Shown here: in pieces, positions 1 to 64,000 of the stretch
Layout of the letters: every line of letters begins with the position of its first letter
Numbering within the stretch: position 1 is the first letter of the stretch
Origin: an uncultured Chloroflexia bacterium
GTDB lineage: Bacteria; Chloroflexota; Limnocylindria; Limnocylindrales; CSP1-4
Direction of reading: 5' to 3'
DNA: 64,000 nucleotides
NCBI GenBank assembly: GCA_963789905.1
Contig: CAWBMK010000005.1
Span: forward strand, 14,387 to 78,386
Program-made: the position numbers and the translations under genes
Notes under the pieces: generated by a model
What the model saw: only the letters and a program-made list of their open reading frames with translations
Told to the model about the DNA's origin: nothing
The model's database searches: none

Positions 1-1
1 T

Positions 2-226
2 GGAGCGACCGTCTGGCCGATCGTCGCGACCGCGTTCGGCTGCGCCATTCGGCTGCTCGAGCCGGTGACGGAGGGACGACTTGCGGGGGCGCTCGTTCGG
101 CACGGTGAGGGTCCCTGCGCGATCTACGCCGACCTCGAAACGGGCGCGACGCCCGTCCTCGCGGCTGGTCCACGAGATGGTCCGTTTCTGATCGTTCGTC
201 GCCCGGGATATCATCGGCATCGATGA
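2..226 (+). CDS. 3' end of an upstream gene (partial, unknown function)
   Basis: Frame 2 is open from the window edge to TGA at 224-226 and overlaps the GNAT start as ATGA; GC3-rich codons; no recognisable motif. Confidence 0.25.
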   Translation, partial: GATVWPIVATAFGCAIRLLEPVTEGRLAGALVRHGEGPCAIYADLETGATPVLAAGPRDGPFLIVRRPGYHRHR

Positions 227-663
227 TCGAACAACAGGCGGTCGTTCTTCGCGCAGCATCGGTCGACGATGCCCCACGAATGGCGGCCCTCTTGACCGAC
301 GAGGGCTATCCGGTCGGCTCGTCGGGCATCGTGGCTCGCCTCGAACGCTTCGCCTCCGATTACTCACGGGTCATCGTGGCGGAGATCGACGGCGAGGTCC
401 TGGGCTTCCTCGCCCTTCATGTCCTGCCGCGCTTCGAGCATGACGACCGGATCGTCCGGGTGCTCGCCCTTGTCGTCGACGCGGGAGTCCGCGAACGGGG
501 TGTCGGGCATCTCCTCATGGCCGAGGCCGAGCGGGTCGGCATCGATGTCGGCGCGGCCTTCGTCGAGGTCACCGCAGGTCATCACAGGCCGGACGCACAT
601 CACCTCTTCGAGTCGCTCGGCTACGACGGATCGGTCACCGCGTACCTCCGCAAACGCCTCTGA
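223..663 (+). CDS. GNAT family N-acetyltransferase
   Basis: 146 aa; acetyl-CoA binding-like segment (RIVRVLALVVDAGVRERGVGHLLM) typical of the GNAT fold. Confidence 0.75.
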   Translation: MIEQQAVVLRAASVDDAPRMAALLTDEGYPVGSSGIVARLERFASDYSRVIVAEIDGEVLGFLALHVLPRFEHDDRIVRVLALVVDAGVRERGVGHLLMAEAERVGIDVGAAFVEVTAGHHRPDAHHLFESLGYDGSVTAYLRKRL

Positions 664-664
664 C

Positions 665-1600
665 GTGGCGGCCGTCTCGGGGGTGTCGACGGCGATCCGG
701 GTGTCGGATCTCCGAAAGAGCTATGGCGATGTCCGGGCGGTAGACGGCGTCTCGTTCGACGTCGCCAGCGGTGAGGTGTTCGGACTGCTCGGGCCCAATG
801 GCGCCGGCAAGACGACGACCGTCGAGATGCTCGAAGGCCTCCGCAAGCCCGATGGTGGCTCGCTCGAGGTCCTCGGCATCGATGTCGCCCGCGACGCCGA
901 CGCGCTCAAGCAGCGGATCGGAGTGACGCTCCAGACGGCCGCCCTCTATCCGCGGCTGACCGTCGTCGAGATCATCGACCTCTTCCGGAGCTTCTACGAC
1001 AAGACCCTGCCGACCCAGTATCTCGTCGACGTCCTCGGCCTCGACGAGCGGAAGGGCGCTCAATCCCGGGAGCTGTCGGGCGGCCAGCGCCAGCGGCTGG
1101 CCGTCGCTCTCGCCCTCGTCAACGACCCGGAGCTCGTGTTCCTCGACGAGCCCACGACGGGGCTCGATCCGGCGGCGAGGCGATCGCTGTGGGACATCGT
1201 TCGAGACCTTCGGGACAAGGGCAAGACCGTCCTCCTGACGACGCACTACATGGAGGAGGCCGAGATCCTGTGCGACCGGATCGCGATCATGGACCACGGC
1301 CAGATCCTCGAGATGGGTACCGTCGAGGAGCTCGTCAGCCGGCACTTCAAGGAGCGGGCGGTCCGCTTCGACCGCAACGAGGCGTTGTCCGACGCCGACC
1401 TCGCCAGCCTGCCGGCCGTCGTCTCGGTCGCCGGCGATGCCGACGAGGTCGTACTGTTCACGGCCGATGTCCCGACGACGATCGGGGGTCTCTTGGCGCT
1501 GGCAGAAGCAGGCGGGACGGAGGCCGAGAATCTCGGGATCCGGCGAGCGAGCCTCGAGGACGTCTTCCTCGCCCTGACGGGTCGGGCACTACGGGACTGA
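665..1600 (+). CDS. ABC transporter ATP-binding protein (ABC-2/DrrA-like)
   Basis: Walker A GPNGAGKTTT, signature LSGGQRQRL, Walker B LVFLDEPTTGLD; a GTG at 665 sits in frame immediately after the GNAT stop; the track ORF 419..1600 is N-terminally over-extended. Confidence 0.85.
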   Translation: MAAVSGVSTAIRVSDLRKSYGDVRAVDGVSFDVASGEVFGLLGPNGAGKTTTVEMLEGLRKPDGGSLEVLGIDVARDADALKQRIGVTLQTAALYPRLTVVEIIDLFRSFYDKTLPTQYLVDVLGLDERKGAQSRELSGGQRQRLAVALALVNDPELVFLDEPTTGLDPAARRSLWDIVRDLRDKGKTVLLTTHYMEEAEILCDRIAIMDHGQILEMGTVEELVSRHFKERAVRFDRNEALSDADLASLPAVVSVAGDADEVVLFTADVPTTIGGLLALAEAGGTEAENLGIRRASLEDVFLALTGRALRD

Positions 1601-1604
1601 CACC

Positions 1605-2699
1605 GTGATGCGTGGCCTTTCAACCCTCACCGTCGCCAACGTCAAGTCGTTCCTTCGTGATCGCGCGGCGATCTTCTGGACGATCGCCTTTCCCCTGATC
1701 TTCGTCCTCATGTTCGGTTTCATCTTCCAGGGGGGCGGGTCGAACACGCTCACGATCGGCTGGGCTGACGTCGATGGCTCATCGGCGTCGGCCTCGCTCC
1801 GGGCGGCCTTCGCGCAGGTGCCCGATGTCGAGCTGGTCGACGGCTCGGAGGAGGTGGTCATCGGGCAGATGAAGGATGGCGACGTGGACGCGGTCATCGT
1901 CGTCCCGGCCGGTTACGGTGTGGCCGCCGCCGCGGCGTCGGCCGGCACGGGACCGCCCGCCAGCCTCGACGTTTACACGGACCCGGCTCAGCAGGCGCTC
2001 CAGGGGCAGGTCTACGGCATCGTCGGGAGCGTCATCGGGGTCGTCAACCTGGGCGGCCGACCGCCGCTCGTCGTGCCGGTACCCCAGACCATCGAGACCG
2101 AGGACGTCAACTTCATCAGCTACTTCGTGCCATCGGTTCTGGCCATGGCCCTCATGCAGCTCGGGATCTTTGCCGCCATCCCGCTCGTCGCGGACCGCGA
2201 GAAGCTGATCCTCAAGCGGCTGGCGGCCACGCCGCTGCGACGCTCTCAGCTCGTCGGCTCCAACGTTGCCATGCGGCTCATGGTGGCCGTCGTCCAGGCC
2301 GTCATCATCGTCGGTGTCGGCGTGCTCGTGTTCGGTGTGGAGATCATCGGCAGCCTCGCTTTGGCCGCCGTGTTCATCCTCCTGGGCTCGATGACGTTCA
2401 TCGCCCTGGGTTATGTCATCGCCTCGTTCACGGCGACGGAGGACGCCGCCAACGGGGCGACGAGCGTGGTCCAGTTCCCGCTGATGTTCCTGTCCGGGAT
2501 CTTCTTCCCGATCCAGGCCATGCCCGACTTTCTCCAGGCGATCGCCCGGATCATGCCCCTGACATACCTTGCCGACGCGCTCCGCCAGACGATGGTCGGC
2601 GGGGTCCCCTTCGCTCCACTATGGGTCGACTTTGGGGTCTTGGCCGTCTTCCTCGCAGTCTTCTTCGGGATCTCGTCGCGCTTCTTCCGCTGGCAGTAG
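1605..2699 (+). CDS. ABC-2 type transporter permease
   Basis: 364 aa; N-terminal TM, large extracytoplasmic loop, five or six C-terminal TM helices; directly follows the ATPase. Confidence 0.8.
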   Translation: MMRGLSTLTVANVKSFLRDRAAIFWTIAFPLIFVLMFGFIFQGGGSNTLTIGWADVDGSSASASLRAAFAQVPDVELVDGSEEVVIGQMKDGDVDAVIVVPAGYGVAAAAASAGTGPPASLDVYTDPAQQALQGQVYGIVGSVIGVVNLGGRPPLVVPVPQTIETEDVNFISYFVPSVLAMALMQLGIFAAIPLVADREKLILKRLAATPLRRSQLVGSNVAMRLMVAVVQAVIIVGVGVLVFGVEIIGSLALAAVFILLGSMTFIALGYVIASFTATEDAANGATSVVQFPLMFLSGIFFPIQAMPDFLQAIARIMPLTYLADALRQTMVGGVPFAPLWVDFGVLAVFLAVFFGISSRFFRWQ

Positions 2700-2724
2700 A
2701 CGGACCGTCAGCCTCTGCGGCGCG

Positions 2725-3246
2725 CTACCAGCGCTCGTGGTGGACGATGTCGTCGAGGGCCCGCCGCCCGCCGGGGCGCTTCGGCCGCTCGAGGTCGGCC
2801 GGGTCGGCCGGGTAGCCCACCGAGAGGACATAGCCGCACCAGCGATCCTCGGGGTAGCCGATGACTTCGCGACATCGCTCCTGTTCATAGACGGTCACCG
2901 GGCACGTGCCGACGCCCAGCTCCCAGGCCGCCAGCATCATGCCCTCGGCCGCCAGCCCGACGTCGAAGACGAGTGAGAGGGATGCGCCGGCCGCTCGAGG
3001 ATCCGGGGTGACGATCGCGATCGCCGCGGCCGCGCCGGCGAGATGGTCTGCATATGCGCCGACGGTCGCCAGCTGATGAAGCCGCTCTCGATCCAGGACG
3101 ACGACAAGGTCCCGCCGCTGCTGGTTCTTCGAGCTGTCGGCGCGCCGACCGGCCTCGAGGATGGCGGTGAGGTCGTCCTCTGCCAGGGGCCGATCGGCGA
3201 ACCGTCGGATGACGCGCTTGCGGGCGATCGCCGTCCGAACGTCCAT
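2725..3246 (-). CDS. nitroreductase family protein
   Basis: 173 aa; N-terminal RKRVIRRFADRPL...ILEAGRRADSSKNQQ motif typical of the FMN nitroreductase fold. Confidence 0.7.
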   Translation of the reverse strand: MDVRTAIARKRVIRRFADRPLAEDDLTAILEAGRRADSSKNQQRRDLVVVLDRERLHQLATVGAYADHLAGAAAAIAIVTPDPRAAGASLSLVFDVGLAAEGMMLAAWELGVGTCPVTVYEQERCREVIGYPEDRWCGYVLSVGYPADPADLERPKRPGGRRALDDIVHHERW

Positions 3247-4310
3247 CAGTGACGTCCCACAACACGACGCAGCCCGGCGATCTCGGCAGCCAAGCGTGTC
3301 GATCGGGGTGCCTCCTCGACGGCGCTGAAGTCGCCACCTTCGTCCGGCTCCACGAGCCGCCGCGCATCGAAAGCCGCCGCGCGCTCGGCAGCCTCATCGG
3401 GCGTCAACCGACCTCCGAGCGAGCGGGCGAGGAATGCGGCGACGGTCCGTCGGAAGCCCGCGTCCTCGTACAGCCAGCTGTGGCCGCCGCCCGCGACGAT
3501 GTAGGTTTCGGTGCCCTCGGGAGCACGGCGGGCGAGGCGGTCGAGGTGGTCCGGCGGCACGATCACGTCGTCGGCGCCATGAACGAGCAGTATCGGGACG
3601 GTGACGTGGCGGATGACATGCGACGCAGATACGTCGGCGATGCGATGGCCGCGCGGTTGGGCGTACATCCGAGCCGTGAGCCAGGCGAGCGGATAGGCGA
3701 TCGGATCCGGGATCGGCAGCTTGGCCAGGCGGAAGGTGAGCCGGGTCAGCCGATACGGATCGGCCGGGGCGGAGATGGACACCACCGCCTCGATGGCAGG
3801 CTCCTCGGCCGCCGCGAGGATCGCGCCGATCCCGCCCATCGAGTGACCGATGACGCCGACCCGATCGACCTCAGGACGGTCGGCCAGGGTTCGCGTGGCC
3901 GCGGCCGCATCGGCTCCGAACTCGCCGCCGGTGATGGGGAATTCCTCGGGCGGGTTGGCGCCGTGGCCCCGGACGTCGAAGACGAGGACATGGAATCCCG
4001 CGGCATGGAGGAACTGGGCGATGGGCAACGTCCGATGATGCGCCAATTCCCAGCCATGGACGAGGGCAATGCCAGGGCCTCGTCCGCCGCCCGGGGCGGC
4101 GATGAACCAGGCCGGCAGCTCGAGACCACCCGACGGAATGACGGTCGGCTCGAATGGCAGGTCCAGGTCGGCCGGGTCCACATTCGAAGGGATGCGGCGC
4201 GGGTATCCGGCACGGCTGCGGTAGACGAGGGCAAAGCGATAGGCCGCCGCCATCGGGACGGCGGCCGCGGCGGCGATCAAACCCGCCTTGCGGAAGATCG
4301 ACACGGTGAC
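3246..4310 (-). CDS. alpha/beta hydrolase (prolyl-oligopeptidase/dienelactone-hydrolase-like)
   Basis: GHSMGG nucleophile elbow, HGADD and GGGH motifs; start trimmed to the GTG at 4310 (VTVSIFRK...) ahead of a hydrophobic segment; the track ORF extends to 4424. Confidence 0.7.
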   Translation of the reverse strand, partial: VTVSIFRKAGLIAAAAAVPMAAAYRFALVYRSRAGYPRRIPSNVDPADLDLPFEPTVIPSGGLELPAWFIAAPGGGRGPGIALVHGWELAHHRTLPIAQFLHAAGFHVLVFDVRGHGANPPEEFPITGGEFGADAAAATRTLADRPEVDRVGVIGHSMGGIGAILAAAEEPAIEAVVSISAPADPYRLTRLTFRLAKLPIPDPIAYPLAWLTARMYAQPRGHRIADVSASHVIRHVTVPILLVHGADDVIVPPDHLDRLARRAPEGTETYIVAGGGHSWLYEDAGFRRTVAAFLARSLGGRLTPDEAAERAAAFDARRLVEPDEGGDFSAVEEAPRSTRLAAEIAGLRRVVGRH

Positions 4311-4359
4311 CCAATGGTAGTGGGGGCCTTCGTGGAGTGCGGCTGCATACACTCGAGGG

Positions 4360-5058
4360 ATGCCGGATCGCGACCCCCACGCCGTCCTCGGAATACCGCG
4401 AGGCGCTAGCCGGGCGACCATCAAGGCGACGTGGCGGCGTCTCGCCCGCGAGCATCATCCAGACCTCGTTGGCGACGATGCGACGGCCAAGCGCCTTGCC
4501 ACTCGTCAGATGGCAGAGATCAATCGAGCCTATGAGCAGCTGAGCGGACCGACGGTCGCGGACCCGCCGTCGGCAGATCCACGGCGTCCCAGCGGACCTC
4601 CTCCGCCGCCCCCGGAACGGCCGGTGACAGGGCGCCTCGACACCACGGCGACGTTCCGGCCGCGCAACGCCACGACATCGCCGCCCGGCACGAGGGCTCA
4701 CCCGCCCGGCCAGGCACCCCCCGCCAGGGCCGCCGATCGGGAGCCCCCGAGGGCGTCGGACCCGACCGGGCCGCTCCACCGACGACGGTCCCGCAAGTTC
4801 CGGCGCCGGGAGGATCCGTCGCTTCTGGATGCTGCGGCTACCGAGCTGGCTTTCGGGCGGTTCCATGGCCATACGCTCGGCGAGGTGGCGGCCTTCGAGC
4901 CGTCCTACATCGACTGGCTCGCCCGCACCGTGACGCGGGATCCGGACCTGGTTGCGGCAGCCCGAGTCGTGAAGTCCGATCTCGATGAGCGTGGTGTCGT
5001 CCGCCGCACGCGACCTTCGATTCGGCCCAACGGGCACCCGTTCGAGCGATCGTTCTAG
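4360..5058 (+). CDS. J-domain (DnaJ-like) protein with Pro-rich linker and C-terminal domain
   Basis: N-terminal J domain with HPD motif (DPHAVLGIPRGASRATIKATWRRLAREHHPDLV), then a Pro/Arg-rich low-complexity linker. Confidence 0.7.
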   Translation: MPDRDPHAVLGIPRGASRATIKATWRRLAREHHPDLVGDDATAKRLATRQMAEINRAYEQLSGPTVADPPSADPRRPSGPPPPPPERPVTGRLDTTATFRPRNATTSPPGTRAHPPGQAPPARAADREPPRASDPTGPLHRRRSRKFRRREDPSLLDAAATELAFGRFHGHTLGEVAAFEPSYIDWLARTVTRDPDLVAAARVVKSDLDERGVVRRTRPSIRPNGHPFERSF

Positions 5059-5505
5059 GGATCGCGCCTGGGCCCGGCTCCGGATCGCCGCGTCCGGTCC
5101 CTGAACGCGCCGATCGCCTCCCCTGTCCGTCCGGTCCTCCGGAGCGGCGATGAGGAGGCGATCGTATTAGGCAGCGATGATTCCCGCCGGCCACTGCCTC
5201 CGGGCCTGCTGGCCGATGAACCATGGTTACTCGGCTCGTGACCGGGGTCCGGGGTCGCCCCGCCCGTCCGCGTTCGGGCTCCTGAGCGTCCGTCCCTAGT
5301 CCGTGACCGACGCCCCAGGTGGTCCCCGGTGGTCGCGTCCGGCGATACCAAACTTACTCCCGCACCAGCCGTTACTCCATGGCACCCTCGTCCCGTTCGA
5401 GGCCCCTTCGAAGGTCGATGGCGTCCTGGCACCACGCCGGGACCGCCGTACCAGTTGCCCGCAGGCACCGGCCCCCGAGCCGCGAGGGCTGCTATCGTCG
5501 CGGCC

Positions 5506-7194
5506 GTGAGCGGGCAGGCAGGGGACTGGGATGCGCGCCGCAGTCGGTGGGAGCGCGAGCGTCTCGGGCCGGCTCGAGACCGCGCTCCGGAGCGACGTCT
5601 CCGCTTCTCGACGATCAGCGATGTCGAGATCCGCGGCCTCTATGGGCCGTGGGACCTGAGCGACCGGGATATCGGGACGACCATCGGCCTGCCCGGCGAG
5701 CCGCCCTTCACACGGGGCGTCCATCCGACCGGCTATCGGAGTCGCCTGTGGACGATGCGGATGTTCGCCGGCTTCGGCTCTGCCGAGGACACGAACGCTC
5801 GCTTCCGCCAGCTCCTCGAGGCCGGACAGACCGGCCTGTCCATCGCCTACGACATGCCGACGCTGTACGGCTACGACACGGACGATCCTGAGGCGGCCGG
5901 CGAGTTCGGGACCTGCGGCGTGGCGGTCAGCAGCCTCGCCGACATGGAGGTCCTTCTTGACGGCCTGCCGCTTGACCGGATCAGCACCTCGATGACGATC
6001 AATTCGCCGGCCGCTCCGATCTGGGCGATGTACATCGTGGCGGCCGAGAAGCGAGGCGTCCCGCGGTCGGCCCTCGAGGGCACGACCCAGAACGACATCC
6101 TCAAGGAGTTCATCGCCCAGAAGGAGTACCTCTTCCCGCCGGCGCCGTCGATGCGACTGGTGACCGATACGATCGAGTTCGGGACGCGCGAGCTGCCCCG
6201 GTGGAACACGATCAGCATCTCCGGCTATCACATCCGTGAGGCCGGCAGTACCGCGGTCCAGGAGCTGGCTTTCACGATCGCCGACGGAATGGCCTACGTC
6301 GAGGCGGCAATCGCCCGGGGCATGCGGATCGACGACTTCGCGCCCCGTCTGTCGTTCTTCTTCAACGCCCACAACGAGTTCTTCGAGGAGATCGCCAAAT
6401 ATCGAGCCGGCCGGCGGATCTGGCATCGATTGATGACCGAACGCTACGGTGCCGAGAACGAGCGGAGCGCCTGGCTGCGTTTCCACACCCAGACCGCCGG
6501 TGTCTCGCTCACCGCCCAGCAGCCGCTCAACAATCTCACCCGGGTCGCCGTTCAGGCCCTGGCAGCCGTCCTGGGAGGGACGCAGTCGCTCCACACCAAT
6601 TCGTACGACGAGGCCTGGGCCGTCCCGACGGCCGAGGCTGCCCTGTTGGCTCTCCGCCAGCAGCAGATCCTGGCCGAGGAAACCGGCGTCGTGTCGACCG
6701 TCGATCCGCTCGGTGGTTCATGGTTCCTCGAGGCGTTGACGGACGAGACCGAAGCTGCGGCTTGGCGATACATCGACGAGATCGATGCCTTGGGCGGGAT
6801 GGTCGCCGCCGTTGAGGCCGGGTTCCCCCAGCGTGAGATCGCCGATGCGGCATATCGCTTCCAGCGTGAGATCGATGAGGGCGAGCGGACGATCGTGGGC
6901 GTGAACCGCTATGCCGACCCGAACGAAGTTCTGGAGATCCCGGTTCTCCAGGTCTCCGAATCGTCGCTGCAGGCGCACCTCGAGCGGCTCACTCGTACGC
7001 GGTTGAGCCGTGACGGTGAAGCGGTAGCGGCGGCCCTGGTCGGCCTTCGTGAGGCGGCTCGTCGGCCGGGCACGAGCGAAACGAATCTCATGCCGCACTT
7101 CATCCGTTGTGCCCAGGCGTACGCGACCCTTGGCGAGCAGTGCGCCGTCCTGCGCGAGGTCTTTGGCGAGTATCGCGAGCCGGTCGCCGTCTGA
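5506..7194 (+). CDS. methylmalonyl-CoA mutase family large (substrate-binding) subunit, isobutyryl-CoA-mutase-like, no B12 domain
   Basis: [66 protein letters not shown] matches the MCM/ICM TIM-barrel core; Phe where MCM has Tyr89; about 563 aa from the GTG at 5506; no C-terminal cobalamin domain. Confidence 0.85.
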
Positions 7195-7364
7195 TCAGGT
7201 GCACGTCCGCAGCGCGGGAGTGCTTATCGTCCGTCGCGGTCGTCGCACCAGGCCCTGATGATTGGTCTCCCCGAACCAGCGGTCGACGTCGGGTGCCTTC
7301 GCGGCAGACTTCCTTCCGCCTATGCTCACAGCGCGATGGTGCCACGCCGTGTCGAGCCTCAGCG

Positions 7365-7811
7365 GTGAACGACCTGGAGATCAGGGGCTGGGCGACAGAG
7401 GCGGACGCGCTGGCCGACTTCCTCGCCGAAGCCAACCTCTGCCGCATCGGCACCGTCGACGAGGCAGGTGACCCGCACGTCGTACCGACCTGGTTCTGGT
7501 GGGACGGCTCGCGGTTCTGGCTCGGGGTCGATGCCGGCGATCACAAGGTGGCCAATGTCCGACGCCATGGCAGGGCGGCCATCGAGGTCGACGGCGATCT
7601 TCGCCGGAAGCGCGGCCTCCTGGCGGTCGGCTCCGCTCTCGTCGTCGACGGCTACGAGGGTCGCGAGGAGTACGTCCGGATCACGATCGAGCAGGTCCGT
7701 CGTTATCGGCCGGACCAGCCGACCCGCGAGACCGCCGAGCGGATGGCGACGAGGGGTGAACCTGTCGTCATCGTGGTGACGCCCGAGCGTATCGTGAGCT
7801 GGGGGAGGTAG
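7365..7811 (+). CDS. pyridoxamine 5'-phosphate oxidase family / PPOX-class F420-dependent protein
   Basis: VPTWFWWDGSRFWLG...RRHGRAAIEVDGD pattern of the split-barrel PPOX class; GTG start at 7365; the track ORF 7107.. is over-extended. Confidence 0.65.
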   Translation: MNDLEIRGWATEADALADFLAEANLCRIGTVDEAGDPHVVPTWFWWDGSRFWLGVDAGDHKVANVRRHGRAAIEVDGDLRRKRGLLAVGSALVVDGYEGREEYVRITIEQVRRYRPDQPTRETAERMATRGEPVVIVVTPERIVSWGR

Positions 7812-7842
7812 CCGCCCCGGTCGCGGCTCTACCATCGGGGCG

Positions 7843-8319
7843 ATGGAGGACGGACCCGCCTTTCTCAGCGCCGAGGCCGAGACATGGGCGCCGTTCCTCG
7901 CTCTCGCGGGCCTGACCGACGCTGACCTCGAGCGGTCCATCGAAGCCGCCCACGGTTGGACCGGACGCGACCTGATGGCTCATCTCGTGTTCTGGCAGGA
8001 GGTCGCCGTGGATCTCGCTCGCGACCTGGCTGTCGGCGACGAGAGTCCGTCGGCCGAGCGGGTGTCGGCCCAGTGGGCCGCCAAGCGAGATGCCTGGAAC
8101 GAGGAGATCCTCGAGGAGTGGCGAGCGAAGCCGCTGGCCGAAGTTCGAGCCCGTTTCGATGCGGCCCCATCGGACCTGCGAGCCGCGCTCGCGAGCGCAC
8201 CCGAGGTCCGCTGGTGGGGCAACCCCGAGCACCGCGAGACGCTACTCGAGGAGACGGTCGAGCACTACGCCGATCACATCGACGAGCTGAGCGCCATCGT
8301 GGCGGCGGCCGGGCGTTAG
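7843..8319 (+). CDS. DinB-like / mycothiol-dependent maleylpyruvate-isomerase N-terminal-domain-like four-helix protein
   Basis: 158 aa acidic helical protein with conserved His/Glu spacing (HGWTGRDLMAHLVFWQE ... HYADHIDE); weak family assignment. Confidence 0.5.
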   Translation: MEDGPAFLSAEAETWAPFLALAGLTDADLERSIEAAHGWTGRDLMAHLVFWQEVAVDLARDLAVGDESPSAERVSAQWAAKRDAWNEEILEEWRAKPLAEVRARFDAAPSDLRAALASAPEVRWWGNPEHRETLLEETVEHYADHIDELSAIVAAAGR

Positions 8320-8320
8320 A

Positions 8321-8683
8321 TCAGGCGGCGCCGCTGTCGGCTTTGCCCGTCTCGGCGCCGATCGCCGCCAGCCCGAACTGTGCCTCGAGCTGTTCCATCG
8401 GCCGGAAGCCGACGACACCCATGGGTTGCTTGCCCGGCTGGAAGAAGGCGACGGTCGGGATGCTCATGATGTTGAAGTGGCGAGAAAGGTGTGGGTTGGC
8501 GTCAACGTCGACCTTCACGACATCGACGAGGCCGTCGTACTTCGCGGCCAGCTTCTCCATCTCGGGTGCGACGAGCTTGCACGGACCGCACCAGGCCGCC
8601 CAGAAGTCGACCACGACCGGTCGCTCGTTGTTGACGACCAACTCGTTGAACGTTTCGTCGGTCGCATGCTTGATCTCGGCCAT
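8321..8683 (-). CDS. trxA: thioredoxin
   Basis: WCGPC active site in FWAAWCGPCKLVAPEMEKLAAKY; 121 aa from MAEIKH; the track ORF is over-extended upstream. Confidence 0.85.
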   Translation of the reverse strand: MAEIKHATDETFNELVVNNERPVVVDFWAAWCGPCKLVAPEMEKLAAKYDGLVDVVKVDVDANPHLSRHFNIMSIPTVAFFQPGKQPMGVVGFRPMEQLEAQFGLAAIGAETGKADSGAA

Positions 8684-8703
8684 CGGTCCTGGGTCCCTTT
8701 CCT

Positions 8704-8997
8704 TCAGTCGGCGATCGATCTGATGAGTCGATAGGCCTCGAGGACGCGCGGGTCGGCGAGGCGATAGTAGACGGTCGTGCCGTCCCGGCGGCTCGAGACG
8801 AGCCCGGCCCGTCGGAGGACGGCTAGGTGCTGACTCATGTTCGGCACATGGCATCCGACTCGTGTCGAGAGGTCGCCGACGGAGAGTTCTCCGGCCGAGA
8901 GCAATTCGAGCACGCAGAGGCGCTTCGGATCGGCCAGGGCCCGCCCGACCGCGGCGTACCGCGACCGGTCGATATCGGAGGAGCTCAGATCCAGCAC
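8704..8997 (-). CDS. ArsR/SmtB family transcriptional regulator
   Basis: 97 aa; ALADPKRLCVLELLSAGELSVGDLSTRVGCHVPNMSQHLAVLRRAGLV is a classic ArsR wHTH; immediately upstream of trxA on the same strand. Confidence 0.8.
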   Translation of the reverse strand: MLDLSSSDIDRSRYAAVGRALADPKRLCVLELLSAGELSVGDLSTRVGCHVPNMSQHLAVLRRAGLVSSRRDGTTVYYRLADPRVLEAYRLIRSIAD

Positions 8998-9084
8998 ATC
9001 GATAGTCTCTCACCACTTGCGCAAATACGCAAGTGCTGCCCCGAAGGGTCCGGGATCGGACTAGGCGCCTGACATACTGCGGGC

Positions 9085-10095
9085 GTGCCCAGAGACGTTC
9101 CGATCAGCAGGATCCGTCGGGCCCGAGATTCGCTTCGCGGTCGTGTCCATCGGACCCCGATGCTGTCGTCGGCTACGGCCGCCCGGACGATCGCAGCGAC
9201 GACCGGCCGGCAGATCGCCGATGGCCGGCTCTACCTGAAAGCGGAGCATCTTCAGCGGACCGGTTCGTTCAAACCGCGGGGTTTGATGCTCCGGTTGATC
9301 TCACTCGCGCCCGGTGATCGGGATCGAGGCGTGATCACGATCTCGGCCGGCAACGCCGGTCAGGGTTATGCGCTCGCCGGTCGCGAGCTGGGTGTCTCGG
9401 TGACCGTGGTGATGCCGAAGAACGCGGTCAAGGCGAAGGTCGCGGCGGTTCGAGGCTATGGAGCGACTGTCGTCCAGCGGGGCTCGCATCCCCTCGAGGC
9501 GATCGCCTACATGAACGAGCTCGCGGCCGACCGTGGACTGACGATCGTCCATCCCTACGACGATCCGGACGTGATCGCCGGCCATGGCTCGGTCGGGCTC
9601 GAGATCGTCGACGACCTGCCCGACGTCGACGTGGTCGTCGTCGGGGTCGGCGGCGGAGGTCTCATCTCGGGGGTGGCTGCCGCGATCCGCCAGGTCCGGC
9701 CAGAGGTCCGCATCTTCGGCGTGGAACCCGAGCTCGCCAACGCCATGCGTCAGGCGCTGGACGCGGGCGAGCCCGTGGGGGTGGTCCCAACGAGCGTGGC
9801 CGACGGACTCGGGGCGCCTCGAGCCGGCGAATGGACCCTCGATCTCGTCCGGCGCTATGTCGAGGACGTGGTCGTCATCGACGACGCCACGATCCTGGGT
9901 GGGCTCCGCTTCGCTCTCGAACGGGACAAGCAGGTTCTCGAGCCGGCTGGAGCGGCGGCGCTGGCGGCGATGATCTACGGCCGGATACCGATCCGAGACG
10001 GCGACCGTGTCTGCTGCATCCTCTCGGGCGGCAACGTCGCGATCGAGCGACTCGGCGAGTACCTTGCCGGAGCCGCCCCGCTCGACATCCCGTGA
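9085..10095 (+). CDS. threonine ammonia-lyase / serine-threonine dehydratase (PLP fold type II, no ACT domain)
   Basis: PLP-lysine motif GSFKPRG and glycine-rich VGVGGGGLISG loop; 336 aa. Confidence 0.8.
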   Translation: MPRDVPISRIRRARDSLRGRVHRTPMLSSATAARTIAATTGRQIADGRLYLKAEHLQRTGSFKPRGLMLRLISLAPGDRDRGVITISAGNAGQGYALAGRELGVSVTVVMPKNAVKAKVAAVRGYGATVVQRGSHPLEAIAYMNELAADRGLTIVHPYDDPDVIAGHGSVGLEIVDDLPDVDVVVVGVGGGGLISGVAAAIRQVRPEVRIFGVEPELANAMRQALDAGEPVGVVPTSVADGLGAPRAGEWTLDLVRRYVEDVVVIDDATILGGLRFALERDKQVLEPAGAAALAAMIYGRIPIRDGDRVCCILSGGNVAIERLGEYLAGAAPLDIP

Positions 10096-11138
10096 CGACC
10101 TCGAGCGCCGTCCCCGATCTGCCCAGCGCACGCAACCTCGTTCGAATCAGCCTGGACCTGGGCACCGAGGCCGCCCGCCGGCTGCGCGGAGCCTCGATCT
10201 ACGTCGCGATGATCTCGCTGGGCCTGATCGGTCCCGTCGTGGTGGCCTTCATCGTGTTCATGGCGGCCAATCCCGATTACTTCCTGCTGGATGTATTCGC
10301 GGACCCATACGCCGATCCGAGGGCCTTTCCCTACGATCCACAGGTCGCGATCGCGGGTCTATGGCTCTCACTCGGGATCCTGGTGGCCGTGGCCGGACTG
10401 ATCGCGATGGCGGTCGAGAGTCAGGCGATGGCCGCGACGATCCTGGCAGGTGTCGCTCTCGGTCGACCCGTGTCGACGCACGAGGCGCTCCGCCGCTCGC
10501 GACAGGTGTTCTGGCGTCTGGTCGGCTATGCGCTCCTGACGGAGATCCCGATCTCGATCGCGAGCCAGCTCCTGGCGACGATCCTGTTCGTAATCATCGG
10601 CGAGGCGTACGAGACCGTCTCCCTGGTCACGACCGCGTTCGCGGCCCTCCTTGGCCTGCCATTCGTGTACGGCGTCACCTCGATCGTGCTGGGCGACGTC
10701 GGCGTCGTCGAAGCTGCCCGTCGCTCGATCAAGCTGGCGCGTGCGCGATGGCGGCTGGCCATCGTCATCAGCCTCGTCGGGGCCGTGGCCTGGTACATCG
10801 CGACCTTCGCCTACCTCGGGGCGATCGGCATCGTGACGACGCTCGGTGCTCCACTCGGTATCGGAATCGACAACGGTCCCCTCGCGCTGCTCGCGCTTCT
10901 CGGGCTGGCTCTCGCCCTGTCGGCCGCCTTTGGGTCGCTCCTCTTGACTGTGACCGCGATCGTCGTCGCGCCGCAGGTCATCGCCTTCCTCGGCTTGACC
11001 CATTACTCCGGCGGCGTCGATCGCGCCCGCGACGAGACCGTACTGCGACCGGCGGTCCGCTACATGACGCTGCCGATGGCGATCGCCATCGTGGCCGCCG
11101 TGCTCTGCTCCATCGCTGCCATGGTCTCCGCTTCTTGA
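10092..11138 (+). CDS. polytopic membrane protein, function unknown
   Basis: About 348 aa with six or seven hydrophobic helices; GTG start overlaps the dehydratase stop; the track ORF 9831.. is over-extended. Confidence 0.55.
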   Translation: MTTSSAVPDLPSARNLVRISLDLGTEAARRLRGASIYVAMISLGLIGPVVVAFIVFMAANPDYFLLDVFADPYADPRAFPYDPQVAIAGLWLSLGILVAVAGLIAMAVESQAMAATILAGVALGRPVSTHEALRRSRQVFWRLVGYALLTEIPISIASQLLATILFVIIGEAYETVSLVTTAFAALLGLPFVYGVTSIVLGDVGVVEAARRSIKLARARWRLAIVISLVGAVAWYIATFAYLGAIGIVTTLGAPLGIGIDNGPLALLALLGLALALSAAFGSLLLTVTAIVVAPQVIAFLGLTHYSGGVDRARDETVLRPAVRYMTLPMAIAIVAAVLCSIAAMVSAS

Positions 11139-11181
11139 GAACAGGTCGTCCGGGCCTCAGTCCGGGGCCTCAGTCCGGGCC

Positions 11182-11595
11182 TCAATCGAGGCCGAGCTCG
11201 GTCAGACGGTCCTCGCCGATGCCGAGGTGGTGCGCGAGCTCATGGATGACCGTCAGGCGGACCTCCTCCTCGAGGTCGAGCGGATCTGGAAAGTCTTCCT
11301 CGAGCGGTAGCCGAAAGACGGTGATCTTGTTCGGCGCGGCTGACCAGTCGGCGCCGTATTCCGTGCGTGGCACGCCCTCGTAGAGGCCGTACAGCACCTC
11401 GTCCCGGCCGAGCTCGTTCTCGGCCAGCTGGGCAGGGGAGGGCTCGTCGGCGATGACGACGGCGACCTCGGCGAGGGCCTCGCGAAACGGAGACGGTATG
11501 CCCGCCAGCGCTCGCTCGACGAGGGCCTCGAAATCCTCCGGACGGAGGTCCACCGAACGACCAATCCTGCGCGATCCACGACGGCGCTTGGGCAT
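11182..11595 (-). CDS. metallopeptidase family protein (zinicin-like, DUF1025-type)
   Basis: 137 aa with C-terminal HELAHHLG (HExxH) zinc motif. Confidence 0.6.
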   Translation of the reverse strand: MPKRRRGSRRIGRSVDLRPEDFEALVERALAGIPSPFREALAEVAVVIADEPSPAQLAENELGRDEVLYGLYEGVPRTEYGADWSAAPNKITVFRLPLEEDFPDPLDLEEEVRLTVIHELAHHLGIGEDRLTELGLD

Positions 11596-11617
11596 CGGCT
11601 CCGTATGCTAGCCCCCG

Positions 11618-12544
11618 ATGGACGCCTCCCACCTCGACCTCGACCTCGCCGTCGTCCCACCGCCGGACCCGCGAGCCTCTCCGGAGTCGTTTGTCGTCGT
11701 CGTCGACGCGGTCGAACGGATCGCCTTTCATGACTGGGGGGGCCCATCCACCATTGGGCCGCCGGTGCTTCTCATCCATGGCCTCGCGGGCACGGCCGCC
11801 ATCTGGGCGCCCGTCGCCCGCCGGTTGTCGTCGGTCAGGCGGGTCGTCGCCATGGACCTCCGTGGCCACGGGATCTCCGACGCCCCAACGCACGGCTACG
11901 ATCCCGACACGCTCGCCGAGGATTCGGTGGCCGTGGCCGATGGATCCGGGCTGGTATCGCAGGGGCCCATCGTCGTCGCTGGTCATGGCTTCGGTGCGAT
12001 CGTTGCGGCGTGGACCGCCGCGGTCCTGGGCGACGCCTGCGCCGGCCTCGTGCTCGTCGACGGCGGCTGGGAGGAGGCTGAGGAGGCGACCGGAACGGAC
12101 ACCGAAGAGTTCCTGCGCACGATCGCCGAGCCGCCGGAGGTCCTCCGCTCGATGTCGGCGTGGCTGGCCGACCGACGGGCGTTCGATCCGACGACCTGGG
12201 ACGCGGACCAGGAGGCGGCGGCCCGTGAGGCGGTCGTCGAGCTGCCCGTTGGACGCCTCGCGCCGGCCACCCGTCCTCACGTGATGGAGGCGTGCGTGCG
12301 GGCGATGTTCGCGTACCGCCCGACCGTCGTCCTGCCCTCGGTCGAAGCGCCCATCGCCGCCCTCACGGCGGCCGACGACGATGGCGTTCATGGCAGGACG
12401 CTCGTGGCGACACAGGATGCCCTCATCGAGGCCGAGCGGCCACCGATCCGCGTCGCTCGATTTCCCGGCGACGCTCACAACCTCATGCGATATCGACCGA
12501 CCGAGGTCGCGGCTGCGATCCTGGCCGTCGAGCGGATCGGGTGA
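11618..12544 (+). CDS. alpha/beta hydrolase
   Basis: HGLAG oxyanion region, GHGFG nucleophile elbow, C-terminal DAHN; 308 aa. Confidence 0.75.
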
Positions 12545-12566
12545 CCGCGGGTACCATGCGGCGACC

Positions 12567-13241
12567 ATGACGACGCCCACGCCCCTGTCGGACAGCGTCC
12601 GCGAGATCGTCGAGGCGATCGAAAGCGACCACGAGCTGCCGATCGAAGGAACGCGCAGCCTCGGTGGCGCGAGCAACGGCCGCGTCGAGTCGGCCGTGCG
12701 CGAAATCCTCATCGAGGTCGGCGAGGATCCAGACCGACAGGGCTTGACGGGCACCCCCGAGAGGATCCTGCGGATGTATGCGGAGCTCACCGCGGGCTAC
12801 CACGTCGACCCCGACCGGCTCCTTGCCGGCGCCCTCTTCGACGTCGCCTACTCCGAGATGGTCGTCGTCAAGGACATCCCCTTCTATTCGCTCTGCGAGC
12901 ACCATCTCCTGCCGTTCTTCGGCACTGCCGCCGTCGCCTACATCCCGAGCGGTCGGGTAGTGGGTCTCTCGAAGATCCCCCGTATCGTCGAGATGTACGC
13001 TCGCCGACTCCAGCTACAGGAGCGGATGACCCAGCAGATCGCCGACCTGCTCATGGAGCGGCTGGAGCCGCAAGGCGTCGGGGTGGTCCTCGAGGCGACC
13101 CACCTGTGCGCGGTCATGCGCGGCGTGGAGAAGCCGGGCACGATCATGACGACCTCGGCCGTCCTCGGGCTGTTCCGCAGCCGCGACCGCACCCGGGCCG
13201 AGTTCCTCGCCCACCTGGAACGTCCCGCCCCGCGCCGGTAG
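12567..13241 (+). CDS. folE: GTP cyclohydrolase I
   Basis: [30 protein letters not shown] (Zn-binding CEHH) and [13 protein letters not shown] motifs; 224 aa from the ATG at 12567. Confidence 0.9.
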
Positions 13242-13254
13242 GCCGGCTGGCGAC

Positions 13255-14352
13255 CTAGGTATCCTCGCGGATGGCGATCCGATTGGAGCCGCCGGTCAGC
13301 TCCACGTCGAAGACGTCCGCGGCCTGATCCGCGTCTGCCGATGACAGCGCGGTCTGGCCACCAGTGCGGCCGAGCTTCTGTCGGTCGAACTCGACCGAGC
13401 TCGCCCCGCCGGACAGTCGCAGACGGATCGACACGCCGGCCGGCCTCGAGATTCCGATGTCGTTCGCCCCACCCGTAATCCGCACCGGCACGCGGCCCTG
13501 CGGCCGCCCGAGGGTCAGCCGGATGTCACCGGCGCCGCCGGTCATCTGGAATGCCGACAGGTTCAGAGCGGCGAGCTTCGCGTCGATCGTGTTGGCGCCG
13601 CCCACCACATCGATCGCCCACGGGATCGCAGCATTTAGGGCGAGATCGGCGTTGCGCTTCTTCCACTCCCAGGGCATGCCCCGGCCCTTGTAGTAGAGAT
13701 AGACCGTGCCCTCGCGCAGACGGACGTGGGGCACCATGCCCGTGAAGCGTCCGATGTACAGCTCCTGGAGATCGTCCACCGAGCCGATCGTCAGGTCGTT
13801 GACGCCGGATCGGACCAAGAGCCGAGCGCTGGTGAGGCCGCCGAGCGGGGCGGCATGCTGGCTTATTGCTCCCTCATCGACCGTCGAGGGAGACTCGTCG
13901 CGGAGCGAGGTCGCCTCCGAACGGGTGATCTCGGCCATCCTGGTCAGGAAGTCGTCGATGAGGGCAAGCTGCTCGGGCGTGTAATAGTCGACCATCGATC
14001 CGCTCGCCTCGTCGAGACGGTCGAGGGTCATCTCGATGGCCGCGATCTTCTCGGGCACGACCTCGACCACCACCCGGCGACGATCGGCGGGGTCGGGAAT
14101 CCGCCGGACGTAGCCGGCCTGCTCGAGGCGATCGACGACGCGAGTGACGGCCCCGGTCGTCAGGCCGGTCAGCTCGGAGAGCCTGCCGGCCGTTGTGGAT
14201 CCCAGGTCGATGAGGCTTTCGAGGGCCTCGATATCGGACTCCGAGAGTCCGAACCGGACGGCGACCGTCTGGCCGAACAACGAGCCCTGGATGCTGACGC
14301 GCCGCAGCGAACGAACCACGGACTTGATCGATCCTCGTTCGTTTGTGGTCAT
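13255..14352 (-). CDS. MarR-family wHTH regulator fused to a C-terminal beta-rich (LiaF/toast-rack-like) domain
   Basis: The N-terminal 150 aa are MarR-like (GLSESDIEALESLIDLGSTTAGRLSELTGLTTGAVTRVVDRLEQAGYVRR); the C-terminal 200 aa consist of repeated G-G-x-x-D/I beta-strand units; divergent from the ABC exporter at 14472. Confidence 0.65.
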   Translation of the reverse strand: MTTNERGSIKSVVRSLRRVSIQGSLFGQTVAVRFGLSESDIEALESLIDLGSTTAGRLSELTGLTTGAVTRVVDRLEQAGYVRRIPDPADRRRVVVEVVPEKIAAIEMTLDRLDEASGSMVDYYTPEQLALIDDFLTRMAEITRSEATSLRDESPSTVDEGAISQHAAPLGGLTSARLLVRSGVNDLTIGSVDDLQELYIGRFTGMVPHVRLREGTVYLYYKGRGMPWEWKKRNADLALNAAIPWAIDVVGGANTIDAKLAALNLSAFQMTGGAGDIRLTLGRPQGRVPVRITGGANDIGISRPAGVSIRLRLSGGASSVEFDRQKLGRTGGQTALSSADADQAADVFDVELTGGSNRIAIREDT

Positions 14353-14471
14353 GGCTTGACACCGCTCCATCTACCGGGCACTATCTGCGCCGTGCAGATA
14401 ATGCCCCATGTTGCTGACCAGTGCAACCAGCGCTGTCGACAGGGTAGTTCACCGCACGAAGGAGCAGGTCG

Positions 14472-15449
<978 letters not shown>

Positions 15450-15514
15450 CAGCCCACCCCTCGGACCCAATGACGCATCTGTCGACAGATCTCTTCTGAA
15501 AGGAGAACCCTCCC

Positions 15515-16276
15515 ATGATCGCCGCCGCCCGCGACACCTGGCTCATCTTCGAGCGGTCGCTCTATCTCACGATCAAGCAGCCCGTGTGGGTCGTCCTGGG
15601 GATCATCCAGCCGATCCTGTTCCTTGTCCTCTTCGGTCCGCTCCTCGAGGGAGCGACGGTCGCCGCCGGCGCCGAAACGAACGCCTACAACTGGTTCCTG
15701 CCCGGGTTGCTCATCCAGGTCGCCCTGTTTGGCGCCTTCTTCGTCGGCTTCGGGCTCATCGCCGAGGTGCGCTACGGCGTCGTCGAGCGGATGCGCGTGA
15801 CACCGATGAGCCGCGTCTCGATGCTCCTTGGCCGCTCGCTTCGCGACATCGTCATCCTCGAGGGTCAGGCGCTCATCATGATCTTGCTGGCCATCCCGTT
15901 CGGCCTCGAGGTCGATCCGGCCGGGGTCGTCGGGACGCTCGGCCTGATTGCCCTCCTCGGGTTGGCTATGGCGCCGCTGTCGTACTCGCTTGCGCTCATC
16001 CTCCGAAGCGAGGATGCGCTCGCCCCGCTGCTCAACGGGACGGTCGTCCCGTTGCTCTTGCTCTCGGGGATCCTCCTGCCGATGGCGCTGGCACCCGAAT
16101 GGCTCCAGACCCTGTCCGACATCAACCCGTTGACCCACACGGTGAATGCCGCTCGGGCCCTCTTCAACGGCGAATTCGGCAATCCTGAGGTCGCCATCGG
16201 CGTCGCCGTGACCGCCATCGCCGCTGTGCTGGCGGTGCTCGCCGGGGCGCGCTCGTTCAGTCGGGCGGCCGCCTGA
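15515..16276 (+). CDS. ABC-2 type transporter permease (DrrB-like)
   Basis: 253 aa, six TM helices; follows the ATPase. Confidence 0.8.
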
Positions 16277-16316
16277 GAGCCCGCACCTCGCGAGGCGGCT
16301 GCGCTACGATCGGTCG

Positions 16317-16721
16317 GTGAGCGATCGGCCGATCAGGGTCCTTATCGCCAAGCCCGGCCTCGATGGGCACGACCGCGGGGCCAAGGTGCTCGCGCGTGGG
16401 CTGCGCGACGAGGGCTTCGAGGTCGTCTACACGGGTCTCCGTCAGACGCCCGAGATGGTCGTGACGGCCGCCCTCCAGGAGGACGTCGATGTCGTCGGGC
16501 TCTCGATCCTGTCGGGAGCCCACATGACCCTGCTGCCGCGGATCTGTCTCCTCATGAAGGAGCGTGGTCTCGACGACGTGCTCGTCACGGCCGGCGGCAT
16601 CATCCCCGACGACGACGTCGCATCGCTTCGCGAGGCCGGCGTCGCTGCCGTGTTCGGGCCGGGCACGACGATCCGTGAGGTGGGGGACTTCTTCCGGGCC
16701 AACGTCCGGCCGCGCGAATAG
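16317..16721 (+). CDS. cobalamin-binding small subunit of acyl-CoA mutase (MCM C-terminal-domain-like)
   Basis: 134 aa; B12-binding DxHxxG motif ([11 protein letters not shown]) and Rossmann-like layout. Confidence 0.85.
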
Positions 16722-16722
16722 C

Positions 16723-17733
16723 GTGGCCGATCCGGCGGCGAGGGCCGCCGACCTAGCCACGCGAGCCCTGGCCGGCGATCGGCGCGCACTCGCGCGACTC
16801 CTGACCGCCATCGAGAATCGGACACCGATCGCCGAACATGCCATGCGTCGCCTCTATTCGAAGGCCGGCCGAGCTCATGTCGTGGGGATGACCGGGCCGC
16901 CCGGAGCCGGCAAGAGCACGCTCGTGTCAGCACTCATCGCCGAGCTCAGGCGGGCGGGCCGACCGGTCGGCGTCATCGCCGTCGATCCATCGTCGCCTAT
17001 CACGGGCGGCGCCCTCCTGGGTGATCGGGTGAGGATGCAGGACTACGCGTCAGACGAAGGGGTGTTCATCCGCTCGATGGCGTCGCGCGGCCACGCCGGC
17101 GGCCTCGCCCCGACGACGGGCGCCGCGGCTGCCGTCCTCGACGCGGTGGGTTTCGAGGTCGTCTTCGTCGAGACGGTCGGGACCGGCCAATCCGAGGTCG
17201 AGGTGGCGGCGATGGCCGACACGACGATCGTCCTCGAGGCACCCGAGTCCGGAGACGAGATCCAGGCCATCAAGGCCGGCCTGCTCGAGGTCGCTGATCT
17301 CGTCGTCGTCAACAAGGGCGATCGACCTGGCGCCCAGCGGACCGTGAGCCAGCTGCGGGCGATGCTGACGGCCGCGGCCAAGGTCGGTGCGGCGGCTGTC
17401 GCCGACGACCGTCCTCGCCCGAAGCGACCCGACGTGCTGATGACCACGGCGATCGACGGGACCGGCGTCCCCGAGCTGATCGCCGCGCTCGATGCGCGTG
17501 TCTCGATTGCCGCTCACGGCGAGGTGGATGGCACGAGGGCTCGCGCGCGCCTCGCCCGGGCCGAGGCCCAGGTCTGGGCGATCGTCGATCAGCGGCTGCG
17601 GGATCGTCTCCGTCAGCCGGATCGAGCGACCGACGCCGGGCGCATCCTCGCCGCCGTGGCCGGTCACGACCTGGACCCGTATGCTGCGGCCGATCGCCTC
17701 ATCGATGCGCTCGAGCTGCGGGAGGATGCGTGA
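16723..17733 (+). CDS. meaB: methylmalonyl-CoA mutase-associated GTPase (MeaB/ArgK family G-protein chaperone)
   Basis: P-loop GMTGPPGAGKST, switch region VIAVDPSSPITGGALLGDRVRM, and VVVNKGD (NKxD); GTG start two nucleotides after the small-subunit stop. Confidence 0.85.
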   Translation: MADPAARAADLATRALAGDRRALARLLTAIENRTPIAEHAMRRLYSKAGRAHVVGMTGPPGAGKSTLVSALIAELRRAGRPVGVIAVDPSSPITGGALLGDRVRMQDYASDEGVFIRSMASRGHAGGLAPTTGAAAAVLDAVGFEVVFVETVGTGQSEVEVAAMADTTIVLEAPESGDEIQAIKAGLLEVADLVVVNKGDRPGAQRTVSQLRAMLTAAAKVGAAAVADDRPRPKRPDVLMTTAIDGTGVPELIAALDARVSIAAHGEVDGTRARARLARAEAQVWAIVDQRLRDRLRQPDRATDAGRILAAVAGHDLDPYAAADRLIDALELREDA

Positions 17734-18623
17734 TGCCGATCAATCGGGTATTCATCGCCGGTGCGGGCCTCATGGGACATGGCATGGCGCAGATCCTGGC
17801 CGCCACGGGCCGCCCGGTGACGCTCTACGAGCCCGATCTCGAGCGGGCAGTGGCGGGTCGAGTCCGAGTTCTTGGCAACCTCGAGCGGTCCGTGTCCAAG
17901 GGTCGCCTGAAGGGATCGGAACGCGACGCCATGCTGCAGCGCATCTCCGTGACGGACGATCCGGCGCAGGTGCGCGGCGCGGACCTTGTTCTCGAGGCCG
18001 TGTTCGAAGACGCCGCCGTGAAGTCCAACCTGTGGGCATCGCTCGATGCGATCGCCAGCGCGCATGCGATCTTCGCGACGAACACGTCCTCGATCTCCAT
18101 CGACCGTCTCGCGGAGGCCGTGTCCGAGCAGCGACGAGCGCGATTCCTCGGCATGCACTTCTTCAGTCCGGTTCCGCTGATGCCTCTCGTCGAGATCATC
18201 CGCGGATCGGCCACCAGCGACGATGTCGCCGCCGCGATCCGGGCGCTGGCGACGGAGCTCGGCAAGGACGTCATCGTCTCGGCTGACCGGCCCGGCTTCA
18301 TCGTCAACAGGATCCTCATGCCGCTCCTCGCCGAAGCGATGCGAACGTACGAAGAGGGGACGGGGACGGCGGAAGACATCGATATCGGAACCAAGATCGG
18401 GCTCAACCACCCGATGGGTCCGCTCGAGCTCGCCGACTTCATCGGTCTCGATGTGGTTCTGGGCATCATGCGCACCCTCCACGAGGGCCTCGGTGCCGAA
18501 CAGTTCCGGCCGCCCAAGGTGTTGGAGGACCTCGTCGCCGAGGGTCACCTCGGGCAGAAGACCGGCCAGGGCTTTCACACATACGCGAGCTCGACGGGGC
18601 CCTCCGCAAGCACCCCGGCGTAG
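17730..18623 (+). CDS. 3-hydroxyacyl-CoA / 3-hydroxybutyryl-CoA dehydrogenase
   Basis: N-terminal NAD fold IAGAGLMGHGMAQ plus the canonical HFFSPVPLMPLVEII and GFIVNRIL motifs; start overlaps the meaB stop by 4 nt. Confidence 0.85.
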   Translation: MMPINRVFIAGAGLMGHGMAQILAATGRPVTLYEPDLERAVAGRVRVLGNLERSVSKGRLKGSERDAMLQRISVTDDPAQVRGADLVLEAVFEDAAVKSNLWASLDAIASAHAIFATNTSSISIDRLAEAVSEQRRARFLGMHFFSPVPLMPLVEIIRGSATSDDVAAAIRALATELGKDVIVSADRPGFIVNRILMPLLAEAMRTYEEGTGTAEDIDIGTKIGLNHPMGPLELADFIGLDVVLGIMRTLHEGLGAEQFRPPKVLEDLVAEGHLGQKTGQGFHTYASSTGPSASTPA

Positions 18624-18635
18624 ACTCCCGACCTG

Positions 18636-19856
18636 ATGCATCCCAACGGCGACGTCTTCATCGTGTCGGCCGCGCGCACGCCGATCGGCAAGTTCGGCGG
18701 TGGCCTTGCATCTGTGCCGGCCGTCGAGCTCGGAGGCGTGGCGATCCGGGCGGCCGTGGACAGATCCGGTCTGCCCCAGGGCACGGCAATCGACGAGGTG
18801 CTGATGGGCCAGGTCCTTCAGGCGGGCGTCGGTCAGGCGTCCGCGCGACGAGCCGGCCTCGCCGCCGGTCTGCCCGATACGACGAGCGCGACGACGATCA
18901 ACCGCGTCTGCGGCTCGGGCCTCAAAGCGATCATGCTCGCCTCGGCATCGATCCGGGCCGGCGATGGCGAGGTCTACGTCGCCGGGGGGATGGAGTCGAT
19001 GAACCAGGCACCGTTCCTCCTCGACAGGGCGCGCTTCGGTTACCGGCTGGGCCACGGCGAGCTGCGCGATGCGACGATCACCGACGGCCTGTGGTGCAGC
19101 GTCGAGGACTGTCACATGGGCACCCATGCGGAACGCGTGGCGATCAAGGAGAGCGTGAGTCGCGACGATCAGGACGCCTTCGCCCTCGAAAGCCATCGGC
19201 GCGCGGTCGCAGCGATCGATGCCGGCCGCTTCGACGATGAGCTCACGCCAGTGACCGTCCGCGGCCCAAAGGGCGATACGACGGTCAGCGTCGATGAGTC
19301 GCCCCGTCGCGATACGTCGAGCGAGGCACTGGCCCGGCTCGCGCCGGTCTTCCCGCTCCCGGCGGGCGAGGACGCCGGCGATGCCGAGGTCGGCACCGTG
19401 ACGGCGGGCAATGCGCCGGGCATCACCGATGGGGCGGCCGCGACGATCGTGGTCAGCGAGCGCGTCGTCGAGGCGAACGCCCTGCGGCCGTTGGCCAGGA
19501 TCGTGGGCTACGCTCAGGCGGAGGTCGCCCCCAAGTGGCTGTTCCTGGCTCCGATCGAGGGTGTCCGCCGCCTCCTGGAGAAGACGGGCTTGTCGATCGG
19601 CGAGTTCGATCTCATCGAGATCAACGAGGCCTTCGCGGCCCAGACCCTCGCCGACGGTCGCGCCCTGGGCTTCGACTGGGCGAAGGTGAACGTCAACGGC
19701 GGCGCCATCGCTCTGGGCCACCCGATCGGAGCATCCGGTGCCCGGATCGTGGCGACCCTGCTCCACGAGCTGCGCCGGCGAGAAGGGCGATACGGTCTGG
19801 CGACGCTGTGTCTCGGCGGCGGCGGGTCGGTCGCCATGGCGTTCGAGCGGGTCTGA
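18636..19856 (+). CDS. acetyl-CoA C-acetyltransferase (thiolase II)
   Basis: Active-site Cys region NRVCGSGLKAI and C-terminal GLATLCLGGGGSVAMAFE thiolase signature. Confidence 0.9.
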   Translation: MHPNGDVFIVSAARTPIGKFGGGLASVPAVELGGVAIRAAVDRSGLPQGTAIDEVLMGQVLQAGVGQASARRAGLAAGLPDTTSATTINRVCGSGLKAIMLASASIRAGDGEVYVAGGMESMNQAPFLLDRARFGYRLGHGELRDATITDGLWCSVEDCHMGTHAERVAIKESVSRDDQDAFALESHRRAVAAIDAGRFDDELTPVTVRGPKGDTTVSVDESPRRDTSSEALARLAPVFPLPAGEDAGDAEVGTVTAGNAPGITDGAAATIVVSERVVEANALRPLARIVGYAQAEVAPKWLFLAPIEGVRRLLEKTGLSIGEFDLIEINEAFAAQTLADGRALGFDWAKVNVNGGAIALGHPIGASGARIVATLLHELRRREGRYGLATLCLGGGGSVAMAFERV

Positions 19857-19910
19857 ACCGAGCGGGAAGAACGGGGAATGAGGGGGACCGAGGGGGAGGG
19901 ATAGCGGCCG

Positions 19911-22900
19911 GTGGCTGAGGTTCGATGCCCGTCCTGCGGAGAGGAGAATCCGGAGCGGGCGAAGTTCTGTCTCGAGTGCGGGGCGGCGCTGGGCGCGCCG
20001 GCGGCCGCACCTCGCGACGTGCGCAAGACCGTCACCATCCTCTTCGCCGATATCACCGGCTCGACCGAGTTGGGGGAGCGGCTCGACCCCGAGGCCGTCC
20101 GCACTCTGTTGGCCAGGTATTTCACTGCCATGCGGACCGTGATCGAACGACACGGGGGTACCGTCGAGAAGTTCATCGGCGACGCTGTCATGGCGGTGTT
20201 CGGCATCCCCGTTGCCCACGAGGACGACGCGTTGCGGGCCGCCCGCGCGGCTGTCGAAATGGGCGCGGCGCTCGAGCGGCTCGACGTCGAGCTCGGTGCG
20301 CGAATCCAGATCCGCACCGGCATCAACACGGGCCAGATCGTCGCTGGCTCGCCGGGTTCGCGGGAGACCCTGGTCACGGGTGATGCCGTCAATGTCGCCG
20401 CCCGCCTCGAACAGGCCGCCGGGCCGGACCAGATCCTGGTCGGCGAGACGACGGCACGACTGCTGCGCGACGTAGCCGATCTCGAGCGGCTCGAGCCGCT
20501 CGTCCTCAAGGGGAAGGCCAAGGCGGTGGGGGTGCACCGCCTCCACGGGCTGCGAACGGTGCCGGACGTGGCGCTGCTCCACGCAGAGACGCCGATGATC
20601 GGCCGGCAAGCCGAGCTGGCCGCCCTTCAGGGAGTCTTCGATGGAGTCGTCGCATTGGGCTCACCGCTGCTCGCGGCCGCCATCGGAACTGCCGGTGTCG
20701 GCAAGAGTCGCCTCGTCCGTGAGTTTCTCGCGTCGGTCGCAGAGCGGACCACTATCCTGCGCGGCCGCTGCCTCCCCTATGGCCAAGGCATCACGTTCTG
20801 GCCTATCGCCGAGATCGTGCGGCAGGCCGCAGTGATCGAGGAGGCGGACAGCGCGGAGCGTGCGCGTGCGCGCCTTCGCGAGCTTCTCGACGGCATGCCC
20901 GAGGCGACCCACGTCGGCGCCGCGCTCGAGGGGCTCCTTGGGCTTGGAGCGGGCGGCGGCTCCCCCGTTGAGGAGTTGTCGTGGGCGACGCGCCGTCTCC
21001 TCGAGTGGGTGGCCACCCCTTCGCCGCTGGTCGTCGTCATCGAGGACATCCACTGGGCCGAGCCAGCCTTGCTCGACCTCGTCGACCATATCCTGAGCCA
21101 TGGTCGCGCGCCTATCGTCGTCGTGACGCCATCCCGACCGGATATTCTCGAGACTCACCCGGCGTTCATATCGGGTCCGGACAGAGTCGTCGTCCATCTG
21201 GAGCCCCTCGCCGACGCTGCTGCACGTGAGCTGATCGAACGCCTGTTGCCTGGGCACGGCCACGTGGTCGAGTTGCGGGCTCGGATCGCCGAGGCAGCCG
21301 ATGGCAATCCCCTCTATGTCGAGGAACTTGTCGGGATGCTCGTCGATGGTGGGACCGTTCGACGCATCGATGGTGGCTGGGAGGTCGTCGGGTCGGCCGA
21401 CATCGTCTCGATGCCGCCGACCATCGGTGCCCTGCTTAGCGCGCGTCTCGATGGCCTCGGACCCGAGCGGACCGCAGCGGAGCGCGGTTCGGTCGTCGGC
21501 CGTGTGTTCGAGGCACGGGCGATTGCGCATCTCTCGGCGGATACGGCGCCGTCGGCGCTCTCCGAACAACTCGCCATCCTCGTTCGCAAGGACCTCATCC
21601 GCCTTGATTCGTCCATCATCGAGGAGGTTGCATACCGGTTCCGACACATCCTGATTCGTGATGCCGCCTATGGGTCGCTGGCCAAGGCCGAGCGCGCCCG
21701 CCTGCACGAGAGCCTGGGCACATGGCTTGAGGCGATTTCGGGCGATCGGCTCGCCGAGGTCGAGGAGATCGTTGGCTATCACCTCGAGCAAGCCGCGCTG
21801 TACCAGGGCGAGATTGGCTCGGCCGCCGAGGCACAGCGCTTGGCTCCCCTGGCCGCGCGACGGCTTGCCGCGGCGGCCACCCGAGCGGCCGACCGAGGCG
21901 ACATTCGCGCCGCGGCTAACCTTCTCGAGAGAGCCAGTGCGCTCCTGTCGCCCGACGATCCAGCGCGCGAAGCGATCCTCCTCGAGCTTGCCGTGGCCCT
22001 CGCGAGTTCGAATGACCGAAGCAGAGCCGGCGACATCCTCCGGGGCGTCCTCGATCGCGCAACGGATGCCAAGGACGCCATCACCCGAGCGAACGCGCTC
22101 GTCCAGCTGTGGGGTTTCGGCGACATAGCCAGTGAGGATCAAGCACGCATTCGCACAGGCGCTCGTGAGGCGATCTCGGTGCTCGAGGCTGCAGGCGATG
22201 AGCTGGGCCTTGCGCGAGCCTGGCGGCTGCTGGGCGACGCTCACTGGTTCGCCGGAGAGGCGGCGGCGGCCGAGGCGGCAATAGAGCGTTCGCTTGGCCA
22301 CGCTCGGCGCGCCCGACGCCAGAGCGACATCATCGTGGCCTTCGAGAATCTCAGCGCGATCCTCACCACGGGGCCGACGCCAGTCGACGTCGGGATCTCG
22401 CGCTGCGACGAGATCATGGAGTCGGAGGGTGACGATCGGATGGTTGGCGCGTGGATGGCCCATGCACTCGCGCATCTGCGTGCCAGGCGTGGCGACTTCG
22501 CCGAGGCGCGACGGCTCGCCGCGCTCAACAGGCGTGTGCTCGAGGACAACGGGCAGACGTATGAGCATGCGGTCATGGCCGAGCTCGTCGCCGACGTGGA
22601 GTACCACGCAGGCGACGCCTCGGCGGCCGTCGCGGTGCTGCGAGATGGTCTCGAGACGACGCGGCAACTCGGCAAGGCGAGTGCGGTCCTGGCGGCTCAT
22701 CTTGGCCATGTCGCCTGGCACGCCGGCGAGGTGGCTCTCGCTGAGGAGACCGCCGAGGATGGGATGGCGGCGGGCGGTTGGACCCGGGCGCTCACCGTTG
22801 GGACACTCGGTCGCGTCCGCGCGTCCCAGGGCAGCTACGACGAGGCGGAAGCGCTCGTCCGCGAAGGTCTCGCCTATTGGGAAACGACCGACTACCTGAC

Positions 22901-23066
22901 CTACCACGCCTGGACCCTCGAGGCGCTGGGTGACGTGCTGGCCCTGGCCGGCAGGAACGGTGAGGCGGTCGAGGCTCTCATGGCGGCGGCCGCTCTGCAC
23001 GAGCAAAAGGGGAGCACCGTCGGGGTCGCCAAGGTCCAGGCGGCGATAGCGAGATTAGGCTCCTAA
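19911..23066 (+). CDS. multidomain STAND protein: Zn-ribbon, class III adenylyl/guanylyl cyclase domain, AAA/NB-ARC-like NTPase, TPR/helical repeats; no HTH
   Basis: CPSCGEENPERAKFCLECG Zn-ribbon; cyclase motifs VTILFADITGSTEL and FIGDAVMAVFG; P-loop GTAGVGKSRLV; long Ala/Leu-rich TPR-like C-terminus; GTG start with a GGGAGGG Shine-Dalgarno. Confidence 0.8.
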   Translation: MAEVRCPSCGEENPERAKFCLECGAALGAPAAAPRDVRKTVTILFADITGSTELGERLDPEAVRTLLARYFTAMRTVIERHGGTVEKFIGDAVMAVFGIPVAHEDDALRAARAAVEMGAALERLDVELGARIQIRTGINTGQIVAGSPGSRETLVTGDAVNVAARLEQAAGPDQILVGETTARLLRDVADLERLEPLVLKGKAKAVGVHRLHGLRTVPDVALLHAETPMIGRQAELAALQGVFDGVVALGSPLLAAAIGTAGVGKSRLVREFLASVAERTTILRGRCLPYGQGITFWPIAEIVRQAAVIEEADSAERARARLRELLDGMPEATHVGAALEGLLGLGAGGGSPVEELSWATRRLLEWVATPSPLVVVIEDIHWAEPALLDLVDHILSHGRAPIVVVTPSRPDILETHPAFISGPDRVVVHLEPLADAAARELIERLLPGHGHVVELRARIAEAADGNPLYVEELVGMLVDGGTVRRIDGGWEVVGSADIVSMPPTIGALLSARLDGLGPERTAAERGSVVGRVFEARAIAHLSADTAPSALSEQLAILVRKDLIRLDSSIIEEVAYRFRHILIRDAAYGSLAKAERARLHESLGTWLEAISGDRLAEVEEIVGYHLEQAALYQGEIGSAAEAQRLAPLAARRLAAAATRAADRGDIRAAANLLERASALLSPDDPAREAILLELAVALASSNDRSRAGDILRGVLDRATDAKDAITRANALVQLWGFGDIASEDQARIRTGAREAISVLEAAGDELGLARAWRLLGDAHWFAGEAAAAEAAIERSLGHARRARRQSDIIVAFENLSAILTTGPTPVDVGISRCDEIMESEGDDRMVGAWMAHALAHLRARRGDFAEARRLAALNRRVLEDNGQTYEHAVMAELVADVEYHAGDASAAVAVLRDGLETTRQLGKASAVLAAHLGHVAWHAGEVALAEETAEDGMAAGGWTRALTVGTLGRVRASQGSYDEAEALVREGLAYWETTDYLTYHAWTLEALGDVLALAGRNGEAVEALMAAAALHEQKGSTVGVAKVQAAIARLGS

Positions 23067-23076
23067 ACTCTGCGAC

Positions 23077-24016
23077 ATGGCGCCGCTACCGATGAGGGTC
23101 GCCGTCTACGGCGCCGGGGGGATCGGCGCCTTCTACGGCACGCGCCTCGCGGACGGTGGCGCCGACGTCCACCTCATCGCCCGAGGTGCTCACCTCGATG
23201 CGATTCGCGAGCGTGGCCTGACCGTCGAGACGGCCGACGAGGCAAAGACCTACGACCTGCCCGCGACGGACGACCCGGCATCGATCGGACCGGTCGACAT
23301 CGTCCTGTTCTGCGTCAAGTCGTACGACACTGAGGCGGCCGCCGCTCGTCTCGAGCCGCTGCTCCGCCCCGATACGGCGGTGATCTCGCTCCAGAATGGG
23401 ATCGACAACGAGGAACGGATCGCAGCGGCCATCGGACCCCAGCACGTGGTCGGCGGGGCCGCCTACATCATGGCCGCCATCAGCGAGCCGGGTGTCGTGA
23501 CCGCCAGTGGCCCGCGTAGCATCGTCGTCGGGGAGATGGCCGGCGGGCCACCGTCGCCCCGGCTGGAGGCGTTCATCGAAGTGGCGCGGCGGGGCGGGTT
23601 CGGGGCCATCGCCGCAGCCGATATCCGGGTCGCCAAATGGGAGAAGTACACGCTCCTGGTGGCGTTCTCGGCGATGACGGCCGCCGTCCGCCTGCCGGTC
23701 GGCCCGATCGCTCGGTCACCCGCGGCGGCGGCCATGCTGCGCTCGATCATGACCGAGGCCTGGACCGTCGGCCGGGCCTCCGGTGTCGCCCTTGCCGACG
23801 ACCTCGTCGATCGGCAGTACACGCTTGCTCACCGCGCAGGAGGAGGATGGGGTGACCTCCCTCTACAACGACATGACGACCGGTCACCGAATGGAGGTCG
23901 AAGCGCTCCAGGGGACGCTGATCAGGATGGGGCGGAGCGTCGGGATCCCCACGCCGTGGACCGAGGCCGCCTATGCGATCCTTCAGCCATGGGCGATGAG
24001 GAACGAGTCCCGATGA
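23077..24016 (+). CDS. 2-dehydropantoate 2-reductase (ketopantoate reductase family), frame-shifted near the C-terminus
   Basis: N-terminal VAVYGAGGIGAFYG Rossmann motif and VKSYD in frame 1; the conserved C-terminus (TSLYNDMTTGHRMEVEALQGTLIRMGRSVGIPTP) is in frame 2 (track ORF 23783..24016); switch near 23838-23860 at a GGGG run. Confidence 0.55.
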
Positions 24017-25549
24017 CCGCGTCGACGACCCCCGCCGTGGGCGCCACCGACGCTCGACCCGCGCCGAGCTTTCGCCTGTTCATCGCCGGCGAATGGGTCG
24101 AGTCCATCTCTGGGGCGAACGTTCGAGAGTCGCAACCCGGCCGACGTTCGCGACGTGGTCGGCCACTTTCAGGCGGGGAGCGCGCCCGACGTCGGGATGG
24201 CGATCAAGGCTGCCGAGATGGCATTTCCCGCCTGGCGGGCGATGCCGGCTCCGAAGCGGGGCGAGATCCTCTACCGGTTCGGCCAGCTCATGGCCGAGCA
24301 CAAGGAACGGCTTGCCCGGGCGCTCACCCGCGAGATGGGCAAGGTCATCGCCGAGGCCCGGGGCGACGTCCAGGAGGGCATCGACATCGCCTTCCTCATG
24401 GCCGGCGAGGGCCGCCGAATGTTCGGCGACACCGTGCCCTCGGAACTGCCCGACAAGTGGGCCATGAGCATCCGTCAGCCGCTCGGAGTCGCCGGCATCA
24501 TCACGCCCTGGAACTTCCCGATCGCGATCCCGTGCTGGAAGATGATGCCCGCCCTGGTCGCCGGCAATACGGTCGTCTTCAAGCCGGCGTCCGACACGCC
24601 CCACTGTGCGACGCTCCTCGTCGAGCTGATGGCCGAGGCCGGCTTCCCGCCCGGGACGGTCAATCTCGTCACCGGATCGGGCGCCGACGTCGGCGACTCG
24701 CTCGTCGAGTCGCCCGATGTCGCCGTCATCTCCTTCACCGGCCACTCGGCCAACGGCAAGCGGATCGCCGAGCGGGCCGGTCGCCGGCTCAAGCGCCTTT
24801 CGCTCGAGCTCGGGGGGAAGAACGCCATCGCCGTCCTGCGCGATGCCGATCTCGATCTGGCTGTCGAGGGCATCCTCTGGTCGGCCTTCGGGACGACGGG
24901 CCAGCGCTGTACGGCCTGTTCGCGCGTCGTCGTCGAGGACACGGTCGCCGATGAGCTGCTGTCGCGTCTTGAGGCGCGAGCGACGACCCTCCGGCTGGGC
25001 GACGGCCAGGATGCAACGACCGACGTCGGTCCGCTGATCAATGCGGCGGCCGTCGAGAAGGTCGAGAGCTACATCGACATCGGGCGAGCCGAGGCCGACC
25101 TCGTCGTGGGTGGTCGCCCGGCGGGCGGCGATGGGCTCGCCAACGGTCACTTCTTCGAGCCGACGATCTTCGGCGGCGTCCGGCCAATGGATCGGATCGG
25201 CCAGGAGGAGATCTTCGGCCCAGTCCTCGCCGTGATTCCGGTGGCCGACTATGCCGAGGCCGTGACCGCCGTCAACCAGGTTCGCTACGGCCTCTCGTCC
25301 TCGATCTATACCAGCGACGTGAACGCGGCCTTCCGGGCCATGCGCGACTTCGAGACCGGTATCGTCTACGTCAACGCCGGCACGACCGGGGCCGAGACCC
25401 ATCTGCCGTTCGGTGGCTGGAAGGAGACAGGCAACGGCCACCGCGAAGCCGGCCACGCCGCGCTCGATACGTACACCGAATGGAAGTCGATCTATGTCGA
25501 CTTCTCCGGCCGACTCCAGAAGGCCCAGATCGACAACCAGCCCTCGTAG
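24013..25549 (+). CDS. NAD(P)-dependent aldehyde dehydrogenase, with an apparent frameshift at codon ~36
   Basis: Frame 1 gives MTASTT...FRLFIAGEWVESISGA; frame 2 continues TFESRNPADVRDVVGHFQAG... through the catalytic ELGGKNA and Cys region; frames switch at the GGGG run around 24118-24128. Confidence 0.7.
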
Positions 25550-25800
25550 CGCGCGCTCGGCGAGAGGCTGGACGACCTCGCATTCGCTGTTATGCGGAAC
25601 CGTGGCTAGGGGCGTTCGGAGGACGTCGATCGCCTGCACGCGCGGTAGTCTCCATCGGGCCCTTCGATCGCCCGATCACACGGTTCCGTCCGCGCGGACC
25701 CGCGATCACGCCCAGTGCGGCCAGCGGGTGCGGGGCGACGGGGGGCGTAACGTTGTGCCCTCGGCGGCGTCGTGGGCCTTGGGATCGCATAGAGAGGTGG

Positions 25801-26489
25801 GCGGCTATGGCATCGCCCGACGGAAAACCGGGCACGGGATGGTGGCGGTCACGGGCGTTCCTGGAGCCGCTGCTGATCACGATCGGCGGCGTGGTGGGGA
25901 ACATTGCGATCTACCTGGTAGTCGTGGACGCCGTTAATCCTCCGTGCCCGGATGCGGAGTGCGGCAATTGCACTGCGAGATCCAGCTGCTCGTGACTGGG
26001 TTCATGCTCCTCATCCTGCCCTTGGCGGGCAGGTTGATCACGGGCGTCGCCGTGGGCCGGTCGAGCCGCGACTCGGGGCTCGCGGGCCGCGCCATCGTGG
26101 CCGGGATACTGATCGTGTGGCTTACGTTGATGGTCGCGACCGAGGGGGACGGGGCCCTCAGTTTCATCATGTCCATGGTCAGCCTGATCTTGGTCGGGAT
26201 CGGGTTTGGCTTGGAGCGCCAGAGACATCCGAGTCTTCAAGCCTCGCAGCAGCCCGCACAGATGCCGCCGTTGGACGCCTGGACCGTGGTGCGTCCACCT
26301 CCGAGCCATCGTGTAGCGATAGATGCCTGGATGACGGACTCGGGCTGGACCGAGATCGACCGGGGCGAGTCGGGCGTATGGACTGCACTCTCGGTTTCGA
26401 GCAGCCGACTTCGCTGGGGACGAGCAAGACCTCCGGCAGTACCTCGCCGGCTTACGCGACTGGGCGTTCGACTCGGACTCGTCTGCTGA
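25801..26489 (+). CDS. possible disrupted gene for a small membrane protein (two overlapping frames)
   Basis: Frame 1 ORF MASPDGKPGTGWWRS...YLVVVDAV (25801-25995) and frame 3 ORF with two hydrophobic helices (26005/25944-26489); GC3 drops after 26200; no recognisable family. Confidence 0.2.
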
Positions 26490-26742
26490 TCAGCACTGGC
26501 GACCTGCCGCGCAAGCTCTTGCAGCCGGGCGTGCCTACGAGTGAACCGCGGTCGATGCGAACGCCGACGGCGAAGCGATCTCGCATCAGTGGCCAGCGAC
26601 GAGCCGAAGCGTCCGGTGGGCCTATTCGCGTAGCACGCTAGTTCACACGACGCTCTGCGCGGGAAGGCCGCCGAATGCCTCAGCAAGGCACAGGGTGTCG
26701 CCGAGGAAGTCTCAGCAGACTATTTCGATCCTGCCGCCGGCC

Positions 26743-27297
26743 CTATCCGGCCGCCACAGGCTGGCGCAGTGCCTCTGCGATCGTGTCGGCCCATGCATCG
26801 ATCGTCGGCCAGTCGCGGAAGTCGCCGGCCGGGAGGGCATCGCGAGCCGCCGGGGTGAGGGTCATGAGCCGCTCGGCCATGCCGACGGGTGGTGCGGACG
26901 GATCCCAGGCGCCGAAGAAGACCGTCGTCCCGCGGGGCCGGACGAGCTTCTCGAACTCGGCGAACTCCTTGGGCACGCTGGACTCCACGACATCCCGTCC
27001 CTTCTCATCGACCAGGTCCGTTCCGAGCGGCCCGCTGCTGAACAGCCAGACCGGCCGTCCGGCGAGGATGACCCGGTTGTGTCTGACGAACTCGGTCGCC
27101 GGCTTGAGCCAGTGGAACATGTAGGCGGCAGCGCCGATGACATAGGCGTCGTATGACGTGATCTCGCCGACATCGGTCACACTCCGCGCCTCGGCCGGGA
27201 ACCCGGTCTCCGTCAGCCGCAAGGCGATCCGCTCGGCGATGCCGCGGGTGGCCCCGTGGCGGGTGGCGTAGGCGACGAGAACGGTCATGGCAGTCAT
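26743..27297 (-). CDS. flavodoxin-like domain protein
   Basis: MTVLVAYATRHGATRGIAERIA N-terminal flavodoxin FMN-loop pattern; about 184 aa from the internal Met; the track ORF extends to 27351. Confidence 0.65.
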   Translation of the reverse strand: MTAMTVLVAYATRHGATRGIAERIALRLTETGFPAEARSVTDVGEITSYDAYVIGAAAYMFHWLKPATEFVRHNRVILAGRPVWLFSSGPLGTDLVDEKGRDVVESSVPKEFAEFEKLVRPRGTTVFFGAWDPSAPPVGMAERLMTLTPAARDALPAGDFRDWPTIDAWADTIAEALRQPVAAG

Positions 27298-27583
27298 CCT
27301 CCAACCTTCGAGGGCGACACAACGATGCGCGGGAGCGGGGTACCCGGACAAGGGCTGAAGGTCGCTCGATCCCGTGTCGCTCTTCCCGCTCGAGCAGGAA
27401 CGGCAGGAAGGACTTCGTCATGTACAGCGTTCCGCGCCAGTCCTACGAGCCCACGGCTGTAACAATCGTGCGCCTGGTCGCGTCGTATGCCCAGGGACTC
27501 GGCCGATCGCCGAGCAACGTCAGGCGCTGACGTTTCCGGGCTCCCCGGACAGACGCACAGGACGCCACGCGAGCACGGCTGGC

Positions 27584-29122
27584 ATGGCGAGGAGGGACAC
27601 AGTGTCATCGCTTCTGCGCCGGTTCCCGGACGGCCTGCGACCCCGATCCCGCGGTCGGCTCAGCACGCTTCTGACTGCCGCCATCATGGCGGGACTCTGC
27701 CTGCCCTTCGGGGTGGCCGAGGTTCGTGCAGCTTCCATCCCGACCACGACGACCGTGACGGGGCCCGCGGAGCCGGCCGACAAGCCGGATCTTGTCTTCG
27801 TGACGGTCCGAGTCTCGCCCGCCCCGCAGGCGCAGGATGGGTTCATCCCGGGCGTCTTCGTATTCGAAGGCGACCGCAATATCGGCGGCGGGCCGATCAG
27901 CCCCGATGGGACCGTGGTCGAAGCCGTTGACGTGGGCCCGGGCAGCCATGTCATCCACGCCGTGTTCTCCGGGTTCAACGACTATGAGCCAAGCCAGAGC
28001 GCCCCGATCACGATCGAGGTCGGGAGCGCCACGGCCACGACCCTGACATCGAGTCGTGAGCCCGCGCTTCACACGCAGGAGGTCACCTTCACGGCGACCG
28101 TGGCCGGCAAGCTGGGCAACCAGGGGCCGGCCGATGCCCCCGTGGGCGGGACCCTGATCATCGTCGACACGACGACCGATGCGACCCTCGGCAGCCTCGG
28201 TGTGACCGCCGACGCCCGGACGCTGGCGGTGTCGACCAAGCTCTCGCTCGGGAGCCATGTACTCGAGGCGAGGTACAGCGGCGTCGGTCTGTTCCGTGCC
28301 TCGAGCGTGCAGCTGACGCAATCGATCGAGGCCGACCAGACGGTCGACGCGGGTGGGGTGAGTTCGACTCCCGCGACCTTCTATCCGATCGTCGACGGCT
28401 ACAAGGACACGAATTCGATCCGCGGCGTTCGCAACGAGCCGATCTCCGTGCTCATTCGCATCTACTCGGTCAGCTCCGGCAAGGTCGTTCGTTCTGCGAA
28501 CGTCGGCGTCGCGTCTGGCAGCTACGCGTGGACGTGGAACGGTCGATCGACATCGGGCGCGCTTCAGCCCGCCGGGAAGTACCGGATCGTCCAGACCCTG
28601 ACCGACACCGCCGCGAACAAGCTGACAGTGACGACCTACACGAACGTCTCGCGAAAGCGTCTCTACTACCACACCGCCACGATCACCAAGAATGGAAACG
28701 CCTACTCGATCTATGGCGATCACGGCGACGGATCGATCAGCCGTGCTCGGTCCAGCTACAGCCGCGGGGTCAGGCTGTCGAGCGGTCACTCCTGGGTTGG
28801 GGTCAGCTACTCGTTCAGCCTTCCCTCGGCCACCGTCTACAAGAGCATCACCTTCAAGGTGCTGGGCCGATCGCCGAATGGGACTCGGGCGACGATCGGT
28901 ATCTGGAACCCCAACTGGGGCTCGTACCGCTACGGGGAGAGCTACTCGCAGGCGAAGGCCATCGGGCCGCGATACGCCTGGCACTCAACGAGTGGCCCTG
29001 GCTCAGCGCTGCACCAGGGAAGGACCGCCCGCGCGATGATCGACGTCGAGTACGGGCCAGGTGGCAAGTCGTTCGACGTCGCCAAGGTGCAGCTCGTCGT
29101 GAGGTATGCGGTCCTCCGGTAG
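27584..29122 (+). CDS. secreted protein with signal peptide and repeated Ig-like (Big-type) domains
   Basis: ATG at 27584; signal peptide LSTLLTAAIMAGLCLPFGVAEVRAAS; two Ig-like segments with GSHVIHAVFSG/ GSHVLEARYSG motifs; Thr/Ser-rich beta content. Confidence 0.6.
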   Translation: MARRDTVSSLLRRFPDGLRPRSRGRLSTLLTAAIMAGLCLPFGVAEVRAASIPTTTTVTGPAEPADKPDLVFVTVRVSPAPQAQDGFIPGVFVFEGDRNIGGGPISPDGTVVEAVDVGPGSHVIHAVFSGFNDYEPSQSAPITIEVGSATATTLTSSREPALHTQEVTFTATVAGKLGNQGPADAPVGGTLIIVDTTTDATLGSLGVTADARTLAVSTKLSLGSHVLEARYSGVGLFRASSVQLTQSIEADQTVDAGGVSSTPATFYPIVDGYKDTNSIRGVRNEPISVLIRIYSVSSGKVVRSANVGVASGSYAWTWNGRSTSGALQPAGKYRIVQTLTDTAANKLTVTTYTNVSRKRLYYHTATITKNGNAYSIYGDHGDGSISRARSSYSRGVRLSSGHSWVGVSYSFSLPSATVYKSITFKVLGRSPNGTRATIGIWNPNWGSYRYGESYSQAKAIGPRYAWHSTSGPGSALHQGRTARAMIDVEYGPGGKSFDVAKVQLVVRYAVLR

Positions 29123-29488
29123 GTGTTCTGCCCGATCGTTTGCACGCACGACGGTCGCCGGAGTTCGATCGAGCGCCGGAGGGCTGGGCGCTGTTCGAGG
29201 AGACTCCACCGGTCGGCGACCCGGAGCAATCCGGCGACCGTCGCCTCGGGCTCGGCCTCGATCGACCGCCAGATCGCAGCGCCCGTCGGCTGTGACGCCA
29301 GCCGCGCGTACTCGCAAGCGATCCCGATGTCGGTCCGGGCCAGGGTTTCACCCGCGCGCGGAAGCCAGAAATACGCCGCCATTCCGGCGCGACTAGGCAT
29401 CCAGCCCGATGTCGGTGAGTCGCCTTAGACGGACCGTCGTACGCGACCGGCGAGACACGCCGGAGCGAGCGATGGGAGGGCGGCTGCC

Positions 29489-30010
29489 ATGGCAGTGGCC
29501 TCAGCAAATATCGAAGTGGCGTCCGCTTATGCGGCTCATTCGAGCTCTGTGACGAGGTACCTCACGAGTCTGATCCGGGATCCGGAGGCGGCCGAGGATC
29601 TCGCCCAGGAGGCGTTCATCCGGCTCATCGGCGAGGTCGAGGCCGGGCGCGGTCCAACGAACGTGCGTGGATGGCTGTTCCGCGTCGCGGCGAATCTCGC
29701 GGCAAGCCGCGGCCGACACCTGGCGGTCGTCACCAGGCGGGCGCCCGAGATCGCGATTCGGGAGAATGCCGCCGCGCCCGACGTCGAGGTCTGTGAGATG
29801 GAGAGAGCCCGCGCGGTCCACGCCGCGCTGGCTCGCGTCCGCGAGGCCGACCGGGAGATCGTCATGCTTGCCGCCGCCGGCTTCGACGGATCGGAGATCG
29901 CGGCCCGGCTTGGGATCAGCGAGATCGCGGCCCGAACGCGACTCTGTCGAGCCCGGGCGCGAGTACGAGACGAGCTGGTGTCGGACGGCTTCGAGGCATC
30001 TGAGCTATGA
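29489..30010 (+). CDS. ECF-type RNA polymerase sigma-70 family factor
   Basis: Region 2 DLAQEAFIRLI...VRGWLFRVAANL and region 4 HTH EIVMLAAAGFDGSEIAARLGISEIAARTRLCRAR. Confidence 0.8.
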   Translation: MAVASANIEVASAYAAHSSSVTRYLTSLIRDPEAAEDLAQEAFIRLIGEVEAGRGPTNVRGWLFRVAANLAASRGRHLAVVTRRAPEIAIRENAAAPDVEVCEMERARAVHAALARVREADREIVMLAAAGFDGSEIAARLGISEIAARTRLCRARARVRDELVSDGFEASEL

Positions 30011-30034
30011 ACATCGCCGCGTATCATCGCCGGC

Positions 30035-33000
30035 GTGGTCGACGACCGGCGTGGCACCCGATTCATCGGACGCGCGACCGAGCGGGCGACGCTCGAGCTC
30101 GCGTTCCAGGCCGCAACGGTAGGCGCCTCCCGCACGGTGATCGTCGCTGGCGAGGCAGGGATCGGGAAGACGCGCCTCGTCGAGGTCTTCGCCGACTCCG
30201 CGCGGCGCCGGGGCGCCCGCGTGCTCTGGGGCGCCTGCCTCGAGTACGGAGCCGGTGCCCTGCCGTATTTCCCGTTTGTCTCAGCGTTGCGAACGCTGAC
30301 CCGGTCGACCGAGCCCGCCCGGCTTCCGGCACTGCTCGGACCAGGACGCGCTGAGCTCGCGAGGCTCCTTCCTGAGCTCGGGCCCGTGGCCGGGACTGCG
30401 ACCGGCCCCGACGATGCCCAGGCCCAGGCTCGGCTGTTCGAGCTCGTCCTCGGGGTTATCGAGCGCATGGCCCGCGACGGACCGGTGCTCGTCGTCATCG
30501 AGGACATTCAGTGGGCGGACACGTCGACCCGCGACCTCCTCCTGTTCCTGGTCACGACGCTCCTAACGGGCAAGGTCCTGTTCGTCGTCACGGCTCGGAG
30601 CGAGGATCTTCATCATCGACATCCGATCCTGCCATTCCTGGCTGAGCTCGAGCGCGACGATTGGGTGGACAGGATCGAGCTCGCACCGCTCGATCGAGCG
30701 GAGGTCGCCGCCCAATTCGAGGACCTGACCGGGATGCACCCGCCCCCAGAGGACGTCGACAGGCTGCTGGCTCGGTCTGACGGGAATCCCTTCTTCGTCG
30801 AGCAGCTCGCCTCGATCGGGAGTCATCTGATCGACGGCGACCTCCCACCACGTCTGCGGGACGTCCTTGCGGCGAGGATTGGGATCCTCTCGGACGACGG
30901 ACAGATGGTCCTGCGAGCGGCGTCGGCGGCCGGACGCCGCCTGGACGACCGGCTGCTGGCGGAGGTCCTCGAACAGCCGGACGCCATCGTCGCGTCGGCA
31001 TTGCACGAGGTCGTCGAGCAAGGGATCCTGGTGCCGGCGGACGACGATAGCGACCCTGCTACCGCGCCGGGTCACGCGTTCCGGCACTCGCTCCTGCGGG
31101 AGGTGGTCTACGAGGGCCTGTTCGCAGGCGAGCGGATGCGGCTGCACGCCGCCTTCGCCCGCTGTCTCGGTCGGCAGACCGACCGACCGCCGCCAGCGGC
31201 GGAGCTGGCATTCCATTGGGATGCCGCTCGGGTCTTCGATCTCGCCCTCGAGAAGCACGTCGAGGCCGGTGGAGAGGCGGACCGCGTCTTCGCGCACGCC
31301 GAAGCGCTGCGTCACTACGCGCGCGCCCTCGAGTTGTGGGGCGTGGTCGAGGAGCCGGAACGGGTCGCGGGTGGCGATCGAACGCGCGTGATCCAGTTGG
31401 CAGCGGAAGCCGCCGTGCAAGCAGGCGAGTACGATCGGGCGGTCGAGCTCGGACGAAAGGCGGTCGCAGCCATCGACGCCTCGGCGGATCCCGTTCGGGC
31501 AGGCCTTGCCAACGAACGCCTTCGCTGGTTCCTCTGGGAGGCTGGCGACCGGGTGGCCGCGGAGGAGGTGGTTCGGGCTGCACTCGAGCTGTTGCCGACG
31601 GAGCCGCCGTCCGTGGCTCGCGCTCGGGCAACGGCCCATCTCGCGGGCATCCTCTTGTTTGGCGGCAGATGGGACCTGGCCAGGACCAAGGCCGCCGAAG
31701 CCGTCGCCATGGCGCGATCGATTGGCGACTCATCCGTCGAGGCATTCGGGCTTGGTGTTCGCGGTCTCGCCGGAGCGTTTCTCGGCGACGCCGAGGCTGG
31801 TGTCGCCGACCTCCGGGCTGCATTGGCCATCGCGATCGCCCTCGACTCTACCGACGGTCTCGTCCTGGGATACGCGAATCTTTCCGTCCTCTTGGATCGA
31901 ATCGGACGTTCGCAGGAGGCTCTCGCCGCGGCGATGGAGGGGTACGACCATGCGGCCGCTCGAGGCCTGGCCCGCACATACGGCGGTGTCATGCTCGGCC
32001 ATGCGGCGAAGGTCCTCATCGACCTCGGTCGGTGGCAAGAGGCCGACAGGCTGACCGCTGAGGGTCTCGATCGAGGGGCGCCCGGCCGGGCGGGCGTCTG
32101 GCTGCGCATAAACCGAGGGCGACTCGAGACGCGTCGAGGCGACACCACGGCGGCAGCGGATCACCTCGCTCAGGCGCGTCGCCTCGATGTGGCCGTTCGC
32201 GGCACGGAGTTCCGGACGGCGCTGCTCACGGCCGAGGCGGAGCTCGCGCTGGCCGCCGGGCGGCCTCAGGACGTACGCTCGATCTCGGACGAGGGACTGG
32301 CGGTCGCGCGCGCCGGCGGTCTCCCCGAACCAGGTTTGGCGTGGCTTGCCGCCCTGGCATTGCGCGCCGAAGCCGATGTCGCCGAGGATTCGCGAGCCAA
32401 GCGCGATGACGTCGCCGGGGAGGAGGCTGCGGACCGGGCAGCGGACGTGATGAACGCGATGGACGAGGTCTCCCAGCGGATGCCGGCCTTGGCGACGGCC
32501 GCCGGTTTGCGCGGAGCCGGGATCGCCGCCCTGTGCCACGGCGAGGTCGCCCGGCTGGTCGGGCAGCCCGACCCGGCGCCGTGGGTCGAGGCGGCGGCCG
32601 CGTGGGAGTCGCTGGATCGGCCGTATCCCTCGGCCTACTCGCGATATCGCGAGGCCGAGGCGCTTCTGTCGACGCGAGGTTCGCGGTCGAGCGCGGAGAG
32701 CGCTCTGCGCCGGTCACATGAGATCGTCAGCCGACTTGGGGCGCAACCGCTGATGGCCCAGATCGAACTCCTGGCCCGCCAGGCGAATATCAACCTGGGC
32801 GGCGCCTCCCCGCTGGCCCCGCTGACCTCGACCGACGAGAGAAGCCACGGGCTCACGCCTCGGGAAATGGAGGTCCTGCGGCTTGTGGCCGGTGGCTGGA
32901 CGAACCAGCAGATCGCTGATGAGCTCTTCATCACCCGCAAGACGGCATCCGTCCACGTCTCGAACATCATGGGCAAGCTCGGCGTCGATTCGCGGGTCGA

Positions 33001-33070
33001 GGCGGCCGCGATCGCATTCCGCCTGGGGATAGGCGCCGATGCTCCGCTGCCTCCCGATCGGGTCGCCTGA
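30035..33070 (+). CDS. LAL-type regulator: N-terminal AAA/STAND ATPase, TPR-like middle, C-terminal LuxR HTH
   Basis: P-loop VAGEAGIGKTRLVE, Walker B VLVVIEDIQWAD, C-terminal LTPREMEVLRLVAGGWTNQQIADELFITRKTASVHVSNIMGKLGV. Confidence 0.85.
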   Translation: MVDDRRGTRFIGRATERATLELAFQAATVGASRTVIVAGEAGIGKTRLVEVFADSARRRGARVLWGACLEYGAGALPYFPFVSALRTLTRSTEPARLPALLGPGRAELARLLPELGPVAGTATGPDDAQAQARLFELVLGVIERMARDGPVLVVIEDIQWADTSTRDLLLFLVTTLLTGKVLFVVTARSEDLHHRHPILPFLAELERDDWVDRIELAPLDRAEVAAQFEDLTGMHPPPEDVDRLLARSDGNPFFVEQLASIGSHLIDGDLPPRLRDVLAARIGILSDDGQMVLRAASAAGRRLDDRLLAEVLEQPDAIVASALHEVVEQGILVPADDDSDPATAPGHAFRHSLLREVVYEGLFAGERMRLHAAFARCLGRQTDRPPPAAELAFHWDAARVFDLALEKHVEAGGEADRVFAHAEALRHYARALELWGVVEEPERVAGGDRTRVIQLAAEAAVQAGEYDRAVELGRKAVAAIDASADPVRAGLANERLRWFLWEAGDRVAAEEVVRAALELLPTEPPSVARARATAHLAGILLFGGRWDLARTKAAEAVAMARSIGDSSVEAFGLGVRGLAGAFLGDAEAGVADLRAALAIAIALDSTDGLVLGYANLSVLLDRIGRSQEALAAAMEGYDHAAARGLARTYGGVMLGHAAKVLIDLGRWQEADRLTAEGLDRGAPGRAGVWLRINRGRLETRRGDTTAAADHLAQARRLDVAVRGTEFRTALLTAEAELALAAGRPQDVRSISDEGLAVARAGGLPEPGLAWLAALALRAEADVAEDSRAKRDDVAGEEAADRAADVMNAMDEVSQRMPALATAAGLRGAGIAALCHGEVARLVGQPDPAPWVEAAAAWESLDRPYPSAYSRYREAEALLSTRGSRSSAESALRRSHEIVSRLGAQPLMAQIELLARQANINLGGASPLAPLTSTDERSHGLTPREMEVLRLVAGGWTNQQIADELFITRKTASVHVSNIMGKLGVDSRVEAAAIAFRLGIGADAPLPPDRVA

Positions 33071-33135
33071 CGTTGTCGGAATTCTCCCTGACGTAGGGCC
33101 AGCGCCCGGCGGGTGCATGGCGATACGCTTCCGAA

Positions 33136-34350
33136 GTGACCACGCTGACGGCACTCGAGAACATCGGGCGCCTGTTCACGTCCGGTGACGCCGGTGTCCT
33201 CGAGGATGCGACCGTCGCCTTCGATCGTGAGGCCGTGCGGTGGGTGGGGAGTGGGGGAGCCCGACCGCCGGCAAGGCTGCGCGAGCAGATCGAAGCTCGG
33301 ATCGATGCCGGCGGGTCGCTCGTCACGCCGGGCCTCATCGATGCCCACTGTCACCCGGTCTACGCGGCTCCGAGGCTCGATGAGCTGGCCGTTCGCACGG
33401 CGGGCGTCGGCTATGCGGAGATCGCTGCCGCCGGCGGCGGCATCCGGCGGACCGTCAACGAGACGCGGGCCCTGCCGCCGACCATCCTGAGCTCGATCGT
33501 CATCGAGCGGCTGGCCGCGTTCCTCGCCAATGGCACGACGACGCTCGAGGCGAAGACCGGCTACCACCTGACGATCGAGGGTGAGCTCGGAGAGGTCGGG
33601 CTGCTGGCCGCCCTCCGTGGACGAGATGACCTGCCCGATGTGTCCGTCACCTTCCTCGCCGCCCACGATGTCCCGCCGGAGTACGTCGGCCGGCGCGCGG
33701 ACTGGGTCGCCGAGGTCGCTGCGGCCTGTCTCGACGCGGTCCGGCGTGGCGCCGACTCGTGCGACGTGTTCGTCGACGAAGGGTTCTTCTCCATCGAGGA
33801 GGCTCGAACGATCCTCCAGTCGGCGAGCGATGTCGGGTTGGCCCTCCGACCGCACGCCGACGAGCTGGCTCGCACCGGCGGGGCCAAGCTGGCCGCCCAG
33901 CTGGGAGCGGCGTCGGCCGATCATCTGCTGCGCCTTGACGAGGCCGGCGCGATCGCGATGGCGAAGGCGGGCACGGTGGCGACCCTGTGCCCGTTGACGG
34001 CCCTCGCGATGAAGCGAGCCCTGCCCCTCGACCATCTCCAGGCGGCGGGGTGCCGGATCGGCCTGGGGTCCGATCACAACCCGGGCCAGACCGGAGTCAC
34101 CTCGATGGCGACCGTCGTGTGGGCGGCAACGACGATGGGGATGGCGGTGGCCGATGCGCTCGTCGCGGCCACGGCCGGCTCGGCGGCGTCGCTCGGACTG
34201 CTCGATCGTGGCCGCATCGAGGTCGGGGCGAGACCCGACATCGTCGCCTGGCCGGTCGATCATGAGGGCGGCTTCGCCTGGGATCCGGGGCTCCCGGCCA
34301 CGATCGTGATCAGGTCCGGCCTCGAGCTCGCGACCCTCCCGGTCAGCTAG
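33136..34350 (+). CDS. hutI: imidazolonepropionase
   Basis: GLIDAHCHPVYA metal-binding start, GYAEIAAAGGGIRRTV and TTLEAKTGYHL, C-terminal GSDHNPG; amidohydrolase fold. Confidence 0.85.
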   Translation: MTTLTALENIGRLFTSGDAGVLEDATVAFDREAVRWVGSGGARPPARLREQIEARIDAGGSLVTPGLIDAHCHPVYAAPRLDELAVRTAGVGYAEIAAAGGGIRRTVNETRALPPTILSSIVIERLAAFLANGTTTLEAKTGYHLTIEGELGEVGLLAALRGRDDLPDVSVTFLAAHDVPPEYVGRRADWVAEVAAACLDAVRRGADSCDVFVDEGFFSIEEARTILQSASDVGLALRPHADELARTGGAKLAAQLGAASADHLLRLDEAGAIAMAKAGTVATLCPLTALAMKRALPLDHLQAAGCRIGLGSDHNPGQTGVTSMATVVWAATTMGMAVADALVAATAGSAASLGLLDRGRIEVGARPDIVAWPVDHEGGFAWDPGLPATIVIRSGLELATLPVS

Positions 34351-34361
34351 CGGAGACACGG

Positions 34362-35649
34362 GTGCGTATCGTCGACCTCAGCGGATGGGGGCGAGCTCCA
34401 TTCCATCGCCCTGCGCGAACCGATCGATCCCGACATCGCGGCGAGCGTCGCCGCCATCTGCGACGATGTTCGAGACCGAGGTGATGCGGCGCTCGTCGAG
34501 CTCACCCGTCGCTTCGACGGTGTGGACGTCGCCGGCCGGATCCAGATCGACGACAGGGAGATGGCGGCCGCCGTCGCTGGCGTCGACAACGAGATCATTG
34601 GCGTCCTCCAGCGACTGGTGGCCCGACTCTCGGTCTTCTGCGAACGGCAGCGGTTGGCCGACTGGGAGGTCGTCCGAGACGGAGTCCGCTTCGGGGAGCA
34701 TGTTCGGCCGATCCGAGCGGTGGGTGCCTACGCGCCTGGTGGCAGGGCGCTTTACCCATCGACGGTGCTGATGACCACCGTCCCGGCCGTCGTGGCGGGC
34801 GTCGCGAACATCGCCCTGTGCTCACCGCCGTCGACCGGCGGTGACGTTGCGCCAGTGTTGCTGCAGGCGGCCACGGTGGCCGGCGTGCATCGCGTCTACC
34901 GCATCGGCGGGGCGCAGGCGGTTGCCGCCCTGGCCTACGGAACCGACAGCGTTTCCAGCGTCGACAAGATCGTCGGGCCCGGCAACGCCTGGGTGACTGC
35001 CGCCAAGCGCCACGTGTCCGGGATGGTCGGCATCGATGGGCTGGCGGGGCCCTCGGACGCGACTGTCCTCTCCGATGGCCACGCCGACGCCGAGCTGGTC
35101 GCTTCCGAGCTTGTCGCCCAGGCCGAGCACGATCCCGACAGTCGTGGCTTCCTGGTGACGACCGATGGCACGCACGCCGAACGGGTCGTGGCCGCCGTCG
35201 AACGCCTGGCGGCAACGACTCCGCGAGCATCGATCGTTGGGGAGGCGCTGCAGGCGTCCGCGGTCATCGTCTGCGGTTCACTGGACCAGGCCCTGCAGAC
35301 GATCGATCGGCTCGCTCCGGAGCACCTCCTGATCCTTACCGACGATCCCGATGCCGTCCTTGGCCGGGCGCATGCTTACGGTGCGGCGTTCCTCGGACCC
35401 CTGACCTCGATCGTCGTCGGCGATTACGGCGGGACCTCGAATCACACCCTCCCGACGATGGGCACGGCTCGCTTCTCGTCAGGCCTTCGGACGGCCGATT
35501 ACCAGGTCGCGGCGGCGTATGTCGAGATGACGCCGGACGCCGTCCGGGCCACGGCGCCAGACATCGAAGCGCTCGCCCATCGCGAGGGCCTCCACGCGCA
35601 CGCCGCAGCCATCGCGTTGCGTCGACAGTCTCTGGAAGGCAGCGGGTGA
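34362..35649 (+). CDS. hisD: histidinol dehydrogenase family protein, with an apparent frameshift at codon ~8
   Basis: GTG at 34362 gives VRIVDLSG in frame 3; the rest (GGELHSIALREPIDP...VRDRGDAALVELTRRFDGV...GGAQAVAALAYGT...SQAEHD...DYGGTSNHTLPT) is in frame 1; switch at the GGGGG run 34387-34391. Confidence 0.7.
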
Positions 35650-37559
35650 TGGCGACCAGGATCGACACCACCTGGCGCGAGCGTCACGCCGCCAAGGTCG
35701 AGACCGCGGGCCAGGCCGTACGCCGGATTCGACACGGCTCGCGTGTCTTCATCGGATCGGGCGCGGGCGAGCCGCAATCCCTCGTCCGGGCGCTGTCGGC
35801 CCGCGAGAACCTCGATGACGCCGAGATCGTCCACATCATGACCCTCGGTGTCGCGCCATACACGGAGCCGAAGTTCGACCAGCGGTTTCGTCACAACGCA
35901 TTCTTCATCGGCGCCAACACCCGCGACGCTGTCAACGAGGGCCGCGCCGACTACACGCCCGTCTTCCTGTCCGAGATCCCTCGCCTCTTCCGCGATGCCC
36001 GGATCGTCATCGACGTCGCCCTGATCCAGGTCTCGGAGCCGGACATCCACGGCTACTGCAGCTTCGGCGTGTCGACAGACATCGTGAAATCGGCTGCCGA
36101 GAGCGCCAAGGTCGTCATCGCCGAGGTCGGATCGCAGGTACCGCGTGCTCTCGGCGACTGCTTCATCCACGTCCGCGACATCGCGGCGCTCGTCCCGTGC
36201 GACGACGCGATCCTCGAGGCTCCGCAGAGCGAGGAGAGCGAGCTCGCCCTGGCGATCGGTCGCCACATCGCCGATCTCGTCGAAGACGGGGCGACCCTCC
36301 AGCTCGGTATCGGCCAGATTCCCGATGCCGTCCTCCGCTATCTCGGCGACCGCACGGATCTCGGCGTCCATACCGAGATGTTCTCCGATGGGGTTCTCCC
36401 GCTCATCGAGGCCGGGGTCATCACCAACGCCCGCAAGACGCTCCATCGAGGCAAGATGGTCGCGAGCTTCGTTCTCGGGTCACGCGCCCTGTACGACTTC
36501 ATCGACGACAACCCGATGGTCGAATTCCACCCGACGGAGTACACGAACGATCCGTTCGTCATCGCCCAGAACGAGCGGATGACATCGATCAACTCGGCTC
36601 TGGAGGTGGACCTCACCGGACAGGTCTGTGCCGATTCCCTCGGGCCGCTCTTCTACAGCGGTATCGGCGGACAGGTGGACTTCGTCCGCGGTGCGGCGCG
36701 TTCGAAGGGCGGCAAGGCGATCATCGCCCTGCCGGCGACGGCCGAGGACGGCACGGTCTCGAGGATCGTGCCGGCTCTCAAGCCCGGTGCCGGCGTGGTC
36801 ACGAGCCGTGGCGACGTCCACTACATCGTGACCGAGTACGGGGTGGCCTACCTGCACGGCAAGACGATCCGGGAGCGCGCGACGGCCCTCATCCAGATCG
36901 CGCACCCGCGCTTCCGGCCGTGGCTCCTGGCCGAAGCGAAGTCGCGCCACATCGTCTACGCCGACCAGGTCGAACTGCCCTTTTCGATGCCCGTCTATCC
37001 GGACCGTTACGAGCGCTGGATCGACCTCCGTGACGGCTCGCGCGGGTTCATGCGCCCGATCCGGATGACCGACGAGCCGGGCCTCCGCGAGATGTTCTAC
37101 GCCCTCTCCGAGGAGACCGTCTACCACCGCTTCTTCCGGAGCCTTCCGACGATGCCCCATCAGCGGCTTCAGGAATGGCTGAAGGTGGACTACGAGCGCG
37201 AGATGGTGCTCGTCGTGACCGCCGGGATCGAGGGCGACGAGGCGATCCTGGCCGTTGCCCGCTACGACCTCGACCAGCGCACGAACCTCGCCGAGGTCGC
37301 CTTCGTCGTTCGTGACGACAACCAGGGGCAGGGCCTCGGAACCCAGCTGCTTGCGGCGCTCATCGACATCGCCCGCGAGCATGGCATCGCGGGTTTCACC
37401 GCCAGCGTCCTGGCCGACAACGTCGCGATGATGCGGCTGTTCCACGACGCTGTCCCGTCGCTCGAGAGTCGGCTCGATGACGGCGCCTACGACATCACCA
37501 TGCGCTTCGACGACGCGTCCCCAAAGCCTGCCGCGCCGTCCGACGAAGGTGGCGTCTAG
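35646..37559 (+). CDS. acetyl-CoA hydrolase/transferase family protein fused to a C-terminal GNAT acetyltransferase domain
   Basis: The N-terminal 430 aa carry Cat1/ScpC-family motifs (SINSALEVDLTGQVCADS, GIGGQVDFVRGA); the C-terminal 200 aa carry a GNAT Q/R-x-x-G-x-G/A loop (RDDNQGQGLGTQLLAALID). Confidence 0.8.
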   Translation: MMATRIDTTWRERHAAKVETAGQAVRRIRHGSRVFIGSGAGEPQSLVRALSARENLDDAEIVHIMTLGVAPYTEPKFDQRFRHNAFFIGANTRDAVNEGRADYTPVFLSEIPRLFRDARIVIDVALIQVSEPDIHGYCSFGVSTDIVKSAAESAKVVIAEVGSQVPRALGDCFIHVRDIAALVPCDDAILEAPQSEESELALAIGRHIADLVEDGATLQLGIGQIPDAVLRYLGDRTDLGVHTEMFSDGVLPLIEAGVITNARKTLHRGKMVASFVLGSRALYDFIDDNPMVEFHPTEYTNDPFVIAQNERMTSINSALEVDLTGQVCADSLGPLFYSGIGGQVDFVRGAARSKGGKAIIALPATAEDGTVSRIVPALKPGAGVVTSRGDVHYIVTEYGVAYLHGKTIRERATALIQIAHPRFRPWLLAEAKSRHIVYADQVELPFSMPVYPDRYERWIDLRDGSRGFMRPIRMTDEPGLREMFYALSEETVYHRFFRSLPTMPHQRLQEWLKVDYEREMVLVVTAGIEGDEAILAVARYDLDQRTNLAEVAFVVRDDNQGQGLGTQLLAALIDIAREHGIAGFTASVLADNVAMMRLFHDAVPSLESRLDDGAYDITMRFDDASPKPAAPSDEGGV

Positions 37560-37611
37560 TTCGTTCACTGCCGCGAGGCGGAGGGCCCTGCGCTACCATG
37601 CCCCGGCTCGT

Positions 37612-37685
37612 GGGCCCGTAGCTCAACGGTAGAGCAAGTGACTCCTGATCAGTGGATGAAGGTTCGGATTCTTCCGGCCTCGCCA
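37612..37685 (+). tRNA. tRNA-like gene, anticodon CCT (Arg), probably degenerate
   Basis: Cloverleaf GGGCCCG/TA/GCTC-AACGGTA-GAGC/A/AGTGA-CTCCTGA-TCAGT/GGAT/GAAGG-TTCGGAT-TCTTC/CGGCCTC-G-CCA; G-G mismatch in the anticodon stem, C-C mismatch in the acceptor stem, G at T-loop position 58; the 5' 31 nt plus about 20 nt upstream are identical to tRNA-Lys at 39225. Confidence 0.4.
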
Positions 37686-37741
37686 CGGTTCGCCCGTGGT
37701 GTCGCGTCGATGCGAGCTGCATCCCGTGAATCGTGATGTGC

Positions 37742-39154
37742 CTAATTCGTCCGACGGAAGACCGTGGGTCGATCGAAGGTGACGCCGACGAGACCCCTTG
37801 GCTCCCAGGAGATGTCCTGGGCAGTGTTGGCGACGTGGACGATCCCGCCGATCCCATAGGTTGGATCTGGCGAACCGCCGACGGCCGTGAGACGGGTCAG
37901 CACGGGATCGGGGCGGCCGCCGATCGAGAAGACCAGGCTGAGGAGGGGGCGCCCACTCCCGTCGACAGCAATCGACACGAGTCGCGATGTCCCGGCGACA
38001 GGCGCGACGTCGGCGATCCCATTCGTCCCGAACGACGCATCCATCGTGCCGGCCGGTGTCAGCTTGGCGACGCCGGCCGTCCACGGCGATCCGGACGGCG
38101 CAGCCGACGCGCCAAGGCCGACATAGATCGATCCGTCGGACGCAACCGAGATCTCGCGGAGGGCCGGCTTGAGATGGCGAGCCGGATCCTCGATCGTGAC
38201 CAGGCCGGCAGTGCCCCAGCTCGCATCTATCGTCCCGGTGTGGTTCATGCGGAAGACGTCGATGACGCCGCGCGGTCCGGCGAGCCAGCGGCGACTGACC
38301 CAGTACAGGCGTCCCGCCGAATCCACCCCCAGGGCGTGGCACTCCGGGATCCCCATATCGCGGTAGCCGGCTGGCCCGATCCTCGTATCGATGGCCCCGT
38401 TCGGCGTGAGGCCCGAGAGCTCCGTTCCTGTGCCGGTGAGATTGGCATTGTTGAGACACGCGCGAACGGATCCTCCCGCGAGTCGCACGACAACGGTCGC
38501 ATGCTCATACCCCGCGCGGATATCGCGAGGCAGGCTCCGCCCCCCGCTCAGGCCGTAGCCGGTATCGATCCTCCCCCGGGCGTCGAAGGCTCGGATCGCG
38601 CTGTATGGGCAGCAGTCCGCCAGGTGGGCGAGGAACCCGCCGTCAGCGGTCGGCAGAATGACGGTCACGCCGCCGATATCGCTCGAGAACGCGGCGAGCG
38701 GCCGACCCCCGTTGAAAGCTCGGTCGAGCCGCCCGGCTGCGTCGTAGACCGTCACCTCCGATGGGTGATCGAGGCCGGTCCCACACCGGTAGACCAGCAC
38801 GAAGACCCGCCCGGTCGGCGCGATCGCCACCTGGCCACCGGAGCCACAGTTGGGCTTGGTGTTCGGCCCTCGGGGAACGACGGCATAGCCGCGTCCGGCG
38901 AACGTGGGATCCAGCCAGCCGCCCGTTGACGCCGCGCCGGCGAAGCTAGCGGAGGCCGACCAGCCGCAGGCGATCGCCAACACGATGGCGATCGATCGGA
39001 AGCGACGCTGCATGACGGCTCCCCCGCTTGGTGGTGGGGCTTCGAAGCCCGACACCCTGCCGCTCGATTGTCGCACGCTCGCGCCAGCCACCAAGTCTGA
39101 AGATCGGACCATCTGCCCGAGGCGGTGCCGCGCGGGCTCGATTCCGCGGAGCAC
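37742..39154 (-). CDS. secreted repeat protein (delta-60-repeat / beta-propeller-like)
   Basis: Signal peptide MQRRFRSIAIVLAIACGWSASASFAGAAS; recurring units such as GTIDASWGTAG, GTMDASFGTNGIA, GRLDRAFNGG, GAIDTRIGPAG, GRIDTGYGLSG. Confidence 0.65.
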   Translation of the reverse strand: MLRGIEPARHRLGQMVRSSDLVAGASVRQSSGRVSGFEAPPPSGGAVMQRRFRSIAIVLAIACGWSASASFAGAASTGGWLDPTFAGRGYAVVPRGPNTKPNCGSGGQVAIAPTGRVFVLVYRCGTGLDHPSEVTVYDAAGRLDRAFNGGRPLAAFSSDIGGVTVILPTADGGFLAHLADCCPYSAIRAFDARGRIDTGYGLSGGRSLPRDIRAGYEHATVVVRLAGGSVRACLNNANLTGTGTELSGLTPNGAIDTRIGPAGYRDMGIPECHALGVDSAGRLYWVSRRWLAGPRGVIDVFRMNHTGTIDASWGTAGLVTIEDPARHLKPALREISVASDGSIYVGLGASAAPSGSPWTAGVAKLTPAGTMDASFGTNGIADVAPVAGTSRLVSIAVDGSGRPLLSLVFSIGGRPDPVLTRLTAVGGSPDPTYGIGGIVHVANTAQDISWEPRGLVGVTFDRPTVFRRTN

Positions 39155-39224
39155 GGCGAGCTCTCACTCAGGCCAGGTCGGCCGGGGGCCGACGAGAGCC
39201 GTGCGCTACTATTCCCCGGCTCGT

Positions 39225-39299
39225 GGGCCCGTAGCTCAACGGTAGAGCAAGTGACTCTTAATCACTAGGTTCTCGGTTCGAATCCGAGCGGGCTCACCA
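39225..39299 (+). tRNA. tRNA-Lys (anticodon CTT)
   Basis: Complete cloverleaf: acceptor GGGCCCG/CGGGCTC (one G-U pair), D arm GCTC-AACGGTA-GAGC, anticodon arm AGTGA-CTCTTAA-TCACT, T arm CTCGG-TTCGAAT-CCGAG, discriminator A, encoded CCA. Confidence 0.8.
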
Positions 39300-39322
39300 C
39301 GAATCTAGGCACGAAAAGGCCC

Positions 39323-39342
39323 CTTCGGTGTCCGCCGAAGGC
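39323..39342 (+). terminator. GC-rich hairpin downstream of tRNA-Lys
   Basis: CCTTCGG-tgtccg-CCGAAGG perfect 7 bp stem 24 nt after the tRNA; no U-tract. Confidence 0.3.
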
Positions 39343-39505
39343 ATCTCCGATGCCGCGCGCCCATCGGCGCACGCCCGACATTGTCGTGTACCGCGCGAGC
39401 GCCAGGCACAGGGAGGGCACCATCCCCCGAGAGCATGAAGATGCCGGTCGCCCAGGCGGAGGAGCTGGAAGCCCTGGACGGGCCTGACCACCCCTCGTTG
39501 CTAGC

Positions 39506-40711
39506 GTGCGTCGTGCGCGCCCCTTGTCCGCGGTGAACACTCGCGCCCGATTGGGGGCGGGCATCGTCGGGTGGCTGACCCTCCTCGCCATCGGCTGGAC
39601 AGGACTGCTCATCCCGTCGCTCGTCCGCTCGATCGAGGGGACCTTTGGGCAGACCGACGCGGGAATCGGAACCGTCTACCTGGCCTACGCCCTCGCCTAC
39701 GTCGCTGGTTCGTTCGGCGGCGGTTCCCTGGTCGAGCACCTCGGTCGTCGCACGGTCCTGGGCGGCGCGGTGGTCGTCCACGCGCTCGGCGTCGCCGGCC
39801 TCGGCCTGGCCCCCTCGTGGATGCTTTTCGTGGTGGCGGCGTTGACGGCGGGCGTCGGGGCTGGCTGCCTGGACGGCGGAGCAAATGGCCTCGTCCTCGA
39901 CGTCTACCGCGAGCGCCGCGGTCGGGCCATGAACCTGCTGCACGTGGCGTTCGGCGTCGGAGCCCTCGCCGCCCCCGTCGTCGTGGGCACCCTGGTGGAG
40001 GCCGGCGTCCCGTGGCAGGCCATCGCCGTGGGGACGGGTGTGGTCGTCTCGCTGCTGGCCATCGCTTATGCCGTTGTGCCGATGCCCAGCGGTCGGCAGA
40101 CGGCCGCAGCTGAAGGCACACCCGGGTCTGCGACCTCGGGCGGACGGGGTGGCCGCGGGGTGCTCGCTGGCCCTCTGCTGCTCCTCGGCATCGCGATCGC
40201 AACATACGTGGCATCGGAGGTCGGCGTCTCGAGCTGGCTCGTACGGTTCCTGGAACCGGCGCCGCTGACGACTGCGACCCTTGCCCTCTCGCTCTACTGG
40301 GCGGGGCTGACCGTCGGACGCCTCGTCTCGTCTGCCATCGCGGACCGATTCGACCACCGGCGGTTCACTATCGCCTGCGTGACGAGCTTGGCCGTGCTCA
40401 TCGCCGTCGCGGTGCTCGTCCCGAGCCTGCCGCTGTCGATTGTCGCCTTTGCGGTTGCCGGCGTCGCGTCAGGCCCGGTCTTCCCGATGATCCTTGCCAT
40501 CGGCGGCGACCACCACCCGGATCGATCGGCGGCCGTCGGCGGGTCTCTGGCCGGCATGGCGATCATCGGCTCGACGGTCTATCCGCCGTTGATGGGCTTC
40601 TTGTCCGTCACGGTCGGGCTGACGTTCGCCATGCTTGGCACCGTCGTGCTTGCGATCGCCAGCGCGGTCGCGCTCGTGGCCTTCGGCCGGGAGACGCGAC
40701 ACCGCGGCTGA
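39506..40711 (+). CDS. MFS transporter
   Basis: 401 aa, 12 predicted TM helices, MFS loop 2-3 pattern GGSLVEHLGRRTVLGG. Confidence 0.8.
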   Translation: MRRARPLSAVNTRARLGAGIVGWLTLLAIGWTGLLIPSLVRSIEGTFGQTDAGIGTVYLAYALAYVAGSFGGGSLVEHLGRRTVLGGAVVVHALGVAGLGLAPSWMLFVVAALTAGVGAGCLDGGANGLVLDVYRERRGRAMNLLHVAFGVGALAAPVVVGTLVEAGVPWQAIAVGTGVVVSLLAIAYAVVPMPSGRQTAAAEGTPGSATSGGRGGRGVLAGPLLLLGIAIATYVASEVGVSSWLVRFLEPAPLTTATLALSLYWAGLTVGRLVSSAIADRFDHRRFTIACVTSLAVLIAVAVLVPSLPLSIVAFAVAGVASGPVFPMILAIGGDHHPDRSAAVGGSLAGMAIIGSTVYPPLMGFLSVTVGLTFAMLGTVVLAIASAVALVAFGRETRHRG

Positions 40712-40962
40712 TCGATCCGGGCCAACCATGGACGGGAACCAGCCAAGACGACGGCCATTGGCACTGATCTGCCCGCGACGACGTCCGATCCCTTCACCGA
40801 GATAGTGCGTTGGCGATCCCGAGCTAGTCCCGGCCAGCCCGAGCGGAGGCGCCCGGGGGATTACCCGAATCCTTACCCCTGCGGGTGGTTTATGGGGGTA
40901 ATCGTGGACAATGGCGGACACCCTGCACGCTCGAAACGTGCAACCATGCGTGCTCGAGAAGG

Positions 40963-41008
40963 ACTCTTGATCACTAGGTTCAGGGTTCGAATCCCTGCGG
41001 GCTCACCA
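40963..41008 (+). repeat. orphan 3' half of a Lys-type tRNA (anticodon loop through CCA), no 5' half
   Basis: ACTCTTGATCACT-AGGT-TCAGGGTTCGAATCCCTG-CGGGCTC-A-CCA matches positions 32-76 of the tRNA-Lys at 39225, with compensatory T-stem changes (CTCGG/CCGAG to CAGGG/CCCTG); upstream sequence cannot form the D and acceptor arms. Confidence 0.5.
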
Positions 41009-41031
41009 CGAAGCCGGGTACAACATTCGGG

Positions 41032-41331
41032 ATGGCTGGCGTGATCGCCACGACGCTCAAGCAACCGAGCGCATTCATTCCGCTGGTGATGTCGCTCGCC
41101 GCCTTGGCTGTGCTTGTCGGTCACATCGTCTTTGTCGGCGTCGCCCGAGAGGCCGATGAAGGGACCGCCGCCCATCTCTGGCAGCTCCTCATGGCCGGAC
41201 AAATTCCGGTCATCGCATACTTCGCGATCACATGGCTGCCGCGCCGTCCGCGCGAAGTGCTGTTGGTCCTCGCGCTCCAGGTGGCTGCCTGGGTCGCTGC
41301 GGCTGCCCCGGTCTACCTCCTCGAGCTCTAG
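41032..41331 (+). CDS. small membrane protein (2-3 TM), hypothetical
   Basis: 99 aa, strongly hydrophobic, GC3-rich; followed by the hairpin GCGTC-gcgga-GACGC. Confidence 0.4.
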   Translation: MAGVIATTLKQPSAFIPLVMSLAALAVLVGHIVFVGVAREADEGTAAHLWQLLMAGQIPVIAYFAITWLPRRPREVLLVLALQVAAWVAAAAPVYLLEL

Positions 41332-42241
41332 CGTCGCGGAGACGCGTCCGGCGCAGGGCCGCAGCGTCTTTGGGAGGCCCACTGCAGAGACACCGCCGCG
41401 GCCAGCGCACGGGAGCCGATACGGCCCCTGAAACGACGAGAGGACCCGGCACCGCCGAGTCCTCTACAAACCCATTCGCGTCCCGGTCATGAGCCAATTT
41501 CGCGAACAGATCTGATGCGCCGCGATAGGCGTTTGACCCTGAACTGCGTTACCCGGCTTTGTCAGCTCCGGACCACGCCGTGGAGGACGACCTATCTGCA
41601 GTTAGCAGCCCTCGTGAAAGGACCGCCCGGCGGCTCGCTACACCGCCAGAACAGGAGCCGTAGGCCGACTCGGTCGGGTATCGACCCCTCTCGGGGCTGC
41701 CGGTCCCGACCGTTGCCGAGAACTCGTCCGGAACGCTAAGCCCAGGTATCGTCCCTCGAGGTTCGAGCGCCGCCCTCCGGCTTTGCCCTCTCCTCCCAGG
41801 CTTGAGCCCAGCGAGCCGGATCCATCCCCGAAACGGGTTGACAGATCCCGGTTCCTACTCCACCTGCACCCGACAAGGGTTCAGCCTCAGGGCAGTCCCA
41901 TCAGCATCGCCCCCATTCGTCCACCCCGCCCGTGGCGACACAGGTTGGGTGGGCGGCGGCAAATCTAGCACGTCGATCGCCTGTCGAAAAGCCGAAAGTA
42001 CTATCCCGCCGACATTACTTGTTGACAGATGTCACCATCGAGATCGACTCCTCCGCATTAGCCATATCCGCCACGGGCCTCCGCGCACTGGAATCTGCGC
42101 GATCCACTATCGCGAAGACGACGTATTCAAGGTGGACCCCTGGACGCAGTCCGACGTCCCAAGCTCGAGCTTCGGGAGCCTGGGCCACCCGGTCTGGCGG
42201 GCAACCGGGGGTCCACCCAGCGGCCCGTACACTCGTTCCGT

Positions 42242-42628
42242 ATGGGAAGCGACAATCGCTCGGCGGTGTCCCTGAAGCGGATGCACGTGGTCGCCGCCGC
42301 TTTGCTCGCCCTGTCCGGCGCGCAGGCGATCGTCTACGCAGGCCTCCTCCCCCTGGCGCCCTTCAGCGACGTGCCCGTCCCGATCGTCTGGCAGCTGTTC
42401 GGGATCGCCAGCCTGCTGGCGGCCGTAGGTGTCTACCTCGGCCGGACGTGGGGTCGCTGGCTGGGCGTGGTCGTAGTCGTGATCACGCTTGCGCTGGATG
42501 GACTGCCGACCGCTGCCGACGTGACTGCCTCGGGCTCGGCGATCCCGCTTCTTGTCTTGGCGGTCGGCGTCGCAATTCAGGTCGTCATCCTGTGGGTGCT
42601 ACTTCGTCGCTGGGCCATCGAGCAGTAG
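42242..42628 (+). CDS. small membrane protein (4 TM), hypothetical
   Basis: 128 aa with four hydrophobic helices, GC3-rich. Confidence 0.45.
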   Translation: MGSDNRSAVSLKRMHVVAAALLALSGAQAIVYAGLLPLAPFSDVPVPIVWQLFGIASLLAAVGVYLGRTWGRWLGVVVVVITLALDGLPTAADVTASGSAIPLLVLAVGVAIQVVILWVLLRRWAIEQ

Positions 42629-42645
42629 CGAGTCGCCGGTCGACG

Positions 42646-43005
42646 CTATGCCGAATTGGTCATCTCCGGCTCTGCGGTCTCGTCGACGATCGGCCACCAG
42701 CCGTGGCACAACACGACCTGATCGAGGTCGAGCTGCTCGCTGAGGAACACGCGGACACCATCCAGCCAGAAGGTTTCCTCGGGGCTGTCCTTGGGGTGTT
42801 TGAACAGCTCGGGGCGGCTGTCGAGGAGGAAGCGAGCCGTCTCGGGTCGCATGGCGAGCGCGACGTTGCTCTTGTCCCAGCGTTCGGCGTCGGCGAGCCT
42901 GGCCCGGTTGAGGAGGCCGCGGGCCCGTCCCAGCAACCCATCACGGCGGTCGGCCGCCGCATCACGCTGGCGGCGCGTCTCGGCTCGCTGATCCTCGGGC
43001 TTCAT
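42646..43005 (-). CDS. hypothetical protein
   Basis: 119 aa, soluble, codon usage consistent with the host; no recognisable motif. Confidence 0.4.
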   Translation of the reverse strand: MKPEDQRAETRRQRDAAADRRDGLLGRARGLLNRARLADAERWDKSNVALAMRPETARFLLDSRPELFKHPKDSPEETFWLDGVRVFLSEQLDLDQVVLCHGWWPIVDETAEPEMTNSA

Positions 43006-43102
43006 CTACGCCAGCATACGGCAGCGCGATCCGGGTCTCGACAGAGACCCCCTCAACCGGTCTCGACAGCGATCGCCTAAACCGGTCTCGACGGCGGTCC
43101 CT

Positions 43103-43864
43103 TCAATCTGGTGCGGCGCAGATCCCTGGAGGGTCGCGGTCGGTGCTCTCGCCTTGGGCGACACGCCAGGCCCACGCGTAGAGAGCGGCAATATCGGCGT
43201 TCTTCCCAAGAATTCCGATGTAGATGTCGCCGTAGCACGTCAGGCGGATGTTTGCCGTCCCGTTCTCATCGAGAAAGCAACCGGAGCGCATGGGTCGATA
43301 GCCTGGACTGCCGTCGTCTTGCTCATCGGGCTGATAGTCGGGCCACGAGCTGTCGCCGGGTTTGCCGGCCTGGCAATCGCCTGTCCGCGGTTTGACCCGG
43401 TACTCGGCCAGCTTGTCCAGGTACGTCTGAATCGCGGGATCGAGTCCTTCTGCGCCCGCGGTTGGACCAAAGCCGTAGACGCCGACGCGGTCGACAAGGG
43501 CGGTGTCCACGTGACACTCGACCGCTGCCGTACTAAGAGTGGGCAAGTTGGTTCGTCGAGGCGCGCAGCCGATATGGGCGTCTGCGCGAAGGGCATCGAG
43601 CAGCCTTCGTTCGGCAGCGGTGTACGTGGGACTTGCCACCGGGGACGGGCTGGCAGCCGGAACGGAGGCGGTCGACGAAGGCGAGGCGATCGGGCCGGCC
43701 GACGCCTGATCTGGGCTCGCCGATGCGCTCGGGGTCTCGACCACGATGGGGCTCTCGGTTGGACCCGTCGTGGCTTCTGGGCTGGCGGACGACGAACAAG
43801 CAAGGATGCTGATCGACGATGCGATGAGTACCAGTCGCAATGACCGAGGGAGCGGTCTGAACAT
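43103..43864 (-). CDS. lipoprotein with Ser/Pro/Ala-rich linker and Cys-containing C-terminal domain
   Basis: Signal peptide with lipobox SISILAC-S; low-complexity PSASASP linker; the C-terminal 140 aa carry several Cys. Confidence 0.6.
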   Translation of the reverse strand: MFRPLPRSLRLVLIASSISILACSSSASPEATTGPTESPIVVETPSASASPDQASAGPIASPSSTASVPAASPSPVASPTYTAAERRLLDALRADAHIGCAPRRTNLPTLSTAAVECHVDTALVDRVGVYGFGPTAGAEGLDPAIQTYLDKLAEYRVKPRTGDCQAGKPGDSSWPDYQPDEQDDGSPGYRPMRSGCFLDENGTANIRLTCYGDIYIGILGKNADIAALYAWAWRVAQGESTDRDPPGICAAPD

Positions 43865-43956
43865 GCAACCTCCTGGCGATCATTTTGACGAGTGGTTCGC
43901 CCACCTGCCATGACTGACGAGATCACTTCGTAACACACCCAACCCGAGGACGTCCT

Positions 43957-44531
43957 TTGAGCATGCAGATCGCGACTGCCTCTCGACTGCGGGTTGTAGT
44001 CGTCGGCCTGGCCCTCCTCATCGCTACCGTGGCCGGGTGCACCGGCTACGCGACGCCAGGCGCTGGCCGTCCCGAATTCCCACTGGTCGCCTGTCCGTTC
44101 GAGGGTCCGGCGGCGCGCCGGCACCGCCCGGCCACACGCTGGTGGCTCCGGGCACGATCGCGTTCGGGTCGAACATGGGGCTCCGCAATGTCAGCGGGAG
44201 TGACGAGACCTGCGGAGCGCAGGCCGTCCGCGATGCCGAGACCACGATCTCGTTCTCATCGCTTGGTGGCGAAGACAGGATCTTCTGGGTCGCCACCCTT
44301 GCCCGCCCGGGCAATCTCACGACACCCGATCCGATCCTGCCGACGATGACCCTCCTGCGTCTCGATCCGGAAGGGCCTGTAGTGGTCGACACGGCGACCC
44401 AGGAACCCGCCACCGAGTACTCGATGCGTGGCCAGTACGGCCATGACGCGCGGCCGGGCGCTTACCTGATGCGCATCGTCTCTGCCTCGGGAGATCTCCT
44501 GGCCGAAGGCCGGTTCGAGATCGTCGAGTGA
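43957..44531 (+). CDS. lipoprotein, apparently frame-shifted after the signal peptide
   Basis: Frame 1 N-terminus MSMQIATASRLRVVVVGLALLIATVAGCTG (lipobox) and frame 3 C-terminus (track ORF 44037..44531); switch within the GC tract 44105-44120. Confidence 0.45.
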
Positions 44532-45694
44532 CGGTCGCCTCGACGAGTCGCCCGCAGTCCGTCTTCCTGGCCGTCATCGATGCCGCGCCAGCAGCCGCGA
44601 TCGTCCAGTGGGGCATCCTCATCCTCGCCTTCTTCACGTCAGTCGAGCCGTACGCCGTGGGGACTTGGGGGATCGGCGCGCTGGTGGGGCTGGTTGCACT
44701 GGGCATGCTCGCCGGGTTGGCCGGCGGTGGCGCGTTCGGGGCGTCGGGCGCCATCGTGGGATTCGCAGCCGCGGTCGCGATCCAGCTGTTTGTTCTCGTA
44801 GGCCAGGCTGTCGGGAACATCGGTGTCGTTGCAGGCCTGGGCGAGCCGCCCTGGTCGGAACGGGTGGCGGCGGCGCTTGCGATCGGGTTGGCGGCGGTGA
44901 TCGGCGGCTACCTGCTCGTGACCGTCGGTCGCGCCGTGAGCGGCCGCAGACGCGGAGAGCTGGTTCCCGGGCCGGGCTGGTCGCGGCGCGTTGTCCTCGT
45001 GGCGGGCGTGCTGGTCGCGACGGGACTCGTCACAGCGCTTCTGCTTGCGAGTGCCGCCAAGTCTGCCTACGTGATGCCCAGCGACCAGCCGAGCGTCGGT
45101 CTCGAGGTGGATGGCGACCAGATCACCAGCGGCGTTCCCGTGGGTCTGCTCGCCGGGCGCACGGGAATCGACGTGCGCAGGATCCGCGATGGACTCGGAG
45201 ACATTGCGATCACGTCCAGGCTGACGCCGGCCGAGAGCGTCGCCCTCGAGTCGGGCCGGGTCCCGTACGAGAAGATCAACGAAACGTTCATCGGCGGATC
45301 GACTGGAACTCGCGAGGAGCGGCGCCACGTCCAGTTCGAGGGGCCCGGCATCTACGCATTCGTGATCTGGGACGGGCTTCACGAGCCGGATGCAGCTGGA
45401 TCCAGCCCCGTTCATGACGCACAGGTATTCGAGGTTGTCGCTGGGCCATCCGGGGCGTCGGGCGTGCCGATCGATGGCGGAGCCTTGGTCACCTTGGGGG
45501 CTCTGCTCGGTGTCCTGCTGGGCGGTCTTTCGGCCGCGGGAATCGCTCTCGTCGTGCGGCGCCGACGTTGGATCGATGGTGGTGGACCCCGGACCAGGCA
45601 CCTGGGAGTCGCCGCGGCCGCTGGGACCGTCGCCGCGCTGCTGCTTGGCGGATACGCTCTGATAGCCATCGACCTGGCTCGAAACCCGTTCTAG
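44528..45694 (+). CDS. membrane protein, hypothetical
   Basis: 388 aa; N-terminal four or five TM helices, a soluble middle domain, C-terminal two TM; start overlaps the upstream stop. Confidence 0.55.
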   Translation: MTVASTSRPQSVFLAVIDAAPAAAIVQWGILILAFFTSVEPYAVGTWGIGALVGLVALGMLAGLAGGGAFGASGAIVGFAAAVAIQLFVLVGQAVGNIGVVAGLGEPPWSERVAAALAIGLAAVIGGYLLVTVGRAVSGRRRGELVPGPGWSRRVVLVAGVLVATGLVTALLLASAAKSAYVMPSDQPSVGLEVDGDQITSGVPVGLLAGRTGIDVRRIRDGLGDIAITSRLTPAESVALESGRVPYEKINETFIGGSTGTREERRHVQFEGPGIYAFVIWDGLHEPDAAGSSPVHDAQVFEVVAGPSGASGVPIDGGALVTLGALLGVLLGGLSAAGIALVVRRRRWIDGGGPRTRHLGVAAAAGTVAALLLGGYALIAIDLARNPF

Positions 45695-45808
45695 GCGCGA
45701 ATCCGGCCTGACGTTTCCTGCAACGGTCGACTGCGGCGATCGCCGCGGCCCGACGGCCACCGCGAGTGGGGCGGTACGATCGACGCCTACATCCACGAGG
45801 AGGTTGTC

Positions 45809-46129
45809 ATGGCGAAGTATCTGATCTCGGCGTCGTATTCGACCGAGGGTGTCCGTGGTGTGATGAAGGAGGGTGGCACGGCCCGGCGGGACGCGATCGC
45901 GAAGGGGATCGAGGCCTTGGGTGGACGGCTGGAGGCGTTCTACTTCGCATTCGGGAAGGAGGACGTCATTCTGATTATCGAGGCGCCCGACAACACGACG
46001 GTGGCCGCACTCAGCTTGACCGTCTCAGCGAGTGGCGCAGTCGGCTCGCGGACGACTGTCCTGTTGACACCTGCAGAGATCGATGCGGCGACAAAGATGA
46101 CGGTCAGCTACCGGCCACCCGGTGCGTGA
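45809..46129 (+). CDS. GYD domain protein
   Basis: MAKYLISASYSTEGVRGVMKEGGTARRDAIAKGIEALGGRLEAFYFAFGKEDVILIIEAPDN, including the eponymous G-x-x-D-(x)n segment; Shine-Dalgarno GGAGG upstream. Confidence 0.7.
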   Translation: MAKYLISASYSTEGVRGVMKEGGTARRDAIAKGIEALGGRLEAFYFAFGKEDVILIIEAPDNTTVAALSLTVSASGAVGSRTTVLLTPAEIDAATKMTVSYRPPGA

Positions 46130-46200
46130 ACCCATCCGCGCGCGACGCGGCTCGTAACAACCGAGGTCTTCAGGCGTGATCTCTCCAGGATGACGACCTG

Positions 46201-46797
46201 ATGGACCTCTACAGCACCAAGTCGTCGATCGTCGGGCGGCTCACACCGCTCCTCGCCTGGTTGGAACGCAGGCAGGTGAGCCCGGACGCCGTCACGTTGG
46301 CCGCGGTGCCGGTCGCGATCGCAGGTGGTGCCTGCCTGCTCATGTCACCGGCGGCTCCGCCGATTCTGATCCTCGTGCCGATCGCATGCGCAAGTCGGCT
46401 CGTGCTCAACCTTCTCGACGGCGCTCTCGCCCGACGAACAGGTCGGATGCACGCCCGTGGCGAGCTGTTCAACGAGCTTGCCGACCGGGTTGCGGACGTC
46501 GCACTCCTGGTCCCGGTCGCATTCCTGCCCGGGGCGCAGCGGGAGACGGTCCTGCTGGGTGTGCTCGGATCGGTGTTCGCCAGCTTCGCCGGCCTTGCCC
46601 CACGGGCGGCCGGAGGGGAACGTATATACCGCGGGATCCTCTCGAAGCCCGGCCGCATGGTGCTCTTGTCGACGTTCGCGATCATCGTCCTCATCGCCGG
46701 TCCACAGGCATGGTGGCCGTTCGGGCCCATTCTCCTGGTCGGCACGATCCTCACGGCCGCCGAACGCATCGTCATCGGCGTGCGGCGGCTGCCTTGA
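46201..46797 (+). CDS. CDP-alcohol phosphatidyltransferase family protein (PgsA/PIP-synthase-like)
   Basis: Motif D-G-x2-A-R...G-x3-...D-x3-D in [31 protein letters not shown]; six TM helices. Confidence 0.8.
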
Positions 46798-47717
46798 ACC
46801 CAGTCAACTACTGCGCAGCGGTGCTGATCGGGGCAGCGGCCGTCGGCCTTGCTGCAGCGGGGCTGTTCGCCGGCTATCGACGTCTTCGCCCCGGAGCGGG
46901 GGTAGCGCCACAGACGGCGCTCCAGCGTGCCGCTAGCTATGCGGCGCTCGCCTTCGTCCTGGCGATCGCCGCGCTGGCGGGAACTCCCGGGGTGGCCCTC
47001 CTGTGCGCCGTCCTGGCGGGCGTCGGGCTGATCGAATGGGGTCGACTGACCGACCTCCCGGCGCAGCATCGCATCGCGCTCCAGGTGGCGAACGTGGCGA
47101 TCGTGGCCGCAGTGGCCGTCCGCGGTCCCGAAGCGGCTGAGGCGCTCATCGGTGGACTGGTTCTCATCGGCATCGCATGGCCCGTCGTCCGTGCCGACAC
47201 CGGCCGCGCCATCCGTGACCTTGGCATCGCTGCCGTCGGCTGCATCGTCCTGTCGGTGCTCCTTGTCCATGGCGTCGCGCTCTCTTATCGATACGGTGAG
47301 CTCGGGACATCGCTGTTCGTGGCCCTTGCCGTGGCGTGCGCGGTCTCGGACGTCGCGGCCTTCCTCATCGGCCGCAGCCTTGGTAGGACTCCCCTTGCGC
47401 CAACGCTGTCCCCGAACAAGACCCGAGCCGGCGCGGTCGGCAACGTCGTCGGGGCGGCCATCGGTCTTGCGGTGTTCGCCCCGATCCTCCTGCCGTGGCT
47501 CGGTCCGGCGATGCTGCTGGTCTTCATCCCCCTCGTCGCGTTCGGGGCCATCTGGGGCGACCTGCTCGAGTCGGCGGTCAAGCGGGAATTCGGGGTCAAG
47601 GACGCCGGATCCTGGCTGCCCGGCTTCGGCGGGATCCTCGATCGGATCGACTCGCTGCTCGTCGTCCTGCCGTTGGCCTACTGGTCTCTCAGGCTCGTCG
47701 AGGTCAATCAGCCATGA
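46794..47717 (+). CDS. cdsA: phosphatidate cytidylyltransferase
   Basis: C-terminal signature [15 protein letters not shown] ... [26 protein letters not shown] (here [24 protein letters not shown]); TTG start overlaps the upstream stop (TTGA); the track ORF 46386.. is over-extended. Confidence 0.8.
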
Positions 47718-48346
47718 GCGAGTGGCAGTTCTCAACGCCGGCCGTTGTGGCCCGCGAAACGACGGCATGGCTCTTCGGACCGATCCTGGGCTGGCTGGTC
47801 CATGGTCCGTCGGTGTCGGGCTCCGAGCACCTAGGCGAAGTCGAACCTCCCTTCCTCGTCTGTCCGAACCACACCAGCCATTTCGATTTCTCCACGATGC
47901 GGCTGGCTCTCGGACGACGCCACCGCCGCCGGCTTGTCGCAACGGCGGCCGCCGATTACTGGCAGACGCGACGGTTGCGATCCTTCCTCTCGTCATGGGT
48001 CGGGGCAATGGCGTTCCAACGGCACGCGGCGGGAACGGAGTCGATCAAGACGATCGAGCGGCTCCTTGGGTCGGGCTGGAATGTCCTGCTCTTCCCCGAA
48101 GGAACGCGAAGCCGCACGGGAGAGATCGCCGCATTCAAGCCAGGCATCGGACTCGTGGCCGCCAGAACCGGGCGGCCGGTCCTGCCTGTCCACATCGTGG
48201 GCCTCCACGGCGTGCTGCCGCCCGGTGCCCGACGACCACGGCGCCGCCATGTCGAGGTGCGGTTCGGACCACCGTTGATGATCGGGGCGGGTGAGGATCC
48301 GCGCGCATTCGCCGCCCGGCTCGAGGGGGTCGTGCGCGAGCTGTGA
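47714..48346 (+). CDS. 1-acyl-sn-glycerol-3-phosphate / lysophospholipid acyltransferase (PlsC family)
   Basis: HX4D motif NHTSHFD and FPEGTRS block; ATG overlaps the cdsA stop (ATGA). Confidence 0.8.
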
Positions 48347-48470
48347 AAGGATGGCGCTGACATTCGGTTGATGGGCGACCGGCTCGAGTTCGAGGTCTTC
48401 CGCCGCGGATACGGGCCGCTCCTGTTCCAGCTGATCCGGCGCCGCGGCCGCCTCGGACCGCCTCCGGCGA

Positions 48471-49244
48471 TCAGCTGCGGGTGAAGTGGAGTTGGAACTC
48501 CATGGTCCCGTGGTCCTCGACCGAGAGGACGATGAACGAGCTCGGCTTCTCCATGTCGTAGTCGGCGAAGACGATATCGGTCGAACCGGTGACGGTCACC
48601 GTATCGCCGTCGAGCGTCGCCGTCAGCGGGATCGTCACGCTCTGCGTCTGACCGTGGAGGGTCAGGTCGCCCGTCGCTGTCGCCGTCAGCTGCTGACCGT
48701 CCGCTGGGACTGAGCCGAGCTCGATCGGCGACGTGAGGGTGAAGGTCGCGTCAGGGAACTGCTCTGTCTGGAGGGCCTGGCGACGAAGCTGTCCGTCCCG
48801 CCGGTTGTCGTCGCTCTGCAGGCTCGTGAGGTCGGCCTTGATGTCGACGGCGGTCACCTGTGAGCCGGCCAGGGTCAGAGTTCCGGTCACGTCAGGCGTT
48901 CGCCCAACAGCCTCCTGGCCACCGATCCCCGCCAGCTCCTCTGTGACCCGGTAGCCGACGAACGAGCCCGTCGAGTCCGCGAACGAGCCGATCGATGGGT
49001 CCACCGTCCATGTGCCGTCGAGGCCGGTCGCCGGATTCGACGATGCCGATGGATCCTTCGATGGCGCGGCCGACGCTCCCGCGTCCGACGACGCAGCGGG
49101 CTGCGATGCGACCGGGCTTGCCTGACCAACCGGTGCAGGGCCCGAAGGGCGGAGGAATAGATACCAGAGCCCGGCTGCGGCGGCACCGACCACGGCGACG
49201 ATGGCGATGACGGCGACGAGCCGGGTTGTGGCGGATCGGTCCAT
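48471..49244 (-). CDS. YceI family protein, N-terminally membrane-anchored
   Basis: TM anchor then Ser/Ala-rich linker; YceI-like beta-barrel region (TWTVDPS...VGYRV...TGTLTLAG...HGTMEFQ). Confidence 0.75.
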   Translation of the reverse strand: MDRSATTRLVAVIAIVAVVGAAAAGLWYLFLRPSGPAPVGQASPVASQPAASSDAGASAAPSKDPSASSNPATGLDGTWTVDPSIGSFADSTGSFVGYRVTEELAGIGGQEAVGRTPDVTGTLTLAGSQVTAVDIKADLTSLQSDDNRRDGQLRRQALQTEQFPDATFTLTSPIELGSVPADGQQLTATATGDLTLHGQTQSVTIPLTATLDGDTVTVTGSTDIVFADYDMEKPSSFIVLSVEDHGTMEFQLHFTRS

Positions 49245-49318
49245 TGGGTTGACTCTCCGGTCTGCGGGTCCTGCAGGATAGTTGCTGGCTCAATGATGTG
49301 CAGGCGAACCTGAGACGT

Positions 49319-50698
49319 TCATGAGAGCTGCGGCGGCACGGAGGGCGGCGGCAGTGGGGCCGCTGGCGGTGCGGGCGTGGCCGGCAGGCGGACGCTGAAC
49401 CGGGCACCGCCCTCCTCGCGGTTCGTCACCGCGATCGTGCCGCCATGTCGTTCGACGATCCAGGCGGCGATCGAGAGACCGAGGCCCGTGCCGCCCTCAG
49501 GGGCGTCCGGCGCCTGCCAGAAACGCTCGAAGATGTGGGGGATGTCGTCCGGCCGGACCCCCGGCCCGGCATCCTCGACGACGACGGTCGCGTCCCGCCC
49601 ATCCGCTCGGACCACGATGCGTACCGCCGACCCGGGCGGGCTGTGGCGGATGGCGTTGTCGATGAGGATCAGGTGGAGCTGACGGAGGCGTGTCGGGTCG
49701 CCCGTCGTCACGATCGGATCGAGCTCGAGGACGAGGCCGACGGCATGAGCTTCGGCCGGCCCGGCCAATCCCGCGGCCGCCTCCGCCGCGACCTCCGAGA
49801 GGTCGACCGGGATCGTCTCAAGCTCGACGGCACCGGAGTCCGAACGCGCGAGCAGGAGCAGGTCGTCTACGAGACGGGTCAGGTGGTCGGTCTCGGCCCG
49901 GATGTCGTCGAGAGCCGTACCGACGGAGCCGACAGGCTCGTCTCGATGTCGATCGAGGTGCTCGATCGACGTGCGGACGACGGTCAACGGGGTCCTCAGC
50001 TCATGACTGGCGTCTGCCGCAAACTCGCGCTGGCGACGGAGAGCTACCCTCTGGGCGCTGAGCGAGTCGCGGATCGGCACCAGGGCGCGCCGGGCATAGA
50101 CGGCACCGAAGCTCGACGCCACCAGCACGGCCAGAAGCCCACCGACGACGAGGACCGCGGCCAGGACATCGAGCGTGTGCTGCTCCGCGCTGCGATCGGC
50201 GACGACCTGGATGATGAACGTCCCCGCCTGTGAACGAACATCGTCGCTGAGGATGCGCCAGGGCACGTCCGAGATCGTGGCGGTCCGAACGTCATAACCT
50301 GAGGATCGGGCGGCTCCGACCGAGTCCGAATCGGGCAGTCCGCGGGGCAGCTCGAAACCCGACGGGCCGACCACCCGATCGTCGGGGTCGACGAGGAAGG
50401 CGACAGTGCCCGACGAGCGACCTCCGAACGCGAAGCCCAGGGGAGGTCCGCCCGGACGTTGCAACGATTCCATGATCGCCCGCGCCCGGATCTCGAGCTG
50501 CTCGGTCCCGGCAACGGCGAGCGACCGCGCAACGGCTAGATAGAGGATCGAGCCAAGGACGAGGAGGATGACGAGCGTGACGCCCCCGCTCCACAGGACG
50601 AGGCGTCGGCGAACGGAGCGGACGAGCCGCTGATCGTTCTCGAGGGACGCCAGCTCGACCGGGTCCGCCGCGGCGGTCAGGATCTCGGACTCAGGCAT
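49319..50698 (-). CDS. sensor histidine kinase (two TM, HAMP, HisKA, HATPase)
   Basis: H-box ASHELRTPLTVV; N, G1, G2 boxes (LIDNAIRHS, EDAGPGV, GTGLGLSIA). Confidence 0.85.
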   Translation of the reverse strand: MPESEILTAAADPVELASLENDQRLVRSVRRRLVLWSGGVTLVILLVLGSILYLAVARSLAVAGTEQLEIRARAIMESLQRPGGPPLGFAFGGRSSGTVAFLVDPDDRVVGPSGFELPRGLPDSDSVGAARSSGYDVRTATISDVPWRILSDDVRSQAGTFIIQVVADRSAEQHTLDVLAAVLVVGGLLAVLVASSFGAVYARRALVPIRDSLSAQRVALRRQREFAADASHELRTPLTVVRTSIEHLDRHRDEPVGSVGTALDDIRAETDHLTRLVDDLLLLARSDSGAVELETIPVDLSEVAAEAAAGLAGPAEAHAVGLVLELDPIVTTGDPTRLRQLHLILIDNAIRHSPPGSAVRIVVRADGRDATVVVEDAGPGVRPDDIPHIFERFWQAPDAPEGGTGLGLSIAAWIVERHGGTIAVTNREEGGARFSVRLPATPAPPAAPLPPPSVPPQLS

Positions 50699-51368
50699 CG
50701 CTCAACCGGTAGCCGACGCCACGCACCGTCTCGACCCGAGACCCGGCGGGCCCGAGCTTCGTGCGCAGGTAATGGACGTACGCTTCGACCGCATTGGGAG
50801 TGATCGCAACGCCGAACGGCCAGGCCTGATCGAGGAGCTGGTCGCGGGTCAGGACCTGGCCCGGGTGCCTGAGGAAGCACTCGAGGAGCGAGAACTCGCG
50901 TGGGCTGAGGTCGACGAGGGCGCCGTCCACGGTGACACGCCGGCCGATCTCGTCGAGGGCGATGGGGCCGACCGAGAGGATCGGGGCCGGGCGACGCGGT
51001 CCGTTCGATGCGCGCCTGGCCAGGGCTCGCAGGCGGGCCGAGAGCTCCTCGTACGCGAACGGTTTGACGAGGTAGTCGTCGGCCCCCGAATCGAGGCCGC
51101 GGACTCGGTCGCCGACGGTGTCGCGGGCTGTGAGCATGAGGATCGCGACGTCGACCTTGTCGTTGCGCAGTCGGCGGGCGACCTCGAGACCGGAGATGTC
51201 GGGCAGGCCGATGTCGAGGATGACGGCGTCGAAGCCACCGTTGGCTGACGCCAGCTCGAGGGCGGTCTCCCCGTCCTCGGCCGCATCCACGACGTGGCGA
51301 TCTTCCTCGAGAAGCCGGGTGAGGACGCGCCGCAGCCGGGCGTCGTCCTCAACCAGCAACAGGTGCAT
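50691..51368 (-). CDS. OmpR-family response regulator
   Basis: Receiver LLLVEDD...DAVILDIGLPDISG, winged-helix output RVETVRGVGYRL. Confidence 0.9.
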   Translation of the reverse strand: MHLLLVEDDARLRRVLTRLLEEDRHVVDAAEDGETALELASANGGFDAVILDIGLPDISGLEVARRLRNDKVDVAILMLTARDTVGDRVRGLDSGADDYLVKPFAYEELSARLRALARRASNGPRRPAPILSVGPIALDEIGRRVTVDGALVDLSPREFSLLECFLRHPGQVLTRDQLLDQAWPFGVAITPNAVEAYVHYLRTKLGPAGSRVETVRGVGYRLSDA

Positions 51369-51382
51369 GGGTCAGCCGCCGC

Positions 51383-52030
51383 TCACGGGACGACCGTCAC
51401 GTCCTCGGCGTCGAGCGAGAAGCCGCCGCCCTGGCCGCCGCTCTGACCGCCGCCGGCCCCGACCCGGACGACGACCTTGGAGCCGCTGGTGACAGCCGAA
51501 GCCGTGGTGTCGGTGGCCGTGTGGTAGGCGGTGTCGTTGTCGAGGCTGATCTCGATCGAGTTGCCATCCTCGGTCTTGACGGTGACGCTGTCCGCGTCGA
51601 CCGACTCCACCGTTCCCTCGATGGCGATCCCTCCGCCGGCGCCGAAGAAGCGTCCGCCCTGCGGGCCTTGACCGCCCTGGCCGGGGAAGCCCTGGCCGCC
51701 CTGGCCCGGTACGCCCTGGCCGCCCTGGCCGGGGAAGCCCTGGCCACCGCCGGGAGCATTCGCCCGCAGCTCGTCCAGCGCGGAGGGCGCCGTCGCCCGC
51801 CCGGCTGCGAACGATACGCCGGCGACAGCGACCACAAGCGCGCCCATCAGGGCGACGTTCAGCCAGCGGGTCGCCGGTCGCGAGGCCGGTGACGGAGGAG
51901 CCGGAGACGGTGCGAGGGGAGCTGGAGCCTGAGGTGCGGCCGGTGCCTCGACAGGTGGCGTCCACTGGGGTGCCGCCGGCGTGGCGCCGGGATCCGGTTG
52001 CGGGGTCGTGCCCTGGGATGGGGTCTGCAT
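51383..52030 (-). CDS. membrane-anchored Pro-rich, Gly/Gln-repeat protein with a DUF5666-like C-terminal domain
   Basis: Pro-rich N-terminus, one TM, GGQGFPGQGGQGVPGQGGQGFPGQGGQGPQGG repeat (18-bp DNA tandem), then GTVESVDADSVTVKTEDGNSIEISLDNDTAYH, paralogous to the 55158-55892 protein. Confidence 0.6.
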   Translation of the reverse strand: MQTPSQGTTPQPDPGATPAAPQWTPPVEAPAAPQAPAPLAPSPAPPSPASRPATRWLNVALMGALVVAVAGVSFAAGRATAPSALDELRANAPGGGQGFPGQGGQGVPGQGGQGFPGQGGQGPQGGRFFGAGGGIAIEGTVESVDADSVTVKTEDGNSIEISLDNDTAYHTATDTTASAVTSGSKVVVRVGAGGGQSGGQGGGFSLDAEDVTVVP

Positions 52031-52039
52031 GGTGTCTCC

Positions 52040-53227
52040 TTACTCGTAGCGCAGGGCGGTGATTGGATCGAGGCGGGCCGCCTGACGGGCGGGCCACACG
52101 CCGAAGACGACGCCGACCCCGAGGCTGAAGACGAGGGCGACGACGACCGTCAGCGGGTTGAAGGTGAATTCCCAGCCGGCCACGTTGGCGATGACGGCCG
52201 AGGTCAGGAGTCCTAGAACGGTGCCTATCGCGCCGCCCAGGACCGACAGAGTGAGGGCTTCGATGAGGAACTGGGCAAGGACGTCCCGCTGGCGTGCGCC
52301 GATGGCCTTGCGGATGCCGATCTCGCGGGTCCTCTCGCGGACCGACACGAGCATGATGTTCATGATCCCGATGCCGCCGACGACGAGGGCGATCGAGGCG
52401 ATCCCGCCGAGCAGGATCGTCAGCGTCGCCGAGATCGTGGACACGGCCTCCAGGAGCTGGGCCTGGTCGAAGATCGAGAAGTCGTCATCGTCGCCGGCGC
52501 CGATCTCATGGCGCTCGCGGAGCAGGCCGGTGATGGAGGCCTTGGCGGTCTCGATGTCGGCCGGCGAGGCGGCGGACACCCCGATGGTGCGGACCGAATC
52601 GCCGCCCACGAAGTGGCGGCTGACGACGCCGATCGGCACGGTAACCTGGTCGTCGGGATCCTGGAAGCCAAGGCCGCCCTTGGGCTGGAGGATGCCGACC
52701 AGCTGGAAGGGCAGGCCGCCGACCGTGATCTCGGACCCAATGTCCGTCTCGTCGAGGCCCAGGTCCTCCGCCGTCGAGGCGCCCAGGACCGCCACCCGGA
52801 GGTCGCGTTCGACCGCCAGGTCGGACAGGAAGCTGCCGGCCCAGACCTCGAATGCGCGGACGCTGAGGTAGTCGGCTGTCGTCCCGACGACCGATGTCGT
52901 GGTCGACTCGTCGCCGGCCGTCACGGTCAGCTGCGTCTGGATCTCGGGCGCGACGCCGGCCACCTGGGAGATATCGGCGATCGCATCGGCATCGTCGCGG
53001 CTGAGGCTCGAACCGCCGCTGGCGCTGAAGCCGGGGGTGACCGTCAGGAGGTTCGTACCGAGCGCGTTGAGCTGGCGCTCGATGTTGGCTGTCGTGCCTT
53101 CCGCCACGCCGACCAGGGCGACGATCGCGCCGACGCCGATGATGATCCCGAGCATCGTCAGGGCCGCCCGCAGGCGGGCCGTTCGGAGTCGCGAGAGAGC
53201 CAGTCGGACGAGGTCGAGCGGGCTCAT
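52040..53227 (-). CDS. ABC transporter permease (FtsX/MacB family)
   Basis: N-terminal TM, large periplasmic domain, C-terminal three TM with the FtsX-like pattern (IGIMNIMLVSVRERTREIGIRKAIGA). Confidence 0.8.
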   Translation of the reverse strand: MSPLDLVRLALSRLRTARLRAALTMLGIIIGVGAIVALVGVAEGTTANIERQLNALGTNLLTVTPGFSASGGSSLSRDDADAIADISQVAGVAPEIQTQLTVTAGDESTTTSVVGTTADYLSVRAFEVWAGSFLSDLAVERDLRVAVLGASTAEDLGLDETDIGSEITVGGLPFQLVGILQPKGGLGFQDPDDQVTVPIGVVSRHFVGGDSVRTIGVSAASPADIETAKASITGLLRERHEIGAGDDDDFSIFDQAQLLEAVSTISATLTILLGGIASIALVVGGIGIMNIMLVSVRERTREIGIRKAIGARQRDVLAQFLIEALTLSVLGGAIGTVLGLLTSAVIANVAGWEFTFNPLTVVVALVFSLGVGVVFGVWPARQAARLDPITALRYE

Positions 53228-53895
53228 TGGGCCACGCTCCCGTCCCGGATGTGGACCTGCCGGTCGGCCGCGGTGGCGACGTCCGCGTCGTGGGTAATCA
53301 GCATGATCGTCCGTCCACTGGAGTGGAGATCGCGGAGGACTCCCAGCACCTCGTCGCCGGTGTGGCTGTCGAGGTTGCCCGTCGGTTCGTCGGCCAGGAT
53401 CAGGGCCGGATCGGTCACGATCGCCCGGGCGACCGCGACCCGCTGCTGCTGGCCGCCGGACAGCTCGGATGGCTCGTGGTCGAGTCGATCGGCCAGGCCG
53501 AGGCGCTCAAGAGCGGCTGTCGCCCGTGACAGCCGCTCCTTGCGTGGCACGCCCTGGTAGGCGAGGGGAGTCGCGACGTTCTCGAGGGCGGTCGTCCGGG
53601 GCAGCAGGTTGTAGGTCTGGAAGATGAAGCCGATCGAGCGGCTGCGGAAGCCGGCCAACTGGTCGTCATCCAGTGTGGCCACGTCCGAGCCGGCGAGGCT
53701 GTACGTCCCGGCCGTCGGTCGATCGAGACAGCCGACGATGTTCATGAGTGTCGACTTGCCCGAACCGGACGGGCCCACGATGGCGACGAACTCGCCCTCG
53801 TCGACGGTCAGGCTCAGGTCCTGCAGGGCGTGGACCTGGATGTACCCCATGTCATAGGTTCGATACACGTTGGCGAGGCTGACGATCGGGCTCAT
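53224..53895 (-). CDS. ABC transporter ATP-binding protein (MacB/LolD-type)
   Basis: GPSGSGKSTL, LSGGQQQRVAVARA, ILADEPTGNLD. Confidence 0.9.
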   Translation of the reverse strand: MSPIVSLANVYRTYDMGYIQVHALQDLSLTVDEGEFVAIVGPSGSGKSTLMNIVGCLDRPTAGTYSLAGSDVATLDDDQLAGFRSRSIGFIFQTYNLLPRTTALENVATPLAYQGVPRKERLSRATAALERLGLADRLDHEPSELSGGQQQRVAVARAIVTDPALILADEPTGNLDSHTGDEVLGVLRDLHSSGRTIMLITHDADVATAADRQVHIRDGSVAQ

Positions 53896-53896
53896 G

Positions 53897-55060
53897 TCAG
53901 TCGCCGCCCGGTGGCGGGCCGCCCTGGATGACGCGGCCGCCCCCTCCGCCGCCGAAGCCGCCGAAGCCCCCGCTCTGACCCTGCTGCTGCTCGCTCAGGG
54001 TGCCGGTTACGACCGTCTCACCGTCGTCCAGGCCGCCGGTGATCTCGGCCCGCGACTCGGTGATCAGGCCCACCTCGACTGTGCGGGCCACCGGGACGCC
54101 ATCGGCGCCCATGACCTGGACGGTGTAGCCGTTGAGCCCGCTCTCGAGGGCGGTGGTCGGGACCGACAGGACGTCGCCCGCAGTGGCCGTAACGATCGTG
54201 ATGTCGGCCGACATCCCGTCGCGCAGCCCGCTGGGCGTCTCGGTCAGGACGATGGTGACCGGGTAGGAGACCACGCCCGACTGGCTGGCATCCTCGGCCG
54301 CCAGGCCGACCGATGCAACGGTCCCGGCGATCTCCTGGCCCAGGGCGTCGATCCCGACGGTGGCGTCCTGGCCGACGCCGATGTCGGCGATGTCGCCCTC
54401 TACCACACTGGTGGTGACCTCGAGGACCGTGGAGGCGACGGTGATCGCGTCTCCGCTCGGAGCATCGGAGCCCGGCTCGATCTCGACCGCGGTGACCACC
54501 CCGTCGATCGGGGAGCGGATCTCGGCGCTGGCGATCGTGTCCATCAGCTCAGCCCGCGATCGGCGGGCCTGCTCATACCGGCTCTGGGCCCCGTAGTAGG
54601 TGGATCGGGCGCGTCGGATCTCGTCCGTCGTCCCGTCGTCCTCGGCCGTCTCGAGGGCATCGCGGGCGATCGCGAGGTCGTTGCCGGCCGCGCGCCATTC
54701 GGCCGTGGCGATCGCGAGGTCGAGCTTAAGGTCCGTCGTGTCGGCCCGCGCCAGGACCTGGTCCTTGGTCACCGTCTCCCCGGTCGCGACGGCCACCTCC
54801 GCCACCGGCCAGGTGGTCTGCGATTCGGGTCCGGCCGTGTCGTCCTCGATGAGCCGGGCGGGTGCGCCGAAGGAGAGCCCATAGGTGGCGCTGGTCGCGA
54901 CCGATCCGGTCGCCGCCACTTCGTCGTTGACGTCACCGCGCTCGACGGCCGCGGTCAGGTACGTGGCGTCCGTCGTCTGGCCCCGGGGTGCCAGCACGAA
55001 GGCCAGTGCGCCGATGCCGATGACGATGAGCACGACGGTGGCGGCGATCTTGACCTTCAT
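53897..55060 (-). CDS. efflux transporter periplasmic adaptor (HlyD/MacA family)
   Basis: TM anchor MKVKIAATVVLIVIGIGALAF, coiled-coil middle, beta-barrel C-terminus, Gly-rich tail; the track ORF extends to 55237. Confidence 0.7.
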   Translation of the reverse strand: MKVKIAATVVLIVIGIGALAFVLAPRGQTTDATYLTAAVERGDVNDEVAATGSVATSATYGLSFGAPARLIEDDTAGPESQTTWPVAEVAVATGETVTKDQVLARADTTDLKLDLAIATAEWRAAGNDLAIARDALETAEDDGTTDEIRRARSTYYGAQSRYEQARRSRAELMDTIASAEIRSPIDGVVTAVEIEPGSDAPSGDAITVASTVLEVTTSVVEGDIADIGVGQDATVGIDALGQEIAGTVASVGLAAEDASQSGVVSYPVTIVLTETPSGLRDGMSADITIVTATAGDVLSVPTTALESGLNGYTVQVMGADGVPVARTVEVGLITESRAEITGGLDDGETVVTGTLSEQQQGQSGGFGGFGGGGGGRVIQGGPPPGGD

Positions 55061-55157
55061 GACACTCCAGTTTGGCCTTTGAGCTGAGAACGTGTTGAGA
55101 GTCGGCTGGCGAAGATGAGCGCGCCGACCGTCTGGTCGGCGCGCCCTGGGAAGGGGA

Positions 55158-55892
55158 TTACGACGTAGTGGTGGACGCCGAGGGGCTCGGTGAGGCACCG
55201 GGCGCCACGTCCCAGCCACCCGGGCCGTGGAACCCACGACCGCCGAAACCCGCGGCGACAGCGTCGGCGTCGAGCGAGCCGTCGGATCGGAGCGTCCCGG
55301 ACGCGATCACGATCATGCCGACCGAGATGTCGCCCAGGTTCGCATCGGTCGCGCCTGGCACCCGATATGTCGTATCGCCGTCGGTGTGGACGGTGCTGCT
55401 GGTCCCGTCCATCTGTAGCACGGTGATCGAGGAGTCACTCTTGGCCGTCACGGTGCCAACGACGTGCGGCATGACGACGCGAATCGCGGTGACGGTGTAG
55501 GTGCCGTCGGCGTTCTTCGTCTGGGCAAGACGGATGTCGTCGCCCACCTTGAGATCGGTGACCTTGATCGTGTCGTTGCCTTTCGTGATCGTCGTCGAGC
55601 TCGTGAGGGTGATCGTCCGGGTCCACCCGTCGTCGGTCTTGAGAGAGATGTTGGAACCGTCGATGGCGGTGATCGAGATCGGGCCAGCGACACCGCCACC
55701 ACGGCCGGGTCCGCCTGGCCCGAACCCGAATTCGATGTCGGGCGATGCCGCGGTCGGTGATGCGACGGGGGCCGCCAGGACGGCGACTGCCGAGCCGAGC
55801 AGCGCGAGGGTCGCCCCGATCACGATGGCGATCCGGACCGCTCGGGGACCGCTTCGACGGGGCATGGTGCTGGTGGTTGGGAGTTCCTGCAT
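55158..55892 (-). CDS. secreted DUF5666-like repeat protein
   Basis: Signal/TM RIAIVIGATLALLGSAVAVLAA; repeated units ISITAIDGSNISLKTDDGWTRTITL and GTVTAKSDSSITVLQMDGTSSTVHTDGDTTYR. Confidence 0.6.
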   Translation of the reverse strand: MQELPTTSTMPRRSGPRAVRIAIVIGATLALLGSAVAVLAAPVASPTAASPDIEFGFGPGGPGRGGGVAGPISITAIDGSNISLKTDDGWTRTITLTSSTTITKGNDTIKVTDLKVGDDIRLAQTKNADGTYTVTAIRVVMPHVVGTVTAKSDSSITVLQMDGTSSTVHTDGDTTYRVPGATDANLGDISVGMIVIASGTLRSDGSLDADAVAAGFGGRGFHGPGGWDVAPGASPSPSASTTTS

Positions 55893-56021
55893 CGGCCGAT
55901 GACCTCCTGGGTGGGTAGGGCCGGCGGAGGAGGAGGCCGGCCCTTGTCGACCACTCTGGGGCGGCTCCCTGAGGAGGTCATGAGAGTGCGGACCATGCTA
56001 CATTTCGGTTGCCCTTTGGCC

Positions 56022-56057
56022 GGTCCCGTGAGGCCGGCGTACCGGTCCCGTGAGGCC
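56022..56057 (+). promoter_or_regulatory. tandem PyrR-binding-loop-like motifs in the carA leader
   Basis: GGTCCCGTGAGGCC at 56022-56035 and 56044-56057 resemble the PyrR binding-loop consensus ARUCCNGNGAGGYU; the second copy abuts the GGAAAGGAGG Shine-Dalgarno of carA. Confidence 0.35.
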
Positions 56058-56078
56058 GGAAAGGAGGTCCGATCGCGT

Positions 56079-57266
56079 ATGCCCGCGGCCGTCCGAGGCG
56101 CCATGGGCGCTTTCCCGACCAGTCTCCATCCTCCATTCCCGCTTGATTCGGCCGTCGTCGACCCACGCATCGGCGCCCTGGGTATCGCTCTTCTGGCACT
56201 CGAGGATGGAACGGTGTTCCGCGGGGTGGCATTCGGCGCCCCGACCTCGGCAGGCGGTGACCTCGTCGTCAACACGTCCCAGACCGGCTACCAGGAGGTC
56301 TGCACCGACCCCTCGTACGCCGGCCAGGTCGTGGTCATGACCTACCCCCTCATCGGAAACTACGGGCGCCTGATCGACGACGACCAATCGATGAGGCCGT
56401 GGCTTCGCGGCCTCGTCGTCGCCAACGCGACTGCCGCTGTGGTCGATGATGCCCTACAGCTCTCCTCGCTTCTCCGGACGAGCGGCATCCCGGCCATCGC
56501 AGGCGTCGACACGCGGGCGCTCGCCCGGCACCTCCGCACGACCGGCTGCCAGCGCGCCCTCATCACGATGCCGGGCGCGACCGATCCCGGGGATGCTGTC
56601 GCCGATGCTCGTGAAGTGCCGCGCTGGGAGGATCAGGACTTCGTGGCTGAGGTTTCGCCCACTGCCGTCTCCGAGCACGGTGAGGCGGCAGATGGCGGGC
56701 CGCTGATCGCGATCGTCGACTACGGGCTCAAGACGAACATCGTCCGCTCGATGCGGCGGCGGGGCGCGCGCGTCCGTGTCCTGCCCCACACATCCGGGGC
56801 GTCCGACGTCCTCGCTGACGATGTTGCCGGCATCATCCTGTCGCCCGGGCCCGGCGATCCCGCCCGACTCGCCGGGCCGGTGGCGCTCGCCCGAGCCATC
56901 GTCGAGGACGGCCGTCCGCTGCTCGGCATCTGTCTCGGCCACCAGATCGTCGGCCGGGCGGTCGGCGCGGACACGAAGCGGCTGCGGTTCGGGCATCACG
57001 GGGCAAACCACCCGGTCCGCGACGAGGACAGCGGCGCGGTCGTCATCACTGCCCAGAATCACGAGGTCCAGGTCGTCGCGGACGAGATGCCCGCCGCCTC
57101 GGGTTTCTACGTCAGCCAGCGCAACCTCAACGATCGGTCGGTCGAGGGGTTGCGGCATCGGGAGCTGCCGATCGAGACGGTCCAGTACCACCCCGAAGGT
57201 GCCCCCGGTCCCCTCGACGCTCTCGCGGTGTTCGATCGGTTCGTGGCTGCCTGCGCCGCCCGGTGA
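56079..57266 (+). CDS. carA: carbamoyl-phosphate synthase small (glutaminase) subunit
   Basis: NTSQTGYQEVCTDPSYAGQVVVMTYPLIGNYG, catalytic GICLGHQ and HPE triad; ATG at 56079 with a strong Shine-Dalgarno; the track ORF 55899.. is over-extended. Confidence 0.9.
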   Translation: MPAAVRGAMGAFPTSLHPPFPLDSAVVDPRIGALGIALLALEDGTVFRGVAFGAPTSAGGDLVVNTSQTGYQEVCTDPSYAGQVVVMTYPLIGNYGRLIDDDQSMRPWLRGLVVANATAAVVDDALQLSSLLRTSGIPAIAGVDTRALARHLRTTGCQRALITMPGATDPGDAVADAREVPRWEDQDFVAEVSPTAVSEHGEAADGGPLIAIVDYGLKTNIVRSMRRRGARVRVLPHTSGASDVLADDVAGIILSPGPGDPARLAGPVALARAIVEDGRPLLGICLGHQIVGRAVGADTKRLRFGHHGANHPVRDEDSGAVVITAQNHEVQVVADEMPAASGFYVSQRNLNDRSVEGLRHRELPIETVQYHPEGAPGPLDALAVFDRFVAACAAR

Positions 57267-57273
57267 GGTCCGT

Positions 57274-60200
57274 GTGACCGATCGACCGGCGAGCGTCCTG
57301 ATCCTCGGATCGGGGCCGGTCGTCATCGGTCAGGCTGCCGAATTCGACTACGCCGGGACGCAGGCCTGTCGGGCCCTCCGCGCCGAGGGCGTCCGGACGA
57401 TCCTCGTCAACAGCAACCCCGCGACGATCATGACCGACCCGGCCGTGGCCGATGCCGTCTATCTCGAGCCGCTCACCGTGGCAGCCGTCGAGGCCGTCAT
57501 CGCTCGCGAGCGACCCGACGGACTGCTCGCAGGCCTGGGTGGGCAGACGGCGCTCAATCTGGCCGTCGCCCTGTCGCGGGCAGGCGTCCTGGCACGGCAC
57601 GACGTCCGTCTTCTCGGCACGCCGCTCGAGGCCATCGAGATGGCTGAGGATCGCCAGAAGTTCCGGGATCTCCTCGATCGGATCGGGCAGCCCTACCCGC
57701 CCTCGTACATCGTCGAGGGGGCGACCAGCCAGGACCGTGACGAGGCCGCCCGACGCGCGCTGGCGACCATAGGCCTGCCGGCGATCATCCGGCCTGCTTT
57801 CACGCTGGGGGGGACGGGTGGCGGCATCGTCGACGACGAGGACGGCTACTGGGAGCGCATCCGCTCGGGCCTGCGCGCCAGTCCAATCGGCCAGGTCATC
57901 GTCGAGCGCTGCCTCGTCGGCTGGCAGGAGATCGAGTACGAGGTCATGCGCGACGCCGATGACACCTGCATCGCTGTCTGCTCGATGGAGAACGTCGATC
58001 CGCTCGGCGTTCACACCGGCGACTCGATCGTCGTGGCCCCTGTCCAGACCCTTACCGACCAGGTCCATCAGCGCCTGCGCAGCGCATCGCTCGCGATCAT
58101 CCGGGCGTTGGGCGTCGAGGGCGGCTGCAATGTCCAGTTCGCGCTGTCGCCCGACTCGACCGAGCACGCCGTCATCGAGGTCAACCCTCGGGTCTCGCGC
58201 TCGTCGGCGCTCGCGAGCAAGGCCACCGGCTATCCGATCGCTCGGGTCGCCGCCCAGATCGCCATCGGTCGCCGCCTGGCCGAGATCCCCAACGCCATCA
58301 CCGGGACGACGGTGGCCGCGTTCGAGCCGGCCCTCGACTACCTCGTCGTCAAGCTGCCGCGCTTCCCCTTCGACAAGTTCCCGGGCGCGGATCGAACGCT
58401 CGGATCGCAGATGAAGGCGACGGGCGAGGTGATGGCCATCGATCGGACGTTTGGGGCGGCCCTGAACAAGGCATTGCGGGCTCTCGAGCAGGCTGGGGCG
58501 GGGCCGCTTGCCGAAGACGGCGCCTGGGCCGCCGATCTAGCCGCGATCGTCGCCGACGCGGAGGTCGTCGGTCCCGACTCAGGAGGGGCCCACGGCGCCG
58601 AGCCGAGTGCGGGGCAAATCCACATGGCCGGCTTCCTCAAGCCGTCGGACAGCCGGCTTTGGCGCGTGCTCGCTCTCCTGCGCCGCGGCGTGTCGGAGGC
58701 CGCGATCGGGGCGGCGACCGGCATCGGCCCCTGGTTCCTCGCCGAGCTCGGCCGGTCGGTAGCCCTCGAAGGCGCCGTTCGGACAGCGGGCTCCCGGATC
58801 GCCGACCCGGCCGACGCCGAGGCGATGGCGCTGCTGGCGACCGTGAAGCGGGCCGGCTGGGGCGATCGGGACCTGGGGACGCTGGCCGGCATCCCGGCGA
58901 CCGCAATCCGCGCCGCCCGCGAGTCGGTCGGGCTCCGTCCCGGCTATGCGATGGTCGACACGTGCGCCGCTGAGTTCGCCGCCGAGACGCCATATTTCTA
59001 CGCGACGTACGCCGCCGCCGGATCGGCGCCCGAAGCCCCGGTCGTCGAGCGGCCGGCAGCCCTGGTCATCGGGTCCGGCCCCGTCCGCATCGGTCAGGGC
59101 GTCGAGTTCGACTACTGCGCCGTCCATGCCGCCGACACCCTCCGCCGAGCCGGCTGGAGCGCCGTCATGATCAACTCCAACCCCGAGACCGTCTCGACCG
59201 ACTTCGACGCCTCGACGCGCCTGTACTTCGAGCCCCTCGACTTCGAGTCCGTCCGAGCCGTCATCGACGCCGAGAGCCCCGCCGGATCCCCGGTCCTGCC
59301 GGCGGTCGTCGCGTTCGGAGGACAGACGCCCCTCAACCTCGCCGAACCGTTGAGCAACGACGGCGTTCCGCTTCTGGGCGCCGATCTCGAGGCCATCGAC
59401 CAGGCCGAGGAGCGGACGCGCTTCTCCGCGCTGCTGGACCGGCTGGGCATACCCCAGCCCGAGGGCGGCATGGCCGAGAGCGTCGAGGAGGCCCTGGCAC
59501 TCGCGGAGCGGATCGGCTATCCGGTCATCGTGCGCCCCTCGTTCGTCCTCGGTGGCCTCGCCATCGACTTCGCCTACAGCCCCGACGACCTGATCCGGGG
59601 CCTCGCCGCCGCCACGGTCGTCGATCCCGACCGACCCGTCCGCATCGATCGCTACCTCGAAGGGATCGAGGTCGACGTCGACGCGATCAGCGATGGCTCC
59701 GCTGTTCTCATCCCGGGGCTCCTGGAGCACGTCGAGAAGGCCGGGGTGCACTCCGGTGACTCGGTCGGCGTGTTCCCGCCGAGCACGGTCAGCGACGCCG
59801 ATCAGGGCCTCATCGTGGCGACGATGGAACGGATCGCCATCGCCCTCGGATCGCGCGGACTCGTCAATGCCCAGTTCATCGTCCGAGAGGACGGCGTCTA
59901 CCTCATCGAGGTCAACCCACGGGCCAGCCGAACGGTCCCATTCATGAGCAAGGTGACGGGGGTGCCGATGGTCGAGCTGGCCGTCCGGATCGCTCTCGGT
60001 GAGACGCTGAGCGAGATGGGATGGGGGACAGGCCTGCTGCTGCCGCCGCCCTTCACGGCGGTAAAGGCGCCGGCCTTCTCCACGGCGAAGCTCCGCGGCG
60101 TCGACCCGTCCGTCGGGCCTTACATGCAGTCGACCGGTGAGGTCATCGGGATCGCCGACGATCCACGCGTGGCGATGGCCAAGGCGCTGGCCGGAGCGTC

Positions 60201-60648
60201 CCTCCTGCCGCCAGTCGCCACCCCGGGCGCGGTCGCCCTCCTGACGATCGCCGATCGCGACAAGGAGGCGCTGCCCGCTCTCGCCGCCGCCCTCGAGCGG
60301 GCCGGCTACATGCTCGCTGCGACGCCGGGGACGCGAGCGGCACTGGCCGGCGCCGGGTACGACGCTACGCCCGTTGCCAAGCTGGGCGACGACGGCAGCG
60401 GAGAGGGTCCGCCGATCCTTGAGCTCATCGGGTCGGGCAGCGTCCGACTCGTGGTCAATACGCCGACGCCGAGGTCGGGACCGGTCCGCGACGCCGCGGA
60501 GATCCGCCACGCCGCGATCGCCGAAGGCGTCCTCTGTCTGACGGCCATCGAGACGGCCGTCGCCGCGGCACAGGCCCTGGACCCGGCCATAGCCGAACGC
60601 ATGGCCGACGTCCGCCCACTCGGGGACTGGGTGGCCGTGCCAGCCTAG
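57274..60648 (+). CDS. carB: carbamoyl-phosphate synthase large subunit
   Basis: N-terminal VLILGSGPVVIGQAAEFDYAGTQACRALRAEGVRTILVNSNPATIMTD; two ATP-grasp halves and a C-terminal MGS-like domain; GTG at 57274; the track ORF 56776.. is over-extended into carA. Confidence 0.9.
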   Translation: MTDRPASVLILGSGPVVIGQAAEFDYAGTQACRALRAEGVRTILVNSNPATIMTDPAVADAVYLEPLTVAAVEAVIARERPDGLLAGLGGQTALNLAVALSRAGVLARHDVRLLGTPLEAIEMAEDRQKFRDLLDRIGQPYPPSYIVEGATSQDRDEAARRALATIGLPAIIRPAFTLGGTGGGIVDDEDGYWERIRSGLRASPIGQVIVERCLVGWQEIEYEVMRDADDTCIAVCSMENVDPLGVHTGDSIVVAPVQTLTDQVHQRLRSASLAIIRALGVEGGCNVQFALSPDSTEHAVIEVNPRVSRSSALASKATGYPIARVAAQIAIGRRLAEIPNAITGTTVAAFEPALDYLVVKLPRFPFDKFPGADRTLGSQMKATGEVMAIDRTFGAALNKALRALEQAGAGPLAEDGAWAADLAAIVADAEVVGPDSGGAHGAEPSAGQIHMAGFLKPSDSRLWRVLALLRRGVSEAAIGAATGIGPWFLAELGRSVALEGAVRTAGSRIADPADAEAMALLATVKRAGWGDRDLGTLAGIPATAIRAARESVGLRPGYAMVDTCAAEFAAETPYFYATYAAAGSAPEAPVVERPAALVIGSGPVRIGQGVEFDYCAVHAADTLRRAGWSAVMINSNPETVSTDFDASTRLYFEPLDFESVRAVIDAESPAGSPVLPAVVAFGGQTPLNLAEPLSNDGVPLLGADLEAIDQAEERTRFSALLDRLGIPQPEGGMAESVEEALALAERIGYPVIVRPSFVLGGLAIDFAYSPDDLIRGLAAATVVDPDRPVRIDRYLEGIEVDVDAISDGSAVLIPGLLEHVEKAGVHSGDSVGVFPPSTVSDADQGLIVATMERIAIALGSRGLVNAQFIVREDGVYLIEVNPRASRTVPFMSKVTGVPMVELAVRIALGETLSEMGWGTGLLLPPPFTAVKAPAFSTAKLRGVDPSVGPYMQSTGEVIGIADDPRVAMAKALAGASLLPPVATPGAVALLTIADRDKEALPALAAALERAGYMLAATPGTRAALAGAGYDATPVAKLGDDGSGEGPPILELIGSGSVRLVVNTPTPRSGPVRDAAEIRHAAIAEGVLCLTAIETAVAAAQALDPAIAERMADVRPLGDWVAVPA

Positions 60649-60660
60649 GACGTCTCCGCC

Positions 60661-60730
60661 GAGGGCGCCTCCGCTAGGGCGCCTCCGCCTCAGCCGAGGG
60701 CGCCTCCGCCTCAGCCGAGGGCGCCTCCGC
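60661..60730. repeat. 21-bp tandem repeat (about three units) encoding the AEAPSAE repeats at the C-terminus of the 60674-62128 protein
   Basis: tcagccgagggcgcctccgcc repeated, with a partial third copy. Confidence 0.7.
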
Positions 60731-62128
60731 CGCGGGCGCGACGACATCGCCTTCCTCGACCAGGTTCTGGCCGAGGGACCACAGGGTGAGGGTGGTCAGA
60801 CAGACCATGAGCACCGCCAGGGGGATCTGACGGCGCCGCGCCCGTCGGATGGCCATTGTCTCGTCGCCCCCCTCGGCGAGCGCCTCGCGAACGGCGACGT
60901 CGTGGCCGGCGATGGCCCCGATGACGTGGCCGCCGACGACGGCTCCGATCTGGGCGAGCCAGACGAGGGCGGGCGGCAGCCAGGCGCCGTTGGGTTGGAA
61001 GTCGGCCGTCCCGATGAGGTTCCAGCCGAGGGCGAACGGGTCGGACAGGACGATGACGATCCGTTGGCCGTCGACGAGGAGGTAGGTCAGGTAGTGGGCG
61101 ATCACATAGCCTGCGGCGACGGGTACGAGCCCGGCGCCGAGCGCCGCAACGCCGACGACGCGGCTGGTCGCGAGCACCGCGACGAGGATGATCCCGAGGA
61201 AGACCGCTAGCTGGCCGGTTAACCCGAGGAAGGCCTGCTGACCGAACTGGTCGTACCACGGCTGTGTCTGTGACAGCCCGTCGAAGATGACGGCCCCGAT
61301 GGCGATGGCGACGAGGACGAGCCGATCGACCGTCCAGTCGGCATGCCGAAGGCCGGCGGCCAGGCGACGCACCTCGAGCGTCCCCTCGGCGGCGCCCTCG
61401 ACAAGGCCTAGCGGCGCCATCCGGTTGAGGGTCCCGAACCAGACCGAGAACACTTCCCCATTCGACCGCCAGGGGTCACGCCCGAAGAGCGCCATGCAGA
61501 GCAGCGTCAGCGCCGTGTACGCAACGAGGACCACGCCGAGCGTCGAGCCACTGCGGGCGGCCTGGACCGTGAGCTCCAGCCAGACGAAAGCGGCGAGCCC
61601 GGCGACGGCCGGCCAACGCCCGAGCCCGGATGGGTATTCGACCGTCTGCCAGCCGGTCGCTCCGGCGCGCCGGACGAGCGACGCGCCCACGTCGTGGATC
61701 GTCGTGAAGGGATCGATCCAGCGCCACGCTGGTCCGACGAGCGCTGAGACCATGGCAAGGCCGACCCAGCCGTAGACCCACAGGATGAGCGACGCCGGAT
61801 CGGACGCGCCTGAACCGCTGGTCAGCATCTGGCCGACGACAAGGGCCCAGCCCGCGAGGCCGACGATCCGAAGGCCGATCCGAAGAGCGCGGGGCGCCTG
61901 GATCGTTCGATGGGCCGCTGGAGCGTCAGCCGGGCGAGTGACCGGGCGAGCGAGGACCAGGGCGAACGAGAGGGCGACCACGAAGGCGGCCGCGCCGAGG
62001 TAGGCGACAAGCGGGAGGGGCGACTCGTACCGGCCGCTGAGCTGGTGGGCGAGCGCCGGTGCGGGCATCGCCAAGAGGATCAGGACCCCGAACGGGATTG
62101 CTATCCGGTGGCCGGCGACCCTCGACAC
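60674..62128 (-). CDS. polytopic membrane protein with a C-terminal AEAPSAE tandem repeat tail
   Basis: 484 aa, ten or more hydrophobic helices; N-terminal signal-like segment; C-terminal APAAEAPSAEAEAPSAEAEAP. Confidence 0.55.
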   Translation of the reverse strand: MSRVAGHRIAIPFGVLILLAMPAPALAHQLSGRYESPLPLVAYLGAAAFVVALSFALVLARPVTRPADAPAAHRTIQAPRALRIGLRIVGLAGWALVVGQMLTSGSGASDPASLILWVYGWVGLAMVSALVGPAWRWIDPFTTIHDVGASLVRRAGATGWQTVEYPSGLGRWPAVAGLAAFVWLELTVQAARSGSTLGVVLVAYTALTLLCMALFGRDPWRSNGEVFSVWFGTLNRMAPLGLVEGAAEGTLEVRRLAAGLRHADWTVDRLVLVAIAIGAVIFDGLSQTQPWYDQFGQQAFLGLTGQLAVFLGIILVAVLATSRVVGVAALGAGLVPVAAGYVIAHYLTYLLVDGQRIVIVLSDPFALGWNLIGTADFQPNGAWLPPALVWLAQIGAVVGGHVIGAIAGHDVAVREALAEGGDETMAIRRARRRQIPLAVLMVCLTTLTLWSLGQNLVEEGDVVAPAAEAPSAEAEAPSAEAEAP

Positions 62129-62146
62129 GGCCGCTGAGTCTATCGG

Positions 62147-63718
62147 TCAGCGCCCTACCCCGGCCATGGGATCCAGGAAGTGGACGGCGACATGCGTGAT
62201 CGCATCCTCCATGTCGGACATCGGCCCATTCATCGGATGGTCGATGCGAGCCTCGAGGGACCAGACACCCGGATCGGGGGGTGGGCTGACCCAGATGTCC
62301 TGATCGAGGGAGTCTCCCGGCGCCAGGCCGAGCGGAAGGCTGAAGGCGCGGACGGCGGCCCCGTCATGCGCTCGCCAGTACAGGGTCAGCGTCGCGGCCA
62401 GGTCTGTGGTCGGGCCCGCATCCACAGGGCCATCGGGCGAACCAACGAGATCGGGTTGGCTGTCCTCGGGCTTCGGGGCAGTCAGCCAGGCGACCGAGCC
62501 GATGTTCGCGACGGTCAGGCCGAGCGGGACTGGCTCTCCGAGATCGGTCTGGGCTTCGGCAGTCACCGCGATAGCCGCAGCGTACGGGTAGACGACTCGG
62601 ACCTCGACCGTCCCTAGGTCTCGTGCCGGACTATGGCCGCGAGCCGGAGCGAGCTTCAGATCGACCGAGTAGTGCCCCGGCTCGGTCGGGAGGGGCAGGA
62701 CCCCGCGAAAGCCGTTCCTGGAGGGAGCGATCTTCTTCGAGCGGGTGACGACCGGCTTCTCGCTGGAGCCGCCATCGGCCGGCCGCCACGTCGCGACGAA
62801 CCTCTGTGCCGCCGGGCGTGGGAAGCCACCGGTGATGCGGAGCGGCACCGAGATCCCGAGGCCGGTGCCGATGATCGCGATGTCGGCCGTCTTCGGGGCG
62901 CCAAGCCGATATGCCTGGTCGATCAATGGCGCGGTCGTGGGGTGTCGACGCGCCGGGGTCGCCGCGGCCTGCACGGATCCGTTCTCGAAGTCTGCGAAAC
63001 GCCGCAGATCGTCGACCGGGATCCATTCGCCGGGCCATCCGCCAGGCGCGAGCGGGTCGTCGATCCAGACACGGCCGTGGCGCCGGTCGTAGCGTTCGAC
63101 GAAAACGGCGTGGCTGGACGATCGGCGAGCGGCATAGCCCCGACTCCAGCGGCTGAAGTGGGCCGGCAGCCGGTTGTATTCGCCCACGATGACGGCCCCA
63201 CCGCCGGACTCCAGCCGATCGAGCAGTTGCCACCACTCCATGGAGCCGCCATAGCCCGGCGTCTTGAGCTTCACGCGCGCGGCCTTCGCGAATCCCCTGG
63301 ACAGTTCGCGGAGGGTGGACCCACCCTCCTTGTCGCCGGATGCCTTGCGGAGCTTGAACTGGCTGGCTCTCACCCGGCCATGGCTCCACTTGTCGAGCAG
63401 CATCGAGCCGGCTGCCCAGATGCAGTTGTCCTTCATCTGCCAGACGTGCCGAGGCGAGTACATGCCACTCGGGGGCGGCAAGTAGCGCCAGCTCTTCGCC
63501 TCGGCGGCCGGCGTCAGGGGAGCAAGCGGGCTCAGAGCGATCAGGGCGATGGCGGCGGCCAGAGCGAGCCGCGCGGTCGACGCCGCACGGCCGCGGTGGG
63601 TGGGCACGGAGGCATGGTCGGGCCCCGGTGCCGGTTGGCACAGCCGCTCGATGGGGCCAGCCGGCGAGGGTACTTGGGAGCCAGCCGGGACCGTACAATC
63701 CGCGCACCGCCCCACCAT
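62147..63718 (-). CDS. secreted protein with an N-terminal Cys/His-containing putative peptidase-like domain
   Basis: Arg-rich n-region and hydrophobic signal (RGRAASTARLALAAAIALIALSPLAPLTPAAEA); NCIWAAGSMLLDKW Cys motif, and later His/Asp; start uncertain (an internal GTG is possible). Confidence 0.55.
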   Translation of the reverse strand: MVGRCADCTVPAGSQVPSPAGPIERLCQPAPGPDHASVPTHRGRAASTARLALAAAIALIALSPLAPLTPAAEAKSWRYLPPPSGMYSPRHVWQMKDNCIWAAGSMLLDKWSHGRVRASQFKLRKASGDKEGGSTLRELSRGFAKAARVKLKTPGYGGSMEWWQLLDRLESGGGAVIVGEYNRLPAHFSRWSRGYAARRSSSHAVFVERYDRRHGRVWIDDPLAPGGWPGEWIPVDDLRRFADFENGSVQAAATPARRHPTTAPLIDQAYRLGAPKTADIAIIGTGLGISVPLRITGGFPRPAAQRFVATWRPADGGSSEKPVVTRSKKIAPSRNGFRGVLPLPTEPGHYSVDLKLAPARGHSPARDLGTVEVRVVYPYAAAIAVTAEAQTDLGEPVPLGLTVANIGSVAWLTAPKPEDSQPDLVGSPDGPVDAGPTTDLAATLTLYWRAHDGAAVRAFSLPLGLAPGDSLDQDIWVSPPPDPGVWSLEARIDHPMNGPMSDMEDAITHVAVHFLDPMAGVGR

Positions 63719-63732
63719 CGGCAGGAGAGCGC

Positions 63733-64000
63733 ATGCCCATCCCGCGCGTCGAGTTCAGCGACGAACGCCTCGCAAACGGCCTCCGCCTCATCATCGCGGA
63801 GGACCACCTGGCCCCGGTCGTGGGCATCAACATCTGGTACGACGTCGGATCCAAGCACGAGCAGCCGGGCAAGACGGGCTTTGCCCACCTCTTCGAGCAT
63901 GTGATGTTCCAGGGCTCGGCCCATGTCGCCAAGGCCGAGCACATCGCCCTCGTCCAGGCAGCCGGCGGGACCATGAACGGCACGACGTGGCTCGATCGGA
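63733..64000 (+). CDS. M16 family zinc peptidase (pitrilysin-like), 5' partial, runs off the window
   Basis: Inverted zinc motif HLFEHVMFQG (HxxEH) with downstream Glu; Shine-Dalgarno AGGAGAG 4 nt before the ATG. Confidence 0.8.
   Translation, partial: MPIPRVEFSDERLANGLRLIIAEDHLAPVVGINIWYDVGSKHEQPGKTGFAHLFEHVMFQGSAHVAKAEHIALVQAAGGTMNGTTWLDR

Follow-up and report, generated by a model that had tools for sequence, protein, structure and literature searches.

The question raised by this locus is which acyl-CoA its split, AdoCbl-dependent mutase rearranges; the original prediction had set methylmalonyl-CoA mutase (MCM) aside and kept both an isobutyryl-CoA mutase (ICM)-like and a 2-hydroxyisobutyryl-CoA mutase (HCM)-like specificity. 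Judging from its sequence, the locus probably encodes a two-subunit AdoCbl-dependent isobutyryl-CoA/butyryl-CoA mutase (IcmA and IcmB) with its own MeaB, and both this enzyme type and its gene arrangement are ordinary and already known. Within the window (the whole 64-kb stretch of DNA that was analysed), the genes considered are as follows:

5506-7194, plus strand: IcmA-like large (substrate-binding) subunit of an AdoCbl-dependent acyl-CoA mutase (Pfam, NCBIfam, alignments)
13255-14370, minus strand: MarR-type regulator, of uncertain membership (Pfam)
14472-15449, plus strand: DrrA-type ABC ATPase, of uncertain membership (Pfam)
15515-16276, plus strand: ABC-2 permease, of uncertain membership, ending 40 nt upstream of the small-subunit gene (Pfam)
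16317-16721, plus strand: IcmB-like small B12-binding subunit, 134 aa (PF02310, TIGR00640)
16723-17733, plus strand: MeaB-type G-protein chaperone, 336 aa (PF03308; TIGR00750 above cutoff)
17730-18623, plus strand: NAD-dependent (S)-3-hydroxyacyl/3-hydroxybutyryl-CoA dehydrogenase (Hbd), 297 aa (3HCDH_N and 3HCDH)
18636-19856, plus strand: acetyl-CoA C-acetyltransferase-type thiolase, 406 aa (Thiolase_N/C; TIGR01930 above cutoff)

The order MarR-ABC-ABC2-icmB-meaB recurs in metagenome contigs L099-L101.

Domain matches across all five genes (the large subunit and the four at 16317-19856) had E-values far beyond chance. The large-subunit ORF begins with GTG and encodes 562 aa plus a stop, not the 563 aa originally given, and it is identical to database protein P0001 across all 562 aa. 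Its sole domain is PF01642 (MM_CoA_mutase; 718 bits, E 8e-216), with a further match to TIGR00641, and the absence of a B12-binding domain from its product, as had been claimed, was borne out in a Pfam and NCBIfam profile search. The small subunit carries its DxHxxG motif as DGHDRG, predicting His-on cobalamin binding, and the solved structures that it matches best are those of the A. pernix B12 mutase small subunit (2yxb) and of HcmB (4r3u_C). The chaperone scored 326.6 against TIGR00750 (cutoff 240.75), and its homologues in the PDB are MeaB/MMAA; its longest ORF opens at 16564, within the small-subunit gene, but the plausible start is the GTG at 16723, 1 nt past the small-subunit stop (16719-16721). 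The GTG start of hbd and the meaB stop share 4 nt (GTGA). The top NCBIfam models for Hbd are 3-hydroxybutyryl-CoA dehydrogenases, with scores under their equivalog cutoffs, and the thiolase translation contains the catalytic motifs NRVCGSG (Cys nucleophile), GHPIGASG (His), and LCLGGG (Cys base). The succession of a 134-aa B12 subunit, MeaB, a 3-hydroxyacyl-CoA dehydrogenase, and a thiolase was thus found in place, with small corrections, and 16317-19856 is a tight operon in which the small subunit and MeaB are translationally coupled to Hbd and thiolase.

The separation of the two subunit genes is real. They lie 9-10 kb apart, and this gap is a conserved synteny in Limnocylindria, where metagenome-assembled genomes encode small-subunit homologues of 85-95% identity that always have meaB immediately downstream; there, the small subunit travels with meaB and not with the large subunit. 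Likewise, the icmA of S. albidoflavus (L105) has neither a B12 subunit nor meaB within 10 kb. Because the synteny is conserved and separation is the normal state of Streptomyces icmA, the split layout is no oddity; the pairing of the two unlinked subunits is one that we infer only from co-conservation and synteny.

Database names would make the large subunit part of an MCM, as all source names read "methylmalonyl-CoA mutase family / N-terminal domain." That the organism's own split MCM is encoded here, its two subunits each having a gene of their own as they do in archaea and Bacillus, would also fit the first description of MeaB as an MCM chaperone and the inclusion among the nearest annotated relatives of the Brevibacillus split MCM (about 59.5%), whose gene adjoins a carboxyltransferase gene and a gene annotated mce, the latter also with a B12 small-subunit domain. 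However, the specificity residues, which were read from PDB alignments (HcmA, MCM) and from a MAFFT alignment with IcmF, HCM, and MCM references, do not agree with this. The window protein has Phe87 (RMFAGF), Gln205 (FIAQKEY), and Ala114 (SIAYD), in the columns of MCM Tyr89, Arg207, and Ala and of HcmA Ile, Gln, and Asp (Asp117), respectively; Tyr241-His242 (ISGYHI) is conserved. In MCM, Tyr89 and Arg207 (P. shermanii numbering) bind the substrate carboxylate, and here they are replaced by Phe, as predicted for RMFAGF, and Gln. Both are invariant in the family: WTMRMF[AS]GFG, [IV]AQK, and S[IV]A[YF]DMPTLY are unchanged in 120 homologues of 78-100% identity, and Phe/Gln/Ala was found by motif search in every motif-readable locus among the best 80 genome loci, which span Chloroflexota, Acidobacteriota, Desulfobacterota, and archaea. 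Few residues touch the acid moiety in MCM, and simple swaps of them gave no active enzymes (PMC2847961), which also counts against this reading. In addition, the large subunit scored 627.5 with NF006944, the MCM equivalog model of NCBIfam, for which the cutoff is 876, and neither methylmalonyl-CoA epimerase (mce) nor propionyl-CoA carboxylase (pcc) was found in the 64-kb window.

Several relatives, some Anaerolineae among them, also carry an Arg207-type large-subunit gene between pccB and the Phe/Gln gene, immediately upstream of the latter (L036, L045, L054, L073, and L091). The Tyr site of this adjoining paralogue could be read by motif search in L054 only and was confirmed by alignment in L054 and L091; an epimerase-like match occurred in L045 only. 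Given these paralogues, the Phe/Gln large subunit would appear not to be the cell's MCM; we regard the MCM reading as highly improbable, and the database label would be a mis-annotation for this ICM type.

In all three HCMs compared (A. tertiaricarbonis 4R3U, Xanthobacter Py2 Xaut_5021, and Mycobacterium ELW1), the Tyr89 column holds Ile and the third site holds Asp (STDFD/SVDFD), and an I/Q/D representative, P0251, retains both. The original prediction, which set HCM Ile/Asp against Tyr89/Arg207, was slightly off here: HCMs have Gln in the Arg207 column, and the Asp belongs to the third site. Phe/Gln/Ala is the combination of P. megaterium IcmF in the MAFFT alignment, and the Streptomyces IcmA family (566 aa), some members of which are named "isobutyryl-CoA mutase chain A / large subunit," has RQF/Q/A. 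The C. metallidurans IcmF crystal chain has F618 and Q762, with the same RMF motif as the window protein. This chain is 1113 aa long compared with a native length that we take to be 1093 aa; assuming that the 20-residue surplus is an N-terminal tag, the two residues would be native Phe598 and Gln742.

An HCM/RCM-type 2-hydroxyisobutyryl-CoA/3-hydroxybutyryl-CoA mutase would pass 3-hydroxybutyryl-CoA to the co-transcribed Hbd and thiolase, exactly the two enzymes required after HCM, and neither an acyl-CoA dehydrogenase nor a crotonase was found in the 64-kb window. HcmA (4R3U) was also the top-scoring solved structure for the large subunit (548 bits; IcmF, 283 bits), and the DMPTL motif is common to HCMs. 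However, no two-subunit ICM structure was among the PDB matches of the large subunit, so the top match says little about specificity. Since the HCM cluster of Mycobacterium ELW1 includes hbd and thiolase as well (PMC13188929), linkage to these genes cannot by itself discriminate between ICM and HCM. [quoted passage not shown] The window lacks it there: no AMP-binding ligase was found near 16317-19856 or elsewhere in the 64 kb, nor was a GntR regulator, as in HCM clusters, found at the locus. Operons of relatives, moreover, hold acyl-CoA dehydrogenase and crotonase, which would be superfluous for the HCM route. With the Ile and Asp of HCM replaced by Phe and Ala, and with Phe/Gln as in IcmF and IcmA, we reject HCM as very unlikely and favor ICM. 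The original exclusion of MCM and its ICM option thus stand, and its HCM option falls on Phe87, Ala114, and the missing hcl.

The pair Phe/Gln might signify only that the substrate has no carboxylate, and the enzyme might then act on another apolar acyl-CoA (isovaleryl-CoA/pivalyl-CoA or another branched C5 pair). Phe/Gln IcmF reportedly also isomerises isovaleryl-CoA/pivalyl-CoA, and many other residue pairs occur among 50%-identity representatives, so specificity diversifies easily in this fold. The clade is, furthermore, only ∼52% identical to characterised-type IcmA, in a tree with weakly supported deep branches. However, dedicated pivalyl-CoA mutases reportedly replace the Phe, while here the exact ICM pair is strictly conserved, and the neighbourhoods hold thiolase, Hbd, crotonase, and acyl-CoA dehydrogenase (ACAD) and not leucine-pathway genes such as methylcrotonyl-CoA carboxylase. 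We therefore consider a C5 substrate unlikely, though less so than MCM or HCM.

Isobutyryl-CoA/butyryl-CoA, the favored pair, fits the neighbourhoods. The gene hbd follows meaB in 3 of 11 informative close relatives. The order is icmB-meaB-hbd-thl in L020 and icmB-meaB-hbd-ACAD in L097. More distant operons read thl-hbd-crotonase-EamA-ACAD-icmA-icmB-ACAD-acyl-CoA synthetase (L087) and thl-crotonase-ACAD-icmA-icmB-meaB (L080, with Pfam-confirmed domains; L071 has the same order by tblastn and ORF sizes), and at least one beta-oxidation gene lies within 10 kb in 33 of 79 loci. The C4 route originally proposed from hbd and thiolase is thus reasonable and is strengthened by the distant operons, although the linkage is found in only the 3 of 11 and does not separate ICM from HCM. 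Because icmB-meaB is translationally coupled to hbd-thiolase, the most likely role is feeding C4 beta-oxidation. The large subunit would supply a TIM-barrel acyl-CoA site, the small subunit would bind AdoCbl via the His of DGHDRG, and MeaB would use GTP to gate cofactor loading and repair. Isobutyryl-CoA and n-butyryl-CoA would interconvert via a radical 1,2-shift of the thioester carbon, bringing isobutyryl-CoA derived from valine or isobutyrate into C4 beta-oxidation, where butyryl-CoA would proceed through crotonyl-CoA, 3-hydroxybutyryl-CoA, and acetoacetyl-CoA to two acetyl-CoA. Substrate and flux direction are what we infer; the route is reversible and could supply isobutyryl-CoA from acetyl-CoA instead.

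By overall identity, the large subunit is nearer to Tyr/Arg split MCMs (Brevibacillus, about 59.5-59.6%; Anaerolineae paralogues, 58-59%) than to Streptomyces-type IcmA (about 51-54%; P0416, 51% across its whole length). A neighbor-joining tree placed all split Phe/Gln proteins together, the Streptomyces IcmA family included, but with bootstrap <20%, so Phe/Gln could be convergent. Besides archaea, the Phe/Gln clade includes members from Chloroflexota, Deinococcus, Acidobacteriota, and Desulfobacterota. Anaerolineae loci have two different large subunits followed by one small subunit and one meaB; together with icmB travelling with meaB in Limnocylindria, this suggests that the clade might be an ICM lineage that arose from split MCMs independently of Streptomyces IcmA, with icmB-meaB as a shared cofactor module, a rather improbable proposal. 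If it were true, one icmB-meaB could serve both ICM-type and MCM-type large subunits.

Compared with known systems, the window shares subunit architecture and MeaB with split MCMs (Bacillota, Anaerolineae, and archaea), which show the top identity among annotated proteins (58-60%), but these have Tyr/Arg and lie beside mce and pccB, whereas the window has Phe/Gln beside neither. HcmAB (A. tertiaricarbonis, 4R3U) resembles it in split architecture, MeaB-like chaperone, Gln in the Arg207 column, and DMPTL; HcmA is about 48% identical, and its Ile/Asp are Phe/Ala in the window. IcmF (C. metallidurans PDB 4XC6, Geobacillus, and P. megaterium) likewise has a B12 domain, a MeaB-like G-domain, a substrate barrel, the Phe/Gln pair, and a T-LYG motif after the DxxT segment, but it is one polypeptide of 1,080-1,113 aa in place of three separate genes, is about 34-36% identical to the large subunit, and has extra residues inserted ahead of the Gln site, which are missing from the window protein. 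Streptomyces IcmA/IcmB, known from the S. cinnamonensis enzyme (Zerbe-Burkhardt 1998 and Ratnatilleke 1999, as cited in PMC2847961), matches the window in its ∼565-aa large subunit, which has no B12 domain, its ∼135-aa DxHxxG small subunit, its Phe/Gln/Ala, and an icmA apart from the small-subunit gene. It differs in having RQF in place of RMF and an actinomycete host in place of Chloroflexota (Limnocylindria-like), and, unlike in Streptomyces, the small-subunit gene of the window shares its operon with those for MeaB, Hbd, and thiolase.

A gene map of the window, drawn from third-position GC, Pfam and NCBIfam (G+C ∼69%), confirmed the five genes of the original prediction: the large subunit of a B12-dependent acyl-CoA mutase and, 9 kb downstream, four closely packed genes (16317-19856) for the B12-binding subunit, MeaB, a 3-hydroxyacyl-CoA dehydrogenase (Hbd) and a thiolase.

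Mutase genes and neighbors, with the RNA genes of the window
5506-7194, forward strand: mutase large subunit, 562 aa (PF01642, 718 bits; TIGR00641, 738 bits)
16317-16721, forward strand: B12-binding small subunit, 134 aa, motif DGHDRG
GTG 16723 (plausible start), forward strand: MeaB, beginning 1 base past the small-subunit stop
17730-18623, forward strand: 3-hydroxyacyl-CoA dehydrogenase, its start overlapping the meaB stop
18636-19856, forward strand: thiolase, with 3 of 3 catalytic motifs
37612-37682 and 39225-39296, forward strand: two tRNA genes; Rfam matches nothing else in the window

The sole domain that Pfam and NCBIfam detect in the 5506-7194 product is the methylmalonyl-CoA-mutase substrate barrel, and neither finds a B12-binding domain in it; the predicted lack of a cobalamin domain thus stood, while the length of 563 aa had to be corrected to 562. 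Starting instead at 5329 gives a longer ORF whose additional Pro/Arg/Gly-rich stretch has no counterpart among homologues, and the database protein P0001 matches at 100% over precisely 562 aa counted from 5506. For meaB, the start of the longest ORF (16564) was set aside in favor of GTG 16723. Between the two mutase genes lie genes for PNPOx, DinB, thioredoxin, an HTH regulator, a PALP Ser/Thr dehydratase, a zincin, an alpha/beta hydrolase, GTP cyclohydrolase I, MarR and an ABC-2 exporter, none of which has an evident metabolic tie to a mutase in the Pfam-based map. We found no acyl-CoA dehydrogenase (ACAD), crotonase, branched-chain keto-acid dehydrogenase, methylmalonyl-CoA epimerase (mce) or propionyl-CoA carboxylase (pcc) gene in the rest of the 64-kb window. 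An Rfam search of the whole window found no cobalamin riboswitch ahead of either mutase gene, and promoter and terminator scans around both loci gave no informative signal in this 69% GC sequence.

Several other genes of the window deserve mention. One beginning 55 nt past the thiolase stop (19911-23066, forward strand) encodes a 1,051-aa protein with zinc ribbon, adenylate/guanylate cyclase, AAA_16 and TPR domains, and a second very large signal-transduction ATPase (AAA_16, TPR and LuxR/GerE; 1,019 aa; 30011-33070, forward strand) is encoded nearby. Coding-like third-position GC without a Pfam match was seen at 60674-62146 (490 aa) and 62147-63754 (535 aa), both on the reverse strand, and at ∼10100-11138 (about 340 aa, forward strand); this last ORF has a syntenic counterpart, likewise unannotated, past the PALP gene of a related locus (L013).

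Specificity residues were read from HMMER alignments to solved structures and from a MAFFT alignment with reference sequences, both of which are ungapped and unambiguous at the columns of Tyr89 and Arg207 of methylmalonyl-CoA mutase (MCM). These two sites, Tyr/Arg in MCM, are the specificity determinants of the family (PMC7238569). According to a review, the acid moiety is contacted by only a few residues, and simple swaps of these gave no active enzymes (PMC2847961).

Residues at the MCM Tyr89, MCM Arg207 and HcmA Asp columns, in that order
P. shermanii MCM: RQY; FMVRNTY; SVAFD
HcmA (4R3U), Xanthobacter Xaut_5021 and Mycobacterium ELW1 mutase: RQI; Q; S[TV]DFD
P. megaterium IcmF: RQF; Q; STAFD
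Window protein: RMF (Phe87); FIAQKEY (Gln205); SIAYD (Ala114)

The Phe predicted in RMFAGF does occupy the MCM Tyr column, and at the two positions where Tyr/Arg would have spoken for MCM the alignments give Phe/Gln. The catalytic Tyr-His pair is conserved (ISGYHI). The crystallized chain of C. metallidurans IcmF (1113 aa) has F618 and Q762 as counterparts, which presumably equal Phe598 and Gln742 if its 20 extra residues, counted against a native length that we take to be 1093 aa, are an N-terminal tag; Phe598 and Gln742 are reportedly the IcmF specificity residues of Jost et al. 2015. The residue numbering used here for ICM and HCM was cross-checked against PDB chain sequences. Because C. 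metallidurans IcmF reads RMFAGEG, Met ahead of Phe is ordinary for an isobutyryl-CoA mutase (ICM). With both MCM-specific and both 2-hydroxyisobutyryl-CoA mutase (HCM)-specific residues missing and the Phe/Gln pair present, the signature is that of ICM; of the proposal that the enzyme is ICM- or HCM-like rather than MCM, the ICM part is supported by Phe87, Gln205 and Ala114, and the HCM part falls with the absence of Ile and Asp.

An HCM/RCM-type enzyme whose product passes to Hbd and thiolase would suit the gene pair in the window, and the Mycobacterium ELW1 HCM cluster has both genes (PMC13188929). However, besides the missing signature residues, there is no hcl ligase gene, the companion of hcmAB/rcmAB (PMC7176365), and we regard this reading as highly improbable. 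HcmA was the top PDB match, which we rejected as a sign of HCM function because a two-subunit ICM structure was absent among the matches, leaving nothing to compare.

Overall similarity ranks the relatives differently. In the trimmed alignment the window protein is 52–54% identical to Streptomyces IcmA, 48% to HcmA, 45% to P. shermanii MCM and 36% to IcmF, with split Tyr/Arg MCMs (Brevibacillus, Anaerolineae) at 58–60%; one Streptomyces-type IcmA is 51% identical over its full length. That sequence is a relative of the Phe/Gln cluster representative P0344, which proved to be IcmA of Streptomyces type; its relatives are 566-aa proteins of Streptomyces, Kitasatospora and Actinacidiphila, several of them named "isobutyryl-CoA mutase chain A / large subunit". 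A neighbor-joining tree (Kimura distances, 200 bootstraps) placed the Streptomyces IcmA family in a single cluster together with the window clade, Deinococcus, Acidobacteriota, Deltaproteobacteria and archaea, with MCMs and HCMs apart and three Phe/Gln representatives (P0288, P0292, P0300) in a separate cluster, all with uniting nodes below 20% bootstrap. The window clade is thus placed outside the MCMs, where a position inside them had been named as grounds for rejection, at that same low bootstrap, and its common descent with Streptomyces IcmA is compatible with the data, no more. Phe/Gln may instead have been gained independently from a split MCM ancestor; an ICM clade of independent origin, together with a small-subunit/MeaB module common to ICM-type and MCM-type large subunits, seems to us rather unlikely. 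The small subunit has no discriminating power, being 48–59% identical to ICM, MCM and HCM partners alike. On a Brevibacillus laterosporus plasmid (L003, 9640-10482), a 281-aa gene annotated as methylmalonyl-CoA epimerase has ∼140 N-terminal residues that match B12 small subunits (55% identity to that of the window), and appears to be a small-subunit–epimerase fusion directly past a split MCM large subunit.

The best 120 homologues of the window protein (78–100% identity) all retain WTMRMF[AS]GFG, [IV]AQK and S[IV]A[YF]DMPTLY. The few with an organism name come from Chloroflexota, Limnocylindrales or Thermomicrobiales MAGs, with one exception (Candidatus Acidoferrum), and all named ones are labelled some kind of "methylmalonyl-CoA mutase". 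Scanning 185,579 species genomes for the peptide patterns LWTMR[ML]FA and [TL]QNDILKE gave at least 600 matching stretches, and among the best 80 the main match was Phe/Gln/Ala wherever the sites were legible to the motif search. These 80 loci come from Chloroflexota (Limnocylindria, Anaerolineae, Ktedonobacteria with the cultured Thermogemmatispora aurantia, Dehalococcoidia, Oscillochloris and Aggregatilineales), Acidobacteriota (with RQF in place of RMF), Desulfobacteraceae and other Deltaproteobacteria MAGs, Bdellovibrionales, Ignavibacteria and archaeal MAGs. Representatives of 150 clusters at 50% identity divide into 69 Tyr/Arg/Ala, 20 Phe/Gln/Ala and many other pairs; the names attached to the Phe/Gln representatives gave no useful information. 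Dozens of them (within P0241-P0390) have pairs beyond Tyr/Arg, Phe/Gln and Ile/Gln, such as V/V, I/N, L/G, V/D and N/S, a diversity that points to many putative acyl-CoA mutase specificities without known substrate in this fold; four Phe/Gln representatives (P0288, P0300, P0323, P0381) are 680–913 aa long and may be fusions. The cultured Deinococcus sp. KNUC1210 has, on a 311-kb plasmid (L002, region 6343-9647), a large subunit of the RMF/Gln/Ala type that is 59% identical to the window protein. MeaB is encoded 0.7 kb upstream of it and an ACAD 5.7 kb downstream, the stretch examined contains no annotated small subunit, and this organism could be an experimental system.

The ∼9-kb separation of the two subunits is conserved synteny, not chance. 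In L013 (Limnocylindrales MAG GCA_035283525.1) the large subunit is followed by two DUF1801 genes, PNPOx, DinB, thioredoxin, HTH, PALP, the unannotated gene, zincin, hydrolase, GTP cyclohydrolase I and Tad genes, and then, ∼9.8 kb from the large subunit, by the small subunit and meaB. The spacing is 9.0–9.6 kb in L022 and L068, and four other loci (L009, L012, L014, L015) share part of the block. MeaB follows the small subunit in all relatives whose contig runs on; past it, hbd-thiolase occurs in the window and L020, hbd and then ACAD in L097, and unrelated genes in eight loci (L010, L011, L012, L014, L015, L099, L101, L102). Because carAB (carbamoyl-phosphate synthase) lies ∼3.5–5.3 kb past meaB in L014 and L015 and ∼38 kb past it in the window (55761-60648), hbd-thiolase and the ∼36 kb of other genes up to carAB (19857-55760) are insertions or rearrangements specific to the lineage, the block being syntenic apart from them.

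In more distant members (57–67% identity) the two subunits are usually adjacent, often with meaB, and many are embedded in short-chain beta-oxidation operons. L087 reads thiolase, Hbd, crotonase, EamA, ACAD, both mutase subunits (large, then small), ACAD and acyl-CoA synthetase; L080 reads thiolase, crotonase, ACAD, large subunit, small subunit, MeaB, a regulator, ACAD and an aminotransferase, an order repeated in L071 (tblastn and ORF sizes). A thiolase gene lies directly upstream of the large subunit in four Chloroflexota loci (two labelled Ktedonobacteria), and crotonase is usually ∼0.4–6 kb from it in Acidobacteriota. As a descriptive count, a gene for thiolase, Hbd, crotonase or ACAD, or more than one of these, lies within 10 kb in 33 of 79 loci.

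The layout of five Chloroflexota loci (L036, L045, L054, L073, L091; four labelled Anaerolineae or Anaerolineales) bears on MCM function: propionyl-CoA carboxylase beta and an Arg207-type large subunit stand directly upstream of the Phe/Gln one, with an epimerase-like match between the two in L045. Only for L054 and L091 was there a direct reading of the paralogue's Tyr site. These tandem loci show that the Phe/Gln protein, as judged from sequence, would not be the cell's MCM. That the window protein is itself an MCM is scarcely credible given such paralogues, its missing carboxylate-binding residues and its score under the NCBIfam equivalog cutoff. A single small subunit follows the tandem pair in L054 (7497-12715), L073 (4793-12074) and L091 (7800-12986), and is itself followed by one meaB in the first and last of these; in L036 and L045 no small subunit was detected. 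The arrangement suggests that two mutases with different specificities may share a single small-subunit/meaB cofactor module.

We conclude that the window enzyme is probably an ICM: the barrel subunit carries the residue pair of ICM, the B12 subunit is His-on, and there is a G-protein chaperone as well as translational coupling with Hbd and thiolase. The two unlinked subunits would assemble into one enzyme, the Streptomyces enzyme being alpha2-beta2, and interconvert isobutyryl-CoA and n-butyryl-CoA. Some chance, if a small one, attaches to another apolar substrate among the C5 acyl-CoA pairs. For the ICM, GTP hydrolysis by MeaB would gate AdoCbl loading and removal, as described for MeaB/MCM and IcmF (PMC10481361). 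Hbd and thiolase would finish the oxidation to two acetyl-CoA with ACAD and crotonase encoded elsewhere, and the opposite flux, from acetyl-CoA to isobutyryl-CoA, would be chemically just as possible.

The main consequence is an annotation correction, in that a large, widespread "methylmalonyl-CoA mutase family" set, whose best 80 of at least 600 matches span Chloroflexota, Acidobacteriota, Desulfobacterota and archaea, has the signature of ICM, not MCM. Misannotation of ICMs as MCMs was raised earlier for IcmF, according to a passage in PMC7764203 citing that work. If the correction is true, valine and isobutyrate may go via butyryl-CoA to acetyl-CoA, not via propionyl-CoA, in these lineages, which are abundant in soil and freshwater, and their metabolic reconstructions and B12-dependency estimates would change. 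No new kind of enzyme or mechanism is revealed; two-subunit ICMs, MeaB chaperones and the unlinked state of icmA and icmB were already known. What is new is a broad uncharacterized clade beyond actinomycetes with the ICM signature and, in this genome, a cofactor module joined into one operon with Hbd and thiolase. Like the unlinked window large subunit, the IcmA gene of Streptomyces albidoflavus has neither a B12 subunit nor meaB within 10 kb, which fits the unlinked position of icmA and icmB in streptomycetes.

Follow-up and report, generated by a model that had tools for sequence, protein, structure and literature searches.

Tyrosine integrases that target tRNA genes cross over most commonly in the anticodon loop, the site used by 2083 of the 3919 islands catalogued in Islander (PMC4383910). 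According to the Islander rule, a 3' fragment of the target gene lies downstream of the intact tRNA and a 5' fragment lies upstream of it, the first type being represented by 3760 islands and the second by 159 (PMC4383910). A related group, the CIMEs (cis-mobilisable elements), are integrative elements that have decayed to the point of having no genes for integration and transfer, while attL and attR persist; they often occur as tandem accretions (PMC5704250).

We have analysed a tRNA-Lys locus from an uncultured soil/freshwater Chloroflexota genome (assembly GCA_963789905.1), working with a window of 64,000 nt of contig CAWBMK010000005.1. We read this locus, with a probability of about 0.7, as a tRNA-gene integration hotspot where site-specific recombination took place repeatedly at the anticodon loop of tRNA-Lys(CTT), in at least two and probably three events, and left remnants that lack an integrase. 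Repeated integration or recombination at this tRNA had been proposed in the initial annotation, and it is supported here by the synteny with a relative and by repeat boundaries that fall in the anticodon loop. The scar type is common in genomes, and we do not present it as a new system.

Genes for tRNA were called with ARAGORN and Rfam RF00005 (gathering score 29 bits), and a repeat search of the window defined two families of direct repeats between the tRNA-derived elements, D1 (5' repeat) and D2 (3' repeat). Flanks were compared by blastn and by Smith-Waterman alignment scored against shuffled sequences. The synteny comparison covers one collinear relative, the Ca. Limnocylindrales-like locus L165. 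The features are as follows.

37581-37651, + strand: left copy of the 5' direct repeat D1 (71 nt, 92% identical to 39194-39264)
37612-37685, + strand: element 1, chimeric tRNA-like gene with anticodon CCT (ARAGORN tRNA-Arg(CCT); Rfam 46.4 bits)
37742-39013, - strand: gene for a secreted beta-propeller (delta-60/DUF5122-like) protein, the sole gene between elements 1 and 2 (Pfam)
39194-39264, + strand: right copy of D1, running into the intact tRNA-Lys (repeat search)
39225-39299, + strand: element 2, intact and presumably functional tRNA-Lys(CTT) (ARAGORN, Rfam, fold, match in L165)
39300-39355, + strand: hairpin-containing flank 3' of the tRNA-Lys, homologous to the downstream flank of the L165 orphan fragment
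39533-40711, + strand: MFS_1 transporter gene, the sole gene between elements 2 and 3 (Pfam MFS_1, E = 6e-35)
40894-40961, + strand: conserved left flank of element 3, designated S (blastn to L165; Smith-Waterman)
40962-41021, + strand: element 3, orphan 3' portion of a tRNA-Lys (40962-41008, anticodon stem to CCA), plus 13 nt of downstream repeat (D2)
41022-45797, no strand assigned: variable segment right of element 3, missing from L165, with small ORFs, weak coding signal and slightly lower GC

The intact tRNA-Lys(CTT) described initially is borne out by its ARAGORN call and by an Rfam score of 72.9 bits. Its predicted cloverleaf is stable (-27.7 kcal/mol, z -2.99), it is 94% identical to the tRNA-Lys of L165, and AAG is the dominant lysine codon, at 12.2 per 1000 compared with 0.5 for AAA. 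D1 and D2, the latter pairing 39253-39312 with 40962-41021 (60 nt, 85%), tile this tRNA and overlap only at 39253-39264, in the anticodon stem-loop. The locus thus shares several traits with Islander islands: an intact tRNA stands with same-orientation fragments (71 nt at 92% and 60 nt at 85%), the 5'-sharing copy is upstream and the 3' fragment downstream, the likeness extends past the tRNA ends in both cases, and both repeat boundaries lie in the anticodon stem-loop, the anticodon loop being one of the recognised crossover sublocations along with the T loop and the T/acceptor junction.

The left copy of D1 is made up of 31 nt of upstream sequence, 33 identical tRNA bases and an anticodon loop that matches in part; the initial annotation had noted such sharing with the tRNA-Lys gene over the first 31 nt and about 20 nt upstream, and only the extent needs to be enlarged slightly, to 33 + 31 nt. 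The 5' half of element 1 is that of tRNA-Lys and the 3' half is of other origin, the mismatch count being 4 in 64 positions before anticodon position 35 and 16 in 42 after it (Fisher p = 7e-5). ARAGORN and Rfam agree with the earlier description of a CCT anticodon, non-standard pairs at 4:69 (C4-C69) and 28:42 (G28-G42) and a G at position 58, the last because the T-loop reads TTCGGAT. Both stem mismatches are G/C transversions and would pair with a different 5' half having G4 and C28; no 3' half similar to that of element 1 was found in 1.87 Mb of retrieved loci. The minimum-energy fold differs from the cloverleaf (z +0.58), and the cloverleaf itself (-13.1 kcal/mol) is 7 kcal/mol worse than this fold and no better than those of shuffled sequences. 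Element 1 is probably a relic junction of the attL type that annotation software calls tRNA-Arg(CCT), and presumably it is non-functional.

An alternative is that element 1 is a putative functional, new AGG-decoding tRNA that is expressed, charged (most plausibly with arginine) and selected, having been born by att-site recombination or by an anticodon shift. The ARAGORN call and an Rfam score above the gathering value would agree with this, as would the retention of the shared upstream segment, including a TAnnnT hexamer (TACCAT before element 1, TACTAT before element 2). The genome must encode a CCU or UCU tRNA-Arg at some place, since AGG accounts for 4.4 per 1000 codons. For the E. coli ArgRS, C35 is a major identity element of arginine tRNAs, A20 is another arginine identity element, and A37 (t6A) is expected in tRNAs that read ANN codons; element 1 carries U20, C35 and G37, and C35 alone fits. 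The 33 nt of the 5' half are unchanged, whereas 4-5 of the 31 nt just upstream differ (P about 0.003 with both taken as neutral), so selection may still be acting on element 1; however, this conservation would be accounted for equally well if the copy came from a close relative or if conversion by element 2 holds it identical. Judged as a functional tRNA-Arg(CCU), element 1 also departs from a canonical cloverleaf in its mismatches, its G58 and its fold, and it is not conserved in the one relative compared. Since it is missing from L165, the normal tRNA-Arg(CCU) of the lineage must be elsewhere. On balance, we find a functional role in AGG decoding rather improbable.

Still more doubtful is the idea of a putative expressed chimera, in which the promoter and 5' half of tRNA-Lys were fused at the attachment site to a foreign CCU 3' half, giving a new gene that decodes AGG; if this were true, tRNA genes could be born through the integration of elements. 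Element 1 also resembles the paralogues that arise by tRNA remolding or anticodon shift, in that it has a tRNA-Lys 5' half and a CCT anticodon one base from CTT. It differs from them in that it goes beyond a point change in a duplicated gene: its 3' part is entirely foreign, its stems are mismatched, and the relative has no such copy.

At the other end of the locus, a lone tRNA 3' half with compensatory T-stem changes and no 5' half had been reported, and the D2 alignment and Smith-Waterman comparisons bring out the same structure. Element 3 has an Rfam tRNA score of 19 bits, below threshold, and the sequence left of 40962 shows no likeness to a tRNA 5' half or to its upstream region (Smith-Waterman scores no better than shuffles). 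Formation of element 3 by internal deletion was also considered and is unsupported, its left flank being unlike a tRNA 5' half or promoter region. The T stems of the two D2 copies differ by two compensatory pair changes, CTCGG/CCGAG versus CAGGG/CCCTG, and since the 3' halves in the window differ in this way they represent two functional alleles and not a single decayed copy. This again resembles Islander islands, the restored 3' half being a different compensated allele from the displaced one. A search of 30-48.5 kb revealed no further pieces derived from tRNA-Lys.

Flank S and element 3 are conserved together. By blastn, 40894-41012 of the window corresponds to 3420-3540 of L165 at 74%, with an orthologous orphan fragment at about 3489-3537, and the left flanks of the two fragments align with a Smith-Waterman score of 123 (shuffles 43 +/- 8.5). 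No significant RNA structure was detected in flank S (z -0.36 and +0.43). No attP-like match was found in the viral contigs scanned, which counts against the recombination reading. We interpret flank S as the right-hand end (P arm) of an element that was inserted long ago. Since element 3 and about 70 nt of its left flank are kept in L165, the 3' scar itself is old and predates the split from that relative.

Collinearity between L165 and the window extends to either side of the locus, the matching genes being hisD and the acetyl-CoA hydrolase/GNAT genes on the left and GYD, YceI, a histidine kinase and a response regulator on the right. The same flanking genes are about 1.0 kb apart in L165 and 8.2 kb apart in the window. 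L165 has a single tRNA-Lys(CTT) and the orthologous orphan fragment, which is separated from GYD by about 200 nt, and it is without element 1, the delta-60 gene, the MFS gene and the equivalent of 41.0-45.8 kb. Both intervals are thus absent from the orthologous locus of this one relative, as the insertion-site reading predicts and as is typical of Islander islands. With one relative compared, the difference, although read here as gain in the window, may also reflect loss in L165.

This comparison also bears on whether the three elements form an ancient, stable and vertically inherited array without any insertion. Element 3, with its left flank, occupies the same relative position in L165, and it is the only element for which the conservation of a stable array was found. 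In contrast, L165 has neither element 1, itself no canonical tRNA, nor the two intervening genes, so that for element 1 and the two intervals it already contradicts an ancient array. We give such an array almost no credence as an account of the whole locus.

The way in which sequences are shared between the two loci points to exchange at the tRNA. The tRNA-Lys of L165 combines the 5' half of element 2 with the T-stem type of element 3. As for the orphan fragment in L165, its left flank is similar to that of element 3 and its right flank to that of element 2 (window 39261-39355 matches L165 3497-3593 at 75.5% by blastn; the right flanks score 51 by Smith-Waterman against 20.5 +/- 4.2 for shuffles, with 0 of 500 as high). 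Residue 37 is G in every non-tRNA junction (element 1, the L165 fragment and element 3) and A in both intact tRNAs. Judged from these alignments, the re-assorted flanks look like the kind of product that exchange at a fixed core would give. The match between the downstream flanks of element 2 and the L165 fragment is not predicted by the simplest canonical model, and one more step would be required to explain it, for instance conversion, re-integration or elements in tandem. In L165, the tRNA and the fragment are identical over their 25 3'-terminal bases, which suggests that gene conversion acts at this locus.

Under the site-specific recombination reading, elements 2 and 3 would carry the classic signature, in which an incoming element brought its own 3' half and displaced the resident 3' fragment downstream in the same orientation. 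Elements 1 and 2 would be the mirror image of this, a rarer arrangement in which the tRNA is preceded by a 5' fragment; at this left junction, the promoter region and 5' half of tRNA-Lys would have been joined to a foreign tRNA-like 3' arm, giving a mismatched chimera. The recombination genes would later have been lost, leaving one gene per interval, as in CIMEs or the remnants of decayed islands. This order of events is tentative.

No integrase domain was found in 37.6-48.5 kb. Six-frame ORFs of at least 75 aa from 40.7-48.5 kb were searched against Pfam and match only six unrelated families, and the delta-60 and MFS genes take up 37.6-40.7 kb and leave no room for an integrase; the initial annotation had likewise seen none. 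Since the locus has no mobility gene, be it an integrase, an excisionase or another, we only infer that a tyrosine integrase made the junctions. The locus differs from Islander islands in this respect, a tyrosine integrase gene (PF00589) being one of their criteria, and also in its repeat spacings of 1613 and 1709 nt, which are below the 2-200 kb interval range. Both intervals would fail the Islander filters because they have no integrase and span only 1.6-1.7 kb with a single gene each. Two further differences are a host-like composition and a 5'-type junction that keeps a complete tRNA-like 3' arm and not unrelated element sequence. The likeness to CIMEs lies in att-like direct repeats around a short segment without recombination or transfer genes, and, as where elements have accreted in tandem, in the occurrence of several junctions at a single target gene. 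CIMEs, however, were defined in Streptococcus ICE families, where a parent element and trans-mobilisation have been demonstrated, whereas no parent element was found here. The single-gene intervals might conceivably even now be moved in trans, as minimal cassettes, which would be less novel than an expressed chimera.

The composition of the tRNA-bracketed segments counts against insertion, since a check of GC, GC3 and tetranucleotide usage found them host-like. The presence of a secreted delta-60-repeat protein and an MFS transporter between the elements, as first described, is upheld by Pfam matches and a signal-peptide-like N-terminus; their label as cargo is only an inference because the composition is host-like and the MFS family is common in the lineage. 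The variable segment at 41022-45797 (GC 0.65-0.665, tetranucleotide z 1.2-2.1) contains small ORFs without family assignment, its single Pfam match being a sub-threshold DUF2127, and it yielded no PHROG matches.

The part-copies could also have arisen without an integrase, by ordinary recombination, whether illegitimate or homologous. DNA from a related strain may have entered by Campbell-type insertion through the 64-nt shared segment, the tRNA-Lys gene may have converted a different tRNA next to it, or a tandem tRNA-Lys array may have decayed by deletions. Such an origin would accord with the lack of a recombinase gene, the host-like composition, an MFS family native to the lineage and the conversion suggested by the 25-base identity in L165. 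Gene order in this group is very fluid as well, the neighbouring acetyl-CoA hydrolase gene occurring in at least 5 contexts at 80-90% identity, and the flanks of the MFS gene are common only to near-identical genomes. However, both independent repeat boundaries fall within the same few bases of the anticodon stem-loop, which would be unexpected for random breaks, and the fragment configuration follows the island rules (PMC4383910). Moreover, the 3' halves are distinct compensated alleles and not decayed copies, and it is around this same core that flanks are re-assorted between L165 and the window. We consider an integrase-free origin unlikely, and retain site-specific recombination as the preferred explanation.

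The two intervening genes have different affinities. The delta-60-like protein matches Pfam DUF5122 at E = 6.6e-6 (26.7 bits, just below the 27-bit cutoff), and PF17164 is precomputed for its database entry, P0121. Its closest homologue among 5.8 billion proteins is only 35% identical, a point in favour of the recombination reading, and its gene has a host-like GC3 of 0.81. The MFS transporter is identical to a database entry of 392 aa (P0001). Within this lineage, its homologues at 70-82% identity number in the hundreds, and nucleotide homology to them ends at the ends of the coding sequence. The majority of MFS-related loci (n = 80) have no tRNA nearby, which, like the size of the family, counts against the recombination reading. 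In L082, an MFS homologue stands alone between a tRNA-Val and a tRNA-Val 3' fragment.

Two tRNA genes are called by ARAGORN in the 64-kb window (37612-37685 and 39225-39299), and a third match to the Rfam tRNA model, at 40950-41005, reaches 19 bits and lies below threshold. Together with a direct-repeat search, these results bear out in all details the three tRNA-derived elements described in the initial annotation, namely a tRNA-like sequence (element 1), an intact tRNA-Lys (element 2) and an orphan tRNA-Lys 3′ half (element 3).

Features of the tRNA-Lys locus (window positions)
34522-35649, hisD, left flank
35646-37559, acetyl-CoA hydrolase/GNAT fusion gene, left flank
37612-37685, element 1, called tRNA-Arg(CCT) by ARAGORN, 46.4 bits with the Rfam tRNA model
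37742-39013, minus strand, signal-peptide beta-propeller gene with a near-threshold DUF5122 (delta-60) match, sole gene between elements 1 and 2
39225-39299, element 2, called tRNA-Lys(CTT) by ARAGORN, 72.9 bits with the Rfam tRNA model
39533-40711, MFS_1 transporter gene, sole gene between elements 2 and 3
37581-37651 and 39194-39264, 5′ direct repeat, 71 nt, 92%, covering 31 nt upstream and the first 33 tRNA bases (identical)
39253-39312 and 40962-41021, 3′ direct repeat, 60 nt, 85%, from the anticodon stem to CCA plus 13 nt downstream

The intact tRNA-Lys is thus tiled by the 5′ and 3′ repeats, whose sole overlap is the anticodon stem-loop. Element 2 is the working gene; AAG is by far the commoner lysine codon (12.2 per 1000 versus 0.5 per 1000 for AAA). 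Smith-Waterman comparisons against shuffles detected nothing like the tRNA 5′ half, or the region upstream of it, to the left of 40962, and no further tRNA-Lys-derived pieces were detectable in 30-48.5 kb. We rejected the idea that element 3 is a complete tRNA gene from which the D-arm or 5′ half was deleted internally, as the same type of comparison gave no signal, and a likeness by eye of its left flank to the acceptor 5′ strand and promoter region was unsupported against shuffles. A 7-bp "acceptor" pairing from the Rfam mascRNA model is at chance level (E = 0.41). Candidates for a fourth decayed fragment, either between the MFS stop codon and the flank directly left of element 3 (40894-40961, the S flank) or near the GYD gene, were not significant, and folding z-scores of -0.36 and +0.43 gave no support to the S flank plus element 3 as a structured RNA. 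A scan for promoter and terminator consensus sequences returned nothing useful.

Element 1 is most likely a recombination chimera. Relative to element 2, its mismatches number 4 in 64 positions as far as the first anticodon base and 16 in 42 from there to CCA (Fisher p = 7e-5). Its two non-standard pairs in the Rfam alignment, 4:69 (C-C) and 28:42 (G-G), are both G/C transversions on the 3′ side that would pair with a 5′ half carrying G4 and C28, and such mismatches would be expected if the 3′ half had co-evolved with another 5′ half and was then joined to that of tRNA-Lys. The cloverleaf energy is -13.1 kcal/mol, versus -27.7 kcal/mol for element 2, and the minimum-energy fold is non-cloverleaf and no stabler than shuffled sequence (z +0.58 versus -2.99 for element 2). 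Bacterial arginine identity normally involves A20 and C35, and A37 is carried by tRNAs reading ANN codons; element 1, with U20, G37 and a T-loop G58, fits C35 only. That element 1 is instead a functional chimeric tRNA seems quite improbable, and we retain this reading because its 5′ half is perfectly conserved, compared with 4-5 changes in the 31 nt upstream (P about 0.003 if both were neutral), and because AGG codons are used at 4.4 per 1000. Automatic pipelines will count 37612-37685 as a tRNA-Arg(CCT) in the metagenome-assembled genome and, because element 1 is most likely a chimera, estimates of tRNA complement and completeness for the lineage may be inflated. A chimeric pseudo-tRNA open to such mis-annotation is of minor interest in its own right.

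The nearest species representative by the hydrolase gene, a Candidatus Limnocylindrales (Chloroflexota) genome with 87% amino-acid identity, is non-syntenic. The only syntenic relative found is a JGI contig (L165; 89% identity), which is collinear with the window on both sides.

Collinear segments of L165 and the window
L165 28-2662, window 34876-37510, hisD and hydrolase
L165 3733-4066, window 45798-46129, GYD
L165 4165-8271, window 48477-52668, YceI, histidine kinase and response regulator (L165 calls) and two genes without Pfam families

The distance from hydrolase to GYD is about 1.0 kb in L165 versus 8.2 kb in the window. Within this distance in L165 are an SRPBCC gene and a single tRNA-Lys(CTT) at 3288-3362, which a 125-nt spacer separates from an orphan 3′ fragment at ~3489-3537. 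L165 has neither element 1 nor the delta-60 and MFS genes and also lacks 41.0-45.8 kb, although insertion in the window and deletion in L165 are not strictly separable on one syntenic relative. The comparison upholds the initial proposal of repeated integration or recombination at tRNA-Lys. An ancient stable array of three elements, which had been named as the alternative, is contradicted for element 1 and for both intervals (the delta-60 and MFS gene segments), and is right only for element 3, which is conserved in L165.

Orthology links the L165 fragment to element 3 and extends about 70-90 nt to the left (74% over 121 nt; left-flank Smith-Waterman score 123 versus 43 +/- 8.5 for shuffles), which makes the element 3 scar older than the split of the two lineages. 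The right flank of the L165 fragment holds a hairpin and is homologous to the right flank of element 2, not of element 3 (score 51 versus 20.5 +/- 4.2 for shuffles), so that right-hand and left-hand units, as divided by the anticodon-loop core, have been re-assorted against each other between the window and L165. One canonical integration does not suffice for such re-assortment; the further step or steps needed could be gene conversion, excision followed by re-insertion, or differential loss among tandem elements. Gene conversion is also hinted at by the 25 identical terminal bases that the L165 tRNA and its fragment have in common. As far as position 46, the L165 tRNA-Lys matches element 2 without a difference, and its T stem is of the element 3 type (CAGGG/CCCTG), not of the element 2 type (CTCGG/CCGAG); the window thus carries two compensated, functional-type alleles of the 3′ half. 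Element 1, element 3 and the L165 fragment, which are the non-tRNA junctions, each carry G37, against A37 in the two intact genes. Similarity between the upstream regions of element 2 and the L165 tRNA is suggestive only (p about 0.09) and does not decide which 5′ copy is native. Integration scars can, on this evidence, outlast species-level divergence with their flanks re-assorted, and an old scar of this kind is a further point of minor interest.

A same-orientation end fragment beside a tRNA gene is the defining footprint of tyrosine-integrase elements: the tRNA portion carried in attP makes the gene whole again on integration, and the portion it replaces is displaced. With a probability of roughly 0.7, we regard this tRNA-Lys locus, from an uncultured Chloroflexota lineage, as an integration hotspot that has decayed, and infer a tyrosine integrase as the enzyme behind the junctions. 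In the Islander survey, the fragment is a 3′ one in 3760 islands and a 5′ one in 159, the attP is anticodon-centred in 2083 of 3919, and 3′ fragments lie downstream and 5′ fragments upstream (PMC4383910). The window obeys this configuration on both sides of one tRNA, elements 2 and 3 forming the common 3′ configuration and elements 1 and 2 the rarer 5′ configuration; one tRNA gene with both types of scar is likewise of minor interest. Both crossovers lie in the anticodon loop. An origin by purely homologous or illegitimate recombination, with no integrase, is unlikely, its main weakness being the coincidence of two independent boundaries within a few bases of the anticodon stem-loop. The initial annotation had found no integrase, and neither an integrase nor any other recombinase domain was found in six-frame ORFs of at least 75 aa in 40.7-48.5 kb. 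The intervals differ from Islander islands in two operational criteria, and because they contain no integrase and span only 1.6-1.7 kb each, both may be read as decayed remnants, similar to the cis-mobilisable elements, in which att sites persist after loss of the integration and transfer genes and which often form tandem accretions (PMC5704250). No new mechanism is revealed, and this kind of feature is already well known; the main value of the locus is for annotation and genome history, and it shows that tRNA-targeted integration has shaped uncultured Limnocylindrales (Chloroflexota) genomes.

The S flank with the tRNA-Lys 3′ half (GTGGAC..CTGCACGCTCG..GACTCTTGATCAC..GGTTCGAATCCCTGCGGGCTCACCA) provides a search key for the parent element and its integrase. 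One non-coding flank left of the orphan fragment, 40894-40961, and a second with a hairpin to the right of tRNA-Lys, 39300-39355, can be aligned with L165 3420-3488 and 3538-3593 at ~74-75% identity; they are the only intergenic sequences of the locus that blastn recovered against L165. Constraint may act on both flanks, which could serve, for instance, as integrase arm sites or a terminator. The left flank (40894-40961) has recurring GGAC-containing motifs and no significant RNA structure.

The delta-60 protein has a best homologue of only 35% identity among 5.8 billion proteins, and the context of this homologue (locus L170) contains no tRNA. The MFS gene comes from a family that numbers hundreds of homologues at 70-82% identity. 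A phage or provirus origin was rejected: exact-pattern scans of viral contigs were empty, the cargo ORFs had no PHROG matches, and blastn against phage genomes gave generic tRNA-Lys matches only. In composition, 37.6-41 kb is host-like and 40.5-44 kb only mildly atypical (GC 0.65-0.665, tetranucleotide z 1.2-2.1). The strongest tetranucleotide outliers of the window, at 20500-23500, 54000-56000 and 60000-62500 (z 2.6-3.05), exceed the tRNA-Lys region. A tandem array of three 25-nt units (GGTCTCGACAGAGACCCCCTCAACC; identity to the first unit 84% and 76%) occupies 43034-43108, in a gene-poor stretch just beyond the start of a minus-strand ORF (42646-43005), and each unit opens with a short inverted repeat (GGTCTC..GAGACC).

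Between GYD and YceI (46180-48346), the window carries three plus-strand genes, as listed here.

Genes between GYD and YceI in the window
about 46201-46797, plus strand, CDP-alcohol phosphatidyltransferase
within 46194-47717, plus strand, CdsA-like cytidylyltransferase
within 47387-48346, plus strand, PlsC-like acyltransferase

GYD is directly followed by YceI in L165, which makes this a second insertion/deletion difference, with no tRNA involvement. Gene order in the lineage seems unusually fluid. At 80-90% identity, the acetyl-CoA hydrolase/GNAT gene occupies at least five gene contexts among relatives (loci L001 and L164-L169), and those in L001, L164, L166, L167, L168, L169 and the P0191 contig are other than that of the window. 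It lies between rplL and rpoB in three contigs, and its upstream neighbour is tRNA-Ala in L001 and hisD in the window and L165. In L166 an MFS gene directly follows the hydrolase gene; this was rejected as the ancestral arrangement, the MFS protein being unrelated (31% over 81 aa).

A 78%-identical MFS homologue stands alone at 7780-9290 of another contig (L082; ENA ERZ25039464 contig_8220), between a tRNA-Val(CAC) at 7780-7856 and a tRNA-Val 3′ fragment, a degenerate copy from the T-loop to the 3′ end plus 8 nt at 9262-9290. The fragment scores 38 versus 20.8 +/- 2.5 for shuffles, 0/1000 of which scored as high. The architecture of this bracket is like that of elements 2 and 3, whereas the tRNA and the sublocation differ. 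We rejected the MFS gene as a generally tRNA-flanked cassette, as most of 80 metagenome loci and locus L081 have no nearby tRNA. Homology between MFS loci stops at the coding-sequence borders, and flanks are common only to near-identical genomes. In a sister contig of L082 (L083), the tRNA and the MFS gene are 1.6 kb farther apart and the fragment is absent; downstream of the L083 MFS homologue, a small ORF contains approximately four 84-nt repeats (9847-10181) that are absent from L082.

Follow-up and report, generated by a model that had tools for sequence, protein, structure and literature searches.

The window analysed here, a stretch of DNA of 64 kb, contains at 41335-42240 a segment of 906 bp, which lies between two open reading frames (ORFs) on the plus strand encoding proteins of 99 aa (41032-41331) and 128 aa (42242-42628). 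In the original prediction, this segment had been described as devoid of a protein-like ORF and of the third-position GC bias, and both statements were borne out. The difference between the maximum and the minimum GC content of the codon positions is 0.03-0.17 at 41370-42180 compared to 0.3-0.47 in the flanking genes. A codon-usage log-likelihood score, for which 24 long ORFs of the window served as the training set, is below zero in six of six frames at 41341-42210 and above zero exactly across both flanking genes. Stop codons are found in all frames. On two independent contigs of the same species (Logan), the flanking proteins are identical and gene callers leave the same gap of approximately 909 bp, so that neither a single assembly nor the ORF reading can account for the gap. 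Flanking genes identical to those of the window are found in ERR12036786 and ERR15459708. The segment is hence treated as a non-coding spacer and is not assigned to a strand. Its GC content, which had been reported as lower, is 0.651 and thus indeed below that of the window (0.687 or 68.7%), but within the range of the other spacers of the window (0.56-0.70). The plus strand is rich in C (0.363, compared to 0.288 for G).

Small protein genes of atypical composition, missed by the gene callers, are highly improbable inside 41335-42240. The region does contain ORFs of 57-157 aa, and the crude codon measure gives low values for some real genes as well, such as the J-domain ORF at 4360-5058. However, the codon score is negative in every frame, the gap was left empty by gene callers on three assemblies, and the translations are rich in Arg, Pro and Ser, as is typical of out-of-frame reading in high-GC DNA. 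Moreover, a six-frame query, in which all stop-free segments of at least 35 aa were concatenated (1476 aa), gave no match among 5.8 billion proteins at E<=0.01. Spurious ORFs annotated on homologous DNA in relatives would also have appeared in this search. The region does not code.

Left of the 99-aa gene, an intact tRNA-Lys(CTT) gene (39225-39299, plus strand) is accompanied by a displaced tRNA-Lys 3' fragment (40962-41021, plus strand), which is 85% identical to 39253-39312 over 60 nt. The fragment begins at the anticodon loop, ends 13 nt beyond the CCA and shows compensatory changes in the T-stem; on its 5' side, at the anticodon loop, the similarity to the tRNA breaks off sharply. No third copy is present in the window. 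The Islander definition places an island between the tRNA gene that was regenerated and the fragment that was displaced (PMC4383910), and such a direct repeat of regenerated tRNA and displaced fragment is found here, delimiting 39253-41021. Judged by its sequence, the repeat pair is the signature of an integration into a tRNA gene. The enclosed 1.7-kb segment harbors a single gene, encoding an MFS transporter (39506-40711), and 250 bp of non-coding DNA, while no tyrosine integrase was found between the repeats. Since only 1.7 kb with the transporter and no integrase are present, 39253-41021 appears to be a stripped-down island remnant. The locus is similar to Islander-type tRNA island scars (PMC4383910) in having an intact tRNA-Lys(CTT) and an 85%-identical copy of its 3' part, but differs from Islander-type islands in this small size and gene content, and in that the ORF-free region is situated outside, at a distance of 314 bp on the right side of the fragment. 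The orphan tRNA half that had been noted beside the region is thus real and adjoins it, but marks the end of an island lying to the left of the region rather than around it.

A second tRNA gene, tRNA-Arg(CCT) at 37612, lies 1.6 kb from tRNA-Lys(CTT). Both have the 5' half up to the anticodon and 31 upstream nucleotides in common (37581-37685 and 39194-39299; 92% identity over 71 nt), whereas their 3' halves are unrelated. The tRNA-Arg(CCT) contains two non-canonical pairs (acceptor position 4 and anticodon-stem position 2) and scores 46 bits versus 73. It has the appearance of a chimeric tRNA generated through recombination at the anticodon loop, possibly an impaired one. As far as can be read from these similarities, the tRNA locus has clearly been reshuffled at the anticodon loops.

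The 99-aa protein is hydrophobic and a member of a large, conserved family without a Pfam match. It has 3369 homologues of approximately 96 aa; among the matches listed, the best 120 or so are 54-84% identical, and the few source names given are Dormibacteraeota, Chloroflexi and Vicinamibacterales MAGs. In 87 loci with homologues of this gene, the contexts differ and no consistent tRNA neighbour is present. None of these loci contains a counterpart of the region next to the gene, the DNA similarity ending not more than 20 nt past the stop codon. At the three nearest loci that extend past the gene (81-85% nucleotide identity), the next gene follows 72-201 nt downstream. The 128-aa membrane protein, which has a sub-threshold match to DUF2127, has only three homologues among 5.8 billion proteins (49-59% identity), each in an unrelated context; both flanking genes for small membrane proteins are found in a different context in every relative fetched. 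Viral relatives were found for neither of the two genes. When a conserved upstream anchor gene was compared to 185,579 species genomes, the nearest relative was a Candidatus Limnocylindrales MAG (87% amino acid identity), which has only the anchor gene in common with the window and no downstream synteny. The homologous intergenic region anticipated by the original prediction was thus not found in any of the 170 loci fetched; none of these is a syntenic locus of the same genus, which makes the conservation test uninformative rather than negative.

Several features of the setting would fit a still recognisable remnant of one particular gene or mobile element, for instance an IS, a MITE or the integrase of a tRNA-Lys island. 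The region adjoins the displaced tRNA-Lys fragment, its neighbour genes are accessory-like, and its GC content is slightly under the genome mean. Nevertheless, this origin is unlikely. The island defined by the Islander rule ends at 41021 and the region lies beyond the displaced fragment. In ten stop-free segments (57-203 aa, all frames) compared to Pfam, PHROGs and NCBIfam at E<=1, nothing was detected beyond two chance-level PHROG matches, and no integrase or transposase profile was among the results; the search of 5.8 billion proteins was equally empty. Only noise was obtained when the region was compared by tblastx to the remainder of the window, and blastn against the window and collections of phages and plasmids yielded one chance match of 37 nt (plasmids). 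Further copies of the region were found neither in the window nor in phages, plasmids or 166 loci, and the region contains no tandem repeats. No inverted repeats at both ends and no target-site duplications were seen. In the sequence searched, the region is therefore unlike an IS or a MITE, which would be expected to have terminal inverted repeats with a target-site duplication and multiple copies. It resembles bacterial pseudogenes and eroded remnants in lacking codon periodicity, in containing stops in all frames and in its spacer-like GC content. A pseudogene is by definition derived from a recognisable functional homologue, and in this respect the region differs, as none was found in any frame. 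The decayed element considered in the original prediction fits the setting but is reached by default, since no frame matches any protein or family.

Large ornate non-coding RNAs are often found near tRNAs, and the region had also been proposed as a candidate for such an RNA. It is similar to GOLLD, ROOL, HEARO, OLE and raiA as well as RNase P, tmRNA and 6S RNA in its length class (hundreds of nucleotides), in being free of ORFs and in its proximity to tRNA sequence. All of these families are included in the Rfam 15 library, along with riboswitches and group I and II introns. At gathering thresholds, only tRNA-Arg and tRNA-Lys were identified in the 64 kb and nothing in 41335-42240. With permissive filters (E<=10, both strands of 40600-42700), no family match was obtained inside the region either, the best score there being 20 bits for a 21-nt viral pseudoknot model with a cut-off of 35 bits. 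ARAGORN identified no tRNA or tmRNA inside 41335-42240. In contrast to the known families, the region thus matches no covariance model even at E<=10, and it shows no region-wide excess of structure.

The fold of the whole region has z values of -1.75 on the plus and -2.98 on the minus strand (20 shuffles each). In a scan with 200-nt windows, for which 154 control windows elsewhere in the 64 kb gave a mean z of -0.06 (sd 1.0, minimum -3.7), the middle 500 nt of the region were no better than shuffles (z -1.8 to +2.6). One outlier site was found on the minus strand at 41400-41599 (z -3.45 with 200 shuffles). A second site on the same strand, 42100-42299, was dropped, as its z of -3.14 with 30 shuffles changed to -1.34 with 200 shuffles. 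The most stable local fold of the region is located at 41400-41525 on the minus strand, with boundaries picked after the scan. It is predicted to be a 126-nt four-way junction with a closing stem of 8 bp and hairpins of 14, 12 and 7 bp (-66.8 kcal/mol, z -4.45), and none of 200 shuffles was as stable. The plus strand reaches a z of only -2.64; the gap is largely due to four G-U pairs in one helix. The fold was also placed in a two-stage ranking, in which 4260 overlapping 126-nt windows from both strands of the 64 kb were ordered by composition-adjusted energy and z was calculated for the top 30. Here, 41400-41525 was 8th of 4260 by energy (top 0.2%) and 5th by z (-4.92). Four loci were equal or stronger in z, 2341-2466 (minus), 24631-24756 (plus), 22501-22626 (plus) and 51211-51336 (plus), and two more were close behind (z -4.55 and -4.38). 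Such folds occur approximately once per 9 kb of this genome, which corresponds to a roughly 10% chance of finding one in any 0.9 kb. Among the strong folds elsewhere in the window, 2341-2466 (minus), 22501-22626 (plus), 24631-24756 (both strands), 51211-51336 (plus), 21721-21846 (minus) and 55111-55236 (minus) have z values from -4.3 to -5.7; the one at 24631-24756 lies within an ORF (24155-25549).

These data bear on the possibility that the G-rich minus strand encodes a lineage-specific structured small RNA, the core of which would be the four-way junction of approximately 126 nt at 41400-41525. The stability and high rank of the predicted fold, the z of -2.98 for the whole minus strand and the four G-U pairs, which by inspection extend one helix on this strand only, are in favour of such an RNA. 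It is nonetheless improbable, given the lack of an Rfam match, the frequency of comparable folds in the window and the choice of boundaries after the scan. Moreover, when 394 kb, among them loci of related MAGs, were searched with a covariance model of the 126-nt fold, no further copy was detected, and a promoter scan of both strands of the region gave 0 sites. We consider it quite doubtful that a soil bacterium resembling Limnocylindria encodes here a new structured RNA restricted to its lineage, with the core at 41400-41525 on the minus strand and possibly as part of a longer transcript over much of the spacer. If it were real, it would be a species-restricted small RNA of an uncultured soil lineage, and of modest interest unless conservation or a linked function came with it. 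With regard to the original prediction, one strong local fold was thus found, but the z of the whole region is modest, folds at least as good occur at four other loci of the window and no Rfam family matches, so that the proposal of a non-coding RNA is not supported.

Closer to the right end of the region, a branched stem-loop with 13-nt arms (GGTGGACCCCTGG and CCGGGGGTCCACC) is predicted at 42131-42217 on the plus strand, with 24 nt between its end and the ATG of the 128-aa gene. It might act as an attenuator or binding platform if the spacer served as a long 5' leader or regulatory region of this gene. As both flanking genes have plus orientation, transcripts reading through from the 99-aa gene would span the region. 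Such a leader is rather unlikely, however. The stem-loop is not unusual (z -1.67 on the plus strand, where 11 of 200 shuffles were as good, and -2.20 on the minus strand), and no riboswitch or leader match was found in Rfam. The sequences upstream of the homologues of the 128-aa gene are unrelated, and at one of these loci (L002) the upstream gene overlaps the start. By inspection, a -10-like TACACT is present at 42228-42233, only 8 nt before the ATG, which suggests a proximal promoter, and no Shine-Dalgarno sequence precedes the gene. The position of this hexamer together with the missing Shine-Dalgarno sequence suggests a leaderless mRNA, or one with a very short leader, for the 128-aa protein.

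Two short motifs had been put forward as signs of a special element. The decamer GTTGACAGAT does recur on the plus strand, with the second copy at 42021-42030 as reported, but the first copy is located at 41837-41846 instead of 41838-41847 and the spacing is 184 instead of 183. The decamer itself is rare in the window. What matters is whether a stretch of 906 nt contains a repeat of any 10-mer, and among 1000 shuffles that preserved the dinucleotides of the region, 52.8% had an exact direct repeat of at least 10 nt. The palindrome CGCGAT-ccact-ATCGCG (42098-42114, not assigned to a strand) is located exactly as given before, but is likewise at chance level, two perfect 6-bp hairpins being observed and 2.1 expected. 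Neither copy of the TTGACA embedded in the decamer has a -10 partner at a distance of 16-18 nt. Decamer and palindrome carry no information and lend no weight to a special element. An integron cassette with an attC site was considered and rejected by inspection, since GTTGACA does not fit GTTRRRY, no downstream structure is common to relatives and no integrase is present. Elsewhere in the window, at 51656-51748, a repeat with a period of 24 nt (GCCCTGGCCGCC...) comprises three overlapping copies, which are 78-84% identical.

In our view, the most plausible account of 41335-42240, and one we hold to be probably correct, is that of a long spacer, non-coding and specific to the lineage, which lies in a variable neighbourhood scarred by recombination and most likely consists of eroded DNA with only the signals of its neighbours. 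The absence of codon periodicity and of RNA families, the chance-level motifs and a composition equal to that of other spacers are in agreement with this. The variability of the setting is reflected by the displaced tRNA-Lys fragment, the chimeric tRNA-Arg and the differing contexts of the flanking genes. The region would then be leftover DNA downstream of tRNA-Lys, neither a discrete RNA gene nor an identifiable mobile element. The hairpins at 41400-41525 could function as transcript end or stability signals after the 99-aa gene, the end of the region would contain the promoter region of the 128-aa gene, and the remainder might be neutral sequence stemming from gene loss or from an old integration or deletion event. 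We infer that the spacer was eroded from something, although no ancestor sequence was found.

Several observations do not fit easily with eroded spacer DNA. A positive sign of decay is lacking, as no frame matches any of the 5.8 billion proteins or a profile in Pfam, PHROGs or NCBIfam, and neither inverted-repeat ends nor target duplications are present. With its fold, 41400-41525 (minus strand) ranks among the top 0.2% of windows, and G-U pairs make this fold strand-asymmetric. The lack of conservation is due to poor sampling no less than to a lack of constraint. Furthermore, bacteria tend to delete useless DNA, so that a neutral spacer of 0.9 kb requires either a recent origin or some function. 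According to the original prediction, a stretch with no structure, no homologue and no transcription would be simply decayed DNA; by this rule, decayed DNA is what is left here, as a default and not as a positive result.

That a long stretch without ORFs adjoins a tRNA fragment in a high-GC MAG does not by itself constitute evidence for an RNA gene, and short repeats and 6-bp palindromes of the size found here are to be expected by chance. The more informative biology is found next door, where the chimeric pair of tRNA-Arg and tRNA-Lys and the displaced tRNA-Lys fragment appear to record recombination at anticodon loops. Just before this fragment, GTGCTCG can pair with the 3' strand of the fragment's acceptor stem, resulting in a tRNA-like shape without a D-arm (40950-41005). 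In Rfam, it scores 19 bits with the tRNA and 22 bits with the mascRNA model, both under the threshold. Upstream of it, a hairpin (GATTACCC...GGGTAATC) is located at 40858-40905; both the hairpin and the tRNA-like shape are probably incidental.
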